From assembly GCA_902517865.1 (NCBI GenBank), contig CABYDT010000001.1, positions 91,862 to 123,861 on the forward strand: a stretch of 32,000 nt of DNA, given 5' to 3'. The stretch comes from an uncultured Pelagibacteraceae bacterium. GTDB taxonomy: Bacteria > Pseudomonadota > Alphaproteobacteria > Pelagibacterales > Pelagibacteraceae. A program made the translations under genes and the position numbers. Below, one piece after another: positions 1 to 32,000 of the stretch. Every line of letters begins with the position of its first letter. The stretch's first letter is position 1. Below the pieces are notes generated by a model, which was not told the origin of the DNA, made no database searches, and saw only the letters and a list, made by a program, of their open reading frames with translations.

Positions 1-555
1 CCCAATGTAACCAATTACATGAGAAAACTCTAATGGCTTGGTATATGTTCTTTCGTAGGATAAAAATGGAAAAACACCGGGCATCATATCAAGATTGTAA
101 TTAATCATAGCAAAATTTTTCCAAGATAATATTTCATCTAAAACAAAAGGTTCAAATCTTTTAGTCCTTTTATGTTTTGTAATTAATTTTTTATAATTTT
201 GAACTTTCAAAAGATCTAAATTCAATATTTTCGTTAATTGATAAAAAGTCTCATCAATGCTCTGAGTTAAGTCTAAATTAATACTAACTTTATAAATTTC
301 TTTATTTGATGCTAAAATTCTATTTTGTCTATCTAAGACAAGCCCTCTTTCTGAGACGACTTTCCATTCACTAAATCTATTTCTATCAGATAAGACCTTA
401 TATTTTTTTCCTTCAAATAATTGCAAATATGTCAATCTAGAAATTAAAAGACCAAAGAAACTAAATTTTCCGATATTAAGGATAAAGGCTCTTTTTGAAA
501 TAGCTTTACCCTTGCTCTCGATACCTTTTTTTGCTTTTGGCTTAAAATATTCCAT
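1..555 (-). CDS. mrdA: Penicillin-binding protein 2 (peptidoglycan D,D-transpeptidase MrdA), N-terminal part; runs off the window
   Basis: Hand translation of the minus strand from the ATG at 553-555 gives MEYFKPKAKKGIESKGKAISKRAFILNIGKFSFFGLLISRLTYLQLFEGKKYKVLSDRNRFSEWKVVSERGLVLDRQNRILASN...FSHVIGYIG. It is open to position 1. The membrane anchor followed by RL..LQ...KY..LS..NR...RG.I.DRN..LA.N pattern is typical of the PBP2 N-terminus. It is not in the ORF track because it is truncated. Confidence 0.75.
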   Translation of the reverse strand, partial: MEYFKPKAKKGIESKGKAISKRAFILNIGKFSFFGLLISRLTYLQLFEGKKYKVLSDRNRFSEWKVVSERGLVLDRQNRILASNKEIYKVSINLDLTQSIDETFYQLTKILNLDLLKVQNYKKLITKHKRTKRFEPFVLDEILSWKNFAMINYNLDMMPGVFPFLSYERTYTKPLEFSHVIGYIG

Positions 556-599
556 ATTAACACTTATATATATAGACTTTTTCAATTCAAAGTGTTAAT
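556..599. promoter_or_regulatory. Perfect 10-bp inverted repeat (ATTAACACTT ... AAGTGTTAAT) with a 24-nt (TA)n-containing spacer, in the divergent mrdA/rpsU intergenic region
   Basis: Arms at 556-565 and 590-599 are exact reverse complements. The repeat starts immediately next to the mrdA start codon and lies 25 nt upstream of the rpsU start. Confidence 0.3.
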
Positions 600-623
600 T
601 CCCCGCTACTTAGGAGGTTAGTT

Positions 624-818
624 ATTAAAATAGAAGTAAAAAATGATAATTTAGAACAAGCGCTCAGAGTTCTTAAAAAAAAGCTACAGCGTGAGGGAAC
701 ATTCCGTTTGCTCAAATTGAAAAGTCATTTCGAGAAGCCATCAGAAAAGAAAAAGAGAGAGAAAGACGAAAATATAAAAAGATTTAAAAAACTTAAAAAA
801 CTTAGATCTAGACTTTAA
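624..818 (+). CDS. rpsU: 30S ribosomal protein S21
   Basis: Hand translation gives (V)[64 protein letters not shown]. This matches the alphaproteobacterial S21 pattern (..V.VR.NN.DQALR.LKKK.QREG.FRE.K.R.HYEKPSEK..REK). A perfect AGGAGG lies at 612-617. There is no in-frame ATG/GTG/TTG after the in-frame stop at 573-575, so the start is non-canonical, most likely ATT at 624. Stop TAA is at 816-818. Confidence 0.85.
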
Positions 819-2221
819 TCTAGAGCCTTAGAGATCTCTTCAACCATTTTTTTTGCATCAGAAAATAGCATTAAGGTATTATCTCTAAAGAATAACTCGT
901 TATCTACACCTGCATATCCCGCTGACATACCTCTTTTAACAAAAAGAACGGATTTAGATTTTTCAACATCGAGGATTGGCATTCCGTATATTGGGCTTTG
1001 TGGATCTGTTTTTGCAGCTGGGTTTGTAACATCATTCGCTCCAATCACAAAACTCACATCTGTATTTGAAAAATCATTATTAATATTTTCTAATTCGAAC
1101 ACTTCATCATAAGGAACATTAGCTTCAGCTAAAAGTACGTTCATATGACCAGGCATTCTTCCGGCTACTGGGTGGATCGCATATTTAACATCTACCCCAT
1201 TTGCTTTTAATTTATCGCACATTTCTCTTAGAGCATGTTGAGCCTGTGCAACAGCCATACCATAACCTGGTACTATTATAACCGAAGATGCATTTTTCAT
1301 TAGAAATGCAGCGTCGTCAGCACCAGCTTGTTTTACAGGTTTTTTATTTTGAACTGCAGAAGTTTGAACAGAATCACCTCCAAATCCTCCTAGGATAACA
1401 TTGAAGAGCGATCTATTCATTCCTTTACACATAATATATGAAAGAATGGCACCAGAAGATCCAACTAATGCACCGGTTATAATTAAGGCTGTGTTCTCTA
1501 AAGTAAAACCAATTCCAGCTGCCGCCCACCCCGAATAAGAGTTTAGCATTGATACAACAACTGGCATATCAGCGCCACCAATTGGTATTATTATTAAAAA
1601 ACCAATTAAAATAGAAACCAAAGTTATAATCCAAAAATATTTCTCTGACTGATCCATGGCAAAAAGAACTATTGCAATAATTATGCCTATACCGATTAAT
1701 AGGTTGATCAAATGTTGACCTCTAAAAACAATTGGAGAGCCAGACATGATTCCTTGAAGTTTTAAAAATGCAATACAAGAACCAGAAAAAGTAATTGCGC
1801 CAATTGATGAACCAATAGACATTTCAATTAATGATGCCAATTTAATTTTCCCGTTTTCAAAGATTCCAAACGCTTGTGGATCATAGTATGCAGCAATAGC
1901 AATTAATACAGCGCATAATCCTACCAAACTATGAAATCCTGCAACAAGTTGTGGCATTGCTGTCATAGCAATACGAGCTGCAATTAACCCTCCGATAATA
2001 CCACCAATCAATAATGGTATTAAAATAAACGAGATGTTAGACATTAATTCTGCTAACGAGCCAATACTAAATAGTGTTGTTATAATCGCAATAGTCATGC
2101 CTGACATACCAAAAATATTTCCTGTCCTTGAAGTCTCTGGTGATGACAGTCCTCTTAGTGCAAGAATAAAGAAAATTCCTGATACTAGATAAAGCAATGC
2201 AACTATATTTGCTGAAATCAT
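815..2221 (-). CDS. pntB: NAD(P) transhydrogenase subunit beta
   Basis: 468-aa polytopic N-terminus plus a C-terminal dIII NADP(H) domain ([37 protein letters not shown]). It directly follows the pntA genes. Confidence 0.95.
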
Positions 2222-2524
2222 TTATTTTTTTTTCCCTTTTTTGTACATCTTTAACATCCTCATGGTGACCAGAAATCCACCAAAGATATTTACAGCTGCT
2301 AATAAAATCCCCACAATTCCAGAGTAAAAAGAAATAATCGAACTATCGGAACTAGAAACTGCAACGGCTATCAAAGCACCTACAATTATTACAGATGAAA
2401 TTGCATTTGTTACCGACATTAAAGGTGTATGCAAAGCTGGCGTAACACTCCATACAACGTAATACCCTACAAATATAGAGAGTATAAATATTGCTAACCT
2501 AAATACAAAAGGATCTATTTCCAT
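2222..2524 (-). CDS. pntAB: NAD(P) transhydrogenase subunit alpha part 2 (membrane dII segment)
   Basis: 100-aa protein with three hydrophobic helices, sandwiched with no gap between the dI and beta subunit genes. This is the three-gene pntAA/pntAB/pntB layout known from Rhodospirillum-type transhydrogenases. Confidence 0.9.
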   Translation of the reverse strand: MEIDPFVFRLAIFILSIFVGYYVVWSVTPALHTPLMSVTNAISSVIIVGALIAVAVSSSDSSIISFYSGIVGILLAAVNIFGGFLVTMRMLKMYKKGKKK

Positions 2525-3607
2525 TTATTTTAATAACACTCCTTTAATAATTTCATCATCATGATTTATCTCTACAGTTTTTTTTTCTTTATTAAAAATT
2601 AAATTTATAAAATTCAAAAGATTTTTTGAAAGTAAAGCTGACGCTGACCCAGGAATTCTTGAAGCATAATTGCTGTAACCTAGTATTTTAACTCCATTTT
2701 TTTCTATAATTTTGTCAGGTTCAGAAAAGGCACAATTTCCTCCTTGAGCGGCTGCTAAATCACAAATCACAGAGCCAGGTCGCATTGAAAGCACCATTTC
2801 CTCGGTTATAATTCTTGGTGCTTTTTTTCCAGGAATAAGCGCAGTACAAATTATTATGTCTTGGCTCTTTACAGTGTCTTTTATTAATATCTCTTGTTTT
2901 TTTTTAAATTCATCACTAGCCTCTTTTGCATAACCTCCTGAAGTTTCCATGTCTTCTGCATCTTCAACAAATACAAATTTCGCACCTAAGCTTTCGACTT
3001 GCTCTTTTGAAGCTAGTCTTACATCCGTAGCGGAAACAACTGCTCCTAATCTCTTGGCAGTCGCTATTGCCTGTAAACCCGCCACTCCAGCTCCTAATAT
3101 GAAGTATTTGGCAGGTGTAACAGTTCCTGCGGCAGTCATCATCATTGGTAAAGCTTTTTGAAATTCGTATGCAGTATCAATAACAGCTTTATATCCTGCT
3201 AAGTTTGCCTGAGATGATAAAACATCCATGGCCTGCGCTCTAGTTATTCGTGGTAATAAGTTAAGAGCAAATACTTTTTGCTTATTTTGTTTTACTAAAT
3301 TAGTTGCGTCATTATCTGCTTGATTAAAGAAACCAATTATTAAATTTGCACCCTGCTTAAATTTAAATTCAGATAAATTTCTTTGAGAAATTTTCAATAT
3401 AATATCTGATTTTTCACATAACAAATTGTTATCTGATATTGTTGCCCCAGATTTTACATATTCGTCATCAGCATAATCTGAACTATTACCGTAATTTTTT
3501 GGTATCATGACGTCGATACCCAGGGATTTTATTTTCTTTACACCTTCGGGGTTTAACATTACCCTTTTTTCAAAATCCGCACTTTCAGAGATACATCCCA
3601 AAATCAT
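2525..3607 (-). CDS. pntAA: NAD(P) transhydrogenase subunit alpha part 1 (soluble NAD(H)-binding dI, alanine-dehydrogenase fold)
   Basis: 360 aa with the Rossmann motif ILGAGVAGLQAIATAKRLGA and the dI-like RITRAQ.MD.LSSQ..LAGY motif. Confidence 0.95.
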   Translation of the reverse strand: MILGCISESADFEKRVMLNPEGVKKIKSLGIDVMIPKNYGNSSDYADDEYVKSGATISDNNLLCEKSDIILKISQRNLSEFKFKQGANLIIGFFNQADNDATNLVKQNKQKVFALNLLPRITRAQAMDVLSSQANLAGYKAVIDTAYEFQKALPMMMTAAGTVTPAKYFILGAGVAGLQAIATAKRLGAVVSATDVRLASKEQVESLGAKFVFVEDAEDMETSGGYAKEASDEFKKKQEILIKDTVKSQDIIICTALIPGKKAPRIITEEMVLSMRPGSVICDLAAAQGGNCAFSEPDKIIEKNGVKILGYSNYASRIPGSASALLSKNLLNFINLIFNKEKKTVEINHDDEIIKGVLLK

Positions 3608-3675
3608 TTGTAGTTTTATAAATAATTAAAATGTTAAAACAAGACTTTAATTCTTAAATTTAATATTAATAAACT

Positions 3676-3786
3676 CTAGAGTAAAAAAATAGCCATACCT
3701 GCTAAAATTAAAATTACAGCCGCAGAAACGTATATAACAAATTTTGTAAAAACATCCCAAGTCTTCTTTTGTTCCTTAATATCCAT
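3676..3786 (-). CDS. Small single-pass membrane protein (36 aa), resembles bacterial aa3-type cytochrome c oxidase subunit IV (COX4_pro_2-like)
   Basis: Hand translation gives [36 protein letters not shown]. The ATG overlaps the rpmJ stop (TAATG at 3784-3788). The polar-head-plus-one-TM pattern is family-like. It is too short to be in the ORF track. Confidence 0.45.
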   Translation of the reverse strand: MDIKEQKKTWDVFTKFVIYVSAAVILILAGMAIFLL

Positions 3787-3911
3787 TAGCCTTGTCGCGC
3801 TTTCATTCTGGGATTTTTTTTGTTGATGACGTATAATTTCCCTCTTCTCTTAACGAGCTTATTATTCAAATCTCTTTTTTTCAGTGATTTTAGAGATGAT
3901 ACAACTTTCAT
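3786..3911 (-). CDS. rpmJ: 50S ribosomal protein L36 (zinc-less, long form)
   Basis: Hand translation gives [41 protein letters not shown] (41 aa). It matches the L36 type-B consensus (MKV.SSLKS.K.R......V+RRG+.YVINK.NPRFKARQG) and has no Cys/His zinc ligands. Confidence 0.9.
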
Positions 3912-3940
3912 AAAATTAAATATAACATGATATCCAAATT

Positions 3941-4945
3941 TTAAAACAACTTTTCTTTCCAGCTTTTTGGAGTTTTTTCATTTAATATTTCTAATTCGTA
4001 ATTGTACTCAAACTTTTTAGGACCTTTAATTTTTATAAAATCAATTACCTTATCCAAAGACTCACTAAGAGATACTTTCGTTTCATAACCAAGAATATTT
4101 CTCGCTTTGTCAGCTGAACATACTGCATGCTTAACCTCGTTAGGTCTATCTTCGTAATATTCAGGTTTTTGATTAAATTTTAATTTATTAGACAATAATT
4201 CAAATAGCTGATTAATAGTTATAAACTCTTCGTCTGGTCCGATGTTTACTGTTTGATTAACGATTTTTTTATCCATCATAAGTTTATCAAGACAAAAAAT
4301 ACAATCATCAATATCAGAAAAGCATCTCTTTTGTTCACCATCTCCATAGATAATAGGTTTTCTATTTTGTAACATTAAGTTTGCCATTATTGAAACTACA
4401 TTCCTATAAGGGTCAGTATATGTTTGTTTAGGACCAATAATATTATGTGGAACTGCAATATTGTATTCGAATTTGTGTGTCTTACTTAAAATTTTTAAAA
4501 TATTTTCTGCAGCAACTTTTGATACGCCATAGGGATCAACAGGATTAATTTTATCATCTTCTTTAAAGGGTACTTTTACATCTCCATATCGTGCCATAGA
4601 GGAACAATATACTACCCTTTTAACATTATTTTTAATGGCAGCCGTAAAAACTGAAACACTACCTGTTACGTTATTATTGCAAATTAAAGTTGGCGAAAAA
4701 CTTGATAAACCCTCGTGTGCATAAGCTGCAGCATGACAAACTATATCTACACCTTTCATTGCTTCAGATAAGCTTTTTAAGTCTTCACAATTTATCTTGT
4801 AAAATTTAATTTTTGATTGATCGATGTTGTCTAAAGAGCCACCTACAAGATTATCACATCCTGAAACTTTAAATCCTTTTTTTAAATAATAATCTGCAAG
4901 GTTTGATCCTAAAAAACCAGCGATACCCGTAATGAAAATATGCAT
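3941..4945 (-). CDS. NAD-dependent nucleotide-sugar epimerase/dehydratase (extended SDR)
   Basis: 334 aa with the [11 protein letters not shown] glycine motif and the catalytic [10 protein letters not shown] (YxxxK). The start lies only 11 nt downstream of the 5S rRNA 3' end on the same strand. Confidence 0.85.
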
Positions 4946-4956
4946 TTTTTTAATAA

Positions 4957-5072
4957 GCCTGGCAACGACCTACTCTCCCATACCTTAAGGCAAAGTACCA
5001 TCGGCGCTGAAGGACTTGACTTCCGAGTTCGAGATGGGATCGGGTATTGCCCCTTCGCAATAATTACCAGGC
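4957..5072 (-). rRNA. rrf: 5S ribosomal RNA
   Basis: The reverse complement reads GCCTGGTAATTATTGCGAAGGGGCAATACCCGATCCCATCTCGAACTCGGAAGTCAAGTCCTTCAGCGCCGATGGTACTTTGCCTTAAGGTATGGGAGAGTAGGTCGTTGCCAGGC. It carries the conserved blocks CCGAACTC.GAAGT.AA, AGCGCCGATGGTA, GAGAGTAGG and TGCCAGGC, and the termini pair as helix I. No 23S or 16S gene is present in the window. Confidence 0.92.
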
Positions 5073-5138
5073 ATGGAGTTCATACATACTTTTAATGAAC
5101 TGGTAAAGTGTTTTTTTTTAGCAAACTGTGAGATAAAT

Positions 5139-5213
5139 TGGTGGGCATGGCAAGAATTGAACTTGCTACCTCTACGATGTCAACGTAGCGTTCTACCAAT
5201 GAACTACATGCCC
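5139..5213 (-). tRNA. tRNA-Val (anticodon GAC), CCA encoded
   Basis: The reverse complement folds as GGGCATG-TA-GTTC-ATTGGTA-GAAC-G-CTACG-TTGACAT-CGTAG-AGGTA-GCAAG-TTCAATT-CTTGC-CATGCCC-A-CCA. All four stems are perfectly paired. Confidence 0.9.
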
Positions 5214-5256
5214 CTAGTATATTTTTTAATAATAAAATAAAAGGGATTATAGATAA

Positions 5257-6051
5257 ATGAATAATAAGAAAATATCAATAATCACCGTTGTTAAAAATGG
5301 GATGCCTTATATCAAATCAGCAATAAAGTCATTTGAATTACAGGATTATCAAGATAAAGAGTTAATAATTATTTATTCAAAATCAGATGATGGAACTGAG
5401 GAATTTCTAAACAAATTTTATCCTAATATTTCATACTGTGACCAAAAATCATTGAACAAATTTGGTTCAATAAATCTAGGTTTAGAGAAAGCATCTGGTA
5501 ATATTATTGGTCTGTTACACGCAGATGACTTTTTTTATAATGAAAATACATTAAAAAATATATCAAATCATTTCGATGATGAAGTGAATTGCATATATGG
5601 AGACATAATGTTTTGCAATAAAGAAAATATCAACACTATTTCAAGAGTATGGAAATCCGCTAATTATGAAAAACTGAATTTAAGGTTTGGCTGGACTCCA
5701 CCTCATACGTCAATTTTCATAAAAAAAAATTTGATAAATGATATAGGAAACTATGATGAAACTTTTGATATATCCAGTGATTTCGATTTTATCCTAAGGT
5801 TATTTAAAAACGAAAAATTGAAACCCAAAAAATTAGATAGCTATATAACTGTAATGAGAACTGGTGGTGACAGTACAAATTTTAGAAAGTTTCTTAGAAA
5901 ATTTAATCAAGATATTCAAATATCATCAAAATACTTTAAACAGCCTTATTTGAGTGTTTTATCGAAAATCATATCAAAAATTAGTCAGTTTAAAATTTTT
6001 AAACAACAATTAAAAAATAATTATATTGATAGATTAAATTCTTCGTTATAA
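5257..6051 (+). CDS. Family 2 glycosyltransferase
   Basis: 264 aa. ISIITVVKNGMPYIKSAIKSFELQDYQDKELIIIYSKSDDGT and LLHADDFF are the GT2 nucleotide-binding and DxD-type signatures. Confidence 0.85.
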   Translation: MNNKKISIITVVKNGMPYIKSAIKSFELQDYQDKELIIIYSKSDDGTEEFLNKFYPNISYCDQKSLNKFGSINLGLEKASGNIIGLLHADDFFYNENTLKNISNHFDDEVNCIYGDIMFCNKENINTISRVWKSANYEKLNLRFGWTPPHTSIFIKKNLINDIGNYDETFDISSDFDFILRLFKNEKLKPKKLDSYITVMRTGGDSTNFRKFLRKFNQDIQISSKYFKQPYLSVLSKIISKISQFKIFKQQLKNNYIDRLNSSL

Positions 6052-6064
6052 AAGACTATCTCAT

Positions 6065-6141
<77 letters not shown>

Positions 6142-6206
6142 AATGTATCAAGAATTATTTCACTTTCATAAAATTTTAAAGCTGGTGACGTCCATATTGA
6201 GTCAAG

Positions 6207-6794
6207 TTAACCTAAAAGGTTTTTCTTAGCTTTTGCGAACTCTTCTTTTGTTATAGCTTTATCTTTATATAACTGGTTTAATTCTTTTAGCTCATCAGAT
6301 ACATCTTTTTTAGTTCTATAGGATCTTTTTGAATCTGAACTTTTGAACTTGCCTACTGGCTGAGCCCACAAATATATTAAATATATAATTCCTATTCCAG
6401 TGATATATAATAGTTGCCACCATCCTGACTTCCCAACTGAATGAAGTCTTCTTGCTCCGACTGCAAGTGTAGGAAAAAATAATATTACATTAGCAAGAGT
6501 ATTTAATATCCATGGATCCCAATAACTTGAATAAGTCTGCCCAGTAACTCGCTCAGTTAACCCAGACCAGTTATCTACAACTTGTGCCCATAAAGCAACT
6601 GCTATCCCCCAAATAACAAAATACCAAAATTCATTTTGATCTGCTTTACCATCGAAATCAAAATATTTTGTAAAACAATTTTCTAAAGAGTTTTTAAATG
6701 CAATACCTGCCTGATCTTTCTGTTCTGCAAGAAACATTGTTCCAAACACAAGAATAAACCAACCTAAAACTAAAGCACTAATTAAATCCCACAT
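6207..6794 (-). CDS. DUF805-family inner-membrane protein with a C-terminal SHOCT domain
   Basis: 195 aa. The DQNEFWYFVIWG ... RRLHSVGKSGWWQLL pattern is DUF805/YhaH-like. The tail SDELKELNQLYKDKAITKEEFAKAKKNLL is a typical SHOCT motif. Confidence 0.7.
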   Translation of the reverse strand: MWDLISALVLGWFILVFGTMFLAEQKDQAGIAFKNSLENCFTKYFDFDGKADQNEFWYFVIWGIAVALWAQVVDNWSGLTERVTGQTYSSYWDPWILNTLANVILFFPTLAVGARRLHSVGKSGWWQLLYITGIGIIYLIYLWAQPVGKFKSSDSKRSYRTKKDVSDELKELNQLYKDKAITKEEFAKAKKNLLG

Positions 6795-6875
6795 GTAATT
6801 AAGTATCCTTTATAATTATTTAAATCCAAATTATCTTAACCTTCTTTAAAAAAATAACAAAGAACAAATAATTGA

Positions 6876-6928
6876 TGGAGAGAGCGGGATTCGAACCCGT
6901 GAAAGAGTTACCCCTTTACACGATTTCC
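6876..6928 (-). pseudogene. Truncated tRNA-Ser(GGA) 3' half: anticodon loop, long variable arm, T-arm and acceptor 3' strand, with no 5' half
   Basis: The reverse complement reads TTGGAAA-TCGTG-TAAAGGGGTAACTCTTTCA-CGGG-TTCGAAT-CCCG-C-TCTCTCC-A, followed by TCA rather than CCA. The sequence where the 5' half should lie (6929-6965) has no D-arm, no GGAGAGA acceptor strand and no partner for the anticodon stem. That stretch instead holds the stop and C-terminus of ORF 6932-7939. Confidence 0.6.
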
Positions 6929-6931
6929 AAG

Positions 6932-7939
6932 CTAACTGTAATTGTTTCTAGTAAATTTAATAAAATCGTTGTTTGGCTTGGTATTGTACATATGATCAAT
7001 CCAATTATAAGTTTTATTAATTCCATCTTTAAGTGAGTAATTATAATCCCATTGTAATACTTTTTTTATGAGATCGTTATTGCTTGATCTGCCATTTACA
7101 CCCTTTGGCTTATCTAACTGATAATTTCTTTTTAATTTAACACCACTTATATTTTCAATAATATCTACAAGTTGATTTATTGATACTTTTTCCTCACTTC
7201 CAATATTTATTGGATCTCTAAAATCTGAATTAAAAAGTTTTAAAATTGCTTCAACGCAATCTTCTATATACAAAAAGCTCCTAGTTTGGTTTCCATCTCC
7301 CCATATATCTATTGAATTTTTTTTACTCATTTTAGCCTCTATTACTTTTCTACATAAGGCAGCTGGAGCCTTTTCTCTTCCACCGTCAAAAGTGCCGAGT
7401 GGACCGTAGATGTTATGAAATCTTGCTACACGTGTTTCTAAACCATAATCTTCATAAAAATGTCGACACATTCTCTCACTAAAAAGTTTTTCCCATCCAT
7501 ATCCATCTTCTGGCATTGCTGGATAAGCATCAGCTTCTCTTAAGCCATCGATGTCAGCATTCTTTTGAAGTTCTGTATTGTAAGCGCAAGCGCTTGATGA
7601 GAAAAAATACTTTTTAATATTATTTTTTCTACAAGCTATTAACATATGAGTATTAATAAGTACTGATATCATGCACTCTGCCTTATTGTTTTCTATAAAG
7701 CCTATTCCACCCATGTTACAAGCTAAGTTTAAGACGTAATCAATATCCTTTGTCATCTTAATACAATTATTTAAATCCGTCATGTCCAGTGAAAAGTTTT
7801 CAACTTCTTCAAACCTTTGAAACCAAAATTCGCTTGGTTTTATATCAACAGCACGAACTTTTGCTCCGGTATCAAGTAATTTTTTTATCAAATGACCCGC
7901 AATGAAACCGCCTCCGCCTACTACTAAATAATTTTTCAT
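6932..7939 (-). CDS. GDP-mannose 3,5-epimerase-like extended SDR
   Basis: 335 aa. Long collinear blocks match GDP-mannose 3',5'-epimerase as I recall it: NLA.NMGG.GFI..N, FFSSSAC.Y, DAYPA.P.D.YGWEKL, RFHNIYGP.GT..GGREKAPAA.CRK, WGDG.QTRSF..I.DCVE, SDF.DPINIGS.E.VS.N, GV.GR.S.N.LIK. The Rossmann motif is VVGGGGFIAGHL. Confidence 0.8.
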   Translation of the reverse strand: MKNYLVVGGGGFIAGHLIKKLLDTGAKVRAVDIKPSEFWFQRFEEVENFSLDMTDLNNCIKMTKDIDYVLNLACNMGGIGFIENNKAECMISVLINTHMLIACRKNNIKKYFFSSSACAYNTELQKNADIDGLREADAYPAMPEDGYGWEKLFSERMCRHFYEDYGLETRVARFHNIYGPLGTFDGGREKAPAALCRKVIEAKMSKKNSIDIWGDGNQTRSFLYIEDCVEAILKLFNSDFRDPINIGSEEKVSINQLVDIIENISGVKLKRNYQLDKPKGVNGRSSNNDLIKKVLQWDYNYSLKDGINKTYNWIDHMYNTKPNNDFIKFTRNNYS

Positions 7940-9564
7940 TTTTTTGATATGACTAAATAATTTAAATTATTCTTATTTACAACTAACTTTTCTGGATTGT
8001 ATGTACAAATAAAAGGTGTATTCCAACATAGTCTGCCTTGCCAACCTTGTCCCTTGTTAATTGGCCTATTTAACTTAATATTTTTGAATTGAGTATTTGT
8101 ACTAAGATAATTTGCTTTGACAAATTGAGGATAGGGATTTGAAAAATCGTCAATTCTTACTAAATTCTTTGTAGAGCTAAAAACAATACTAATCAGAATT
8201 AATTGGTATAATAAACTGGCTTTTATCTTTTTATGATTAATTTCAAAAAAAGTAGCGAATAAAATAAAGACAATCAAAAATAACGTTGCAAAACCAAATC
8301 TTAGTAATGGAGAATACTGCAGGATGATTAATGAAATTCCTAAGTATATAGTAAGTATATAAATTATTTTAATATTAGTTTTTGACGACCTTATTTTAAA
8401 TTGTTTTAATAAAATCAAAATTAAGGGCACTATCATTATAGCAATAATATGTTCGTAAAATTTAGTTTGATTTGCAATAAACCAATTTGAAACCCAATTA
8501 AATTTTGAAATGTATTCTTCCGGTGAAAATAAATCCCTGTTCGCTAAGGTCCAGTAGCTTTTATTAGTGATTTCAAGTTTTTGTGCTATGAGCAAAATAT
8601 CCTTGCTAAACCAGCTCACGTTAAAACAACTATACTCTGAAGGAAATAAAAAGCAGCCAGTGTAAAAAAATTGCTGTATTGCCCAAATTGTGAAAAACAA
8701 TATTGGTAAAGCGAGAAACTTACAGGCAGAAAATATATGATTCTTTTTTAAATATAGTTTTGTAATGATGATTACTATAATAAAAATAGACAAATTACTT
8801 AATTTAATAGTGACCAAAAAAAATGGTAAACATAGAAATAAATAAAGATGATTTATGTCTAATTTATTTTTCTCAATGGTTAAAATACTTAATAATAATA
8901 ATAAAGAGATAATTAAGAAAGATGGTACATCTACACCAAAACTTGAAAATCTATTAAATTTTATAATTAAATAAAACAAAATAAAAATACAAATTAAATT
9001 AGATATTCTTAAATTTTTTTTAGTTAAATTTTTTTGAATAAATTCTAAAAAGTAAAATAATATAAAAAAAAATAACATAATCGAAGGTAAAGAGATAATT
9101 TTATAATTAGTATTAGGTAAGTTAAAGATAGACATTAAATTTAGCCACATGGAGTTCCAAACATAGGGTTCAGCAAGATTTCCTGTACCTAAAATAATTT
9201 TTGATTCATTAAAATTGATTACATAGGGTAAATGGTAATAGCCAAAATCTTCATGAGGTTTGTGGGAAAAAAATAATAATAATACAAACAGAAAAATTAG
9301 ATAAAATTCTTTTTTTTTGAATATAGAAAAATCTTTAAAAAAAAGGAAAATTATAAAACCTAAAAGAAATACTACTAAATTAATTATTTCAGATAATCCG
9401 AAGAAAAAATGAAAAAAAGTTGCAAACACTGAGAGGTAGAATAAACCTAAAATCCCGTATAAACTTTCTTCTAAATTAATTTTTTTATCTAAAAGTGAGG
9501 TTAATTTTCCAAAGCCAATAACAGAGATAATTAAAAAAAAAGAGTATGATAAATATAGGATCAT
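7936..9564 (-). CDS. Large polytopic membrane protein (more than 10 predicted TM helices) with a C-terminal extracytoplasmic Cys-containing domain; candidate polymerase or GT-C-type glycosyltransferase
   Basis: 542 aa and extremely rich in F/I/L. It has a loop with HKPHEDFGYYHLPYV and a tail with GWQGRLCWNTPFICTY. No family signature can be assigned by eye. Its position between the epimerases and the WecA-like gene suggests a glycan-assembly role. Confidence 0.35.
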   Translation of the reverse strand: MILYLSYSFFLIISVIGFGKLTSLLDKKINLEESLYGILGLFYLSVFATFFHFFFGLSEIINLVVFLLGFIIFLFFKDFSIFKKKEFYLIFLFVLLLFFSHKPHEDFGYYHLPYVINFNESKIILGTGNLAEPYVWNSMWLNLMSIFNLPNTNYKIISLPSIMLFFFILFYFLEFIQKNLTKKNLRISNLICIFILFYLIIKFNRFSSFGVDVPSFLIISLLLLLSILTIEKNKLDINHLYLFLCLPFFLVTIKLSNLSIFIIVIIITKLYLKKNHIFSACKFLALPILFFTIWAIQQFFYTGCFLFPSEYSCFNVSWFSKDILLIAQKLEITNKSYWTLANRDLFSPEEYISKFNWVSNWFIANQTKFYEHIIAIMIVPLILILLKQFKIRSSKTNIKIIYILTIYLGISLIILQYSPLLRFGFATLFLIVFILFATFFEINHKKIKASLLYQLILISIVFSSTKNLVRIDDFSNPYPQFVKANYLSTNTQFKNIKLNRPINKGQGWQGRLCWNTPFICTYNPEKLVVNKNNLNYLVISKK

Positions 9565-10418
9565 TAAAATCTTCTTAAAACTCTTTTATTTTTTGATTTT
9601 ATGCTAACCTTAGATTTTATATATTTTTTAACATTTACAAATTTAAAATTCTTTAAAATTTTAATCAATTTTGTATTGTTCGCTACCGAATTTTCTCTTT
9701 CATCAATATTATTTAAATTGGTGATTTGATTATTTTTAAAATCAAGGAGTTTTATTAAATCCTTAATATAGTAACCGTTACCTGTACCTATATCAAAATA
9801 ATTAGGCTTTATGTTATTTTTTAAAAAGAATTTGTAAATTTTTGCTACATCGCTAACATGGATAAAATCCCTAATCGAATTACCACCATTAATAAGTTTT
9901 ACTTTCTTATTTCTTTTCTTATGTTGAATTAATTTTTCTACAAATGAAAACTTACAATTCGGGTCACCAAATGTATTAAAAACTCTCATAATATAACATT
10001 TGATATTATTTTTTCTGGAGAAATTACTAACAAGTGCCTCTGCTGCAATTTTAAATGCTCCCTGCAAATACCTATTGAATGTATCGCCATCAAAATTATT
10101 TATATTTTGGGGGATAATAAATACAGAAGAGCTGCTTGTGTATATAATTTTATTAATATTTTTTGGTTTTAAATTTGCAAAAATATCTATTATGACTTTA
10201 AGAGATAATTTATTAAAATTTGCATAATCTTTGTTACCTATTGTATTTATTTTATAGGCTGGATAAAAATTATTGATTATTAAATTGATTTTTTTATTTT
10301 TATATACTTTTAATTTACCAGTTAAATTGGAAGAATTTGCTGACAATATAACCGTTTCTTTTAACTCCGTATTTAAAGACCTAGTTAATGAGCTATTTTT
10401 TCCAATGATTATATTCAT
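9564..10418 (-). CDS. SDR/epimerase-like protein with degenerate cofactor and catalytic motifs
   Basis: 284 aa. The C-terminal half is epimerase-like (YTSSSSVF, RVFNTFGDP, IRDFIHVSDVAKI). The N-terminus reads IIGKNSSLTRSL instead of GxxGxxG, and the YxxxK position reads YLQGAFK. Confidence 0.5.
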   Translation of the reverse strand: MNIIIGKNSSLTRSLNTELKETVILSANSSNLTGKLKVYKNKKINLIINNFYPAYKINTIGNKDYANFNKLSLKVIIDIFANLKPKNINKIIYTSSSSVFIIPQNINNFDGDTFNRYLQGAFKIAAEALVSNFSRKNNIKCYIMRVFNTFGDPNCKFSFVEKLIQHKKRNKKVKLINGGNSIRDFIHVSDVAKIYKFFLKNNIKPNYFDIGTGNGYYIKDLIKLLDFKNNQITNLNNIDERENSVANNTKLIKILKNFKFVNVKKYIKSKVSIKSKNKRVLRRF

Positions 10419-10419
10419 C

Positions 10420-11412
10420 TTATTTTCTTTGAATTAAGATTATTAAAATACAATAAATTAACAAAAATATAAAAATATTAATTATGTTATTTAGCATTAG
10501 TAAATTTTTAAAAAAAATTGGCAAAGCAAACATAATTATTAATATAAAATTTGTTGTTAAAAGCGAAAACTTATTATTAAGCAAATGATGAATATGATTT
10601 CTATCTCCAACAAAGGCATTTTTACCGTTCAATATTCTTGTTAATGATAGTCTGACTAAATCAAAGCCCGGTAACATTAATAAAATGAAAATATCATCAG
10701 CCCTTACAAAATTTTTGTTAACATTATATTCGTATAACAAACTAAAACTTAATACAGCTGAAAGTAAATAAATTCCCGAGTCACCTAAAAACAACTTGTT
10801 TTTAATATTCAAAATTAACAACATTGATAAAATAATTACATTGAGTAGATAAAATAAATTATGATCAAATGACAAGTATAAGAAAGAGAAAATAGCTATA
10901 AAAAATAAAATAGACTGGCCATTTATCCCATCATAAAAATTTAGTGAATTTACAAGAATAATTATAGAAAACACGGTAAAAAATATAGAAAAATTAAATA
11001 GAAAAATATTATTATCGTAAAAAGATAGAGTTATATTTTTAATAATAAGATTATTGTTTATTAATACTACAACAATAGAAATAAAAGTTAATATTAAAAT
11101 CTTACTAAATGGTTTGGAGTTATATTTGTCATCATATAATCCCACTAAAAAAAACAAAGAAACAAATAGAAAAATACTTAGATATTCTCTAGAAGTAGAA
11201 AAAGTAATAAATGATGTCTCGGTTATTAAATAAACAGCTAAAAAGACAAGGTAATTAAAAATAATAAATATTCCACCTAACAGTGGAACTTTATGCTTGT
11301 GCATTTTAAGTTTTTTATCTGGTGTATCATATAAGGATATAAATTTTTTTATGTTATTAAAAAATAGAAGTAATAATAAATTTGTTAATAAAGTTATTAA
11401 TAAATATGTCAT
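10420..11412 (-). CDS. Polyprenyl-phosphate sugar-1-phosphate transferase (MraY/WecA family), initiating glycosyltransferase
   Basis: Multi-TM protein with GLYDDKY, NFYDGINGQ, FLGDSG and VGDRNHIHH motifs of the glycosyltransferase 4 (MraY/WecA) family. The ORF track starts at 11478. The Met at 11412 (MTYLLITLL) gives an ATGA overlap with the upstream stop and is the likelier start. Confidence 0.85.
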   Translation of the reverse strand: MTYLLITLLTNLLLLLFFNNIKKFISLYDTPDKKLKMHKHKVPLLGGIFIIFNYLVFLAVYLITETSFITFSTSREYLSIFLFVSLFFLVGLYDDKYNSKPFSKILILTFISIVVVLINNNLIIKNITLSFYDNNIFLFNFSIFFTVFSIIILVNSLNFYDGINGQSILFFIAIFSFLYLSFDHNLFYLLNVIILSMLLILNIKNKLFLGDSGIYLLSAVLSFSLLYEYNVNKNFVRADDIFILLMLPGFDLVRLSLTRILNGKNAFVGDRNHIHHLLNNKFSLLTTNFILIIMFALPIFFKNLLMLNNIINIFIFLLIYCILIILIQRK

Positions 11413-12755
11413 TTTTTTAAAAATTTGTTTAAGTACAAGTAAAATCCAAGTGTATAATATATAATAATTGATATCCAAGTATTAAAAAAATTTCCGCTTG
11501 GAACTAATGGAAAAAAATTGATCATAATAGCCAAACTTGCTATTAAAAATGAAATTTGCTCACCATTCATCCTTAATGAATTTATTTTTACAATTTTAAG
11601 AAAATTATAAATTACATATATTGCAGCGATAATATAAAAAATTATACCTATTAAACCTAATTCTGAAAGTATTTGTAAAAATAAATTATGCGGATGTACA
11701 GAGCACATCCCTATATTTGATTCGTGGTTGATATTACCACAATGGACTCTAAAACCCTCAGGGCCTAGACCAAAAACTTTATTTTGTGAGAACAAATGTA
11801 AAGCTAATTTATAATGACCTTCATGGTTTCTGCTAAAAAATTTTATATTACCAAAAAAATTAAATTTATTTTCTGAAAAATCATTTTTTAAATTTTTTTT
11901 GATACTATTATTGTTTTTATCATTATTATCAATGCCGGTAAATTTTTGATCTGTAAACTCATGAAAAGTTTTAATAAAAATTCTATTTGCTGGGTTGTAC
12001 TTTCCAATTTCGAAGTAAGATAGTGAAGTTGCAAATAGTGAAAAAAGAATTAAGGAATTAATTAAAATTTTTCTTAGATATTTAATAAAGATAATAGAGA
12101 GACTTAAAAAAATAATTAAAAGAAAAAAAGCCGATCTCTCACCTGATAGGAATATAATAAGAAAATATACCGAGAAAAAAATTGTAAATAAGAGTGAATG
12201 TTTTTTTAAATCTAATTTATTAATAATAATTGTTATTAAAATTATAGGAAAAAACCTCAAAAGAAAGCTGCCTAAAATCAGATCTTCCCCGAACAAACCT
12301 GTCACCCTACCAAAATTAAGTTTTTGATTAACTTCAAATCCAAAAAAATTATATCCAAATATATACTGGAAAAAAGCATCTAGGAGAATAAACGAAAATA
12401 TTAAAAAATAAAGTCGATGTTTTCTTAAATTTACTTTTTTGTCTTTTAAACTTAAGATAAAAAATATACACGTCGAGAAAAGTACAAATCTAAAATAAAA
12501 TAAAGTAGATAATTGAAAAATAGTTTTGCCGTTTAATATCGCATTTAATCCAATATATAGTGAAAATAAAAATAGAAATATTAATATTTTATTATTGAAA
12601 ATGAGAAACTTGTTAGTCTTTGCTATCAAATAAACGGAAATTAGTATAATTGATAGAGATATAATCTGTGATGCAAATATTCCAAATATCATTACAAATG
12701 GAAAAAATAATATTAAATCATGAGTGAATTTTTCTAAGTGTTTATCTATTTTCAT
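11409..12755 (-). CDS. O-antigen ligase / Wzy_C-family membrane protein (WaaL-, Wzy- or PglL-like)
   Basis: 448 aa and polytopic. LSGERSAFFLLIIF and the periplasmic-loop HPHNLFLQILSELGLIG are characteristic of the O-antigen ligase (Wzy_C) family. Confidence 0.75.
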   Translation of the reverse strand: MKIDKHLEKFTHDLILFFPFVMIFGIFASQIISLSIILISVYLIAKTNKFLIFNNKILIFLFLFSLYIGLNAILNGKTIFQLSTLFYFRFVLFSTCIFFILSLKDKKVNLRKHRLYFLIFSFILLDAFFQYIFGYNFFGFEVNQKLNFGRVTGLFGEDLILGSFLLRFFPIILITIIINKLDLKKHSLLFTIFFSVYFLIIFLSGERSAFFLLIIFLSLSIIFIKYLRKILINSLILFSLFATSLSYFEIGKYNPANRIFIKTFHEFTDQKFTGIDNNDKNNNSIKKNLKNDFSENKFNFFGNIKFFSRNHEGHYKLALHLFSQNKVFGLGPEGFRVHCGNINHESNIGMCSVHPHNLFLQILSELGLIGIIFYIIAAIYVIYNFLKIVKINSLRMNGEQISFLIASLAIMINFFPLVPSGNFFNTWISIIIYYTLGFYLYLNKFLKK

Positions 12756-13552
12756 CGATTTTTCTTTAAAATATTTACTAAAAATGAAGGTATATATCTA
12801 ATCAATCTTAGTTTTAATAATTGTCTTGAAAAAAACTTTTTATTTTTTTTATACTTTTTATTACTAAAATCAGTAGATAAAAACCAATTTAAATACTCAT
12901 CAAAAAACATCTTTCTGTTTAATTCTAAAAAATTACTTTGATGAAATCTTATATTTGCTAACGGTTCCTGAACTGCGAAAGCCTTATATTTTTCAGCAAT
13001 TCTCATTACATACTCATAGTCCCCAATTATATTATAATTATTATTAAATTTTATTTCTTTTTGAAAAATATCTCGCCTTATTATAAAACAGCTTATTTTC
13101 ACAAGGTAGTCTTTAGCTAAAAAATCAAAAATAAAACCACTTTCTAAAAGTTTGTTTGTGAATTTTTCAAATTTATTTTGCTTTTGAAAATAATGATTAC
13201 AATTAGAATATGAAAAATGATATTCAGAACTATTAAAAAAATCACGTCTAGAGCTTAAGAAGTTGGTGTTCCACCAATCGTCGCAATCTAAAAATGCTAA
13301 AAAATCTCCTGTAGCTTTTTCTGCAGCTAAATTTCGTGCCTTATATAAACTAGTATGATCAGAAGCTAAAAAATATCTAATTCTTTCATCATTATATGTT
13401 TTTAATATCATAGAACTATTATCAGTTGATTTATTATCCCAAAATATTAATTCCCAATTTTTATATTCTTGTCCTAAAATACTCTCTATAGTCTGTTTGA
13501 GATATTTTTCTCCATTAAAGCAATTTATGATAATGCTAACTTTTTTTTCCAT
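12752..13552 (-). CDS. Family 2 glycosyltransferase
   Basis: 266 aa. VSIIINCFNGEKYLKQTIESILGQEYKNWELIFWDNKSTDNS and FLDCDDWW are the GT2 motifs. Confidence 0.85.
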   Translation of the reverse strand: MEKKVSIIINCFNGEKYLKQTIESILGQEYKNWELIFWDNKSTDNSSMILKTYNDERIRYFLASDHTSLYKARNLAAEKATGDFLAFLDCDDWWNTNFLSSRRDFFNSSEYHFSYSNCNHYFQKQNKFEKFTNKLLESGFIFDFLAKDYLVKISCFIIRRDIFQKEIKFNNNYNIIGDYEYVMRIAEKYKAFAVQEPLANIRFHQSNFLELNRKMFFDEYLNWFLSTDFSNKKYKKNKKFFSRQLLKLRLIRYIPSFLVNILKKNR

Positions 13553-14459
13553 ATGATAATTTTTGGTAGTAATTTATTGTTTTTTTTAGACCTTTTTCAA
13601 AACTAATTTTAGGACGCCAATTTAACTTGGTTTTAGCTTTATTTATATTTGGATAAAGTTTCATGATTTCGTCTTTTCTCATTTTTATTTTTCCATAATT
13701 AGGTACACCTCTATTAATTATTTTATTTATTTTTTTAATTATAAGCTTAATTTGTTTTGGCTTACCTGTTGCAATATTAAAAATTTCTCCAACTATATTA
13801 GACTTTAAAGATTTCATAATTACATTAACAACATCATCAACATAAATAAAATCTCTATATTGTTTACCTTCAGAACAATCAAATTTTTTATTTTCTAAAC
13901 AACTGTTAATAATAATTGGAATAATCCTATTATTATCTTGCTTAGGGCCATAAGCTAAATAAAGTCTTAAAATAATTCCTGGAAATTTATTTTTTTTATA
14001 GAGCTTTAACAGATAATTTGTTGCTTTAAGCTTTGATCGACCATAGGTTGATGGTACATTTTTATATTTTATATTTTCTGTTTCTTTCTGAGGAGACGAT
14101 TGTTTTCCATTCTCTATACTGCTGCCCATTTGAATAAATTTATCAATATTTTTATTAACAAAAAAATCGCATAAATTTTTACAACCTAGATAATGGCTTT
14201 GGTAAGTCTTTGTTTTATTTTTGTGATTTACGTAACCTCCTAAATTGACCACATAATTATAGTCACTTTTTATGACCTTCTTAATTTTATTTTTTTTTGA
14301 AATATCACAAATTGTGTAATTAACTTTTTTTAATTTTCTAATTAAATTCGGTTTTTTTGAAGATATGCTTGTTACATCCCACTTATAATCTAAACATTTT
14401 TTTGCTAAATGATATCCAATAAATCCTGAGCCACCAACAATTAATATTTTTTTTTTCAA
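13536..14459 (-). CDS. NAD-dependent epimerase/dehydratase/reductase (extended SDR); candidate CDP-hexose tailoring enzyme
   Basis: 307 aa with the KILIVGGSGFIGYHL motif and the catalytic YGRSKLKAT. It has a TTG start at 14457-14459, overlapping the rfbF stop (TTGA). Confidence 0.8.
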   Translation of the reverse strand: MKKKILIVGGSGFIGYHLAKKCLDYKWDVTSISSKKPNLIRKLKKVNYTICDISKKNKIKKVIKSDYNYVVNLGGYVNHKNKTKTYQSHYLGCKNLCDFFVNKNIDKFIQMGSSIENGKQSSPQKETENIKYKNVPSTYGRSKLKATNYLLKLYKKNKFPGIILRLYLAYGPKQDNNRIIPIIINSCLENKKFDCSEGKQYRDFIYVDDVVNVIMKSLKSNIVGEIFNIATGKPKQIKLIIKKINKIINRGVPNYGKIKMRKDEIMKLYPNINKAKTKLNWRPKISFEKGLKKTINYYQKLSYGKKS

Positions 14460-15145
14460 AATAGTTTTCTTTTTTTTAATAATTTATCAAGTATGTCTTT
14501 GTCCCTTTTAGTATCCATGCACTGCCAAAAGCCATGATGTTTAAAAGCAGACATTTGCTTCTTTTTTGCTAAATTTTCAAACGGCTCTCTTTCTAAATAA
14601 GTTTTGTCATTCTTTATTGTCTTTAAAAATTCTGGCTCTATTACGAAAAAACCTCCGTTAATCCATCCTTCATCCAGCTTTGACTTTTCTTTAAAATAAT
14701 TAACTCTTGATCCGGTAATTTTAATTGCCCCGAATCTAGCCGGAGGACGAACTGCTGTTAAAGTAAATAGTTTTTTATTTTTTTTATGAAATTTAAGCAA
14801 TTTATTAAGATTAACATTAGATAATCCATCTCCATAAGTCATCATAAACCTATCTTTTCCTAATATTTTTTTAAGTCTCTTAAGTCTTCCCCCGGTCATA
14901 GTATTTTTTCCAGTTTCAATGAGATTAATATTCCAATCAAAAAATTTTTTTCTAAAGTATTTTTTTATAACGTGGCCCTTGTAACCAAGTGCAATATAAA
15001 AATTTTTGTAACCATATTTAGAGTAATGTTTCATTATATGATAAATTATTGGCTTATTTCCAACTTTGATCATAGGCTTCGGTATAGTTTTTGTATATTC
15101 CGATATACGCGTCCCCATCCCCCCAGCTAAAATTACAACCTTCAT
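14456..15145 (-). CDS. rfbF: Glucose-1-phosphate cytidylyltransferase
   Basis: 229 aa. MKVVILAGGMGTRISEYT..IPKPM, GYKG.VIK.YF, TGGRLKR, TYGDG, RFGA, INGGFFV and HGFWQCMDT.RDK are collinear with Salmonella RfbF as recalled. It is shorter than RfbF through an internal deletion and a shorter tail. Confidence 0.85.
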   Translation of the reverse strand: MKVVILAGGMGTRISEYTKTIPKPMIKVGNKPIIYHIMKHYSKYGYKNFYIALGYKGHVIKKYFRKKFFDWNINLIETGKNTMTGGRLKRLKKILGKDRFMMTYGDGLSNVNLNKLLKFHKKNKKLFTLTAVRPPARFGAIKITGSRVNYFKEKSKLDEGWINGGFFVIEPEFLKTIKNDKTYLEREPFENLAKKKQMSAFKHHGFWQCMDTKRDKDILDKLLKKRKLF

Positions 15146-16254
15146 AATTTTATAAATTCCTTTTTAACTTTTTGTAAATCCTTGGGTCTAGGCAAAATAT
15201 TTTCCGATTTATTGACTTTTATACTCACCTCTAAGAATGCAGAATCTTTACTATTTAAGAAATTTTTTATTGTATATTTCAACTGTTTCTTATCAGAAAT
15301 ATAAAAATATTTTTTATAACCTAAGGATTTAGCAAATAACTTAATGTTGATATTTTCAATATTTGTTGCTTGACCTCCTACAGACTCATGAGAGTAATTA
15401 TTTACTAAAATATACTTTAGATTTTTTTTAGAATAGTTTCTAATTGATACTGCAGATCCTAAATGCATCAAGAAAGATCCATCACCGTCTACACAAATTA
15501 TTTTTTTCTTTGTTTTTAACGAGTATCCAAGACTTACTGAGGAAGTGTGACCCATACCACCAACCATATAAAAGGGTTTTATATCCGATTTAAGTTTATC
15601 TATTTGGCTATAAATTTCTCTTGATAAATAACCTGTAGATGAAATTATTTTATGACTTTTATTAACATTTTCCAGTAAAATTTTAATAAAAGAGGATCTA
15701 GTTAAAAATTTAGGGTTTATAAATTTCTGTTTGCTTTTAATATTTTTTTTATTTTTTAGCGTATTATTTTTAATTAAACATGCAACTATTTGATTCTTAT
15801 TTCTAGAGTAAGAAATAAGACTTTTTAATTTTTTTAAATCATTTTTTTTTTCTATCTCACAATTTTTTATACCACATAGCGATAGTATTTTTTTTGTAAT
15901 TGCGCCTTGCGCTAAGTGTTGTGGCTCATCATTTAATTTAGGGGCACCTCTCCATCCAATGATTAACAACATTGGAATTTTATATACTTTTTTATGAGCA
16001 ATAGATATTAGCGGATTTATTGAATTGCCCAATCCAGAATTCTGCATGTAAACAGCTGGAATTTTATTGGTTGATAAATAATATCCAATAGCTGTACCAA
16101 CTGCCGAACCTTCGTTTGTTAATATTAAATTTTTAATATTTTTTTTAGTGTCGATTAGATTAGTAAAATTTTTTAACACAGAGTCAGGTACACCTGCAAA
16201 AAAATTTATTTTATTTTTCTTTAATACTAATAACAGCTCTTCCGCAAAAATCAT
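15142..16254 (-). CDS. ppd: Phosphonopyruvate decarboxylase (TPP-dependent)
   Basis: 370 aa. The N-terminal pyrimidine-binding domain has FFAGVPDS.LK and NEG.AVG.A.GYYL. IIGWRG.P...DEPQH..QG is the Ppd/sulfopyruvate-decarboxylase signature. The C-terminal TPP motif is DGDGSFLMH...VNN. It sits next to PEP mutase genes. Confidence 0.85.
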   Translation of the reverse strand: MIFAEELLLVLKKNKINFFAGVPDSVLKNFTNLIDTKKNIKNLILTNEGSAVGTAIGYYLSTNKIPAVYMQNSGLGNSINPLISIAHKKVYKIPMLLIIGWRGAPKLNDEPQHLAQGAITKKILSLCGIKNCEIEKKNDLKKLKSLISYSRNKNQIVACLIKNNTLKNKKNIKSKQKFINPKFLTRSSFIKILLENVNKSHKIISSTGYLSREIYSQIDKLKSDIKPFYMVGGMGHTSSVSLGYSLKTKKKIICVDGDGSFLMHLGSAVSIRNYSKKNLKYILVNNYSHESVGGQATNIENINIKLFAKSLGYKKYFYISDKKQLKYTIKNFLNSKDSAFLEVSIKVNKSENILPRPKDLQKVKKEFIKL

Positions 16255-16934
16255 TTTGTAAAAATAGTTTTATGTTTATTTTTTTCCCAATAATACTTTC
16301 TATCGGTTATACGCCAGTGTCGTCCATATTGATTGTCTAAAAATTCTTTATAATAGACAGGAATTTTAATCCGCATGCCAAAATAATTAATATCCTTTAA
16401 ATATTTAAAATACTTTAATTTTGTTTTAAAACCTGCATCAACATAAAATATATTAATTTTTTCTAATTTTAATTTTAATGCTTTGAAAAATTCGCTAGTA
16501 AAACTAAAAAATTTTATTATAGAACTATATCTGCCTTTATAGTTTTTGCCTTCAGCTAATGCATAAATTAATCTACAAAAAATATTTCTCATAGCATAGT
16601 GTCTAATAAAACAATACCTGCCAGTTTTGTCTATTTCATGAAAATTTATGTCTATTTTTCGATTGTTACCCTTTTCAAAGGATAAAAGGTAATTCTTGCC
16701 AAAAGACTTGGTTTTTAATTTAAATCCTTTGCTTATAAATGCTGAAACGATCTTATCTTTATTTTTGATTTGCCAGTAACCTATATCAATATCATTATCC
16801 CAAGGAATTAAAGATTTATCTCTCACAATGCCTAATAATGTTCCATAGCATATCCAATAATTTAATTTTAAATGACTCAAGATTTGAATACATTCTCTAA
16901 AATTTGGGTCATTAATTAAAAAATTTTTTTTCAA
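16251..16934 (-). CDS. LicD-family phosphotransferase (phospho-alcohol or phosphonate transfer to glycan)
   Basis: 227 aa. YWICYGTLLGIVRDKSLIPWDNDIDIGY is the LicD nucleotidyltransferase-fold signature. An ATGA overlap couples it translationally to ppd. Confidence 0.8.
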   Translation of the reverse strand: MKKNFLINDPNFRECIQILSHLKLNYWICYGTLLGIVRDKSLIPWDNDIDIGYWQIKNKDKIVSAFISKGFKLKTKSFGKNYLLSFEKGNNRKIDINFHEIDKTGRYCFIRHYAMRNIFCRLIYALAEGKNYKGRYSSIIKFFSFTSEFFKALKLKLEKINIFYVDAGFKTKLKYFKYLKDINYFGMRIKIPVYYKEFLDNQYGRHWRITDRKYYWEKNKHKTIFTK

Positions 16935-17007
16935 AACTATATATATATTAATTTGAATTTATTTGATAATTATATAATAGACTAAACATATAATTAAAAG
17001 ATCGAAA

Positions 17008-18318
17008 ATGCCATCTCAAAAAAAAACAGTCTATGTTGCAATGAGTATAGATCTAGTACATCCAGGACACTTAAATATTATTAATAGAGCATCAAAGCTA
17101 GGTAAAGTCGTAGTTGGTTTACTGACTGATAAAGCAATTGCAAGTTTTAAAAGAGTTCCGATCATGGAATACGAAGATAGATACAAAGTTGTTTCAGCAA
17201 TTAAAAATGTTTCTAAAGTTGTAAAACAAACAACCCATGATTACAGACCTAATCTTAGAAAGATAAAACCGGAGTTTGTAGTTCATGGTGATGATTGGAA
17301 ACAAGGAGTTCAAAAAAAAATTAGAAACGATGTAATTCGTGAATTAAAAAAATGGAATGGTAAATTAATTGAATTTCCATATACAAAAGGAGTATCAACA
17401 ACAAAATTAATTGAAACAGAGAGAAAAATTGGTACGACGCCTGACATAAGAAGGAAAAGACTATTAAGATGTTTAAACTCAAGATCTTTAACAAAATTTA
17501 TTGATATTCATAGTGGATTAAGTGGATTGATAGTTGAAAAAACAAGAATTAATACCGAGGGTAAAATTGAAGAGTTTGATGGTATGTGGGCTAGCTCGTT
17601 AACAAATACTGCTGTCAAAGGTAAGCCTGATATTGAGGCAGTTGATTTAACCGAGAGGTTGCAGCTAATTCACGAGGTATTAGAAGTTACAACAAAACCA
17701 ATAGTATTTGATGCAGACACTGGAGGAAAAATCGAACATTTTATTTTTACAGTAAGAACTCTTGAAAGATTAGGGGTATCGGGTGTTATAATTGAAGATA
17801 AAACGGGTCTAAAAAAAAATTCATTGCTAGGTAAAAAGGTTTTTCAAAAACAAGAAAGTATTAAAAATTTTTCAAAGAAAATTGCAGCCGGTACGAAGGC
17901 TAAAACAACAAATGAATTTTTTGTCATTGCAAGAATAGAAAGTTTAATACTTAAAAAAAGTTTAAAAGACGCTATAACGAGAGCCAAAGCCTATATTAAT
18001 GCAGGCGCTAGTGCAATTATGATTCATAGTATAAATAAAAGTCCAAAAGAAATTTTTAAGTTTGCTAAAATTTATAATAATTTAAAAAATCGAAAACCCT
18101 TAATTGTGGTGCCAACAACCTATAATCATGTAAAGGAAAAAGAATTCGAAAAAAATGGTATAAATATGATTATCTACGCTAATCATTTATTTAGAAGTAC
18201 ATACCCAAATATGAAGACTACAGCTGAGAGTATTTTAAGGAATAAAAGATCTAAAGAGTCAGAAAAAAATTTGATGTCTATTAACGAGATTTTAAATTTA
18301 ATACCTGGAACTAAATAA
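17008..18318 (+). CDS. pepM: Bifunctional cytidylyltransferase / phosphoenolpyruvate phosphomutase (Fom1-like fusion), copy 1
   Basis: 436 aa. The N-terminal HxGH cytidylyltransferase domain has VYVAMSIDLVHPGHLNIINRA and VVHGDDW. The C-terminal ICL/PEPM domain has the PEP-mutase-diagnostic EDKxxxxxNS motif (IIEDKTGLKKNSL), plus FDADTGG and ARIES. Confidence 0.9.
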   Translation: MPSQKKTVYVAMSIDLVHPGHLNIINRASKLGKVVVGLLTDKAIASFKRVPIMEYEDRYKVVSAIKNVSKVVKQTTHDYRPNLRKIKPEFVVHGDDWKQGVQKKIRNDVIRELKKWNGKLIEFPYTKGVSTTKLIETERKIGTTPDIRRKRLLRCLNSRSLTKFIDIHSGLSGLIVEKTRINTEGKIEEFDGMWASSLTNTAVKGKPDIEAVDLTERLQLIHEVLEVTTKPIVFDADTGGKIEHFIFTVRTLERLGVSGVIIEDKTGLKKNSLLGKKVFQKQESIKNFSKKIAAGTKAKTTNEFFVIARIESLILKKSLKDAITRAKAYINAGASAIMIHSINKSPKEIFKFAKIYNNLKNRKPLIVVPTTYNHVKEKEFEKNGINMIIYANHLFRSTYPNMKTTAESILRNKRSKESEKNLMSINEILNLIPGTK

Positions 18319-18320
18319 TT

Positions 18321-19055
18321 CTACAAGGCTCCGCCTTTGTTTGAAACACTATCATTTTTATCATTAAAATATTCTAAATAAATATTAGAGTTTTTGCTTT
18401 CTGCATAAGTGTAATAAAGAATTCTTCTATCATTATCGGATTTATTTTTGTCAGATTTATGTGGACACAGATGGCTAAAAAATAATAAATCACCCGGTTT
18501 CAAGTTAACTTTTTCAAAATTAAGTTTTTCAGCATATTCCTTTTTTAGAAATGGAGTACCATTATTTTCTGTATTTTTTATGAGTTCATCAAATTTTAGA
18601 AAATCAGCTTTAGCAACTTCAAGTGTACCATTTTCATCATTGCAGGAGTCAAGTGCAACCAAAACATTGAGAAAAAAATTTGAGTATTTATGCCAGCCTC
18701 TATGTCTTGAACCATCTTTTTTTTCAAAATAAAAAATACCATCATAATGAGCTAAAAATCCCTCTCCGCCTTTTGGCTTTGCATTAAACTTATCTTTAAA
18801 AATAACGAATTCTTTTTTGAATAAACCCTTAATGTACCTTAAAATTTGATTATTTAGGTCATTTAAATATTCCCCTTTATTATAAAGTTTTTCTATCCTT
18901 CTTAGCTTATTGTTTTTGTCGTAATATTTTTCAACATTATTTGCGTTTTGAATTTCAATGTTTAGTTCATCAATAAAATCTTTTGAAAAAAAGTTTTCTA
19001 CTTTAAAATAACCTTTATCCTTAAAAATATTAATTAGATTTGATTTTTCTTTCAT
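18321..19055 (-). CDS. Fe(II)/2-oxoglutarate dioxygenase, phytanoyl-CoA dioxygenase (PhyH) family
   Basis: It has an N-terminal F.DKGYFKVENFF, an HxD motif (LAHYDG), a distal His (SHLCPHKS) and Arg (DRRILYY). The ORF track starts at 19109. The Met at 19055 (MKEKSNL...) reduces the overlap with the upstream gene to 26 nt and is the likelier start. Confidence 0.7.
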   Translation of the reverse strand: MKEKSNLINIFKDKGYFKVENFFSKDFIDELNIEIQNANNVEKYYDKNNKLRRIEKLYNKGEYLNDLNNQILRYIKGLFKKEFVIFKDKFNAKPKGGEGFLAHYDGIFYFEKKDGSRHRGWHKYSNFFLNVLVALDSCNDENGTLEVAKADFLKFDELIKNTENNGTPFLKKEYAEKLNFEKVNLKPGDLLFFSHLCPHKSDKNKSDNDRRILYYTYAESKNSNIYLEYFNDKNDSVSNKGGAL

Positions 19056-19908
19056 AAATATAATTATATGTTTGGGAAAACTCCTCGGTAACAGGTATGT
19101 TCTTTTCAAGTAACTTTTTAGTTAGTTTAAAACCTGAATTAACCATAATACTATTTACTCTTTTCCTTTGTTCTTTAAATTTTTCATTCACCTCAACCAA
19201 TATACTTTTTATTTTTTTATTCTTTAAAGTTTTTTTGCCACCTTCTAAAATTAAGTGCTCAATACCATCAACATCAATCTTGATATAATCAGGTATTTTC
19301 ATTATTTCTTTTTCTACTAAAAAATCAATAGTTGTGCCGAGAATTTTATAACTATTCCCGATATTAAATTTTTTTCCTTCAAAATTATATTTTTCTCCGT
19401 ATGTGTTTAATGACAAGCCTTCTTCAAATTTAAGTTCTTTCATCTCCAAAAATTTATTTTTTTTATCTGTTAATGGAAGAGTATTAATATTTATTTTGTT
19501 TACCATGTTATTTAAAAATATGTTCCTGCTTAAAACCCTTAAATTACTAGAAGATGGTTCAAATGCAAAAATTTGAATTTTATTTTTATGTACAATCGAA
19601 GCGTAAATTGAATACACACCGATGTTAGCTCCTATATCCCAAAAAATAATATTTTTTTTTGTCTTAAAATTATTTATCCATTCTATAGTATCAGGTTCTT
19701 TATCAATAAAAGTTCTTACTCTCCATTCAGTAAGTTGATTTGGCGTAAAAAATAAAACTTTTTTTCCTTTAATATAGATAGTTTTTATAGCATCTAAGTT
19801 GATAAAGTAATTAATCCAAGTAATAAAATTTCTATTGGTAAAAAAATAAAATAGTTTATTAATCGTTTTTAAAATAATGTAGATTAGATAAGAAAACGTT
19901 TTTAACAT
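19030..19908 (-). CDS. FkbM-family SAM-dependent methyltransferase
   Basis: 292 aa. FWDIGANIGVYSIYAS, FAFEPSSSN and IKIDVDGIEHLILEGG are the Methyltransf_21/FkbM signatures. Confidence 0.8.
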   Translation of the reverse strand: MLKTFSYLIYIILKTINKLFYFFTNRNFITWINYFINLDAIKTIYIKGKKVLFFTPNQLTEWRVRTFIDKEPDTIEWINNFKTKKNIIFWDIGANIGVYSIYASIVHKNKIQIFAFEPSSSNLRVLSRNIFLNNMVNKININTLPLTDKKNKFLEMKELKFEEGLSLNTYGEKYNFEGKKFNIGNSYKILGTTIDFLVEKEIMKIPDYIKIDVDGIEHLILEGGKKTLKNKKIKSILVEVNEKFKEQRKRVNSIMVNSGFKLTKKLLEKNIPVTEEFSQTYNYIYERKIKSN

Positions 19909-19927
19909 ATAATAAGTTTTTTATATT

Positions 19928-21007
19928 ATGAAAGATGCAATTAAAACAATAAAATTAAAAACAATTTTAAAACAAGACAATTTTTTTATCATTTCAGGTA
20001 AAAACTCTTTTCATAAATCGAAATTTAAAGAAAATTTTAAACTTAACGGTAAAAAAAATATCTTTTTAAAAAAAAATAATTATCCTGATGTTAATGAGTT
20101 AAAAAAAATACTATTTAAAGTAAATACTCATAAACCAAAATTTATTGTAGCAATAGGTGGTGGCAGTGTCTTGGATTATGCAAAACTTGTGTCTTGTTTA
20201 TATAAAGATAAAAATATTAATTACTCTAAATTAGTCAAATATAAATTCAAAAAAAAATTAAAAGTCATAGCAATACCAACTACTGCCGGATCAGGGGCAG
20301 AGATAACACCTAACTGCGTTCTATATAGAAATAAAAAGAAACTAAGTATCCACAACAAATATTTGAAACCAGATTTCTTTTATTTAAATTATAAATTATT
20401 AAAAGGGTTATCTAAAATTTATAGATCTTCTGCAGCTTACGATGCGCTTTCTCAAGCAATTGAGTCATTACTTGCAAAAAAATCTAGCCCCAAAAGTAGG
20501 CATCATTCAAAAAAATCTATCCAGCTTATTTTGAAAAATATTAGAAAATATCTGAGAACAGGTGATAAGAATAGTACAACCAAAATGCTCAATGCAGCAA
20601 ATCTCTCGGGAAAGGCAATCGCAATTACAGAAACAACTGCTCCGCATGCTCTTTCTTATGGTTTTACAGTATTTTATAACGTTCCCCATGGGCACGCAGT
20701 TGTTTTGACTTTGCCAATTATATTAAATTTTAATTTTGAAAAAATAATTTCAAATAAAAATAAGTATAAAAAAAGTTTACGTAAATATAACATGTTATTT
20801 AAAATTTTTAATGTTAAAAATATTTCCCAGCTTAATCGTAAATTAAATTCAATATTTCGAATTTATAGATATAATTTTAAACAAAGAAAAAAATTTTCTA
20901 TACCAAAGATACTTTTTGGAATAAATGAGAGAAGATTAAAAAATAATCCAGTAGATATTAATAAAGAAAATTTGAAGAAAATTTTAGAAAAAGTCAGAGC
21001 TAAATAG
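19928..21007 (+). CDS. Iron-containing (group III) alcohol dehydrogenase; candidate phosphonoacetaldehyde reductase (FomC/PhpC-like)
   Basis: 359 aa with IAIGGGSVLDYAKLVS, IAIPTTAGSGAEITP and the metal ligands in APHALSYGF..VPHGHAV. The function is inferred from context between pepM/ppd and the radical SAM gene. Confidence 0.7.
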   Translation: MKDAIKTIKLKTILKQDNFFIISGKNSFHKSKFKENFKLNGKKNIFLKKNNYPDVNELKKILFKVNTHKPKFIVAIGGGSVLDYAKLVSCLYKDKNINYSKLVKYKFKKKLKVIAIPTTAGSGAEITPNCVLYRNKKKLSIHNKYLKPDFFYLNYKLLKGLSKIYRSSAAYDALSQAIESLLAKKSSPKSRHHSKKSIQLILKNIRKYLRTGDKNSTTKMLNAANLSGKAIAITETTAPHALSYGFTVFYNVPHGHAVVLTLPIILNFNFEKIISNKNKYKKSLRKYNMLFKIFNVKNISQLNRKLNSIFRIYRYNFKQRKKFSIPKILFGINERRLKNNPVDINKENLKKILEKVRAK

Positions 21008-21077
21008 ATTTTAGTTCAAATACCCTTTATGTTTTTTTCTATTATACCTACTAAATTAATGTTATAAGTTTATTCTA

Positions 21078-21584
21078 ATGAAAATAGATAATGTTTTATT
21101 AAAAAATTATTTAAAAATTACTTTTGGTGTACTATTAGTTATTATTGTTTCAAGATTTATTCCGCACCCGCCGAATTTTACAGCTTTAATTGCGCTAAGC
21201 TTCTATGTTCCAGCAATACTAGGCAAAAAATATATACCAACCTTATTGCTGAGTTTTGTTATTACAGATCTTATAATTGGTTTTCACCAAATAATATTAT
21301 TTACATGGGGTAGCGTAATTTTAATTGGTCTTGTTTCGTCATATTTTAGTTTTTCTTTAAAAAGTAGAATTTCAGGGGCTTTTCTATCAGCATGCTTATT
21401 TTTTTTGATAACAAATTTCGGTGTATGGTTGACAGGAGTATACGGATTAACAATTGATGGTTTGCTTTTGTGCTATACAATGGCAATACCATTTTTTGGA
21501 TATACTTTAGTATCTACATTGTTGTACTCAGGAATAATTGAGATAGTAAATTCGCAATATAAAAAAATAAAAAAAATAATCTAA
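21078..21584 (+). CDS. Small polytopic membrane protein, DUF6580-like putative transporter (ECF S-component-like)
   Basis: 168 aa with 5-6 hydrophobic helices. The N-terminal SRFIPHPPNFTALIALSFY resembles the R.IPHP.NF.P motif that I associate with the DUF6580 family of putative transport proteins. This is recalled from memory and not verified. Confidence 0.45.
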   Translation: MKIDNVLLKNYLKITFGVLLVIIVSRFIPHPPNFTALIALSFYVPAILGKKYIPTLLLSFVITDLIIGFHQIILFTWGSVILIGLVSSYFSFSLKSRISGAFLSACLFFLITNFGVWLTGVYGLTIDGLLLCYTMAIPFFGYTLVSTLLYSGIIEIVNSQYKKIKKII

Positions 21585-21591
21585 TAAATAA

Positions 21592-23112
21592 TTAAGTCTG
21601 CCTTTGAAAATGGTGTGACTCTTCAGAGTTTTGGCCGTATTTATATTTGAACCTATCTATGTCTCTTTCTTTAAGTAACAAGTTAGCTTTCATGTTTGTC
21701 TCGTTAACAAACTTTTCGAATTCCTCAGGTCCATTGAAACCGTCAACTTTAATTAGTGATGATCTTAACATCATATCGTCCATAGTTCTTCCATTCCACC
21801 AAAGTTTTTCTTTCATAACTTGTCTATAAATTGGAGTACCTGGTAAAGGATTTAATATGGCGAAACCGAAGCTATCTGCTCCACTGTTCATTGCAAATTT
21901 TATTGTATTTTGAATTTCTTCATAAGTCTCGCCTGGATAACCTAAAATCCAAAATGTATGTACTAACATTCCCGCTTTTTTAGCTCTTTCAATTGCAGGG
22001 TACACAGTATTTAAATCTAGTCTTTTATTTATAAGATGATCTAAGACTCTTTGATTTCCACTCTCACATGCTAAAGTTATTTGATAGCAACCACCGTCTG
22101 CCATTGCCTGATACATTTCTTGTTGGGTTCTTAAGTGATAATTAACTTTTGTTCCATTAGGTGTACACCAAGGAAGACCAACTTTTTCTAATTCTTTACA
22201 TAGAGCATAAAGATTTTTTTTATTAACAGTCAAAGTATCGTCTAAAAATTGTATTTCGCCGATATTAAATTGTTCAACATCTTCTTTAATTTCGGTCATT
22301 ATATTTTCTGTAGTCCTCCATCTAACACTACTGCCCCACATTTGAGGTGTTGTACAAAAAGTACATTTTTCTGGGCAACCCCTTGAGCACATAACACTTA
22401 GAACTCTATTCGATCTTGCTTTCGCTGATTGGAATGCTCCTATTTTAAAATATGACTCCATATTAACAAGATGTCTTGCTGGTCGAGGTAATAAATTTAC
22501 GTCATGCTTTTCACTTTTTTGATTTATTAAATATTTTTTGTGCCCGATTTTTTTAATAAGACCTGGCACGTTTGAATAATTATCAGTTTTATTAATTATG
22601 CAATCCACTAGTTGTGTAATTGGTTTTTCACCTTCACCTGCCATTGCAAAATCAATGCAAGGATTCTCCAGGTCCTCAATATAATCTGGTAAGTTAGATC
22701 TTGGATCATTAACTGCAAATTGATAGTCTATTGCTGCGTTAGAAATGTGATTACCTCCCAGTATAACTTTAATATTGCTATTAACTTCCTTTGCAAGCTT
22801 TGCGATATTGTGTGCTGAATTTAAAAAATTGGAGAATAGGACTGATACTGCGAGGACATCTGGTGAAAAGTCTGATATTACTTTTTTGATCTGTTCATCA
22901 GATTGACCAATCATCACTTTCTTCTTTTTTTTGTCGACTATGATTCTGTGGTCCCAACCTTCTAAAGCAGTATCATGTATTTTGACAATATGACCGTGCT
23001 GTTCAAGCATGCCGGCAATTAACATAACTCCCAAGGAAGGTTGAATTCTATTAACACCATCGTCCATACCTTTGAGGTTTGGCGTCATTAAAAGTACTCT
23101 GGCTTTTTTCAT
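21592..23112 (-). CDS. Cobalamin-binding-domain radical SAM enzyme (class B; putative methyltransferase, Fom3/PhpK-like by context)
   Basis: 506 aa. The N-terminal B12-binding-like Rossmann domain begins RVLLMTPNL...PSLGVMLIAGMLEQHGHIVKIHD. The radical SAM cluster motif is CPEKCTFC (CxxxCxxC). Confidence 0.8.
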   Translation of the reverse strand: MKKARVLLMTPNLKGMDDGVNRIQPSLGVMLIAGMLEQHGHIVKIHDTALEGWDHRIIVDKKKKKVMIGQSDEQIKKVISDFSPDVLAVSVLFSNFLNSAHNIAKLAKEVNSNIKVILGGNHISNAAIDYQFAVNDPRSNLPDYIEDLENPCIDFAMAGEGEKPITQLVDCIINKTDNYSNVPGLIKKIGHKKYLINQKSEKHDVNLLPRPARHLVNMESYFKIGAFQSAKARSNRVLSVMCSRGCPEKCTFCTTPQMWGSSVRWRTTENIMTEIKEDVEQFNIGEIQFLDDTLTVNKKNLYALCKELEKVGLPWCTPNGTKVNYHLRTQQEMYQAMADGGCYQITLACESGNQRVLDHLINKRLDLNTVYPAIERAKKAGMLVHTFWILGYPGETYEEIQNTIKFAMNSGADSFGFAILNPLPGTPIYRQVMKEKLWWNGRTMDDMMLRSSLIKVDGFNGPEEFEKFVNETNMKANLLLKERDIDRFKYKYGQNSEESHHFQRQT

Positions 23113-23168
23113 ATTATGGTTACACTATATACACTAATTTATTTTTAAAAAATCAATTATTTGTTAAT

Positions 23169-23843
23169 TTACTTCTCAATATACATAGGCTTTTTAAGGT
23201 TTTTAAAAGATTTAGCTTTCTTTTTAACCTTTTTAAGAAATGTATTAATAACTCTAGTTTCGCCTTTGTAAAAAATACCGCTTGTACCTACCCCTTGATA
23301 ATTATCTAAAAGAATTAAGCCCCCTTTAATTATCCTTGGATAAAAATGATTTAAAACACATTCAGTTGATTCGACAAAATCTATATCGACGTTTAGTAAA
23401 ATAATTTTTTCTTTTGGTCTTTTTTTTAGAAATTCAGGCACTGTTTTGAGCACGTTTCCCTTAATTAATTGAAAATTTTTAATATTTTTTTTCTTAAATA
23501 ATGTTTCGAGTTTTTTTTTTGAAAAAGAATTACCAGCAGTTTTCATCCAATGTTTTCTTTGTTTTTTCTCATTTTTATACTTGGTATCTGGGTACGGCTC
23601 TTCAAAAACATCAAAGCCAATGAGTTTTGAATTCTCCTTATTAAATAATTTACGCATCATTGCAAATCTTGAAAAAGATGTGCCCTTAAATACACCCGCT
23701 TCTACTATTGATCCACTTAAGTGCGATACTTTTTTAAAAGCTTCATAATGTACCAAAAATTTCGATAATCTATCTTTTGTCATTAAAAGATTAAAATCAG
23801 TCTCTGAGTTGTACATTTTTTGGATATTAAGATAATTAACCAT
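23169..23843 (-). CDS. TylF/macrocin-O-methyltransferase-family SAM-dependent methyltransferase
   Basis: 224 aa. GSIVEAGVFKGTSFSRFA and LLNVDIDFVESTECVLNHFYPRIIKGGLILLDNY fit the TylF-like class I methyltransferase pattern, including metal-binding Asp residues. Confidence 0.7.
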   Translation of the reverse strand: MVNYLNIQKMYNSETDFNLLMTKDRLSKFLVHYEAFKKVSHLSGSIVEAGVFKGTSFSRFAMMRKLFNKENSKLIGFDVFEEPYPDTKYKNEKKQRKHWMKTAGNSFSKKKLETLFKKKNIKNFQLIKGNVLKTVPEFLKKRPKEKIILLNVDIDFVESTECVLNHFYPRIIKGGLILLDNYQGVGTSGIFYKGETRVINTFLKKVKKKAKSFKNLKKPMYIEK

Positions 23844-24598
23844 TAGAAAATTCGTTTAGCTTTAAGATAATCTTGCTTGTTATCAATTTCAATCCATTTA
23901 TTACTTTTAGTATAGTAATAATCTAAATTATTTTTACTCATAAATATATTTAAGGGATTTTCCCAGTTTTTTTTTAGATTTTTCTTCTTACTTAAAAATT
24001 TGTTAAGGATACAAATTAATTTTTTTCTATGACCGTTATCTAATCGTATAATACCGACAGCTTCACCTAAAAATTTACTACTTTTCAAAACATCCTGTTT
24101 AGCAAATTTTTTATCTATCATATATTTAATTTTTTTGCTTTTATTAATAAATACTTTGGCACACTCTTGATCTGAAATATCTCCTTTTCCAACCAATGCC
24201 AGATTAAATTTTTTTGACTTTAAAAAATGTTTTAGTATTTTAAAATCTATCATAATATCACCATCTAAAAATATGCATCTTGAATTAATTTTTTTTAAGC
24301 CTAAAAGCAGTGAGTAAGAATTTCCTTTAGAAATATAATTTTTATTTTTTGTGATTTTTATATTTATGTTATTTTTATAAGATTTTGTGATTTTTTTAAA
24401 TAAAAAATCTTTATATCCCAATACAAGAGTAAAATTTTTTGCACCAACTTTCATAAATTTATCAATATTGCTTTCCAAAATTGACTTATTTGAAATTTGT
24501 AAAAGACTTTTTGGTTTTTTTGTATAGTTAGATATTCTCGATCCCTTCCCGGCAGCGAGAATTATTATATGCGTTGACTTGCAGAGTCTTTTATCCAT
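23843..24598 (-). CDS. LicC/PntC-like nucleotidyltransferase (candidate phosphonate or phospho-alcohol cytidylyltransferase)
   Basis: 251 aa. IIILAAGKGSRISNYTKKPKSLLQISNKSILE is the NTP_transferase G-rich loop. The size and layout resemble LicC. Confidence 0.7.
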   Translation of the reverse strand: MDKRLCKSTHIIILAAGKGSRISNYTKKPKSLLQISNKSILESNIDKFMKVGAKNFTLVLGYKDFLFKKITKSYKNNINIKITKNKNYISKGNSYSLLLGLKKINSRCIFLDGDIMIDFKILKHFLKSKKFNLALVGKGDISDQECAKVFINKSKKIKYMIDKKFAKQDVLKSSKFLGEAVGIIRLDNGHRKKLICILNKFLSKKKNLKKNWENPLNIFMSKNNLDYYYTKSNKWIEIDNKQDYLKAKRIF

Positions 24599-25494
24599 GC
24601 TCTAATCATTGTTCTTTTTAATGGAGCTAATGTTTCTTTATTTTTAAAAATCTCTTCACTATTATAAAAATCAGAGAAAGATGTTCTTCCATGCAATACT
24701 TGATTATCAATTGTTAGAAGTATATCTCCTGGACTTAAATTAAATCTAATTTGATTTTCAGGGGCCTCCAATAAAGAGTCCAAAACATCTAGTGAGTATA
24801 ATTGTAATGGGCTTAAAGGTTTTTTAACTTTTTCATGAGCAGACACCATATAGGGTCTTAAATATCTAAACGTTGGTTCTTTTTTTTTATTAAATTCAAT
24901 AATTGGGGATTTATAAAAACTTTCTGATATACCTCTCTTTTCCCAATAAAAATTTTTCCTCAATATACTAAGTGCAAGTTTAAATTTTTTCTTAAGAATT
25001 TTGTATATCTCTTTACCATTAACCAAGATAGTTTCTCCTCCTATTTCGGCTCTAGAAACGCAACTTAAAATTAAATAATCCCATTTGATTTTAAGATTAA
25101 CATTATCTGTATGTATACTACCGCCTTCTCTGGTTTGATGATATCTGCCACCTGAGTTAATTGATAAATTTCTATCTCGATCAAAGACATAAACCAATTT
25201 ATCCCCCTTTTCATTTTGGACAATTTTTTTTCCAAGAATTAACGATACAGCTTTTGTAATATCTATAATTGTATCCGGCGCTAAATATTTATTTTTATAG
25301 TTAAATTGCAAGACAACACCTAACTTGCCATGTTTGAGTTTGTTTTTGCATGATTCGACATAATTCTTAAAACTCTTATTAGAGAGAATTGTATTTACGT
25401 TATCTTTATCTTTATTCTTATCTAGGCTTTTAAGTAATTTCAAAATATTAGTATTTGGACGTGAAAAATCTATATAGCGAATATTTTTTTTCAT
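24565..25494 (-). CDS. Fe(II)/2-oxoglutarate dioxygenase, TauD/TfdA (gamma-butyrobetaine hydroxylase-like) family
   Basis: 309 aa. It has an HxD in GGSIHTDNV and a distal His-Arg in DNQVLHGRTSF. The overall length and spacing are TauD-like. Confidence 0.7.
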   Translation of the reverse strand: MKKNIRYIDFSRPNTNILKLLKSLDKNKDKDNVNTILSNKSFKNYVESCKNKLKHGKLGVVLQFNYKNKYLAPDTIIDITKAVSLILGKKIVQNEKGDKLVYVFDRDRNLSINSGGRYHQTREGGSIHTDNVNLKIKWDYLILSCVSRAEIGGETILVNGKEIYKILKKKFKLALSILRKNFYWEKRGISESFYKSPIIEFNKKKEPTFRYLRPYMVSAHEKVKKPLSPLQLYSLDVLDSLLEAPENQIRFNLSPGDILLTIDNQVLHGRTSFSDFYNSEEIFKNKETLAPLKRTMIRAWIKDSASQRI

Positions 25495-25531
25495 ACGCGC
25501 TTTTTAGTATAAGTTAATAAATTAATCAATT

Positions 25532-26347
25532 TCATAATTTGTCCCTTACAGAATTAACAAAACCTTTAAATAAACAAATATATAAACCACCTAAAAAAAT
25601 TAAAGAGGTTTTAAAGCAAATTAGAAAGAATAATACATCACTAACATAAATTTTATTGTGAATAATTTCAAATACTAAAACTAATAATATGATATCAACC
25701 CAAGAAGATCTATCATTTAATATATTATCAAATAAAAATTTAAATATTCTTAAAATTGGAGAAAATTTCATTATTTTACTTCTATTTTTTTTTCGGTTTA
25801 TTTTTTTTCCACTTTTATAATGTTCATACATAGTGATTAAGTATGTAAAATTTTTTAAATCAAAAAATTTAAAAGATAAGTAAATTAAAATTGAGTATAA
25901 ATAGACAATATCTGACGTATGATTAAATAAGTAAATAGATAAAGCTATTACAAATAAATTGTAATTTACTAACCCCGTCCATATATCCAAAACATGACCA
26001 AGATTAGATTGTTTTTTATTTACTGAAGCTAGTAGACCGTCAGTCCAGTCTAATAAACCGATAGAAAAAAAAATTATAATACCGATAAATTTTAATTTAT
26101 CTTCGCCAAAACTTAAGAAAATCGTACCAAAAAAAACAAGGATAGAATTTGTAATTGAAACTGAATTAGGAGTAATAGGGGTTTTTTGAAATAAAAAAAC
26201 CAATATAGAGCTTAATTCAATAAATAACCTAGACTTTAAATACGAATAAGGAGATCTAAAAAAACTTTGTAGATCAATATCGTAATCTTTCGAGTGTCTA
26301 CTTAAAGATCTTTTATAATTAATAGCTCTAATTTTTGCAAAATTCAT
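25532..26347 (-). CDS. CDP-alcohol phosphatidyltransferase-family membrane protein (variant motif)
   Basis: 271 aa and polytopic. DWTDGLLASVNKKQSNLGHVLDIWTG fits DG(x2)A(R/S)(x8)G(x3)D(x3), with the final Asp replaced by Gly. Confidence 0.6.
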   Translation of the reverse strand: MNFAKIRAINYKRSLSRHSKDYDIDLQSFFRSPYSYLKSRLFIELSSILVFLFQKTPITPNSVSITNSILVFFGTIFLSFGEDKLKFIGIIIFFSIGLLDWTDGLLASVNKKQSNLGHVLDIWTGLVNYNLFVIALSIYLFNHTSDIVYLYSILIYLSFKFFDLKNFTYLITMYEHYKSGKKINRKKNRSKIMKFSPILRIFKFLFDNILNDRSSWVDIILLVLVFEIIHNKIYVSDVLFFLICFKTSLIFLGGLYICLFKGFVNSVRDKL

Positions 26348-26349
26348 AC

Positions 26350-27651
26350 TTAAGGAATTAAATTGATTATTTCTTTTATTGGTGTCATATCTTTTTTAGC
26401 GTTCTTGGCTCTTGAATTTTTTAAAATACTTTTTGCCACCTTATTCATCGCTGCGTAAGAAGATCTCAATAATTGATTAGCATATATTACAATATCAAAA
26501 CCATTTTGTTTTAATATTTTTTCCGTGACATGATCATAAGTAGAAGGTACACAAACAAGTGGTATAGAAGAATTAAACTTTTTAAATCTTTTAGCAAATT
26601 CAAATACTTTTTTGGGATTTTTTTCTTTACTATGTATCATTATTCCATCCACGTTAGCTTTTACATATTTTTTTGCCCTTCTAATCGCATCATTTATACC
26701 TTTATTAAGTATAAAGCTTTCAATTCTTGCTATGACCATAAAATCATTAGTTATTTGATTAGTTTTTATAAATTTAATTTTGTTTGCAAAACGTACAGGA
26801 TCTTCTTGTTTTTGATTAGAAGTATCCTCAAAAAGCGAATTTCTTTTCACGCCTGTTTTGTCTTCCATAATGACTGCGGATATACCAAGTTTTTCAATTG
26901 AATTAATTTTCATTTTTAGATGTTCGAGCTTACCACCGGTATCAATATCCATAATAAGAGGCTTGCTGGTCACATCAAAAATTTTATCAATATTATTTAA
27001 TCTTAAAGAAAGATCTAAAGACTCATTATCCGGTCTTCCAAAAAGAGTAGAGTCAGTCAATGAACTGGACCAAAATCCATCAAAGTATTTTTCTTTTTTA
27101 TTTTGAATTATAGATATCTTTTCAACTAACAAAGCACTTAACGGTGAGTGTGCTTCAATAAAAGTTAGGAATTTTTTTAAACTTAGTAACCTTTTAAGTG
27201 ATGACCTTCTTCTATCTGGAGTAACAGAGAATCTCAAATCTTTACCTATTTCATTATGAATATTAAAGGAATGAGCATTCTTTGCATGTGGGACTTCAAC
27301 GAGTTTTCCTCCAATGGATTTTAAGCATTTAATTACTTTCTTTCTTAAATCTTTTTCAATTCCAAATTTCCAATCATCTCCATGTACGACTATATCTGGT
27401 CTTATCTTTTTTATATTTATTGTGTCATCCCACTCTTTTTGAGGAATAACTTTTTTTACACCCTTAATATTTTTTATGATAGTTTTTCTCTGTTCAAATG
27501 TTAGCAATGGCATTCTTTTTTTGGCTAAGATTGCCTCTTCGGTCAATAAACCTATTGTTAAGTTACCTAAAGAACTAGCTTTATTAATTACGTTTATATG
27601 ACCATGGTGAAGATTGTCCGCCGAAAGAGACAAATATACATTTTTTTTCAT
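26350..27651 (-). CDS. pepM: Bifunctional cytidylyltransferase / phosphoenolpyruvate phosphomutase (Fom1-like fusion), copy 2
   Basis: 433 aa. The N-terminal domain has VYLSLSADNLHHGHINVINKA and VVHGDDW. The C-terminal PEP mutase domain has IMEDKTGVKRNSL (EDKxxxxxNS), MDIDTGG and ARIES. It is collinear with copy 1 but clearly diverged. Confidence 0.9.
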   Translation of the reverse strand: MKKNVYLSLSADNLHHGHINVINKASSLGNLTIGLLTEEAILAKKRMPLLTFEQRKTIIKNIKGVKKVIPQKEWDDTINIKKIRPDIVVHGDDWKFGIEKDLRKKVIKCLKSIGGKLVEVPHAKNAHSFNIHNEIGKDLRFSVTPDRRRSSLKRLLSLKKFLTFIEAHSPLSALLVEKISIIQNKKEKYFDGFWSSSLTDSTLFGRPDNESLDLSLRLNNIDKIFDVTSKPLIMDIDTGGKLEHLKMKINSIEKLGISAVIMEDKTGVKRNSLFEDTSNQKQEDPVRFANKIKFIKTNQITNDFMVIARIESFILNKGINDAIRRAKKYVKANVDGIMIHSKEKNPKKVFEFAKRFKKFNSSIPLVCVPSTYDHVTEKILKQNGFDIVIYANQLLRSSYAAMNKVAKSILKNSRAKNAKKDMTPIKEIINLIP

Positions 27652-28631
27652 ATTAAATTTTGTAAAATTTCTCCTTTCGATTTATTTCCTAAATACACTT
27701 CTCCAAGATGACTTACTACACTTCCATCACTTTTAATTCTAGGAGTGTACAATAAAGTTTTTTTGTTTTTTTGTTTTAATTTTTTTTTTATATAAGTGCA
27801 TATTGTAGGTTGGTGCTTTATATCGTATTTTAAAAATCTTTTATATTTCAAAATAAATTTTTTCTTATTAATTTGAACTGACTTTAAGAAAAAATTATAT
27901 TTTTTTAAAACTAAATCCATAGATTGAAGGATGTGATATGGACCGGTCATCTTTTTATTAAGGTGACTGTAGTAGTTTAAATAAAATGATTTTACTCTAT
28001 TTTTCGGATTTGACTTAGAGGCAACAAAAGATGCTCCGGTTAGTCCAAATAAACCTTTACAACTACTGAAAGATACAACATCAGCAAGTCCATGATTTTT
28101 CTCTAAACCTATAGAGGCTGTGGCATCTAAAGCTAATTTTGCATTTAACTTTGTTGATAATCTTTTTAGATCAAATATTGGTAGCTTAAGTCCTTTGCTT
28201 GTTTCAACATAACAACACCATATCCAATCATATTTTTTTTTAATGTTTTTAACATTTTTCCAGCTAACGCTATCAATTTTTGTAATATATTTATAGTTTT
28301 TCATTGTATTAGTTGCTATGTCAAAAAGTCTATTTGAATAATAGCCAGTAGATATAATTAAAACTCTTCCTGATATAAAGTTTGAACAAAGGATTTCGCA
28401 AGCCAAGCTTCCTGATCCTTGGAAAGAAATAATTTTTTTTTGCTGCGAGATTTTTTTTAAATTCTTTTCAACTCTTTTTGATAAACTGGCATAGTGTTTG
28501 TCACCTCTTCCGAAACAAGGTTGTAAATTACTAATATTTTCACTTAAAAGTGCAGCTGGACCAGGAGTAAAAATATTCAATTTTTTATTTTTCTTTATAA
28601 TGAATTTTGAAAACAAATTTTTATTATTCAT
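27648..28631 (-). CDS. Class V PLP aminotransferase; candidate 2-aminoethylphosphonate:pyruvate transaminase (PhnW-like, biosynthetic direction)
   Basis: 327 aa. FTPGPAALLSEN, FQGSGSLACE, VETSKGL, LDATASIG and SSCKGLFGLTGASFV (PLP Lys) follow the class V pattern. An ATGA overlap links it to pepM copy 2. Confidence 0.6.
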   Translation of the reverse strand: MNNKNLFSKFIIKKNKKLNIFTPGPAALLSENISNLQPCFGRGDKHYASLSKRVEKNLKKISQQKKIISFQGSGSLACEILCSNFISGRVLIISTGYYSNRLFDIATNTMKNYKYITKIDSVSWKNVKNIKKKYDWIWCCYVETSKGLKLPIFDLKRLSTKLNAKLALDATASIGLEKNHGLADVVSFSSCKGLFGLTGASFVASKSNPKNRVKSFYLNYYSHLNKKMTGPYHILQSMDLVLKKYNFFLKSVQINKKKFILKYKRFLKYDIKHQPTICTYIKKKLKQKNKKTLLYTPRIKSDGSVVSHLGEVYLGNKSKGEILQNLI

Positions 28632-28637
28632 AATTAA

Positions 28638-29813
28638 TTACGTATCAACTTTTTTATAACTATACCCAACATTGGCTCCACTTGGTAAATGAATCAAACT
28701 TGCAGAAGCTTTTGATGTATTTTTTAATATCATTTTTGGACATTTTTTATAAGGTTTAAGTGTGTGAATTGGTTGCCATGGAGGTCTAACGCCTACACCT
28801 TTTTTATTTAAATATTTTATTATTTTTTTTTGAGATCGTTTATTTTTGTTATTTAAAACTATTGTTTGTAGCCAATAATTACTAAACGTATTAATGGGTT
28901 CTTTCATAATTTGATAATCGTTTGTATCACTTAAAACTTTAACATACTTTTTATATAACCATCTCTTCTTTTTTATAAAGTTTTTTAGCTTTTGAATTTG
29001 GGCCAAACCAAGAGAAGCATTAAGACTTGGCATTTTAAAATTATAGCCTATTTCATTATGAAATATTCTATAATTTTTCACAATTTTTGATGTTGAACAA
29101 ATATGGTTTATTTTAGAGTATAATTTTTTTGAATTTGTAATTATTGCACCACCTCCTCCTGTAGTTATAATTTTGTTTCCATTAAAACTAATTACTCCCA
29201 TTGATCCAAAATTACCTACGTGTCTACCTTGATATTTGCTACCAAATGACTCTGCACAATCTTCAACGATTTTAAGTTGATATTTTTTTGCTAGAGATAA
29301 ACATTGCCTCATGTTACTCGGATGGCCAAACAAGTGAACAGGAATAATTGCTTTTATTACTTTATTTGTATTTTTATTATAGCATTTACCATTCTTAAAA
29401 TTAACTATAGAGGATAAGTAATGATCCAACCTATCATAATCTATATCCATCAGATCATTGTTTAAATCGACAAAATGCGGAGTTGCATTACAATACGCTA
29501 TAGGATTTACTGAACCTATAAATGTAAGCGATGGAACAAGGACTTCATCTCCTTCTTTTACTCCTAGAGTTTTCAAACAAATAAAAATTCCAGTTGTTGC
29601 GTTAATAGTTGCAACTGAATACTTTGACCTAGTAGTTAATTTAATTTTTTTCTCAAATTTTTTTGTATTTTTCCCTTTGGTAGATACATAAGTAGATTTT
29701 AAGCATTTTATAATTTCGAGTTTTTCATGTTTTGAAAAGCAAGGCTCGTGTAGTTCTTCTTTCTCATTTCTAAAAAACATTTTTAATTTACTGTAAATTT
29801 TTTTTTCTATCAT
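28638..29813 (-). CDS. DegT/DnrJ/EryC1/StrS-family PLP-dependent sugar aminotransferase
   Basis: 391 aa. LVPSLTFIGSVNPI, PVHLFGHP, IVEDCAESFGSKY and ISFNGNKIITTGGGGAI are family motifs, and the PLP lysine is retained. It overlaps rfbG by 4 nt. Confidence 0.8.
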   Translation of the reverse strand: MIEKKIYSKLKMFFRNEKEELHEPCFSKHEKLEIIKCLKSTYVSTKGKNTKKFEKKIKLTTRSKYSVATINATTGIFICLKTLGVKEGDEVLVPSLTFIGSVNPIAYCNATPHFVDLNNDLMDIDYDRLDHYLSSIVNFKNGKCYNKNTNKVIKAIIPVHLFGHPSNMRQCLSLAKKYQLKIVEDCAESFGSKYQGRHVGNFGSMGVISFNGNKIITTGGGGAIITNSKKLYSKINHICSTSKIVKNYRIFHNEIGYNFKMPSLNASLGLAQIQKLKNFIKKKRWLYKKYVKVLSDTNDYQIMKEPINTFSNYWLQTIVLNNKNKRSQKKIIKYLNKKGVGVRPPWQPIHTLKPYKKCPKMILKNTSKASASLIHLPSGANVGYSYKKVDT

Positions 29814-30883
29814 AAGTTTAGTAATTTTATATATTGATGAATTTGTTTAATGGTAAATAAAGTAATTTTATTTGAATTATTTTGATTTTGAAAATAATAC
29901 TTATACCATTCTAGCGTTAATTTTAAAGTTTTTGAAAAATTTAGTCTAAGTTTCCATTTTAAATATTTTTCTGATTTTTTACAATTTAATACAAGTAAAT
30001 TAGTTTCATTTTTTAAATTGCTTGTTTTTAAAGCAACCCACTTAAAATTTGGCCAGGTTTTTTTTATGTTTTTTAGTATCTCATTAACTTTTATAATCTT
30101 GTTTTTTTTTGGTCCAAAATTAAAACTCTCTCCATTTATTTTCTTATTTTTTTTTAAACAAATCGCTAAGTTTAAATATCCAAATACAATTTCAATCACA
30201 TGCTGCCATGGCCTTGATGAGTTGATATTTCTAATCTTTACTGTTTTGTTTGCTGCAGCCATGGTAATACAGTCAGGTATAATTCTTCCTTTATTCCAAT
30301 CCCCCCCACCAATAACATTACCTGCCCTTGCTGTTGCAATAAGGTGCTTTGAGTGTTTCAAATATGATTTAAAATAAGATTTAAACGAAATTTCAGCTGC
30401 AGCCTTAGATGCACTATATGGATCGATACCTCCCAATCTATCAGTTTCTGTATATCCACTTATTTTTTCATTATTTTCATAACATTTATCGCTAGTAACT
30501 AAGACACAAACGCATTTTTTTTTAAGTTTCAAAACAGTCTCAATAATATTTATAAAACCGATTAAATTTGATTGCCAAGTTAAATAAGGTTTTGCATAAG
30601 AAATATTTATTAATGGCTGTGCCGCAAGATGAAATATATAATCAGGTTTGAAACTAATAATTTTTTTTTCTAAAACTTTTTTATTTGTAATATCTAAAAA
30701 ATTATTATTTACTTTATTTTTAATTCCCAGAATTTCAAATAAAGAAGGTTTGGTATTAGGTTTTAATGAAATACCCATAATTTTTGCACCTAATACGTGG
30801 AGTACCATAGTTAACCAGGCGCCCTTAAAGCCTGTATGGCCTGTGATAATTACTTTTTTATTTTTAAAGTGCTTTGAGTTCAT
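29810..30883 (-). CDS. rfbG: CDP-glucose 4,6-dehydratase
   Basis: 357 aa. KKVIITGHTGFKGAWL, KP.PSLFE, FHLAAQPL...SY..P, TSDKCYEN, DPYS.SK...E, RAGNVIGGGDW...R.IPD and RPWQHV.E are collinear with Salmonella RfbG as recalled. Confidence 0.85.
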   Translation of the reverse strand: MNSKHFKNKKVIITGHTGFKGAWLTMVLHVLGAKIMGISLKPNTKPSLFEILGIKNKVNNNFLDITNKKVLEKKIISFKPDYIFHLAAQPLINISYAKPYLTWQSNLIGFINIIETVLKLKKKCVCVLVTSDKCYENNEKISGYTETDRLGGIDPYSASKAAAEISFKSYFKSYLKHSKHLIATARAGNVIGGGDWNKGRIIPDCITMAAANKTVKIRNINSSRPWQHVIEIVFGYLNLAICLKKNKKINGESFNFGPKKNKIIKVNEILKNIKKTWPNFKWVALKTSNLKNETNLLVLNCKKSEKYLKWKLRLNFSKTLKLTLEWYKYYFQNQNNSNKITLFTIKQIHQYIKLLNL

Positions 30884-32000
30884 TTTTGTTTATATTTATA
30901 TAATTAAGTTGTTTTTTCTCATTTAATTTATAAATTTTTTTTGTCATTTTAGCTAATATTTTACTATGTGTAATAAGTATAATTGTTAAGTCTGGATAAA
31001 GATTAATAATATTTTTCAAAATTTTTTTCGAGGTTGTCTCATCAATAGCATTAAAAGACTCATCCAAAATTAAAATTTTTGGATCAAAATATAGAGCTCT
31101 AGCAATCCCAATTCTTTGCTTTTGACCCCCAGAAATTTTTGATCCACTCTCCCCAAGAGATTTCCCTTTTAATTTTTTTGAATTAGAAAAAGAGCTTAAG
31201 CAACAAATCTTTTTTAATTTTGTTATTTTTTCATAATCAATATTCTTATTTTCAACTTCTAAAGAAATATTTTTTTCGATTGATGTATCAAAGATATAAA
31301 TAAATTGCGGGCAATAACTAATAATATTTGTCAGAAGTTTATCTTTTGTATCTACACCATCTAAATAGATTTTACCTTGATCAGGTTTTAAAAATCCAAG
31401 AATTAAATCTATTAGAGTGCTTTTACCAGAACCGCTAGCACCTATTACAGAAATTATATCTTTCTTTTTAATTTTTAAATTAAGATTATCAAATATTTTG
31501 TTTTTCCTTTTGTTATTCGAATGTGTAAATTTTAAATTAGAAATTTTTATTTCTTTGTCAAAATTATTAATTAAATTTTTATTATTTAATTTACTAATTT
31601 TTAATCTATCGAAAAAATTAATAACCTCATCGATGGATGGCATAGAATATTTTCTAGAATTATAAGAATGTACAATTTTGTTAATTGATGGTAAAATTCT
31701 AATTATTGTTGCAGTGATCACAGATAATTTTATAATTATGTCTGTTGAGGTATTGCTCTTCAAAAATATAAATATTACCAATGCAACTGTAAATATTGCT
31801 ATCACTTCAAAAAACAGTTTTGGTATTTTTTGAATGACGTAATATTTTTTAAAAAATTGCGATAATTTTTGAGTATTAAAACTATAACTGTCTTCAAATA
31901 TATTTTCTTTATTATATATTTTGATTTCTTTAATTCCGCTCGAAGTTTCTAAAATTTTTTTAGTTCTTTCCAATTCTAGTTTTTTTCTTAACTCTCCTAA
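30864..32000 (-). CDS. ABC exporter, fused permease/ATPase (MsbA/lipid-glycan exporter-like); the N-terminus lies beyond the window
   Basis: It has Walker A GASGSGKST, the signature ISGGQKQRIGIARAL and Walker B ILILDESFNAIDE, preceded by TM segments. The reading frame stays open upstream of the track's TTG at 31973 to the window edge. Confidence 0.85.
   Translation of the reverse strand, partial: LGELRKKLELERTKKILETSSGIKEIKIYNKENIFEDSYSFNTQKLSQFFKKYYVIQKIPKLFFEVIAIFTVALVIFIFLKSNTSTDIIIKLSVITATIIRILPSINKIVHSYNSRKYSMPSIDEVINFFDRLKISKLNNKNLINNFDKEIKISNLKFTHSNNKRKNKIFDNLNLKIKKKDIISVIGASGSGKSTLIDLILGFLKPDQGKIYLDGVDTKDKLLTNIISYCPQFIYIFDTSIEKNISLEVENKNIDYEKITKLKKICCLSSFSNSKKLKGKSLGESGSKISGGQKQRIGIARALYFDPKILILDESFNAIDETTSKKILKNIINLYPDLTIILITHSKILAKMTKKIYKLNEKKQLNYININKNELKAL

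Follow-up and report, generated by a model that had tools for sequence, protein, structure and literature searches.

A probable locus for two-branch CMP-phosphonate surface tailoring, with a Fom3-like C-methylase, in a Pelagibacteraceae glycan island

Within the 32,000-nucleotide stretch of Pelagibacteraceae DNA analysed here (the window), the region from 14.4 to 28.6 kb most likely serves the tailoring of the cell surface with CMP-activated phosphonates along two branches, with a C-methylase resembling Fom3, an interpretation to which we give somewhat better than even chances. The locus is located inside a surface-glycan island of a low-GC marine bacterium, in an HVR2-like position adjoining a 5S rRNA gene. 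All five open reading frames named in the preliminary description, namely the cytidylyltransferase (CyTase)-PEP mutase PepM1, the phosphonopyruvate decarboxylase Ppd, the Fe-alcohol dehydrogenase (Fe-ADH), the cobalamin-binding radical SAM enzyme (rSAM) and LicD, are present at the coordinates given there (Table 1). However, its reading covers only half of the system; a second, amino branch (PepM2 and a PhnW-like aminotransferase) had been overlooked. The same region also holds a PntC/LicC-like nucleotidyltransferase, two Fe/2-oxoglutarate dioxygenases (TauD/FrbJ-like and PhyH), two methyltransferases (FkbM and TylF), a CDP-alcohol-type membrane transferase (CDP-OH_P_transf) and a DUF6580 membrane protein, all likewise missed at first reading. 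The four 'Fom'-type genes are spread over four transcription units on both strands, and the window carries the Fe-ADH and the aminotransferase together, with one Ppd and one rSAM.

Table 1. Features of the window, with the family matches or motifs recorded for each.
Feature	Coordinates	Strand	Matches and remarks
5S rRNA gene	4957..5071	-	Rfam RF00001, 93.9 bits; glycan-island edge; context, outside the pathway
tRNA-Val	5139-5213
tRNA-Met	6065-6141
Phosphonopyruvate decarboxylase (Ppd)	15142..16254	-	TIGR03297 equivalog, 362.7 bits (cutoff 312.5); TPP_enzyme_N + TPP_enzyme_C
LicD-family phosphotransferase	16251..16934	-	PF04991, 47.6 bits (cutoff 22.6)
Fom1-type bifunctional CyTase-PEP mutase (PepM1), 'hydroxy-branch' type	17008..18318	+	TIGR02320, 379 bits (cutoff 319.55); PF01467, N-terminal
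PhyH-family Fe/2OG dioxygenase	18321..19109	-	PF05721, 55 bits; HxD...H motif in sequence
FkbM-family methyltransferase	19030..19908	-	PF05050, 57 bits; TIGR01444, 76 bits
Group III Fe-alcohol dehydrogenase (Fe-ADH)	19928..21007	+	PF00465 + PF25137
DUF6580 six-helix membrane protein	21078..21584	+	PF20221, 103 bits; convergent with rSAM
Cobalamin-binding radical SAM enzyme (rSAM)	21592..23112	-	PF02310 + PF04055; CPEKCTFC motif
TylF-family methyltransferase	23169..23843	-	PF05711, 53 bits
MobA/LicC-like nucleotidyltransferase	23843..24598	-	PF12804 + PF00483
TauD-family Fe/2OG dioxygenase	24565..25494	-	PF02668, 68 bits
Divergent CDP-alcohol phosphatidyltransferase-family membrane protein	25532..26347	-	PF01066, 34.5 bits (cutoff 22)
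Second CyTase-PEP mutase (PepM2), 'amino-branch' type	26350..27651	-	TIGR02320, 354 bits (cutoff 319.55); PF01467; EDKTGVKRNS
Divergent class V aminotransferase related to AEP transaminase (PhnW/AepZ)	27648..28631	-	overlaps PepM2 start

This grouping is not due to chance, as the same gene set surrounds homologous rSAM genes at more than 20 independent loci in several phyla, and the exact two-module architecture is seen again on contigs from separate marine metagenome samples, among them several from Tara Oceans. The four-enzyme set recognized earlier is real: the CyTase-PepM/Ppd/Fe-ADH/B12-rSAM cassette is conserved in marine Gammaproteobacteria MAGs, Nanoarchaeota, Planctomycetia and Rhodospirillales and in close relatives of the locus. 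The rSAM itself belongs to a large marine family that adjoins PEP mutase in Pelagibacteraceae, Gammaproteobacteria and Nanoarchaeota, and its orthologs (50-91% identical) neighbour CyTase-PepM and Ppd in SAGs of Pelagibacteraceae and MAGs of Gammaproteobacteria as well as in Nanoarchaeota, Planctomycetia and Rhodospirillales. PepM is no more than 10 kb from the rSAM in 12 of 18 fully flanked loci; against this, none was found within that distance in L010, L015, L022, L028, L030 and L033.

This context suggests that the rSAM is a phosphonate-pathway C-methyltransferase, Fom3-like in its logic. Its top NCBIfam matches are Sden_1168 (245.6 bits, cutoff 575), HpnJ (130) and PhpK (125); that the rSAM stays far below each named family's curated cutoff counts against the assignment, as does the fact that SD_1168, its best curated family match and an enzyme of a phosphonate cluster, is itself without a known physiological reaction. 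A published similarity network places HpnJ, the next-best curated match, in the same cluster as Fom3 (PMC9204698), and relatives of the rSAM carry the JGI label 'phosphonoacetaldehyde methylase', the KEGG name of Fom3. Grouping with non-phosphonate enzymes, which the preliminary description had set out as the alternative, is disfavoured by the embedding of the rSAM in phosphonate clusters and by its match to SD_1168.

Ppd, present in a single copy and 42-52% identical to the Ppd genes adjoining rSAM orthologs, is presumably common to both branches. In the hydroxy branch, PepM1 contains the EDKTGLKKNS motif and the HPGH signature, its N-terminal domain shares 57% identity over 131 aa with the Fom1 CyTase domain (PDB 5x3d), and the protein is 56-58% identical to PepM of Fe-ADH-type Gammaproteobacteria clusters. 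The Fe-ADH is predicted to be a FomC/PhpC-like phosphonoacetaldehyde reductase. Its best NCBIfam match is TIGR03405 (phosphonate-associated Fe-ADH; 125 bits, under the cutoff of 423.7), and orthologs sharing 27-40% identity with it are direct or close neighbours of Ppd in L009, L011, L012, L023, L024, L026, L027, L034 and L045, whereas in L021 the ortholog adjoins PepM. Most members of its family have Gln at the position that we take to be that of the first His metal ligand, and characterized enzymes are distant from both the Fe-ADH and the aminotransferase; these observations count against the overall interpretation. The PhyH dioxygenase is a probable phosphonate hydroxylase, with methylphosphonate hydroxylase PhnY* as its best NCBIfam match (73.6 bits, under the cutoff of 500); it is 45-51% identical to PhyH of Fe-ADH-type clusters versus 29-37% to that of aminotransferase-type clusters. 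Its true start is probably near 19055, and gene calls on metagenome contigs give it 244 aa. The FkbM methyltransferase is kept at 95% identity in L039-L043.

In the amino branch, PepM2 shares 48% identity with the Fom1 CyTase domain and 55-59% with PepM of Pelagibacteraceae aminotransferase-type loci. The aminotransferase best matches TIGR03301 (PhnW-AepZ; 67 bits, under the cutoff of 360.8), the PDB entries it matches best are 6pd1, in its aminotransferase part, and AEP transaminases, and its orthologs show a weak Aminotran_5 match; it is 51-56% identical to genes adjoining PepM, Ppd or rSAM in 12 loci. The nucleotidyltransferase is a candidate PntC-type phosphonate cytidylyltransferase, as its top PDB match is the Tde1415 PntC-AEPT fusion (6pd1, 1.3e-10), followed by LicC (1jyk), with a weak match to the Sden_1164 family. 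The TauD dioxygenase, a second probable phosphonate hydroxylase, best matches, in the PDB, FrbJ (5eqn, 2.6e-13) and then gamma-butyrobetaine dioxygenase and TmpA, with weak matches to NCBIfam BBOX and TmpA. TylF also accompanies the rSAM in L005 (61% identity) and L031 (52%). The presence of two Fe/2OG dioxygenases and two methyltransferases points to further tailoring.

Which branch supplies the rSAM substrate bears directly on the product proposed earlier, hydroxypropylphosphonate. The rSAM family is paired with either Fe-ADH or aminotransferase. In the window the rSAM is co-oriented with PepM2 and the aminotransferase and not with the Fe-ADH, and it is probably co-transcribed with the amino branch; most Pelagibacteraceae loci have an rSAM ortholog (62-71% identical) paired with an aminotransferase and no Fe-ADH. 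Therefore, the route through CMP-HEP (HEP, 2-hydroxyethylphosphonate) may not apply here, and hydroxypropylphosphonate becomes one of several possible products. In the rSAM tree, by contrast, the basal branches all come from Fe-ADH-type clusters, and the window rSAM groups, with 100% bootstrap, with that of L034, a pure Fe-ADH-type cluster. A comparison of residues between aminotransferase-type and Fe-ADH-type rSAMs revealed none that cleanly splits the two, and thus no OH/NH2 switch. The rSAM is under strong purifying selection; between the window and L039 its gene shows 57 nucleotide differences, all synonymous, and no amino-acid differences, and the aminotransferases share only 61% amino-acid identity. 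Because Ppd was not found in L016, L019 and L037, the substrate could also lie upstream of the aldehyde. Possible substrates are thus the hydroxy compound, the amino compound or a shared precursor.

As the preliminary description stated, LicD is translationally coupled to ppd, its stop codon overlapping the ppd start codon as ATGA when read directly. It matches the Mf1 cholinephosphotransferase weakly over the full length and has a homolog in L031 (34% identity), and we infer that it moves the phosphonyl group from CMP-phosphonate to a glycan. The CDP-OH_P_transf protein is a candidate second CMP-phosphonate transferase with a lipid or lipid-linked acceptor; counting against this, it lacks the canonical catalytic Asp, the fourth Asp of the motif DxxDGxxAR...GxxxDxxxD being missing from each of the five homologs, and the window protein has Ser in place of Arg. 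The transferase varies by locus: the window and L031 have both LicD and CDP-OH_P_transf, L005 and L026 have CDP-OH_P_transf, and L045 has a TagF-like Glyphos_transf; all three families use CDP/CMP-activated donors. Wherever a PEP mutase was detected at an rSAM locus, it carries a fused nucleotidyltransferase or has one encoded adjacently. All phosphotransferases identified beside the cassette belong to the three families just named, and HppE and FomD never join them; this fits the retention of the CMP-phosphonate as a surface-polymer donor, and to this extent the earlier proposal of an activated donor is supported.

We propose the following pathway, in which all enzymatic steps after Ppd, the methylation, its substrate and the acceptors are predicted from gene identity and context. 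Both PEP mutases would form phosphonopyruvate, which the single Ppd would convert to phosphonoacetaldehyde. In the hydroxy branch (PepM1, Fe-ADH, PhyH, FkbM and LicD), the aldehyde would be reduced to HEP and activated to CMP-HEP by the fused Fom1-like cytidylyltransferase; the amino branch (PepM2, PhnW-like aminotransferase, PntC-like nucleotidyltransferase, FrbJ-like TauD, TylF and the CDP-OH-type transferase) would yield a CMP-activated aminophosphonate, perhaps AEP or, if Ppd is bypassed, phosphonoalanine. Working like Fom3, the rSAM would use a 5'-deoxyadenosyl radical to abstract hydrogen and would transfer the methyl group of methylcobalamin to C2 of a CMP-activated 2-substituted ethylphosphonate, whether C2 bears OH or NH2, giving C3 phosphonates. 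The dioxygenases and methyltransferases may tailor the products further, and LicD and the CDP-OH-type transferase would place the phosphonyl groups on glycan or lipid-linked acceptors, so that no free antibiotic would be released. DUF6580, a candidate vitamin (cobalamin) importer, may supply cobalamin: it adjoins the rSAM in the window and many other loci, directly follows a TonB-dependent receptor in L034, L047, L048 and L049, and its AF2 model (pLDDT 84) gives ECF S-components as best real Foldseek matches (TM 0.52-0.59), none statistically significant.

In contrast to the fosfomycin cluster, which has HppE and FomD, the locus has neither: a domain search of window ORFs of at least 80 aa detected no cupin (HppE, HEPD, MpnS) or DUF402 (FomD) domain, in agreement with the preliminary description, and none was detected in L034, L037, L039 and L045, so this is not a fosfomycin cluster. 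Counting against the overall interpretation, phosphonate production by SAR11 itself is, according to Acker et al. 2022, unconfirmed. HEP-decorated glycans are already known (PMC8942020, PMC5649143), and as surface chemistry only a methylated derivative of them would be new. Taken together, two routes to carbon-phosphorus compounds and a very strongly conserved B12 radical enzyme in one glycan island suggest that the surfaces of abundant marine microbes carry modified, possibly methyl-branched, phosphonates.

The five ORFs named in a preliminary description of this AT-rich DNA (G+C content about 27%), namely a cytidylyltransferase (CyTase)-PEP mutase fusion, a phosphonopyruvate decarboxylase (Ppd), a group III Fe-dependent alcohol dehydrogenase (Fe-ADH), a B12-binding radical SAM enzyme (rSAM) and a LicD-family protein, are all present where they had been placed, and the phosphonate system to which they belong is about twice the size given there. 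Two CyTase-PEP mutase fusions were found, PepM1 on the hydroxy side of the locus and PepM2 on the amino side. The PF01467 domain covers residues 15-136 of PepM1; this N-terminal domain is 57% identical over 131 amino acids to the CyTase domain of Fom1 (PDB 5x3d), and that of PepM2 is 48% identical to it over 129 amino acids. Both proteins thus have the bifunctional architecture of Fom1, with an N-terminal PF01467 domain and a Fom1-like CyTase. The rSAM has a class B architecture, consisting of a B12-binding domain, a radical SAM core and a CxxxCxxC motif. The LicD-family protein, which gives a weak match to Mf1 along its full length (50.8 bits), is translationally coupled to Ppd, as had been proposed: the TGA stop of licD overlaps the ATG of ppd and can be read directly as ATGA. 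When compared with curated profiles, the four ORFs that had been likened to Fom1, Fom2, FomC and Fom3 fared differently, since the PEP mutase and Ppd score above their family cutoffs, whereas the matches of the Fe-ADH and the rSAM fall below theirs.

Features of the phosphonate locus, its borders and homologous loci (positions refer to the window unless a locus is named; scores in bits against the family cutoff)
Feature	Position	Strand	Characteristics
5S rRNA gene	4957-5071	-	edge of glycan island
tRNA-Val	5139-5213	-	
tRNA-Met	6065-6141	+	
Ppd	15142-16254	-	TIGR03297 equivalog, 362.7 against 312.5 (passes)
LicD-family protein	16251-16934	-	PF04991, 47.6 against gathering cutoff 22.6; only the N-terminal motif region aligns
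PepM1	17008-18318	+	PF01467; TIGR02320, 379 against 319.55 (passes); motif EDKTGLKKNS
PhyH-family dioxygenase	18321-19109	-	best curated match methylphosphonate hydroxylase PhnY*
FkbM methyltransferase	19030-19908		
Fe-ADH, group III	19928-21007	+	best curated family phosphonate-associated Fe-ADH TIGR03405, 125.4 against 423.7 (fails)
DUF6580 membrane protein	21078-21584	+	convergent with rSAM
rSAM	21592-23112	-	B12-binding PF02310, radical SAM core PF04055; motif CPEKCTFC
TylF-family methyltransferase	23169-23843	-	
MobA/LicC-like nucleotidyltransferase	23843-24598	-	PF12804, 34.7 against 27; best PDB match PntC-AEPT fusion 6pd1, 1.3e-10
TauD-family dioxygenase	24565-25494	-	nearest solved relative phosphonate hydroxylase FrbJ, 5eqn, 2.6e-13
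CDP-alcohol phosphatidyltransferase-family membrane protein, divergent	25532-26347	-	Pfam, 34.5 against 22
PepM2	26350-27651	-	TIGR02320, 354 against 319.55 (passes); motif EDKTGVKRNS
Class V aminotransferase	27648-28631	-	best matches AEP transaminases and the aminotransferase half of the Tde1415 PntC-AEPT fusion
LegC-family aminotransferase	28638-29813	-	TIGR04181, 438 against 420
DUF6580 homolog, locus L034	3667-4158		
DUF6580 homolog, locus L047	6001-6483		
DUF6580 homolog, locus L049	6001-6498		

Two details of the hydroxy side deserve mention. The Fe-ADH carries the motif YDALSQAIES, and most members of its subfamily have Gln where the first His ligand is expected, His being retained only in loci L026 and L027; we take the position of this Gln to be that of the first His metal ligand. 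The PhyH ORF as listed begins with a TTG at 19109 and overlaps the FkbM gene by 80 bases (19030-19109), and a later start giving 244 amino acids, as in metagenome gene calls, is probably the real one.

The additional half of the system lies upstream of the rSAM gene, where six tightly packed, co-oriented minus-strand genes encode the class V aminotransferase, PepM2, the CDP-alcohol (CDP-OH)-type protein, TauD, the nucleotidyltransferase and TylF, and the rSAM gene follows 56 bp downstream of TylF. The aminotransferase is divergent: its best family, TIGR03301, gives 67.2 bits against 360.8, so that the cutoff of the 2-aminoethylphosphonate (AEP) transaminase equivalog is not reached. The nucleotidyltransferase has the PF12804 cytidylyltransferase domain that relates it to PntC. 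The CDP-OH-type protein departs from the canonical DxxDGxxAR...GxxxDxxxD motif: none of the five homologs compared has the fourth Asp, and the window protein also carries Ser where the motif has Arg. It may be a transferase that has simply diverged, or one whose chemistry has changed. In total, the locus encodes two PEP mutases, one Ppd, one reductase-type and one transaminase-type enzyme for a carbonyl phosphonate, three candidate phosphonate nucleotidyltransferases, two transferases of families that use CDP- or CMP-activated donors, and a single rSAM. PhyH, FkbM and DUF6580, which the preliminary description had likewise passed over, are encoded between the two PEP mutases. PepM2 and the aminotransferase form a module that lacks a separate Ppd, and this aminotransferase could therefore use phosphonopyruvate instead of the aldehyde. 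The Fom1/Fom2/FomC/Fom3-like set that had been recognized is not a unit: the four genes belong to four different transcription units, with the rSAM gene physically within the amino-branch operon and the Fe-ADH gene on the opposite strand. The window showed neither a cobalamin riboswitch nor any other regulatory RNA, and a scan for promoters and terminators was uninformative in such AT-rich DNA (109 sites against 108 expected).

The remainder of the window is a surface-glycan island, with GT2 and GT4 glycosyltransferases, a Wzy-like polymerase, several sugar-nucleotide epimerases and dehydratases, a glucose-1-phosphate cytidylyltransferase-like protein, a LegC-family aminotransferase and a PglK-like ABC flippase. 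The LegC-family protein suggests, by its family assignment, that the glycan may contain a legionaminic-acid-type nonulosonic sugar. The island starts directly after the 5S rRNA gene and two tRNA genes, beyond which lies pntAB; we take this variable glycan island beside the 5S rRNA gene to correspond in position to hypervariable region 2 of SAR11. The pntAB genes also border three other loci with rSAM relatives (L019, L031 and L037), in which PntB is 71-73% identical to that of the window. Together with the predominance of Pelagibacteraceae among the genome matches of the rSAM and a DUF6580 homolog annotated as Candidatus Pelagibacter, these features make an origin of the DNA in Pelagibacterales moderately probable. 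An identical rSAM protein is encoded on at least 23 contigs, six of which, from different marine metagenome samples including several of Tara Oceans, have the same two-module architecture. An assembly chimera of two clusters is thus ruled out, as the architecture recurs on independent contigs from several samples. The LegC gene is absent from the otherwise collinear contigs L039-L042 and L044.

No gene of these clusters is more conserved than that of the rSAM: its identity between loci is 62-91%, whereas PepM reaches 43-59%, Ppd 42-52% and Fe-ADH 27-40%. Between the window and a Tara contig (L039, 10001-11521), the rSAM genes differ at 57 nucleotides and at no amino acid, whereas protein identity in the same comparison is 99% for TylF, 61% for the aminotransferase and 55% for an epimerase. 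This pattern indicates very strong purifying selection on the rSAM within a mosaic, recombining island. Hundreds of marine relatives were found at 64-91% identity, some of them labelled by JGI as 'phosphonoacetaldehyde methylase', the KEGG name of Fom3, and a scan with one genome per species gave 33 rSAM loci, the majority of genome matches being Pelagibacteraceae single-cell genomes.

Gene contexts were derived by mapping the window proteins onto these loci and from precomputed Pfam annotations. In the Fe-ADH type, the order is CyTase-PepM, Ppd, Fe-ADH and rSAM, and a PhyH dioxygenase is usually present. This type occurs in Gammaproteobacteria metagenome-assembled genomes (MAGs; L009, L011, L012 and L045), in Nanoarchaeota (L021, L023 and L024), in a Planctomycetia MAG (L026), in a Rhodospirillales MAG (L027) and in L034/L035, whose rSAM is 88% identical to that of the window. 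The Fe-ADH ortholog lies directly after Ppd in L009, L011, L012, L023, L034 and L045, near Ppd in L024, L026 and L027, and after PepM in L021; in these ten loci, as in the window, Fom1-like, Fom2-like and FomC-like genes all accompany the rSAM gene. In the aminotransferase type, which comprises most Pelagibacteraceae loci (L002, L003, L006, L008, L013, L014 and L031), an aminotransferase takes the place between Ppd and rSAM, and PhyH is often present. A Ppd-less variant of this type (L016, L019 and L037) has a stand-alone cytidylyltransferase in all three loci and PepM in L016 and L037; these clusters may follow a phosphonoalanine-type route, and phosphonopyruvate-derived or phosphonoalanine-type compounds are accordingly possible as rSAM substrates. 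PepM lies within 10 kb of the rSAM gene in 12 of the 18 loci with full flanks, and the CyTase domains of aminotransferase-type and Fe-ADH-type loci are comparably near to Fom1 (39-68% identity). The window unites both contexts, its PepM1, PhyH and Fe-ADH resembling the genes of the Fe-ADH type and its PepM2 and aminotransferase those of the Pelagibacteraceae type.

Some of the related clusters have features of their own. L037, from a SAR11 single-cell genome, encodes two paralogous rSAMs (3532-5046 and 10001-11512; 69% and 75% identical to that of the window), the second of which adjoins genes for an acyltransferase, a KAS III-like enzyme and a methyltransferase. In L045, a gammaproteobacterial Tara contig, one co-oriented operon (2495-13593) runs from PFTS_polysacc through PhyH, CyTase-PepM, Ppd, Fe-ADH, an unknown ORF, an ABC ATPase and the rSAM to a TagF-like Glyphos_transf protein and PBP_like_2; with a teichoic-acid-type transferase beside a hydroxyalkylphosphonate pathway, a polymeric phosphonate is a possibility. 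L034/L035 have a sulfotransferase and an APS kinase alongside PepM, Ppd, Fe-ADH, PhyH and rSAM, making sulfated phosphonate or glycan chemistry possible.

We propose that the window carries a two-branch locus for CMP-activated phosphonates with a Fom3-like C-methylase. That it serves surface phosphonate tailoring is very probable, and the rSAM in all likelihood modifies a phosphonate intermediate; we lean somewhat towards a C-methylase, and consider CMP-2-hydroxyethylphosphonate (CMP-HEP) a possible, though less likely than not, substrate for it in this organism. In fosfomycin biosynthesis, Fom1 cytidylylates HEP and Fom3 methylates C2 of CMP-HEP (PMC8158854); fusions with a nucleotidyltransferase account for about 60% of PEP mutases, and CMP-AEP is produced for surface tailoring, with LicD-like transferases encoded nearby (PMC6697681). 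By analogy, the hydroxy branch would lead to CMP-HEP and the amino branch to a CMP-aminophosphonate, the rSAM would add a methyl group by the mechanism of Fom3, the dioxygenases and methyltransferases would carry out further modifications of the products, and transfer of the phosphonyl groups to glycan or lipid-linked acceptors would fall to LicD and the CDP-OH-type protein. The Pfam search revealed no cupin or DUF402 domain in any window ORF of at least 80 amino acids, nor in L034, L037, L039 or L045; HppE, HEPD, MpnS and FomD are therefore absent at the sensitivity of Pfam, in agreement with the preliminary description, in which no HppE/Fom4, FomD or MpnS/HEPD had been recognized in the window. 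The donor chemistry is constant among clusters, but the transferase is not: the window and L031 have both LicD and CDP-OH_P_transf, L005 and L026 have CDP-OH_P_transf, and L045 has the TagF-like Glyphos_transf. This variation, together with the absence of HppE and FomD wherever examined, argues that the CMP donor is retained rather than a free product released. The earlier suggestion that an activated donor is kept for a surface glycan is strengthened to this extent, but it had overlooked the second, amino branch, and a glycan decorated with 2-hydroxypropylphosphonate (HPP) is now one of several possible outcomes.

The position of the rSAM gene raises the question of whether the enzyme serves the amino branch only, acting on CMP-AEP or another aminophosphonate, for example to give a 2-aminopropylphosphonate head group, so that the Fe-ADH/HEP branch would do without it and no HPP would be made. 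In the window and in L039-L044, the rSAM gene is co-oriented with those for TylF, the NTP transferase, TauD, the CDP-OH transferase, PepM2 and the aminotransferase, with Fe-ADH on the opposite strand; it stands beside an aminotransferase gene, with no Fe-ADH present, in the seven aminotransferase-type loci listed and in the three Ppd-less ones, and it is paired with TauD and an NTP transferase in L005 and L010. However, in a neighbour-joining tree the rSAMs of the window and of L034, a locus with Fe-ADH and without aminotransferase, form one group with 100% bootstrap support, every basal lineage belongs to the Fe-ADH type, and aminotransferase-type rSAMs emerge inside the crown group. The window also has the Fe-ADH-type residue at three weakly discriminating positions, and we consider exclusive service to the amino branch unlikely.

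These three noisy positions, at all of which the window has the Fe-ADH-type state, are the only differences between aminotransferase-type and Fe-ADH-type rSAMs, and a clean switch between OH and NH2 specificity was rejected for want of a discriminating residue. The occurrence of the same rSAM with either Fe-ADH or an aminotransferase, and with no residue that separates the two, fits a recognition of CMP-phosphonates that is blind to OH or NH2, or else a shared-precursor substrate. In the first case, the rSAM would recognize the CMP-phosphonate moiety and be indifferent to the group on C2. In the second case, it would act before the branch point, on phosphonoacetaldehyde, giving 2-oxopropylphosphonate, or on phosphonopyruvate, and Fe-ADH or the aminotransferase would then convert the methylated keto compound. 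Such a reading accommodates the conservation of the enzyme (62-91% identity) in both contexts, and the Ppd-less loci L016, L019 and L037 have the rSAM with an aminotransferase, the rSAM gene directly adjoining PepM in L016 and L037. Nevertheless, we know of no class B radical SAM enzyme that methylates an aldehyde carbon, and a cytidylyltransferase is encoded in every rSAM locus in which a PEP mutase was found. In addition, Fom3, the only characterized precedent, needs a CMP-activated alcohol and not an aldehyde (PMC8158854). Action on a precursor common to both branches is thus improbable.

Methylation at carbon of a CMP-activated phosphonate, as we prefer, must also be weighed against other radical chemistry. 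The enzyme might be a P-methyltransferase like PhpK or SD_1168, yielding a phosphinate, or it might catalyse another cobalamin-dependent or cobalamin-independent reaction, such as an AprD4-like dehydration or a rearrangement. Its best NCBIfam match is the Sden_1168 P-methyltransferase family (245.6 bits), PhpK scores 125 bits, its best PDB sequence match is AprD4 (6fd2, 1e-21), and SD_1168 has been described as C- or P-methylating, with its physiological substrate unknown (PMC9204698). These scores are, however, far under the respective family cutoffs of 575 and 600 bits, and membership of the SD_1168 or PhpK family was rejected on that ground; the AprD4 match is restricted to the radical SAM core (residues 204-454). 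No window gene was assigned to the families that generate the P-H (H-phosphinate) substrate needed for P-methylation, and the tight linkage to a putative vitamin importer and a TonB-dependent receptor fits genuine use of cobalamin. The second-best NCBIfam match is HpnJ, which co-clusters with Fom3 in a published similarity network (PMC9204698). Against a library of representatives at 50% identity, which returned 150 relatives, the family proper consists of a handful of clusters at 38-53% identity, beyond which lies a continuum of class B enzymes at 30-37% identity, so that sequence alone would probably be weak evidence for Fom3 orthology. Neither a structure nor a sequence of Fom3 was found in the PDB, and a query with the Fom1 CyTase domain gave only short fragments of at most 80% identity, contig L052 being a frameshifted fragment that ends before any rSAM. 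On balance, chemistry other than C-methylation seems quite unlikely.

A free, fosfomycin-like small-molecule phosphonate, which the Fom1/Fom2/FomC/rSAM-like set and the close similarity of PepM1 to the Fom1 CyTase domain might suggest, is highly improbable given that homologs of HppE, FomD and the resistance kinases are absent (a fosfomycin producer was rejected for lack of the first two), that Ppd is coupled to LicD, that the setting beside the 5S rRNA gene is one of glycosyltransferase, Wzy, flippase and sugar-nucleotide genes, and that homologous clusters have TagF-like or CDP-OH-type transferases.

For a surface locus with a cobalamin-dependent methylase, the supply of cobalamin is of interest. 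The DUF6580 gene is a neighbour of the rSAM gene both here and, with varying arrangements, in many other loci, and it comes directly after a TonB-dependent receptor in L034/L035 and L047-L049; more than 7,600 marine homologs were found, one of them annotated as Candidatus Pelagibacter. An AlphaFold model of the DUF6580 protein from a 36-sequence alignment (pLDDT 84, pTM 0.76; the single-sequence model, with pLDDT 66, was too poor) has as its best meaningful matches the ECF-transporter S-components PanT, CbiM and FolT (TM 0.52-0.59), at Foldseek E-values that are not significant. It is a reasonable idea that DUF6580 may be a BtuM-like cobalamin importer serving the rSAM. If so, these SAR11 cells would need vitamin B12. 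The SAR11 lineage is generally regarded as B12-independent.

Several elements of this system are already known. Nucleotide-activated phosphonate tailoring has been described (PMC6697681), HEP is on record both from glycans and from marine dissolved organic matter (PMC8942020, PMC5649143), and SAR11 glycan islands have been reported to contain pepM (PMC8931226). In that last study, Acker et al. (2022) put the share of surface-ocean bacterioplankton with pepM at about 15% and estimated that SAR11 could be the dominant producer of phosphonates, while stating that production by SAR11 is unconfirmed; the radical SAM enzymes, methyltransferases and nucleotidyltransferases of these clusters are not mentioned there. 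A limited search of the literature found no description of a Fom3-like enzyme in marine surface-phosphonate clusters, no report identifying phosphonate molecules made by SAR11 and nothing on propylene release from marine phosphonates. Repeta et al. are said to have found in 2016 that C3 phosphonates of marine high-molecular-weight organic matter release propylene on cleavage by C-P lyase. We regard the underlying logic, Pnt/Lic-like surface tailoring on top of a Fom-like early pathway, as known; what is new is its extension by oxidative tailoring and a radical SAM step that uses cobalamin, in what are probably the most abundant marine bacteria.

As the locus and its many relatives show, marine surface-phosphonate clusters regularly include a B12-radical SAM enzyme that is very strongly conserved. 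If it is a methylase, marine surface phosphonates would be chemically richer than AEP, HEP and methylphosphonate, with a bearing on the phosphonates that enter the dissolved organic phosphorus pool, on the hydrocarbons freed by C-P lyase, on the recognition of SAR11 surfaces by phages and grazers, and on the oceanic demand for vitamin B12. More broadly, a large share of the phosphonate-producing SAR11 cells and of other abundant marine prokaryotes might use a cobalamin radical SAM methylase to make methyl-branched C3 phosphonates on surface glycoconjugates, such as further hydroxylated or methylated derivatives of 2-hydroxypropyl- or 2-aminopropyl-phosphonate; we hold this generalization to be rather doubtful. 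Were it true, it would amount to a new class of surface chemistry, a biological source for the C3 phosphonates of marine high-molecular-weight organic matter, and a hidden B12 requirement with a dedicated uptake route through DUF6580 and the TonB receptor. For enzymology, soluble-looking Fom3-like enzymes are available from many phyla, and their natural contexts (hydroxy, amino and Ppd-less) are informatively different.

Among known systems, SD_1168 of Shewanella denitrificans (NF038361) and PhpK share the class B radical SAM architecture of the window enzyme, and SD_1168 is its best curated family over the full length, although the rSAM is not a member of that family (245.6 against 575 bits). 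A published similarity network places SD_1168 in its main cluster of methylases (PMC9204698). SD_1168 is located in a phosphonate-type gene cluster. The NTP-transferase-like gene near the rSAM gene of the window is weakly similar to the Sden_1164 family. By their description, the Campylobacter ppm-ppd neighbourhoods with radical SAM and adenylylsulfate (APS) kinase genes (GCF 385; Li and Horsman 2022, PMC8942020), listed as unclassified, have the same combination as L034/L035, the nearest relatives of the window rSAM, whereas the window has no APS kinase or sulfotransferase and instead the LicD/FkbM set and the amino-branch module. The TauD and PhyH proteins are akin to the hydroxylases FrbJ/DhpA and PhnY*/TmpA, FrbJ being the nearest solved relative of the former and PhnY* the best curated match of the latter, and both have the HxD...H iron motif; however, both fall far below the family cutoffs and stand in a biosynthetic rather than catabolic setting.

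The early fosfomycin pathway of Streptomyces (PMC8158854) is matched in the bifunctional CyTase-PEP mutase, the Ppd, the group III Fe-ADH and the cobalamin-binding radical SAM enzyme, and also in that CMP activation precedes the radical step. In contrast, the window lacks the FomD hydrolase, the Fom4/HppE epoxidase and resistance genes, distributes its genes over four transcription units within a glycan island, and adds LicD, a CDP-OH-type transferase, two dioxygenases, two methyltransferases and a complete amino branch. With the Pnt/Lic-like tailoring of surfaces by AEP (Rice et al. 2019, PMC6697681), it shares the PEP mutase-nucleotidyltransferase fusion, an AEP-transaminase-like gene, LicD-like phosphotransferases, the glycan neighbourhood and a PntC/LicC-like cytidylyltransferase whose best PDB match is Tde1415, whereas no radical SAM enzyme occurs in the pathways described in that paper, from which the term is absent. 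A further difference from the Pnt systems is the great divergence of the window aminotransferase (67 bits against a cutoff of about 360). To our knowledge, Pnt pathways also have neither an Fe-ADH (HEP) branch nor Fe/2OG hydroxylases. Finally, the polysaccharides bearing HEP or methylphosphonate, as in the exopolysaccharide of Stackebrandtia, in Nitrosopumilus and in marine high-molecular-weight dissolved organic matter (PMC8942020, PMC5649143), offer a parallel, partly from the sea, for a PepM-Ppd-Fe-ADH route to glycan-esterified hydroxyalkylphosphonates; unlike these systems, the window has no MpnS and adds a B12-radical SAM enzyme, hydroxylases and methyltransferases, and it thus predicts a product more elaborate than plain HEP.

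Follow-up and report, generated by a model that had tools for sequence, protein, structure and literature searches.

Several lines of evidence suggest that the DUF6580 membrane proteins, on none of which an experiment has been performed, are vitamin B12 importers. Given their linkage to cobalamin riboswitches and outer membrane receptor genes, their co-occurrence with B12-binding radical SAM enzymes, and a structural model that is S-component-like, we read DUF6580 as a previously unassigned family of inner membrane B12 transporters. The member studied here is encoded on a 32,000-nucleotide stretch of DNA from an uncultured Pelagibacteraceae bacterium (the window), next to a gene for a radical SAM enzyme. 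In the explanation that we propose, DUF6580 would be the inner membrane component of vitamin B12 (corrinoid) uptake, needing no ECF module of its own (BtuM, to which it has no sequence relation, is similar in function), and would provide the neighboring class B radical SAM enzyme with cobalamin. With methylcobalamin and SAM, the latter would convert CMP-2-hydroxyethylphosphonate (CMP-2-HEP) to CMP-2-hydroxypropylphosphonate, in the manner of Fom3, after which a LicD-type transferase would attach the methylated product to a surface glycan. Taken as a whole, this explanation (a DUF6580 B12 importer feeding a phosphonate-methylating enzyme, in a window that is a rare receptor-less variant) seems to us probable, with transport activity itself being inferred.

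The two genes, which code for proteins of 168 amino acids (DUF6580; positions 21078 to 21584, plus strand) and 506 amino acids (radical SAM enzyme; 21592 to 23112, minus strand), are convergent, and their stop codons are separated by 7 nucleotides (21585 to 21591), just as an earlier note on this DNA had described. The assignment of the smaller protein to DUF6580, which that note had based on the N-terminal motif RFIPHPPNFT (residues 26 to 35), is borne out by Pfam: residues 14 to 154 align with positions 9 to 148 of the 162-position profile PF20221 (E value, 2.8e-29; 102.9 bits, with a gathering cutoff of 27 bits). No NCBIfam family was matched. The five to six transmembrane segments that had been anticipated became six long helices in the AlphaFold (AF2) model (pLDDT, 84.8). 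In a Foldseek search, the top matches of this model were S-components of ECF transporters (TM-scores, 0.5 to 0.69; probabilities, 0.5 to 0.84), among them FolT (5d0y_A; TM-score, 0.64/0.69), 7nnt_C, 4huq_S, and 5x3x_m; an ECF S-component fold was one of the features on which the earlier note had made its idea of an uptake component depend. With E values of 1.2 to 6.5, we can say only that the predicted six-helix fold resembles that of an S-component. Searches of the DUF6580 protein against PDB sequences, with the single sequence by phmmer and with a 30-sequence profile, returned no match at an E value of ≤10, so the sequences give no ground for claiming homology to BtuM, CbrT, or any solved S-component. 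The family is large (at least 3,020 clusters at 50% identity), and the window protein carries all of the residues conserved across it, with His30, Asp64, His70 (in L3), and the mostly conserved Cys132 (in helix 6) among the conserved positions. Elsewhere, DUF6580 proteins are named only "putative transport protein" or "hypothetical," and a literature search found no mention of the family.

The genomic setting of DUF6580 was compared across about 170 related loci. In a collection of species-representative genomes, 210 of 224 candidate stretches encode a relative of the DUF6580 protein, and 80 loci from Pelagibacterales (SAR11) genomes, 78 of them Pelagibacter-type, were kept for counts. The cassette in these loci has a nearly invariable order, with an AdoCbl-II riboswitch (AdoCbl-variant, RF01689) followed by a gene for a BtuB-like TonB-dependent receptor and, last, by the DUF6580 gene. 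Complete SAR11 genomes with the cassette include NZ_CP159811, NZ_CP159813, and CP136340. A riboswitch was present in 67/80 loci (on the same strand and upstream of DUF6580 in 65/80) and a receptor gene in 75/80. In the riboswitch structure, 97.5% of cells are paired (33 to 43% in slid controls), and 14 of 22 pairs show compensatory changes; one example of the aptamer lies in L069 (7875 to 7955), and a preference for hydroxo- or methylcobalamin would be expected of it. The paper on which the Rfam family was founded gives the taxon of AdoCbl-II only as "Marine" (PMC2864571); the present counts assign 67 copies to Pelagibacterales genomes. Receptors of both subfamilies had the BtuB models TIGR01779 and NF007926 as their best matches, over their full length, but remained below the equivalog cutoffs (127 to 172 bits versus 600 and 836 bits); we call them BtuB-like because of this best match and of their riboswitch control. 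The relatives thus share with the known AdoCbl-II btuB operons the succession of riboswitch, BtuB-like receptor, and inner membrane component, whereas the riboswitch is absent from the window itself.

In 60 of the 80 SAR11 loci (33/42 full-length), a member of the B12-binding radical SAM cluster lies no more than 10 kb from DUF6580, and in 43 of the 80 a radical SAM gene directly flanks the cassette. When 10 of these neighboring radical SAM proteins were sampled, 9 matched PF02310, 7 of them above the curated cutoff. The convergent enzyme-DUF6580 pair also recurs in other metagenomes, in at least three island contexts, so that the co-occurrence which the earlier note had named as a check is indeed observed. 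The cassette travels through islands of quite different content, only a few of which contain PepM. In none of the cassettes did we see another candidate for an inner membrane B12 transporter (BtuCDF or an ECF module), and genes for corrin synthesis or salvage were not seen in any locus, albeit without a systematic screen. The idea of the small membrane protein as an uptake component fared well in part: cobalamin riboswitches and BtuB-like receptors directly upstream in relatives, as well as the loci in unrelated phyla described below, speak strongly for a vitamin, whereas the proposed alternative cargo, a phosphonate precursor, is unsupported. A function of DUF6580 in phosphonate transport was rejected, given that the cassette lies mostly in islands without PepM.

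Outside SAR11, the association is present but less uniform. A cobalamin riboswitch was found in 19 of 44 scanned non-SAR11 DUF6580 loci (same strand and upstream in 16/44), in all 4 annotated non-SAR11 loci, and, counting RF00174 or RF01689 within 4 kb, in 15 of 40 non-SAR11 metagenome loci. Contexts here include NrdR, class II ribonucleotide reductase, a riboswitch, DUF4430, DUF6580, and a PduO adenosyltransferase; in candidate-phyla bacteria, an operon combines DUF4430 (binder), DUF6580, and an adenosyltransferase. Since about 25 of the 40 loci lack a cobalamin riboswitch and one homologue (in L168) follows a SAM-II riboswitch, the family may not be monospecific.

How far do these observations constrain the function of DUF6580? 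Strictly speaking, linkage to riboswitches, BtuB, and an adenosyltransferase shows only membership in a B12 regulon, which leaves room for a membrane protein that handles corrinoids without transporting them, acting, for example, as a decyanase, as a reductase partner, or as a chaperone that passes cobalamin to the enzymes from the periplasm or from another transporter. BtuM also decyanates B12 (PMC6072759), and His30, Asp64, His70, and Cys132 of DUF6580 might coordinate cobalt or take part in catalysis. We nevertheless find such a role improbable, because no alternative inner membrane transporter for B12 was seen alongside any cassette, because the six-helix, S-component-like fold is a transporter fold, and because the candidate-phyla operon needs a membrane-crossing step that only DUF6580 can provide. 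Slightly less credit still is given to transport of another substrate, be it cobalt, an alpha-ribazole-like lower-ligand precursor, a phosphonate or glycan precursor, or methionine/SAM. That the ECF S-component-like proteins have many specificities, that the window gene sits inside a phosphonate cluster, and that the non-SAR11 loci include the SAM-II case and many without a cobalamin riboswitch would all be compatible with it; yet the SAR11 gene moves together with riboswitch and BtuB-like receptor across differing islands, and its partners are B12-using enzymes rather than phosphonate enzymes as such. Uptake of cobalt or ribazole looks purposeless in the absence of visible corrin genes, an argument limited by the lack of a systematic screen for them.

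If DUF6580 is a B12 importer, it has a precedent in BtuM of Thiobacillus denitrificans (PDB 6FFV), which was proposed to import B12 alone (PMC6072759). Both are small (~20 kDa), Gram-negative proteins with six helices, an S-component fold (for DUF6580, a model that resembles one), no ECF module, and a link to BtuB, and DUF6580 has its conserved polar residues in predicted periplasmic loops (L1 and L3) as well. There are, however, clear differences: no sequence similarity between the two was detectable by the searches described above, and BtuM was absent from the 49 Foldseek matches of the DUF6580 model. Moreover, the L3 loop of BtuM contains an invariant, cobalt-ligating cysteine (Cys80), in the place of which DUF6580 L3 offers His70 and no cysteine, and only 131 BtuM homologues were reported (PMC6072759), compared to the 3,020 DUF6580 clusters. 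The ECF S-components proper (FolT, CbrT of ECF-CbrT, and CbiM) provide the best structural matches and have a role in vitamin uptake in common with the one proposed here, but the Foldseek E values exceed 1, sequence matches are missing (including to CbrT), and genes for EcfT and EcfA were seen neither in the window nor in the annotated loci.

The partner enzyme in the window has the domain content of a class B radical SAM methylase. Pfam places a B12-binding domain (PF02310; E value, 3.4e-14; 53.2 bits, with a curated cutoff of 32.1 bits) at residues 24 to 126 and also finds a radical SAM domain (PF04055; E value, 4.9e-21; 76 bits), and the CxxxCxxC motif reads CPEKCTFC, with all three cysteines (C246, C250, and C253) invariant in 28 homologues. 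The B12-binding-like domain and the motif had been called by the earlier note, for which a lack of cobalamin-binding features on profile or structure analysis would have spoken against its reading. The AF2 model (pLDDT, 87.2) matched the cobalamin-bound enzymes TsrM, TokK, CysS, OxsB, and MgmA over its full length (Foldseek E values, 1e-17 to 1e-21). By domains and motif, we accordingly classify the enzyme as class B type, with the qualification that a PF02310 match is no proof and that use of cobalamin is inferred. Support for such use is merely indirect, in that relatives have the gene linked to a cassette for B12 uptake.

As for its substrate, the most likely candidate is a cytidylylated phosphonate, which the enzyme would methylate in the manner of Fom3; this is inferred from context only. 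Three genes for the formation of CMP-2-HEP, the substrate of Fom3, are co-located in the window: a Fom1-like cytidylyltransferase-PEP mutase fusion (17008 to 18318, plus strand; PF01467 and PF13714; TIGR02320 PEP_mutase, 379 bits, cutoff 319.55), a Fom2/AepY-like phosphonopyruvate decarboxylase (15142 to 16254, minus strand; TIGR03297, 362.7 bits, cutoff 312.5), and an Fe-containing alcohol dehydrogenase (Fe-ADH) resembling the phosphonoacetaldehyde reductases FomC and PhpC (19928 to 21007, plus strand; PF00465 and PF25137; TIGR03405 Phn_Fe-ADH as the top match, below its cutoff). Together with the B12-domain radical SAM enzyme, these are presumably the counterparts of the enzymes Fom1, Fom2, FomC, and Fom3 that make and methylate CMP-2-HEP in the Streptomyces fosfomycin pathway. 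Unlike in that pathway, no match to an epoxidase (HppE) or CMP-HPP hydrolase was found among the scanned open reading frames, for which no dedicated search was made. What the window has in their place are LicD, CDP-alcohol transferase, and glycan genes, so the product would decorate the cell surface rather than serve as an antibiotic; transfer of the CMP-activated phosphonate to a glycan, a role that we infer, could fall to the LicD-family transferase encoded at 16251 to 16934 (minus strand; PF04991; E value, 2.9e-12). Directly beyond the radical SAM gene and in the same operon direction are genes for a TylF-like methyltransferase (23169 to 23843, minus strand) and a MobA/NTP-transferase-like protein (23843 to 24598, minus strand; PF05711, PF12804, and PF00483 for the pair), both of which are syntenic in the related loci L002 and L004. 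A second phosphonate branch (24565 to 28631, minus strand) encodes a TauD-like dioxygenase, a CDP-alcohol phosphatidyltransferase, a PhnW-like aminotransferase, and a second cytidylyltransferase-PEP mutase fusion (26350 to 27651, minus strand; TIGR02320, 354 bits). A 74%-identical homologue of the radical SAM enzyme carries the automatic JGI name "phosphonoacetaldehyde methylase," and our literature search found no discussion of a Pelagibacter (SAR11) Fom3.

Not all comparisons point toward a Fom3-like C-methyltransferase. The curated family closest to the enzyme is NF038361 (Sden_1168 P-methyltransferase; 245.6 bits, residues 4 to 496), and next among the phosphonate enzymes ranks TIGR04479 (PhpK; 125 bits), so that, with a full-length alignment and a shared place in phosphonate metabolism, it might instead be a PhpK/Sden_1168-like P-methyltransferase that makes a phosphinate (C-P-C). 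We regard this as unlikely, if by no means negligible: the scores fall far short of the curated cutoffs (575 and 600 bits, respectively), meaning that the enzyme belongs to neither family, and no genes for an H-phosphinate substrate were found in the window, whereas all those for CMP-2-HEP are there. A more radical doubt would be that the enzyme does without cobalamin altogether, its own Rossmann domain being a relic, and that its place beside DUF6580 is merely inherited from an ancestral cassette, the two being functionally unconnected today. The top PDB sequence match is AprD4 (E value, 1e-21), which is an equally good full-length structural match in Foldseek; AprD4 is reported to work without cobalamin and to have a Rossmann domain that is a relic. 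The missing riboswitch and receptor of the window would fit such a leftover as well. Of all the alternatives considered here, we nonetheless hold this one the least credible, since at least three island settings retain the convergent pair, purifying selection acts on the two genes in the lineage without the receptor, the cassette is directly flanked by a variety of B12-domain radical SAM genes in 43 of the 80 SAR11 loci, and the structural match spans the cobalamin domain of TsrM, TokK, CysS, and OxsB.

With a cobalamin-dependent, Fom3-like enzyme as our preferred reading, we return to what the window lacks. Its genomic background is that of SAR11, in line with the earlier note: G+C content is 22 to 36% (22 to 27% over most of the region from 8 to 21 kb), relatives are mostly Pelagibacter-type, and a 5S rRNA gene (4957 to 5071), with two tRNA genes (all within 4957 to 6138), adjoins an island encoding glycosyltransferases, Wzy, and epimerases. 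A low-G+C glycosylation island by the 5S rRNA gene, with Pelagibacterales relatives, meets the criterion for hypervariable region 2 of SAR11, which we take this island to be on account of that position. Nothing was found on a SAR11 phosphonate pepM in a hypervariable region in a literature search. Two loci that share synteny with the window, L002 and L004 (75 to 78% nucleotide identity), have an RF01689 riboswitch (84.4 bits) and a 625-amino-acid TonB-dependent receptor directly before DUF6580. In the window, only a 70-nucleotide spacer (21008 to 21077) separates the Fe-ADH gene from DUF6580, at the position where L002 has a 2.2-kb insert carrying the riboswitch (AdoCbl-II) and the gene for the BtuB-like receptor (synteny breakpoints by blastn: 20994/21105 in the window, 5816/8007 in L002); the spacer is likewise short in L088 and L089. 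No cobalamin riboswitch was detected in the window by Rfam or by a custom model with filters off (best score, 12 bits; E value, 0.27), nor does it contain a TonB-dependent receptor gene, and about 10 kb past its end, on a second contig with identical genes, neither was found. The passage of B12 across the outer membrane is unexplained in this case. Neither edge of the L002 insert is convincingly similar to the 110-nucleotide junction in the window; whether riboswitch and receptor were once present here and then lost, or were never acquired, is undetermined.

Even so, the pair is not a decaying remnant, a possibility that was rejected because the enzyme shows no nonsynonymous changes (dN, 0) relative to L088/L089 at a dS of 0.22 and DUF6580 has a dN/dS of 0.27 (window versus L088, of the receptor-less lineage). 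The window is thus a rare variant in which the island is syntenic with that of relatives, riboswitch and receptor are absent, and both genes are under purifying selection. With the Fe-ADH gene directly upstream on the same strand, DUF6580 is probably cotranscribed with it and not B12 regulated, a transcription unit that is inferred. A scan of the region from 19800 to 23400 gave no information on this, with promoter-like sites no more frequent than background (25, against 19.8 expected) and no terminators. The earlier suggestion that the island may impose a B12 requirement on its host is in large part supported, with the correction that the window itself is without the riboswitch and the outer membrane receptor of its relatives.

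According to older descriptions, SAR11 neither synthesizes nor requires B12 (PMC3476827), similar to what the earlier note stated, and its type strains are without TonB-dependent transporters (PMC3400609); a later paper, by contrast, considers SAR11 B12 auxotrophic and mentions a SAR11 btuB, the regulation of which by B12 was unknown (PMC9296465). The riboswitches found here answer that question at the sequence level, and many SAR11 cells probably consume B12. Beyond this, we lean toward, without being confident of, a more general picture: a large family of stand-alone corrinoid importers that extends from SAR11 to candidate phyla and, in SAR11, forms a mobile cassette with diverse B12 radical SAM enzymes, such that a substantial part of SAR11 consumes B12 for surface tailoring and not for central metabolism and that much of the "Marine" AdoCbl-II belongs to SAR11. 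The view of marine B12 demand would change with it, given that 210 species-representative stretches encode the transporter, almost all of them from SAR11 among the 80 examined. For DUF6580, this provides a large orphan family with a testable function; it would join BtuCDF, ECF-CbrT, BtuM, and BacA, the known routes of B12 across the cytoplasmic membrane. B12 supply would then affect the decoration of the cell surface with phosphonates and glycans, and hence recognition by phages and grazers, and such a link between B12 and the surface would touch the marine phosphonate and methane cycles.

The DUF6580 membrane protein (168 aa; 21078-21584, forward strand) and the B12-binding/radical SAM enzyme (506 aa; 21592-23112, reverse strand) are encoded convergently, with their stop codons 7 nt apart. 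All details that the earlier note had read from this locus, i.e., the convergent pair, the RFIPHPPNFT stretch (residues 26 to 35) of a DUF6580 protein and a B12-binding domain combined with a CxxxCxxC motif (C246-x3-C250-x2-C253), proved correct: the small protein matched PF20221 (E = 2.8e-29; 102.9 bits, cut-off 27), residues 24 to 126 of the enzyme matched PF02310 (53.2 bits, cut-off 32.1), and the radical SAM core matched PF04055 (E = 4.9e-21).

The closest nonidentical DUF6580 homologues are found on contigs syntenic with the window (75 to 78% nucleotide identity over ~14 kb). Between the Fe-alcohol dehydrogenase gene and DUF6580, the window contains 110 nt (20995-21104), versus 2,190 nt in one such contig, L002, where the insert encodes a TonB-dependent receptor of 625 aa and also contains an AdoCbl-II riboswitch (RF01689; 84.4 bits against a gathering score of 36.5). 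The same riboswitch-receptor-DUF6580 order recurs in a different, NeuB-type island (L005/L006), with a B12-binding/radical SAM gene, fragmented on that contig, ~4 kb upstream of the riboswitch.

A scan in which each prokaryotic species was represented by a single genome yielded 210 stretches encoding a DUF6580 relative, from which 80 loci were kept, 78 with Pelagibacter-type record titles and including three complete genomes. Using a covariance model made from three riboswitch copies, we found the riboswitch in 67 of the 80 loci, upstream of DUF6580 and on the same strand in 65, while most negative loci end too early upstream. Since 97.5% of cells were paired, with compensatory changes in 14 of 22 pairs, against 33 to 43% paired in a slid-partner control, we consider the structure to be real. 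When all ORFs of 88 loci were clustered, the commonest clusters were DUF6580 (88/88), the receptor (82) and the B12-domain radical SAM proteins (66 loci); no other cluster came near these three in spread. Among the 80 genome loci, the receptor was present in 75 and a radical SAM cluster member lay within 10 kb in 60 (33 of the 42 full-length loci), immediately adjoining the cassette in 43. Neighboring radical SAM proteins sampled from very different subfamilies matched PF02310 in 9 of 10 cases, seven of them over its cut-off, and both receptor subfamilies had the BtuB models TIGR01779 and NF007926 as their best match, over the full length but under the equivalog cut-offs. The interpretation offered in the earlier note, a B12 enzyme beside an uptake component, is thus supported by the riboswitch, BtuB-like receptor and radical SAM linkage seen in relatives.

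In L037 (Pelagibacter sp. Uisw_137, NZ_CP159811; 7759-10513) and L048, the riboswitch and BtuB-like receptor are found on the other strand and diverge from DUF6580, which has no riboswitch of its own; this represents a second route, beside that of the window, out of B12 control. L048 and L056 are labelled Flavobacteriales/Flavobacteriaceae MAGs and carry a SAR11-type cassette, with DUF6580 proteins 60 to 61% identical to that of the window; these contigs were probably mis-binned. Finally, in eight loci (L026, L064, L070, L074, L075, L078, L080 and L084), the cassette occupies the extreme island edge and is adjoined, ~0.2 to 5 kb from DUF6580, by a stretch of ~4 kb in which all recurring ORFs are short, taken to be the rRNA operon. 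This location in many SAR11 genomes suggests that the cassette may have a preferred anchor at the island border, unlike the window pair, which is found mid-island.

Outside SAR11, the association with cobalamin riboswitches persists at part of the loci. The DUF6580 family comprises 3,020 clusters at 50% identity (E ≤ 1e-3); non-SAR11 members were aligned, 80 metagenome loci (soils, sediments and other habitats) were fetched, and 40 were scanned with Rfam. A cobalamin riboswitch (RF00174 or RF01689) was present within 4 kb in 15 of these 40, mostly upstream on the same strand; with a few such riboswitches per genome, chance would account for well below 2%, a rough estimate rather than a computed figure. 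Further loci with precomputed gene annotation contained one in four of four cases. Ignavibacterium has a riboswitch, a TonB-dependent receptor, other genes and DUF6580, in that order; the arrangement in candidate phyla is NrdR, class II (B12-type) ribonucleotide reductase, AdoCbl-II riboswitch, DUF4430, DUF6580 and PduO-type cobalamin adenosyltransferase. The latter operon, kept in L179, L180, L181 and L142 (one titled Candidatus Levybacteria), where the reductase has a TSCPD domain, has the appearance of a self-sufficient unit that captures, imports and activates B12 for the reductase. Vertebrate transcobalamins carry DUF4430 as their C-terminal domain (PMC4350170). In L168 (metagenome contig Ga0209711_10001765), the riboswitch immediately 5' of the DUF6580 homologue (4007-4558) is of the SAM-II rather than the cobalamin type (RF01726; 3892-3950; 55.8 bits), so the family may not be strictly monospecific; this member either has another substrate or couples B12 uptake to methionine/SAM status. 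In L111 (2636-5202), DUF6580 lies 3' of a cobalamin riboswitch, between two paralogous PF01902 (Diphthami_syn_2, ATP-pyrophosphatase-like) genes, a family for which we know of no B12 link.

The AlphaFold model of the DUF6580 protein (pLDDT 84.8, pTM 0.75) has six long helices, and its best Foldseek matches in the PDB were ECF S-components (FolT 5d0y_A, TM-score 0.64/0.69; 7nnt_C; 4huq_S; CbiM 5x3x_m), albeit with E-values of only 1.2 to 6.5. BtuM was absent among these matches, and no solved protein was matched at E ≤ 10, whether by the sequence or by a profile of 30 members. R26, P29, H30, N33, D64, F108, N113, W117, P138 and F139 are conserved family-wide, and H70 and C132 mostly so. From the positive-inside rule, we infer that H30/N33 (loop 1) and D64/H70 (around loop 3) are exposed to the periplasm, the side on which S-components bind substrate. 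No EcfT or EcfA gene was found in the window or the annotated loci, a situation similar to that of BtuM, a stand-alone S-component-like B12 importer for which the same reasoning was used (PMC6072759). The features that define BtuM are nevertheless missing from DUF6580, which has neither sequence similarity to it nor a cobalt-ligating cysteine in loop 3.

Neither riboswitch nor receptor is present in the window or in the ~10 kb past its end, as seen on a second contig with identical genes. An assembly artefact was ruled out, as L088 and L089, from two other metagenomes, share the gene order and the 70-nt spacer (21008-21077). Of the SAR11 genome loci that extend far enough upstream, only about four miss the riboswitch (L012, L045, L080 and L083), and in just two of these, L012 and L080, the receptor is missing as well. 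Gene decay could likewise be excluded, since the enzyme shows no amino acid change between the window and L088 at a dS of 0.22 and DUF6580 has a dN/dS of 0.27. The radical SAM protein is in fact 100% identical in the window (21592-23112), L088 (6515-8035) and L089 (5192-6712) at this synonymous divergence of 0.22, which is uncommonly tight conservation for a gene in a flexible island, and the convergent pair is kept in a third island context (L091 to L095). The receptor may be encoded elsewhere in this genome; how B12 passes the outer membrane in the receptor-less lineage remains unexplained.

The pair is part of a ~25-kb low-G+C island (22 to 27% across most of 8 to 21 kb), whose start adjoins a 5S rRNA gene and two tRNAs (4957-6138) and which is rich in glycosyltransferases, epimerases and aminotransferases, plus a Wzy-type polymerase; we take this layout to be SAR11 hypervariable region 2. 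One phosphonate branch comprises a phosphonopyruvate decarboxylase (15142-16254; over its NCBIfam cut-off), LicD (16251-16934), a cytidylyltransferase-PEP mutase fusion (17008-18318, forward strand), the Fe-alcohol dehydrogenase (19928-21007) and the radical SAM enzyme. The other contains a second such fusion (26350-27651, reverse strand), a PhnW-like aminotransferase, a CDP-alcohol phosphatidyltransferase and a TauD-like dioxygenase. With two separate fusions (within 14456-29813), each accompanied by different downstream enzymes, one cell may be making two distinct nucleotide-activated surface phosphonates. A PhyH-like ORF with a TTG start (18321-19109) and an FkbM-methyltransferase ORF (19030-19908), both on the reverse strand, share 80 nt; as the homologues in L002 and L088 were called at 244 aa, the true PhyH-like start probably lies 3' of that TTG.

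Full-length alignments of the enzyme model (pLDDT 87.2, pTM 0.88) were obtained with TsrM, MgmA, AprD4, CysS, TokK and OxsB (E-values of 1e-17 to 1e-21), and its predicted architecture is that of class B. Among curated families, the nearest was the Sden_1168-type P-methyltransferase (245.6 bits, cut-off 575), and the phosphonate enzyme with the next-best score was PhpK (125 bits, cut-off 600); membership in either was rejected, both scores being under the cut-off, and we regard P-methylation as unlikely, ranking it below a Fom3-like C-methylation. The neighboring genes (Fom1-like fusion, Fom2 and FomC) represent the set making CMP-2-hydroxyethylphosphonate in the Streptomyces fosfomycin pathway. 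Unlike that pathway, the window has LicD and CDP-alcohol transferases, and no epoxidase or CMP-HPP hydrolase match appeared among the scanned ORFs, although no dedicated search was done. This gene set, with these transferases in place of epoxidase and hydrolase, favors Fom3-like C-methylation, which would yield a 2-hydroxypropylphosphonate decoration; inferred from context, without direct comparison to Fom3, this reading remains tentative, falling slightly short of an even chance.

SAR11 was said to neither make nor need B12 (PMC3476827), and its type strains lack TonB-dependent transporters (PMC3400609); a later study described SAR11 as B12 auxotrophic and mentioned a SAR11 btuB, its B12 regulation being unknown (PMC9296465). 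The AdoCbl-II motif was first described with "Marine" as its only taxon (PMC2864571). SAR11 phosphonate clusters are already known from a study that leaves cobalamin unmentioned and names Fom3 only in a figure legend (PMC9381506). DUF6580 itself, named "DUF6580 family putative transport protein," "hypothetical" or "uncharacterized membrane protein" in the sources, is not mentioned in the searchable literature, which excludes subscription-only papers. Within that literature, the functional assignment of DUF6580, the finding that the cassette systematically accompanies genes for B12-domain radical SAM proteins in the glycan island of SAR11 and the assignment of many AdoCbl-II riboswitches to SAR11 all appear to be new. 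While we are less confident about the exact reaction of the enzyme, we consider it quite probable that DUF6580 is a transporter linked to B12: it would act as a stand-alone B12 importer, supplying a cobalamin-dependent, phosphonate-tailoring radical SAM enzyme.

Follow-up and report, generated by a model that had tools for sequence, protein, structure and literature searches.

A predicted aminoethylphosphonate branch in a composite SAR11 surface-decoration cluster with an unusual CAPT-like membrane protein

The six-gene module at 23169-28631 of the window, a 32,000-nucleotide stretch of an uncultured Pelagibacteraceae genome (contig CABYDT010000001.1), most likely makes a modified 2-aminoethylphosphonate (AEP), activates it with CMP and, by way of an unusual membrane transferase, attaches it at the surface. 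The reading of the module as the AEP branch of a composite SAR11 surface-decoration cluster is favoured, at somewhat better than even probability. The cluster type, of which the module is a marine variant, is known from genome-based prediction and has never been chemically proven. The features of the window are listed in Table 1.

Table 1. Coordinates of the annotated genes in the window and the matches on which their names are based
Feature	Position	Strand	Basis
Phosphonopyruvate decarboxylase (Ppd)	15142..16254	-	TPP_enzyme_N and TPP_enzyme_C domains
LicD (module 1)	16251..16934	-	Pfam assignment
CyT-PepM1 (module 1)	17008..18318	+	Pfam assignment
PhyH dioxygenase (module 1)	18321..19109	-	Pfam assignment
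FkbM methyltransferase (module 1)	19030..19908	-	Pfam assignment
Fe-ADH (module 1)	19928..21007	+	Pfam assignment
DUF6580 membrane protein	21078..21584	+	PF20221, 102.9 bits
B12-binding radical SAM enzyme (B12-rSAM)	21592..23112	-	PF04055, 76 bits; PF02310, 53 bits
TylF-family SAM methyltransferase	23169..23843	-	PF05711, 53 bits (cutoff 23)
LicC/MobA-type (LicC/PntC-type) nucleotidyltransferase	23843..24598	-	PF12804, 34.7 bits (cutoff 27)
TauD-family Fe(II)/2-oxoglutarate dioxygenase	24565..25494	-	PF02668, 68.3 bits (cutoff 27)
CDP-OH_P_transf polytopic membrane protein (CAPT-like)	25532..26347	-	PF01066, 34.5 bits (cutoff 22)
CyTase-PEP mutase fusion (PepM2)	26350..27651	-	PF13714, 161.5 bits; PF01467, 52 bits; TIGR02320, 354 (cutoff 319.55)
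Short class-V aminotransferase, 327 aa	27648..28631	-	PF00266, 18.1 bits (under cutoff 21.5)
DegT/LegC-type sugar aminotransferase	28638..29813	-	TIGR04181, 438 bits (cutoff 420)
CDP-glucose 4,6-dehydratase	29810..30883	-	TIGR02622, 415 bits (cutoff 278)
ABC exporter, C-terminal part in window	30864..31973	-	ABC_membrane and ABC_tran domains seen in L001

The proposed route was drawn from gene identities, motifs, folds, conserved order and co-occurrence, and its substrates, activities, step order, acceptor and product, as well as an active transferase, are predictions. PepM2 would convert PEP to phosphonopyruvate, the single Ppd of the island would draw this reaction forward to phosphonoacetaldehyde, and the class-V aminotransferase, translationally coupled to PepM2, would yield AEP. 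The TauD-family enzyme would then hydroxylate AEP, most likely to 1-hydroxy-AEP, and the LicC/PntC-type enzyme would make the CMP conjugate of (hydroxy-)AEP; the CyTase domain of PepM2, despite its degenerate second signature, may help in this activation. Where present, the B12-rSAM would put a C-methyl group on the CMP conjugate, by analogy with Fom3. The CAPT-like enzyme, working at the cytoplasmic face, would release CMP and attach the phosphonyl head group to a hydroxyl of an acceptor held in the membrane, the acceptor being perhaps, by a slight preference over bulk lipid, a lipid-linked glycan built by the CDP-6-deoxyhexose genes of the operon. The TylF-type methyltransferase may methylate the transferred group or the acceptor, and the ABC exporter would carry the product outward.

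All six minus-strand ORFs were present exactly at the coordinates originally predicted, with spacings of -4, 2, 37, -34, and -1 nt along the run. Pfam thresholds were passed by five of them, and the profile searches bore out the predicted gene identities, with only the aminotransferase staying under its Pfam threshold. The motifs HHGH, IMEDKTGVKRNSL (equal to EDKxxxxxNS) and DG..AS........G...D...G were all found, and the 4-nt overlap of the aminotransferase and PepM2 genes is real. The module had been drawn too narrowly, leaving out the B12-rSAM, DUF6580, CDP-sugar, and ABC exporter genes that adjoin or join the same run. The whole same-strand run comprises ten genes, from the ABC exporter as the first to the B12-rSAM as the last; neighbors overlap or lie no more than 56 nt apart, and no terminator-like site was found in the run. 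The DegT/LegC and CDP-glucose dehydratase genes are joined to the run by spacings of -4 and 6 nt. The ABC exporter gene, whose ORF in the window opens with TTG and which in full encodes 576 aa in L001, overlaps the following gene by 20 nt.

The window's own sequence is present on a TARA scaffold (L001), and independent marine contigs share its gene order, with amino-acid identities of 81-97% in L002/L022 and 46-87% in L021, so the module is more than a chance arrangement. The ABC exporter is kept upstream of the module in L002, L021, and L022, and the CDP-glucose dehydratase again adjoins such modules in these three loci, L007, and L012. In L019, PepM, aminotransferase, TauD, nucleotidyltransferase, B12-rSAM, and Ppd all lie in one locus. 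In L021 the TylF end of the module again meets Fe-ADH, and from this conserved junction it follows that the two modules travel together.

Ppd occurs once in the window, as part of the first phosphonate module, about 7 kb from the second module and beyond opposite-strand genes; no second copy was found in the window by tblastn, and none lies within 23169-28631. The second module is thus not self-sufficient. Both branches need Ppd, and since the sole copy sits with module 1, the modules form two branches of a single composite cluster. This Ppd shares 52-56% identity with its counterparts in L007 and L009, and Ppd placement varies among related loci. The PepM-Ppd-reductase-LicD logic of module 1 is the same as in the annotated Fulvitalea pFA2, and the HEP-type content (CyT-PepM1, Ppd, Fe-ADH, and LicD) agrees with the expectation of two outputs from one island.

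The closest PDB sequence to the aminotransferase was the AEPT domain of 6pd1, with PhnW (7e7g and 1m32) next, and the top Foldseek match of its AF2 model (pLDDT 85) was PhnW 1m32, with AGXT-type transaminases nearly equal. The top NCBIfam model was PhnW-AepZ, at 67 bits far under the cutoff of 360.8. The family is large and marine, and the PLP-binding Lys192 (FSSCKG) and Asp169 are invariant across it. Among the 39 informative loci, namely those with at least 3 kb upstream, the gene occurs with PepM in 36 and with Ppd in 32, and because of this neighborhood an AEP-forming role is well supported by context. Ppd is usually directly upstream of the aminotransferase gene in the linked loci, the commonest order being CyT-PepM, Ppd, aminotransferase, and CyTase. 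The aminotransferase-CyTase pair also occupies a core-genome slot (PntAB, TAL_FSA, aminotransferase, CyTase, and BipA); no PepM or Ppd was in view in nine such loci, among which L055 spans 7.5 kb. The predicted AEP-type route is strengthened by the family-wide linkage and weakened by the lack of a Ppd in the module itself.

PepM2 is 46% identical to PepM1 and carries the EDKTGVKRNS motif. Its CyTase domain keeps HHGH, and the second cytidylyltransferase signature, [YH]TK[GND][IV]SS in about 40 other fusions, is degenerate (HAKNAHSF). The nucleotidyltransferase has the LAAGKGSR loop, and its gene overlaps the TauD gene by 34 nt. Its closest PDB sequences were the PntC domain of 6pd1 (E 1.3e-10) and then LicC 1jyk (E 8.8e-9), matches that do not separate a PntC from a LicC assignment. 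With these matches and that of the CyTase domain to Fom1 (5x3d, E 8e-41), the predicted CMP activation is plausible.

Every real Foldseek match of the CAPT-like protein (AF2 model, pLDDT 91.7) was a CAPT structure (AF2299, PIPS, DIPPS, and PgsA), at modest similarity (TM 0.36-0.48). It shares with the canonical CAPTs (AF2299, IPCT-DIPPS, PIPS, PgsA, and CEPT1/CHPT1) the fold, a polytopic helical membrane architecture with an N-terminal amphipathic helix and the D1xxD2GxxA...GxxxD3 signature, here D100xxD103GxxA107-S108-x8-G117xxxD121xxxG125. The motif described as near-canonical is therefore present but incomplete; the fourth signature Asp, for which a catalytic role is proposed, is missing in all family members examined (Gly/Ala/Ser instead), and the signature Arg is Ser in this protein and its clade. 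Unlike canonical CAPTs, the family (137 clusters at E<1e-10) has an extra Asp218 and Arg213 in the C-terminal half, invariant or nearly so. None of the curated NCBIfam phospholipid-synthase models was matched above its cutoff, the scores for PgsA, PIPS, ClsA, and archaetidylinositol-phosphate synthase reaching 19-30 bits against cutoffs of 109-240, in line with the prediction that this is not an ordinary core phospholipid synthase. The protein is a candidate CMP-phosphonate transferase with a non-canonical active site.

Phosphonate and surface-glycan loci of SAR11 type repeatedly contain a member of the CAPT-like family, mostly beside a methyltransferase. The CAPT-like gene is present in 16 of the 80 loci selected by the aminotransferase, adjoining Ppd, CyTase, LicD, or TylF, and searches started from the CAPT-like protein placed it beside CyT-PepM/Ppd/Fe-ADH in the Pelagibacteraceae single-cell genome L007 and beside Ppd in L009. 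No PepM was found within 10 kb in about half of the independently found contexts (L006, L008, and L012-L015). Members without a nearby PepM adjoin a methyltransferase and a faint choline-kinase-like gene, which looks like a phosphate-ester counterpart of the same logic.

The closest PDB sequence to the TauD-family dioxygenase was the phosphonate hydroxylase FrbJ (5eqn, E 2.6e-13), and the H-T-D ... H-G-R residues are kept in all seven orthologues covering those positions. The gene always adjoins the LicC-like gene, a pairing kept as far as a Rhizobium plasmid phosphonate cluster. By this relationship the enzyme is a candidate phosphonate hydroxylase, as the prediction of a possibly hydroxylated head group had assumed. 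The TylF methyltransferase, closest in the PDB to the TDP-rhamnose 3'-O-methyltransferase CalS11, is present but in related loci tracks the CAPT-like transferase and not the hydroxylase; it adjoins the CAPT-like gene in L058, L064, L075, and the Riflebacteria genome L008, and no TauD/nucleotidyltransferase pair was found in the available stretch of the first three.

A true phosphonolipid, formed when diacylglycerol or a ceramide-like lipid receives (hydroxy-)AEP from its CMP conjugate, is possible but doubtful. Eukaryotic ethanolamine and choline phosphotransferases use the same head-group-to-lipid route, and the CAPT-like protein belongs to their superfamily, its profile also matching CEPT1 and CHPT1. 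The genes mirror the CDP-OH core of Burkholderiales 'group 1 phosphonolipid' clusters, for which a CMP-to-lipid route and a 1-hydroxy-AEP lipid have been proposed (PMC8942020), but the second 'phospholipid' gene of that core is missing here and the module sits in a glycan operon (CDP-glucose dehydratase, DegT, and ABC exporter), with glycosyltransferases and LicD nearby. In Prochlorococcus, too, phosphonates were found on membrane-anchored glycoproteins and not on lipids (PMC8931226). The lipid acceptor of the original prediction is no better supported than a glycan.

With the fourth Asp missing, and in this clade the signature Arg too, the CAPT-like protein could be inactive or take another donor. 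It would then be dead or move some other group activated by CMP or CDP, such as a sugar phosphate or alcohol phosphate with a CDP donor from the neighboring CDP-sugar genes, and LicD would install both HEP and AEP; these variants are jointly improbable. CAPT members with CDP-sugar genes and no PepM in view (L012/L013) would agree with this, as would the co-occurrence of LicD and the CAPT-like gene in several loci and the role of LicD as the transferase proposed for the Pnt pathway (PMC6697681). The three metal-binding Asp, the Gly residues, and Asp218/Arg213 show strict conservation, however, an argument for an enzyme that is active and under selection, and the gene is closely flanked by PepM2 (2 nt) and TauD (37 nt) and directly adjoins Ppd or CyTase in other loci. 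Very improbable is a Ppd-independent route, in which the aminotransferase would turn phosphonopyruvate directly into phosphonoalanine, the substrate for the later hydroxylation, activation, and transfer. A branch in which phosphonopyruvate is transaminated is known (PMC8942020), the aminotransferase gene overlaps that of PepM2, and the close variants L002/L022 and L021 likewise show no Ppd. Yet the known phosphonoalanine-forming enzymes are of the PalB-type Aminotran_1_2 and not class V, genes of this family mostly occur with Ppd, as a rule immediately after it, the island does contain a Ppd, and the Fe-ADH junction in L021 suggests that a Ppd-bearing module follows there too.

The favored AEP branch matches in architecture a published group of gene clusters, 'Burkholderiales_CDP-OH' (Li & Horsman 2022; PMC8942020). 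This group is equivalent to the 'group 1 phosphonolipid' clusters in Yu et al. 2013 and is itself uncharacterized; no later study characterizing its product was found in literature searches. The logic proposed here is therefore not novel. Both have a Ppm-cytidylyltransferase fusion, an AEP transaminase, a 2-oxoglutarate/Fe(II) oxygenase, a second separate PntC-type nucleotidyltransferase, a PF01066 CDP-OH transferase, and a predicted 1-hydroxy-AEP head group on a membrane acceptor, with neither product characterized. In contrast to that group, the SAR11 Ppd lies outside the module and is common to the HEP-type branch, the second phospholipid gene is lacking, TylF and B12-rSAM are added, and a CDP-sugar and ABC-exporter glycan operon surrounds the module.

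In the Pnt (phosphonyl tailoring) pathway of Treponema denticola, Atopobium rimae, and Olsenella uli, Ppm, Ppd, AEPT, and PntC are followed by a LicD-like transferase, and PntC is a precedent for CMP conjugates (Rice et al. 2019; PMC6697681). As proposed for the SAR11 module, AEP is made, converted to CMP-AEP by a LicC-type enzyme, and sent to the surface, and the two domains of Tde1415 (6pd1) are the closest solved relatives of the SAR11 aminotransferase and nucleotidyltransferase. The SAR11 nucleotidyltransferase is only PntC-like by sequence, the candidate transferase is a polytopic CAPT-like protein instead of LicD, and hydroxylase and methyltransferase genes are added. Fom1, like PepM2, has an N-terminal CyTase fused to PEP mutase; the second CyTase signature of PepM2 is degenerate. 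Fom1 activates HEP, and CMP is later removed with release of the free antibiotic, whereas the SAR11 CMP conjugate is presumed to be the transfer donor. The fosfomycin cluster also contains a B12-radical-SAM methylase (Fom3), a precedent for tailoring at the CMP-phosphonate stage.

The SAR11 B12-rSAM differs from Fom3 in being closest, among NCBIfam models, to the uncharacterized Sden_1168 family (245.6 bits, under the cutoff of 575). Its gene starts 56 nt after the TylF gene on the same strand, and homologues (58-78% identity) adjoin the aminotransferase or CyTase in 11 of the 80 related loci and in L019; it is absent from this position in L021 and L002. It is likely an accessory tailoring methylase. 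The DUF6580 gene, possibly also accessory, lies tail-to-tail with the B12-rSAM gene and is again beside or near it in L068 and L019.

The six minus-strand genes of the second phosphonate module were found as ORFs at their predicted positions. They encode, in transcriptional order, a class V aminotransferase, a cytidylyltransferase (CyTase)-PEP mutase fusion (PepM2), a polytopic CDP-alcohol phosphotransferase-superfamily protein (CAPT-like), a TauD-like dioxygenase, a LicC/PntC-type nucleotidyltransferase, and a TylF methyltransferase. Together they on balance probably make and tailor a head group derived from 2-aminoethylphosphonate (AEP), activate it with CMP, and transfer it at the membrane to a glycan or lipid acceptor, as the AEP branch of a composite cluster that also has an HEP branch. 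Five of the six genes passed the Pfam cutoffs (TylF, NTP_transf_3, TauD, CDP-OH_P_transf, and PEP_mutase with CTP_transf_like), and the aminotransferase fell below that of Aminotran_5 (18.1 against 21.5 bits). The genes are spaced by -4, 2, 37, -34, and -1 nt. Their order is kept in the close variants L002 and L022, with identities of 85 to 91% for PepM, 81% for CAPT, 91% for TauD, 90% for the nucleotidyltransferase, and 97% for TylF, and in locus L021 at 46 to 87% identity; this recurrence marks a conserved cassette and not a chance run of ORFs. The predicted extent of six genes proved too short, as an ABC exporter, a CDP-glucose 4,6-dehydratase, and a DegT/LegC-type aminotransferase lie upstream and a B12-binding radical SAM gene (rSAM) downstream; neighboring genes in this run overlap or are no more than 56 nt apart. 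No terminator-like sites were found within this run in a promoter/terminator scan, and promoter-like sites were as many as expected from shuffles.

Coordinates of features in the window and in related loci
Feature	Sequence	Position	Strand	Remark
pntAB	window	815-3607		borders the island
Phosphonopyruvate decarboxylase (Ppd)	window	15142-16254		by module 1
Module 1, HEP-type branch	window	16251-21007		
PepM1	window	17008-18318	+	CyTase-PEP mutase fusion
PhyH-family dioxygenase	window	18321-19109		between PepM1 and Fe-ADH genes
FkbM methyltransferase	window	19030-19908		between PepM1 and Fe-ADH genes
DUF6580 membrane protein	window	21078-21584	+	tail-to-tail with rSAM
B12-binding rSAM	window	21592-23112	-	last gene of the full run
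Six-gene cassette	window	23169-28631	-	
Genes shared with Burkholderiales_CDP-OH	window	23843-28631	-	contiguous
CAPT-like protein	window	25532-26347	-	
PepM2	window	26350-27651	-	
ORFs inside PepM2 gene	window	26530-26901, 26858-27106	antisense	taken as spurious
Mosaic comparison	window; L002	26350-28631; 7715-9999		
Cassette variant	L021	3242-6335		
TauD-like/LicC-type pair	L101	8599-10373		Rhizobium plasmid
Aminotransferase and stand-alone CyTase	L020	4468-9369		likewise L025, L028, L038, L051, L055, L072, L074, L077
CAPT-like three-gene unit	L012; L006; L007	10001-13410; 9980-12587; 9926-12562		
DUF6580 and rSAM	L068	1425-3411		
DUF6580	L019	2253-2741		beside DUF1289 and TonB-dependent receptor
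Further stretch cited with the pair	L019	10628-12139		

The cassette is embedded in a surface-glycan island that also encodes glycosyltransferases, epimerases, LicD, and a membrane protein of the Wzy/O-antigen-like type. The window is AT-rich, with a GC content of 22 to 27% across the island and 29 to 36% in the flanking pntAB region, and its proteins were found again on a TARA scaffold. A protein annotated "Candidatus Pelagibacter sp." falls into the 90%-identity cluster of the window's PntAA, and the host is probably an alphaproteobacterium of the SAR11 type. Relative to L002, the cassette is a mosaic, with 81 to 97% identity from PepM to TylF, falling to 62% in the aminotransferase, 55% in the CDP-glucose dehydratase, and 43% in the ABC exporter, and a recombination breakpoint is therefore placed at the aminotransferase/PepM junction. 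Compared to L021, the CAPT-like gene shares only 46% identity and its neighbors 58 to 87%. The two ORFs antisense to PepM2 have low-complexity translations and were dismissed.

The predicted second CyTase-PEP mutase fusion was confirmed. PepM2 exceeds the PEP mutase equivalog cutoff (TIGR02320, 354 against 319.55 bits) and carries EDKTGVKRNS at the Ppm-specific motif EDKxxxxxNS (PMC6697681); its N-terminal domain is Fom1-like (5x3d, E 8e-41), scores 52 bits against a cutoff of 21 with PF01467, and keeps the HxGH signature as HHGH. The second cytidylyltransferase signature (the equivalent of RTxGISTT, [YH]TK[GND][IV]SS in PepM fusions) is not intact in PepM2 of the window, where residues ~119 to 131 include HAKNAHSF instead of YTKGISS. 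The window, L021, and L022 share the degenerate form HAK[ND]A[HK]SF, whereas ~40 other PepM fusions, PepM1, and Fom1 retain the signature, and the CyTase domain of PepM2, judged by these residues, may be inactive or repurposed.

The aminotransferase failed both AEP transaminase (AEPT) cutoffs (67.2 against 360.8 and 44.2 against 400.8 bits; TIGR03301/TIGR02326), and its best NCBIfam match, PhnW-AepZ, was far under cutoff. By sequence, the AEPT domain of Tde1415 (6pd1) and PhnW come closest among solved structures. An AF2 model (pLDDT 85) has the class V fold of fold type I, with PhnW 1m32 as the top Foldseek match and alanine-glyoxylate (AGXT)-type enzymes almost equal; the PLP lysine K192 and D169 are invariant in the family. 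Family members are very common in marine metagenomes (1,363 matches of ~325 amino acids each). Eighty metagenome loci chosen by this family were scored with the window proteins, and linkage was counted in the 39 with at least 3 kb upstream; PepM was present in 36 and Ppd in 32 of these, and the commonest order was CyT-PepM, Ppd, aminotransferase, and stand-alone CyTase. The predicted formation of AEP from phosphonoacetaldehyde by the aminotransferase draws its strongest support from this linkage, and on the linkage to Ppd the phosphonoalanine route was largely rejected. As a caveat on specificity, the aminotransferase also occurs paired with a stand-alone CyTase in a PepM-less core-genome slot. 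In nine such loci no PepM or Ppd was in view, and they share the fixed order PntAB, TAL_FSA, aminotransferase, CyTase, and BipA; pntAB also borders the island of the window.

The observation behind the original prediction of an AEP head-group module was confirmed and its interpretation partly supported, with an AEP-type route backed by the PepM/Ppd linkage; the cassette is not a self-contained pathway, as the required Ppd is missing from it. The sole copy in the window, by module 1, was the only one recovered by tblastn, ~7 kb from the TylF end of the cassette, while PepM adjoins the aminotransferase. In related loci Ppd lies upstream of PepM, downstream, or several kilobases off, so the distance in the window is unremarkable. 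The Fe-ADH gene found beyond the TylF end of the cassette in the window directly borders that end in L021, where the rSAM/DUF6580 pair is missing; this argues that the two modules travel together and that the pair was inserted as an accessory. PepM1 and PepM2 share only 46% identity and are therefore regarded as old paralogues. Because PhyH-family dioxygenase and FkbM methyltransferase genes are located in module 1, its HEP branch may be hydroxylated and methylated, too. In the SAR11 loci L023, L027, and L088, a stand-alone CyTase was located directly upstream of the Fe-ADH gene.

The predicted TauD-family and LicC-type identities held. The dioxygenase scored 68.3 bits against a cutoff of 27 (TauD/TfdA Fe(II)/2OG family, PF02668), its closest relative is the phosphonate hydroxylase FrbJ, and the H-T-D and H-G-R elements of the HxD...H facial triad are kept in all seven orthologues covering those positions. 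The nucleotidyltransferase passed PF12804 (34.7 against 27 bits) and reads ILAAGKGSR at the glycine-rich LAAGxGxR loop. Its PDB matches to PntC of 6pd1 (44.6 bits) and LicC (38.6 bits) are alike and do not tell the two apart; the position of Glu104 in Tde-PntC is occupied by Asp, as in LicC. The two genes adjoin wherever seen (L019, L021, L022, L032, and L098), and the pair was also observed in the Rhizobium leguminosarum plasmid pRLTp73_2 in a cluster with aepX and aepY. This constant adjacency, Rhizobium included, suggests that one enzyme would act on the product of the other, and the presence in a rhizobial phosphonate cluster marks the pair as a two-gene tailoring unit that is portable far outside SAR11.

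The CAPT-like protein passed PF01066 (34.5 against 22 bits). Its AF2 model has a pLDDT of 91.7, and all significant Foldseek matches are CAPTs with modest TM scores of 0.36 to 0.48. The family profile matches AF2299 (E 2e-11), PIPS, CEPT1/CHPT1, DIPPS, and PgsA. An ordinary phospholipid synthase was nevertheless rejected, and the protein does not group with these enzymes, because it lies far below every curated NCBIfam cutoff, i.e., 19.4 against 109 bits for PgsA, 21.4 against 170 for PIPS, 20.8 against 240 for ClsA, and 29.5 against 180 for archaetidylinositol phosphate synthase. The membership in the superfamily predicted from the motif is thus supported by profile and fold, but "near-canonical" does not describe its active site. 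The fourth Asp of the CAPT signature is generally taken as the catalytic base. The complete signature D1xxD2GxxAR...GxxxD3xxxD4 is absent from the window protein, which reads DWTDGLLAS-x8-GHVLDIWTG with R replaced by S and D4 by G. The family signature, drawn from 40 aligned members and 27 from fetched loci, is DxxDGxxA[R/S/T/V/H]-x8-GxxxD-xxx-[G/A/S/N], and the fourth Asp was found in none of either set. Asp218 and Arg213 form a further pair that is invariant or almost invariant.

Among 5.8 billion proteins, a word-indexed search returned just three close relatives of the CAPT-like protein, and a full HMMER scan gave 400 family representatives at E ≤ 1e-3, of which 137 reached E < 1e-10. A genome scan with a narrower family alignment gave three loci, one relative is encoded in a Pelagibacteraceae single-cell genome, and a tblastn search of PLSDB plasmids with the window protein was negative. 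Among the 80 aminotransferase-selected loci, the family was present in 16, adjoining Ppd, CyTase, LicD, or TylF. In loci reached from the CAPT-like protein itself, it accompanies CyT-PepM/Ppd/Fe-ADH (L007, Pelagibacteraceae), Ppd (L009), B12-rSAM genes with class V aminotransferase and glycosyltransferases (L006 and L008, Riflebacteria), or, without PepM, a methyltransferase and a faint choline-kinase-like gene (L012 to L015). The methyltransferase almost always adjoins the CAPT-like gene, and is of the TylF type in SAR11 loci and L008 and Methyltransf_25 in L006, L007, and L012. The methylation of a hydroxyl made by TauD became less likely, because TylF accompanies the CAPT-like gene also where TauD is missing. 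Outside the clade of the window, the CAPT-like gene is followed by a ~350-amino-acid methyltransferase and then an unannotated ~250-amino-acid protein with a faint choline-kinase match in L012, a conserved three-gene unit seen in the surface-glycan loci of several lineages, SAR11 and Riflebacteria among them.

On the simplest reading, the CAPT-like protein is a candidate enzyme for transferring small phosphono- or phospho-head groups activated with CMP, acting with the methyltransferase in surface-polymer loci. A further-reaching reading, which we hold to be possible and rather doubtful, sees in the family without the fourth Asp the "phosphonyl transferase" still missing for marine phosphonate producers. 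It would be a membrane enzyme using CMP-phosphonates as donors (CDP-alcohols in PepM-less relatives), with a catalytic base unlike that of canonical CDP-alcohol phosphotransferases, possibly the invariant Asp218, and with its dedicated methyltransferase would decorate surface glycans or lipids of SAR11 with an AEP ester that is hydroxylated, methylated, or both. If true, the "phosphonyl transferase" reading would define a major, chemically new source of oceanic high-molecular-weight phosphonate.

The locus is a SAR11 variant of a catalogued, unproven cluster type, the "Burkholderiales_CDP-OH" group of Li and Horsman (PMC8942020), equivalent to what Yu et al. called "group 1 phosphonolipids". 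Its core comprises a Ppm fused to cytidylyltransferase, Ppd, AEPT, a 2OG oxygenase, a second PntC, and two phospholipid genes, and the predicted product, a 1-hydroxy-AEP lipid, is chemically uncharacterized (PMC8942020); no later characterization of such a cluster was found in literature searches. By published gene content, the window shares the Ppm-nucleotidyltransferase fusion, AEPT, 2OG oxygenase, second PntC, and CDP-OH transferase. In contrast to that core, Ppd lies outside and no second phospholipid-biosynthesis gene was found in the run, and in the window the Ppd is common to both branches, the setting is a glycan operon, the TylF methyltransferase and the B12-rSAM are added, and the active site of the CAPT-like enzyme is altered. 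A Burkholderia plasmid match for PepM was discarded as an unrelated FrbC-type cluster. In the Pnt pathway, PntC and CMP-AEP are established, LicD-like transferases were proposed, and the transfer of CMP-activated phosphonates to cell-surface molecules is an open step (Rice et al., PMC6697681). According to Acker et al. (PMC8931226), pepM is present in 18% of SAR11 cells, most of the potential for phosphonate synthesis in the surface ocean is estimated to reside in SAR11, its phosphonate clusters adjoin glycan-assembly genes, and no SAR11 phosphonate has been chemically identified.

Together with ~100 related contigs, the locus is a testable parts list: a transaminase family of the AEP type, a hydroxylase paired with a cytidylyltransferase, a B12-radical-SAM enzyme that is optional, and a membrane transferase that recurs together with a methyltransferase and has an altered active site. 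If confirmed, the pathway would name molecules feeding AEP-type phosphonates into marine dissolved organic phosphorus and would broaden the chemistry attributed to the CDP-alcohol phosphotransferase superfamily; a module that just repeats AEP decoration of the known kind would be an ordinary member of an already catalogued class.

SAR11 is usually described as being without B12-dependent enzymes. The DUF6580 protein encoded tail-to-tail with the rSAM gene may be a corrinoid-uptake component for this B12 enzyme in SAR11. The two genes recur together in L068, and in L019 the DUF6580 gene is located beside genes for DUF1289 and a TonB-dependent receptor.
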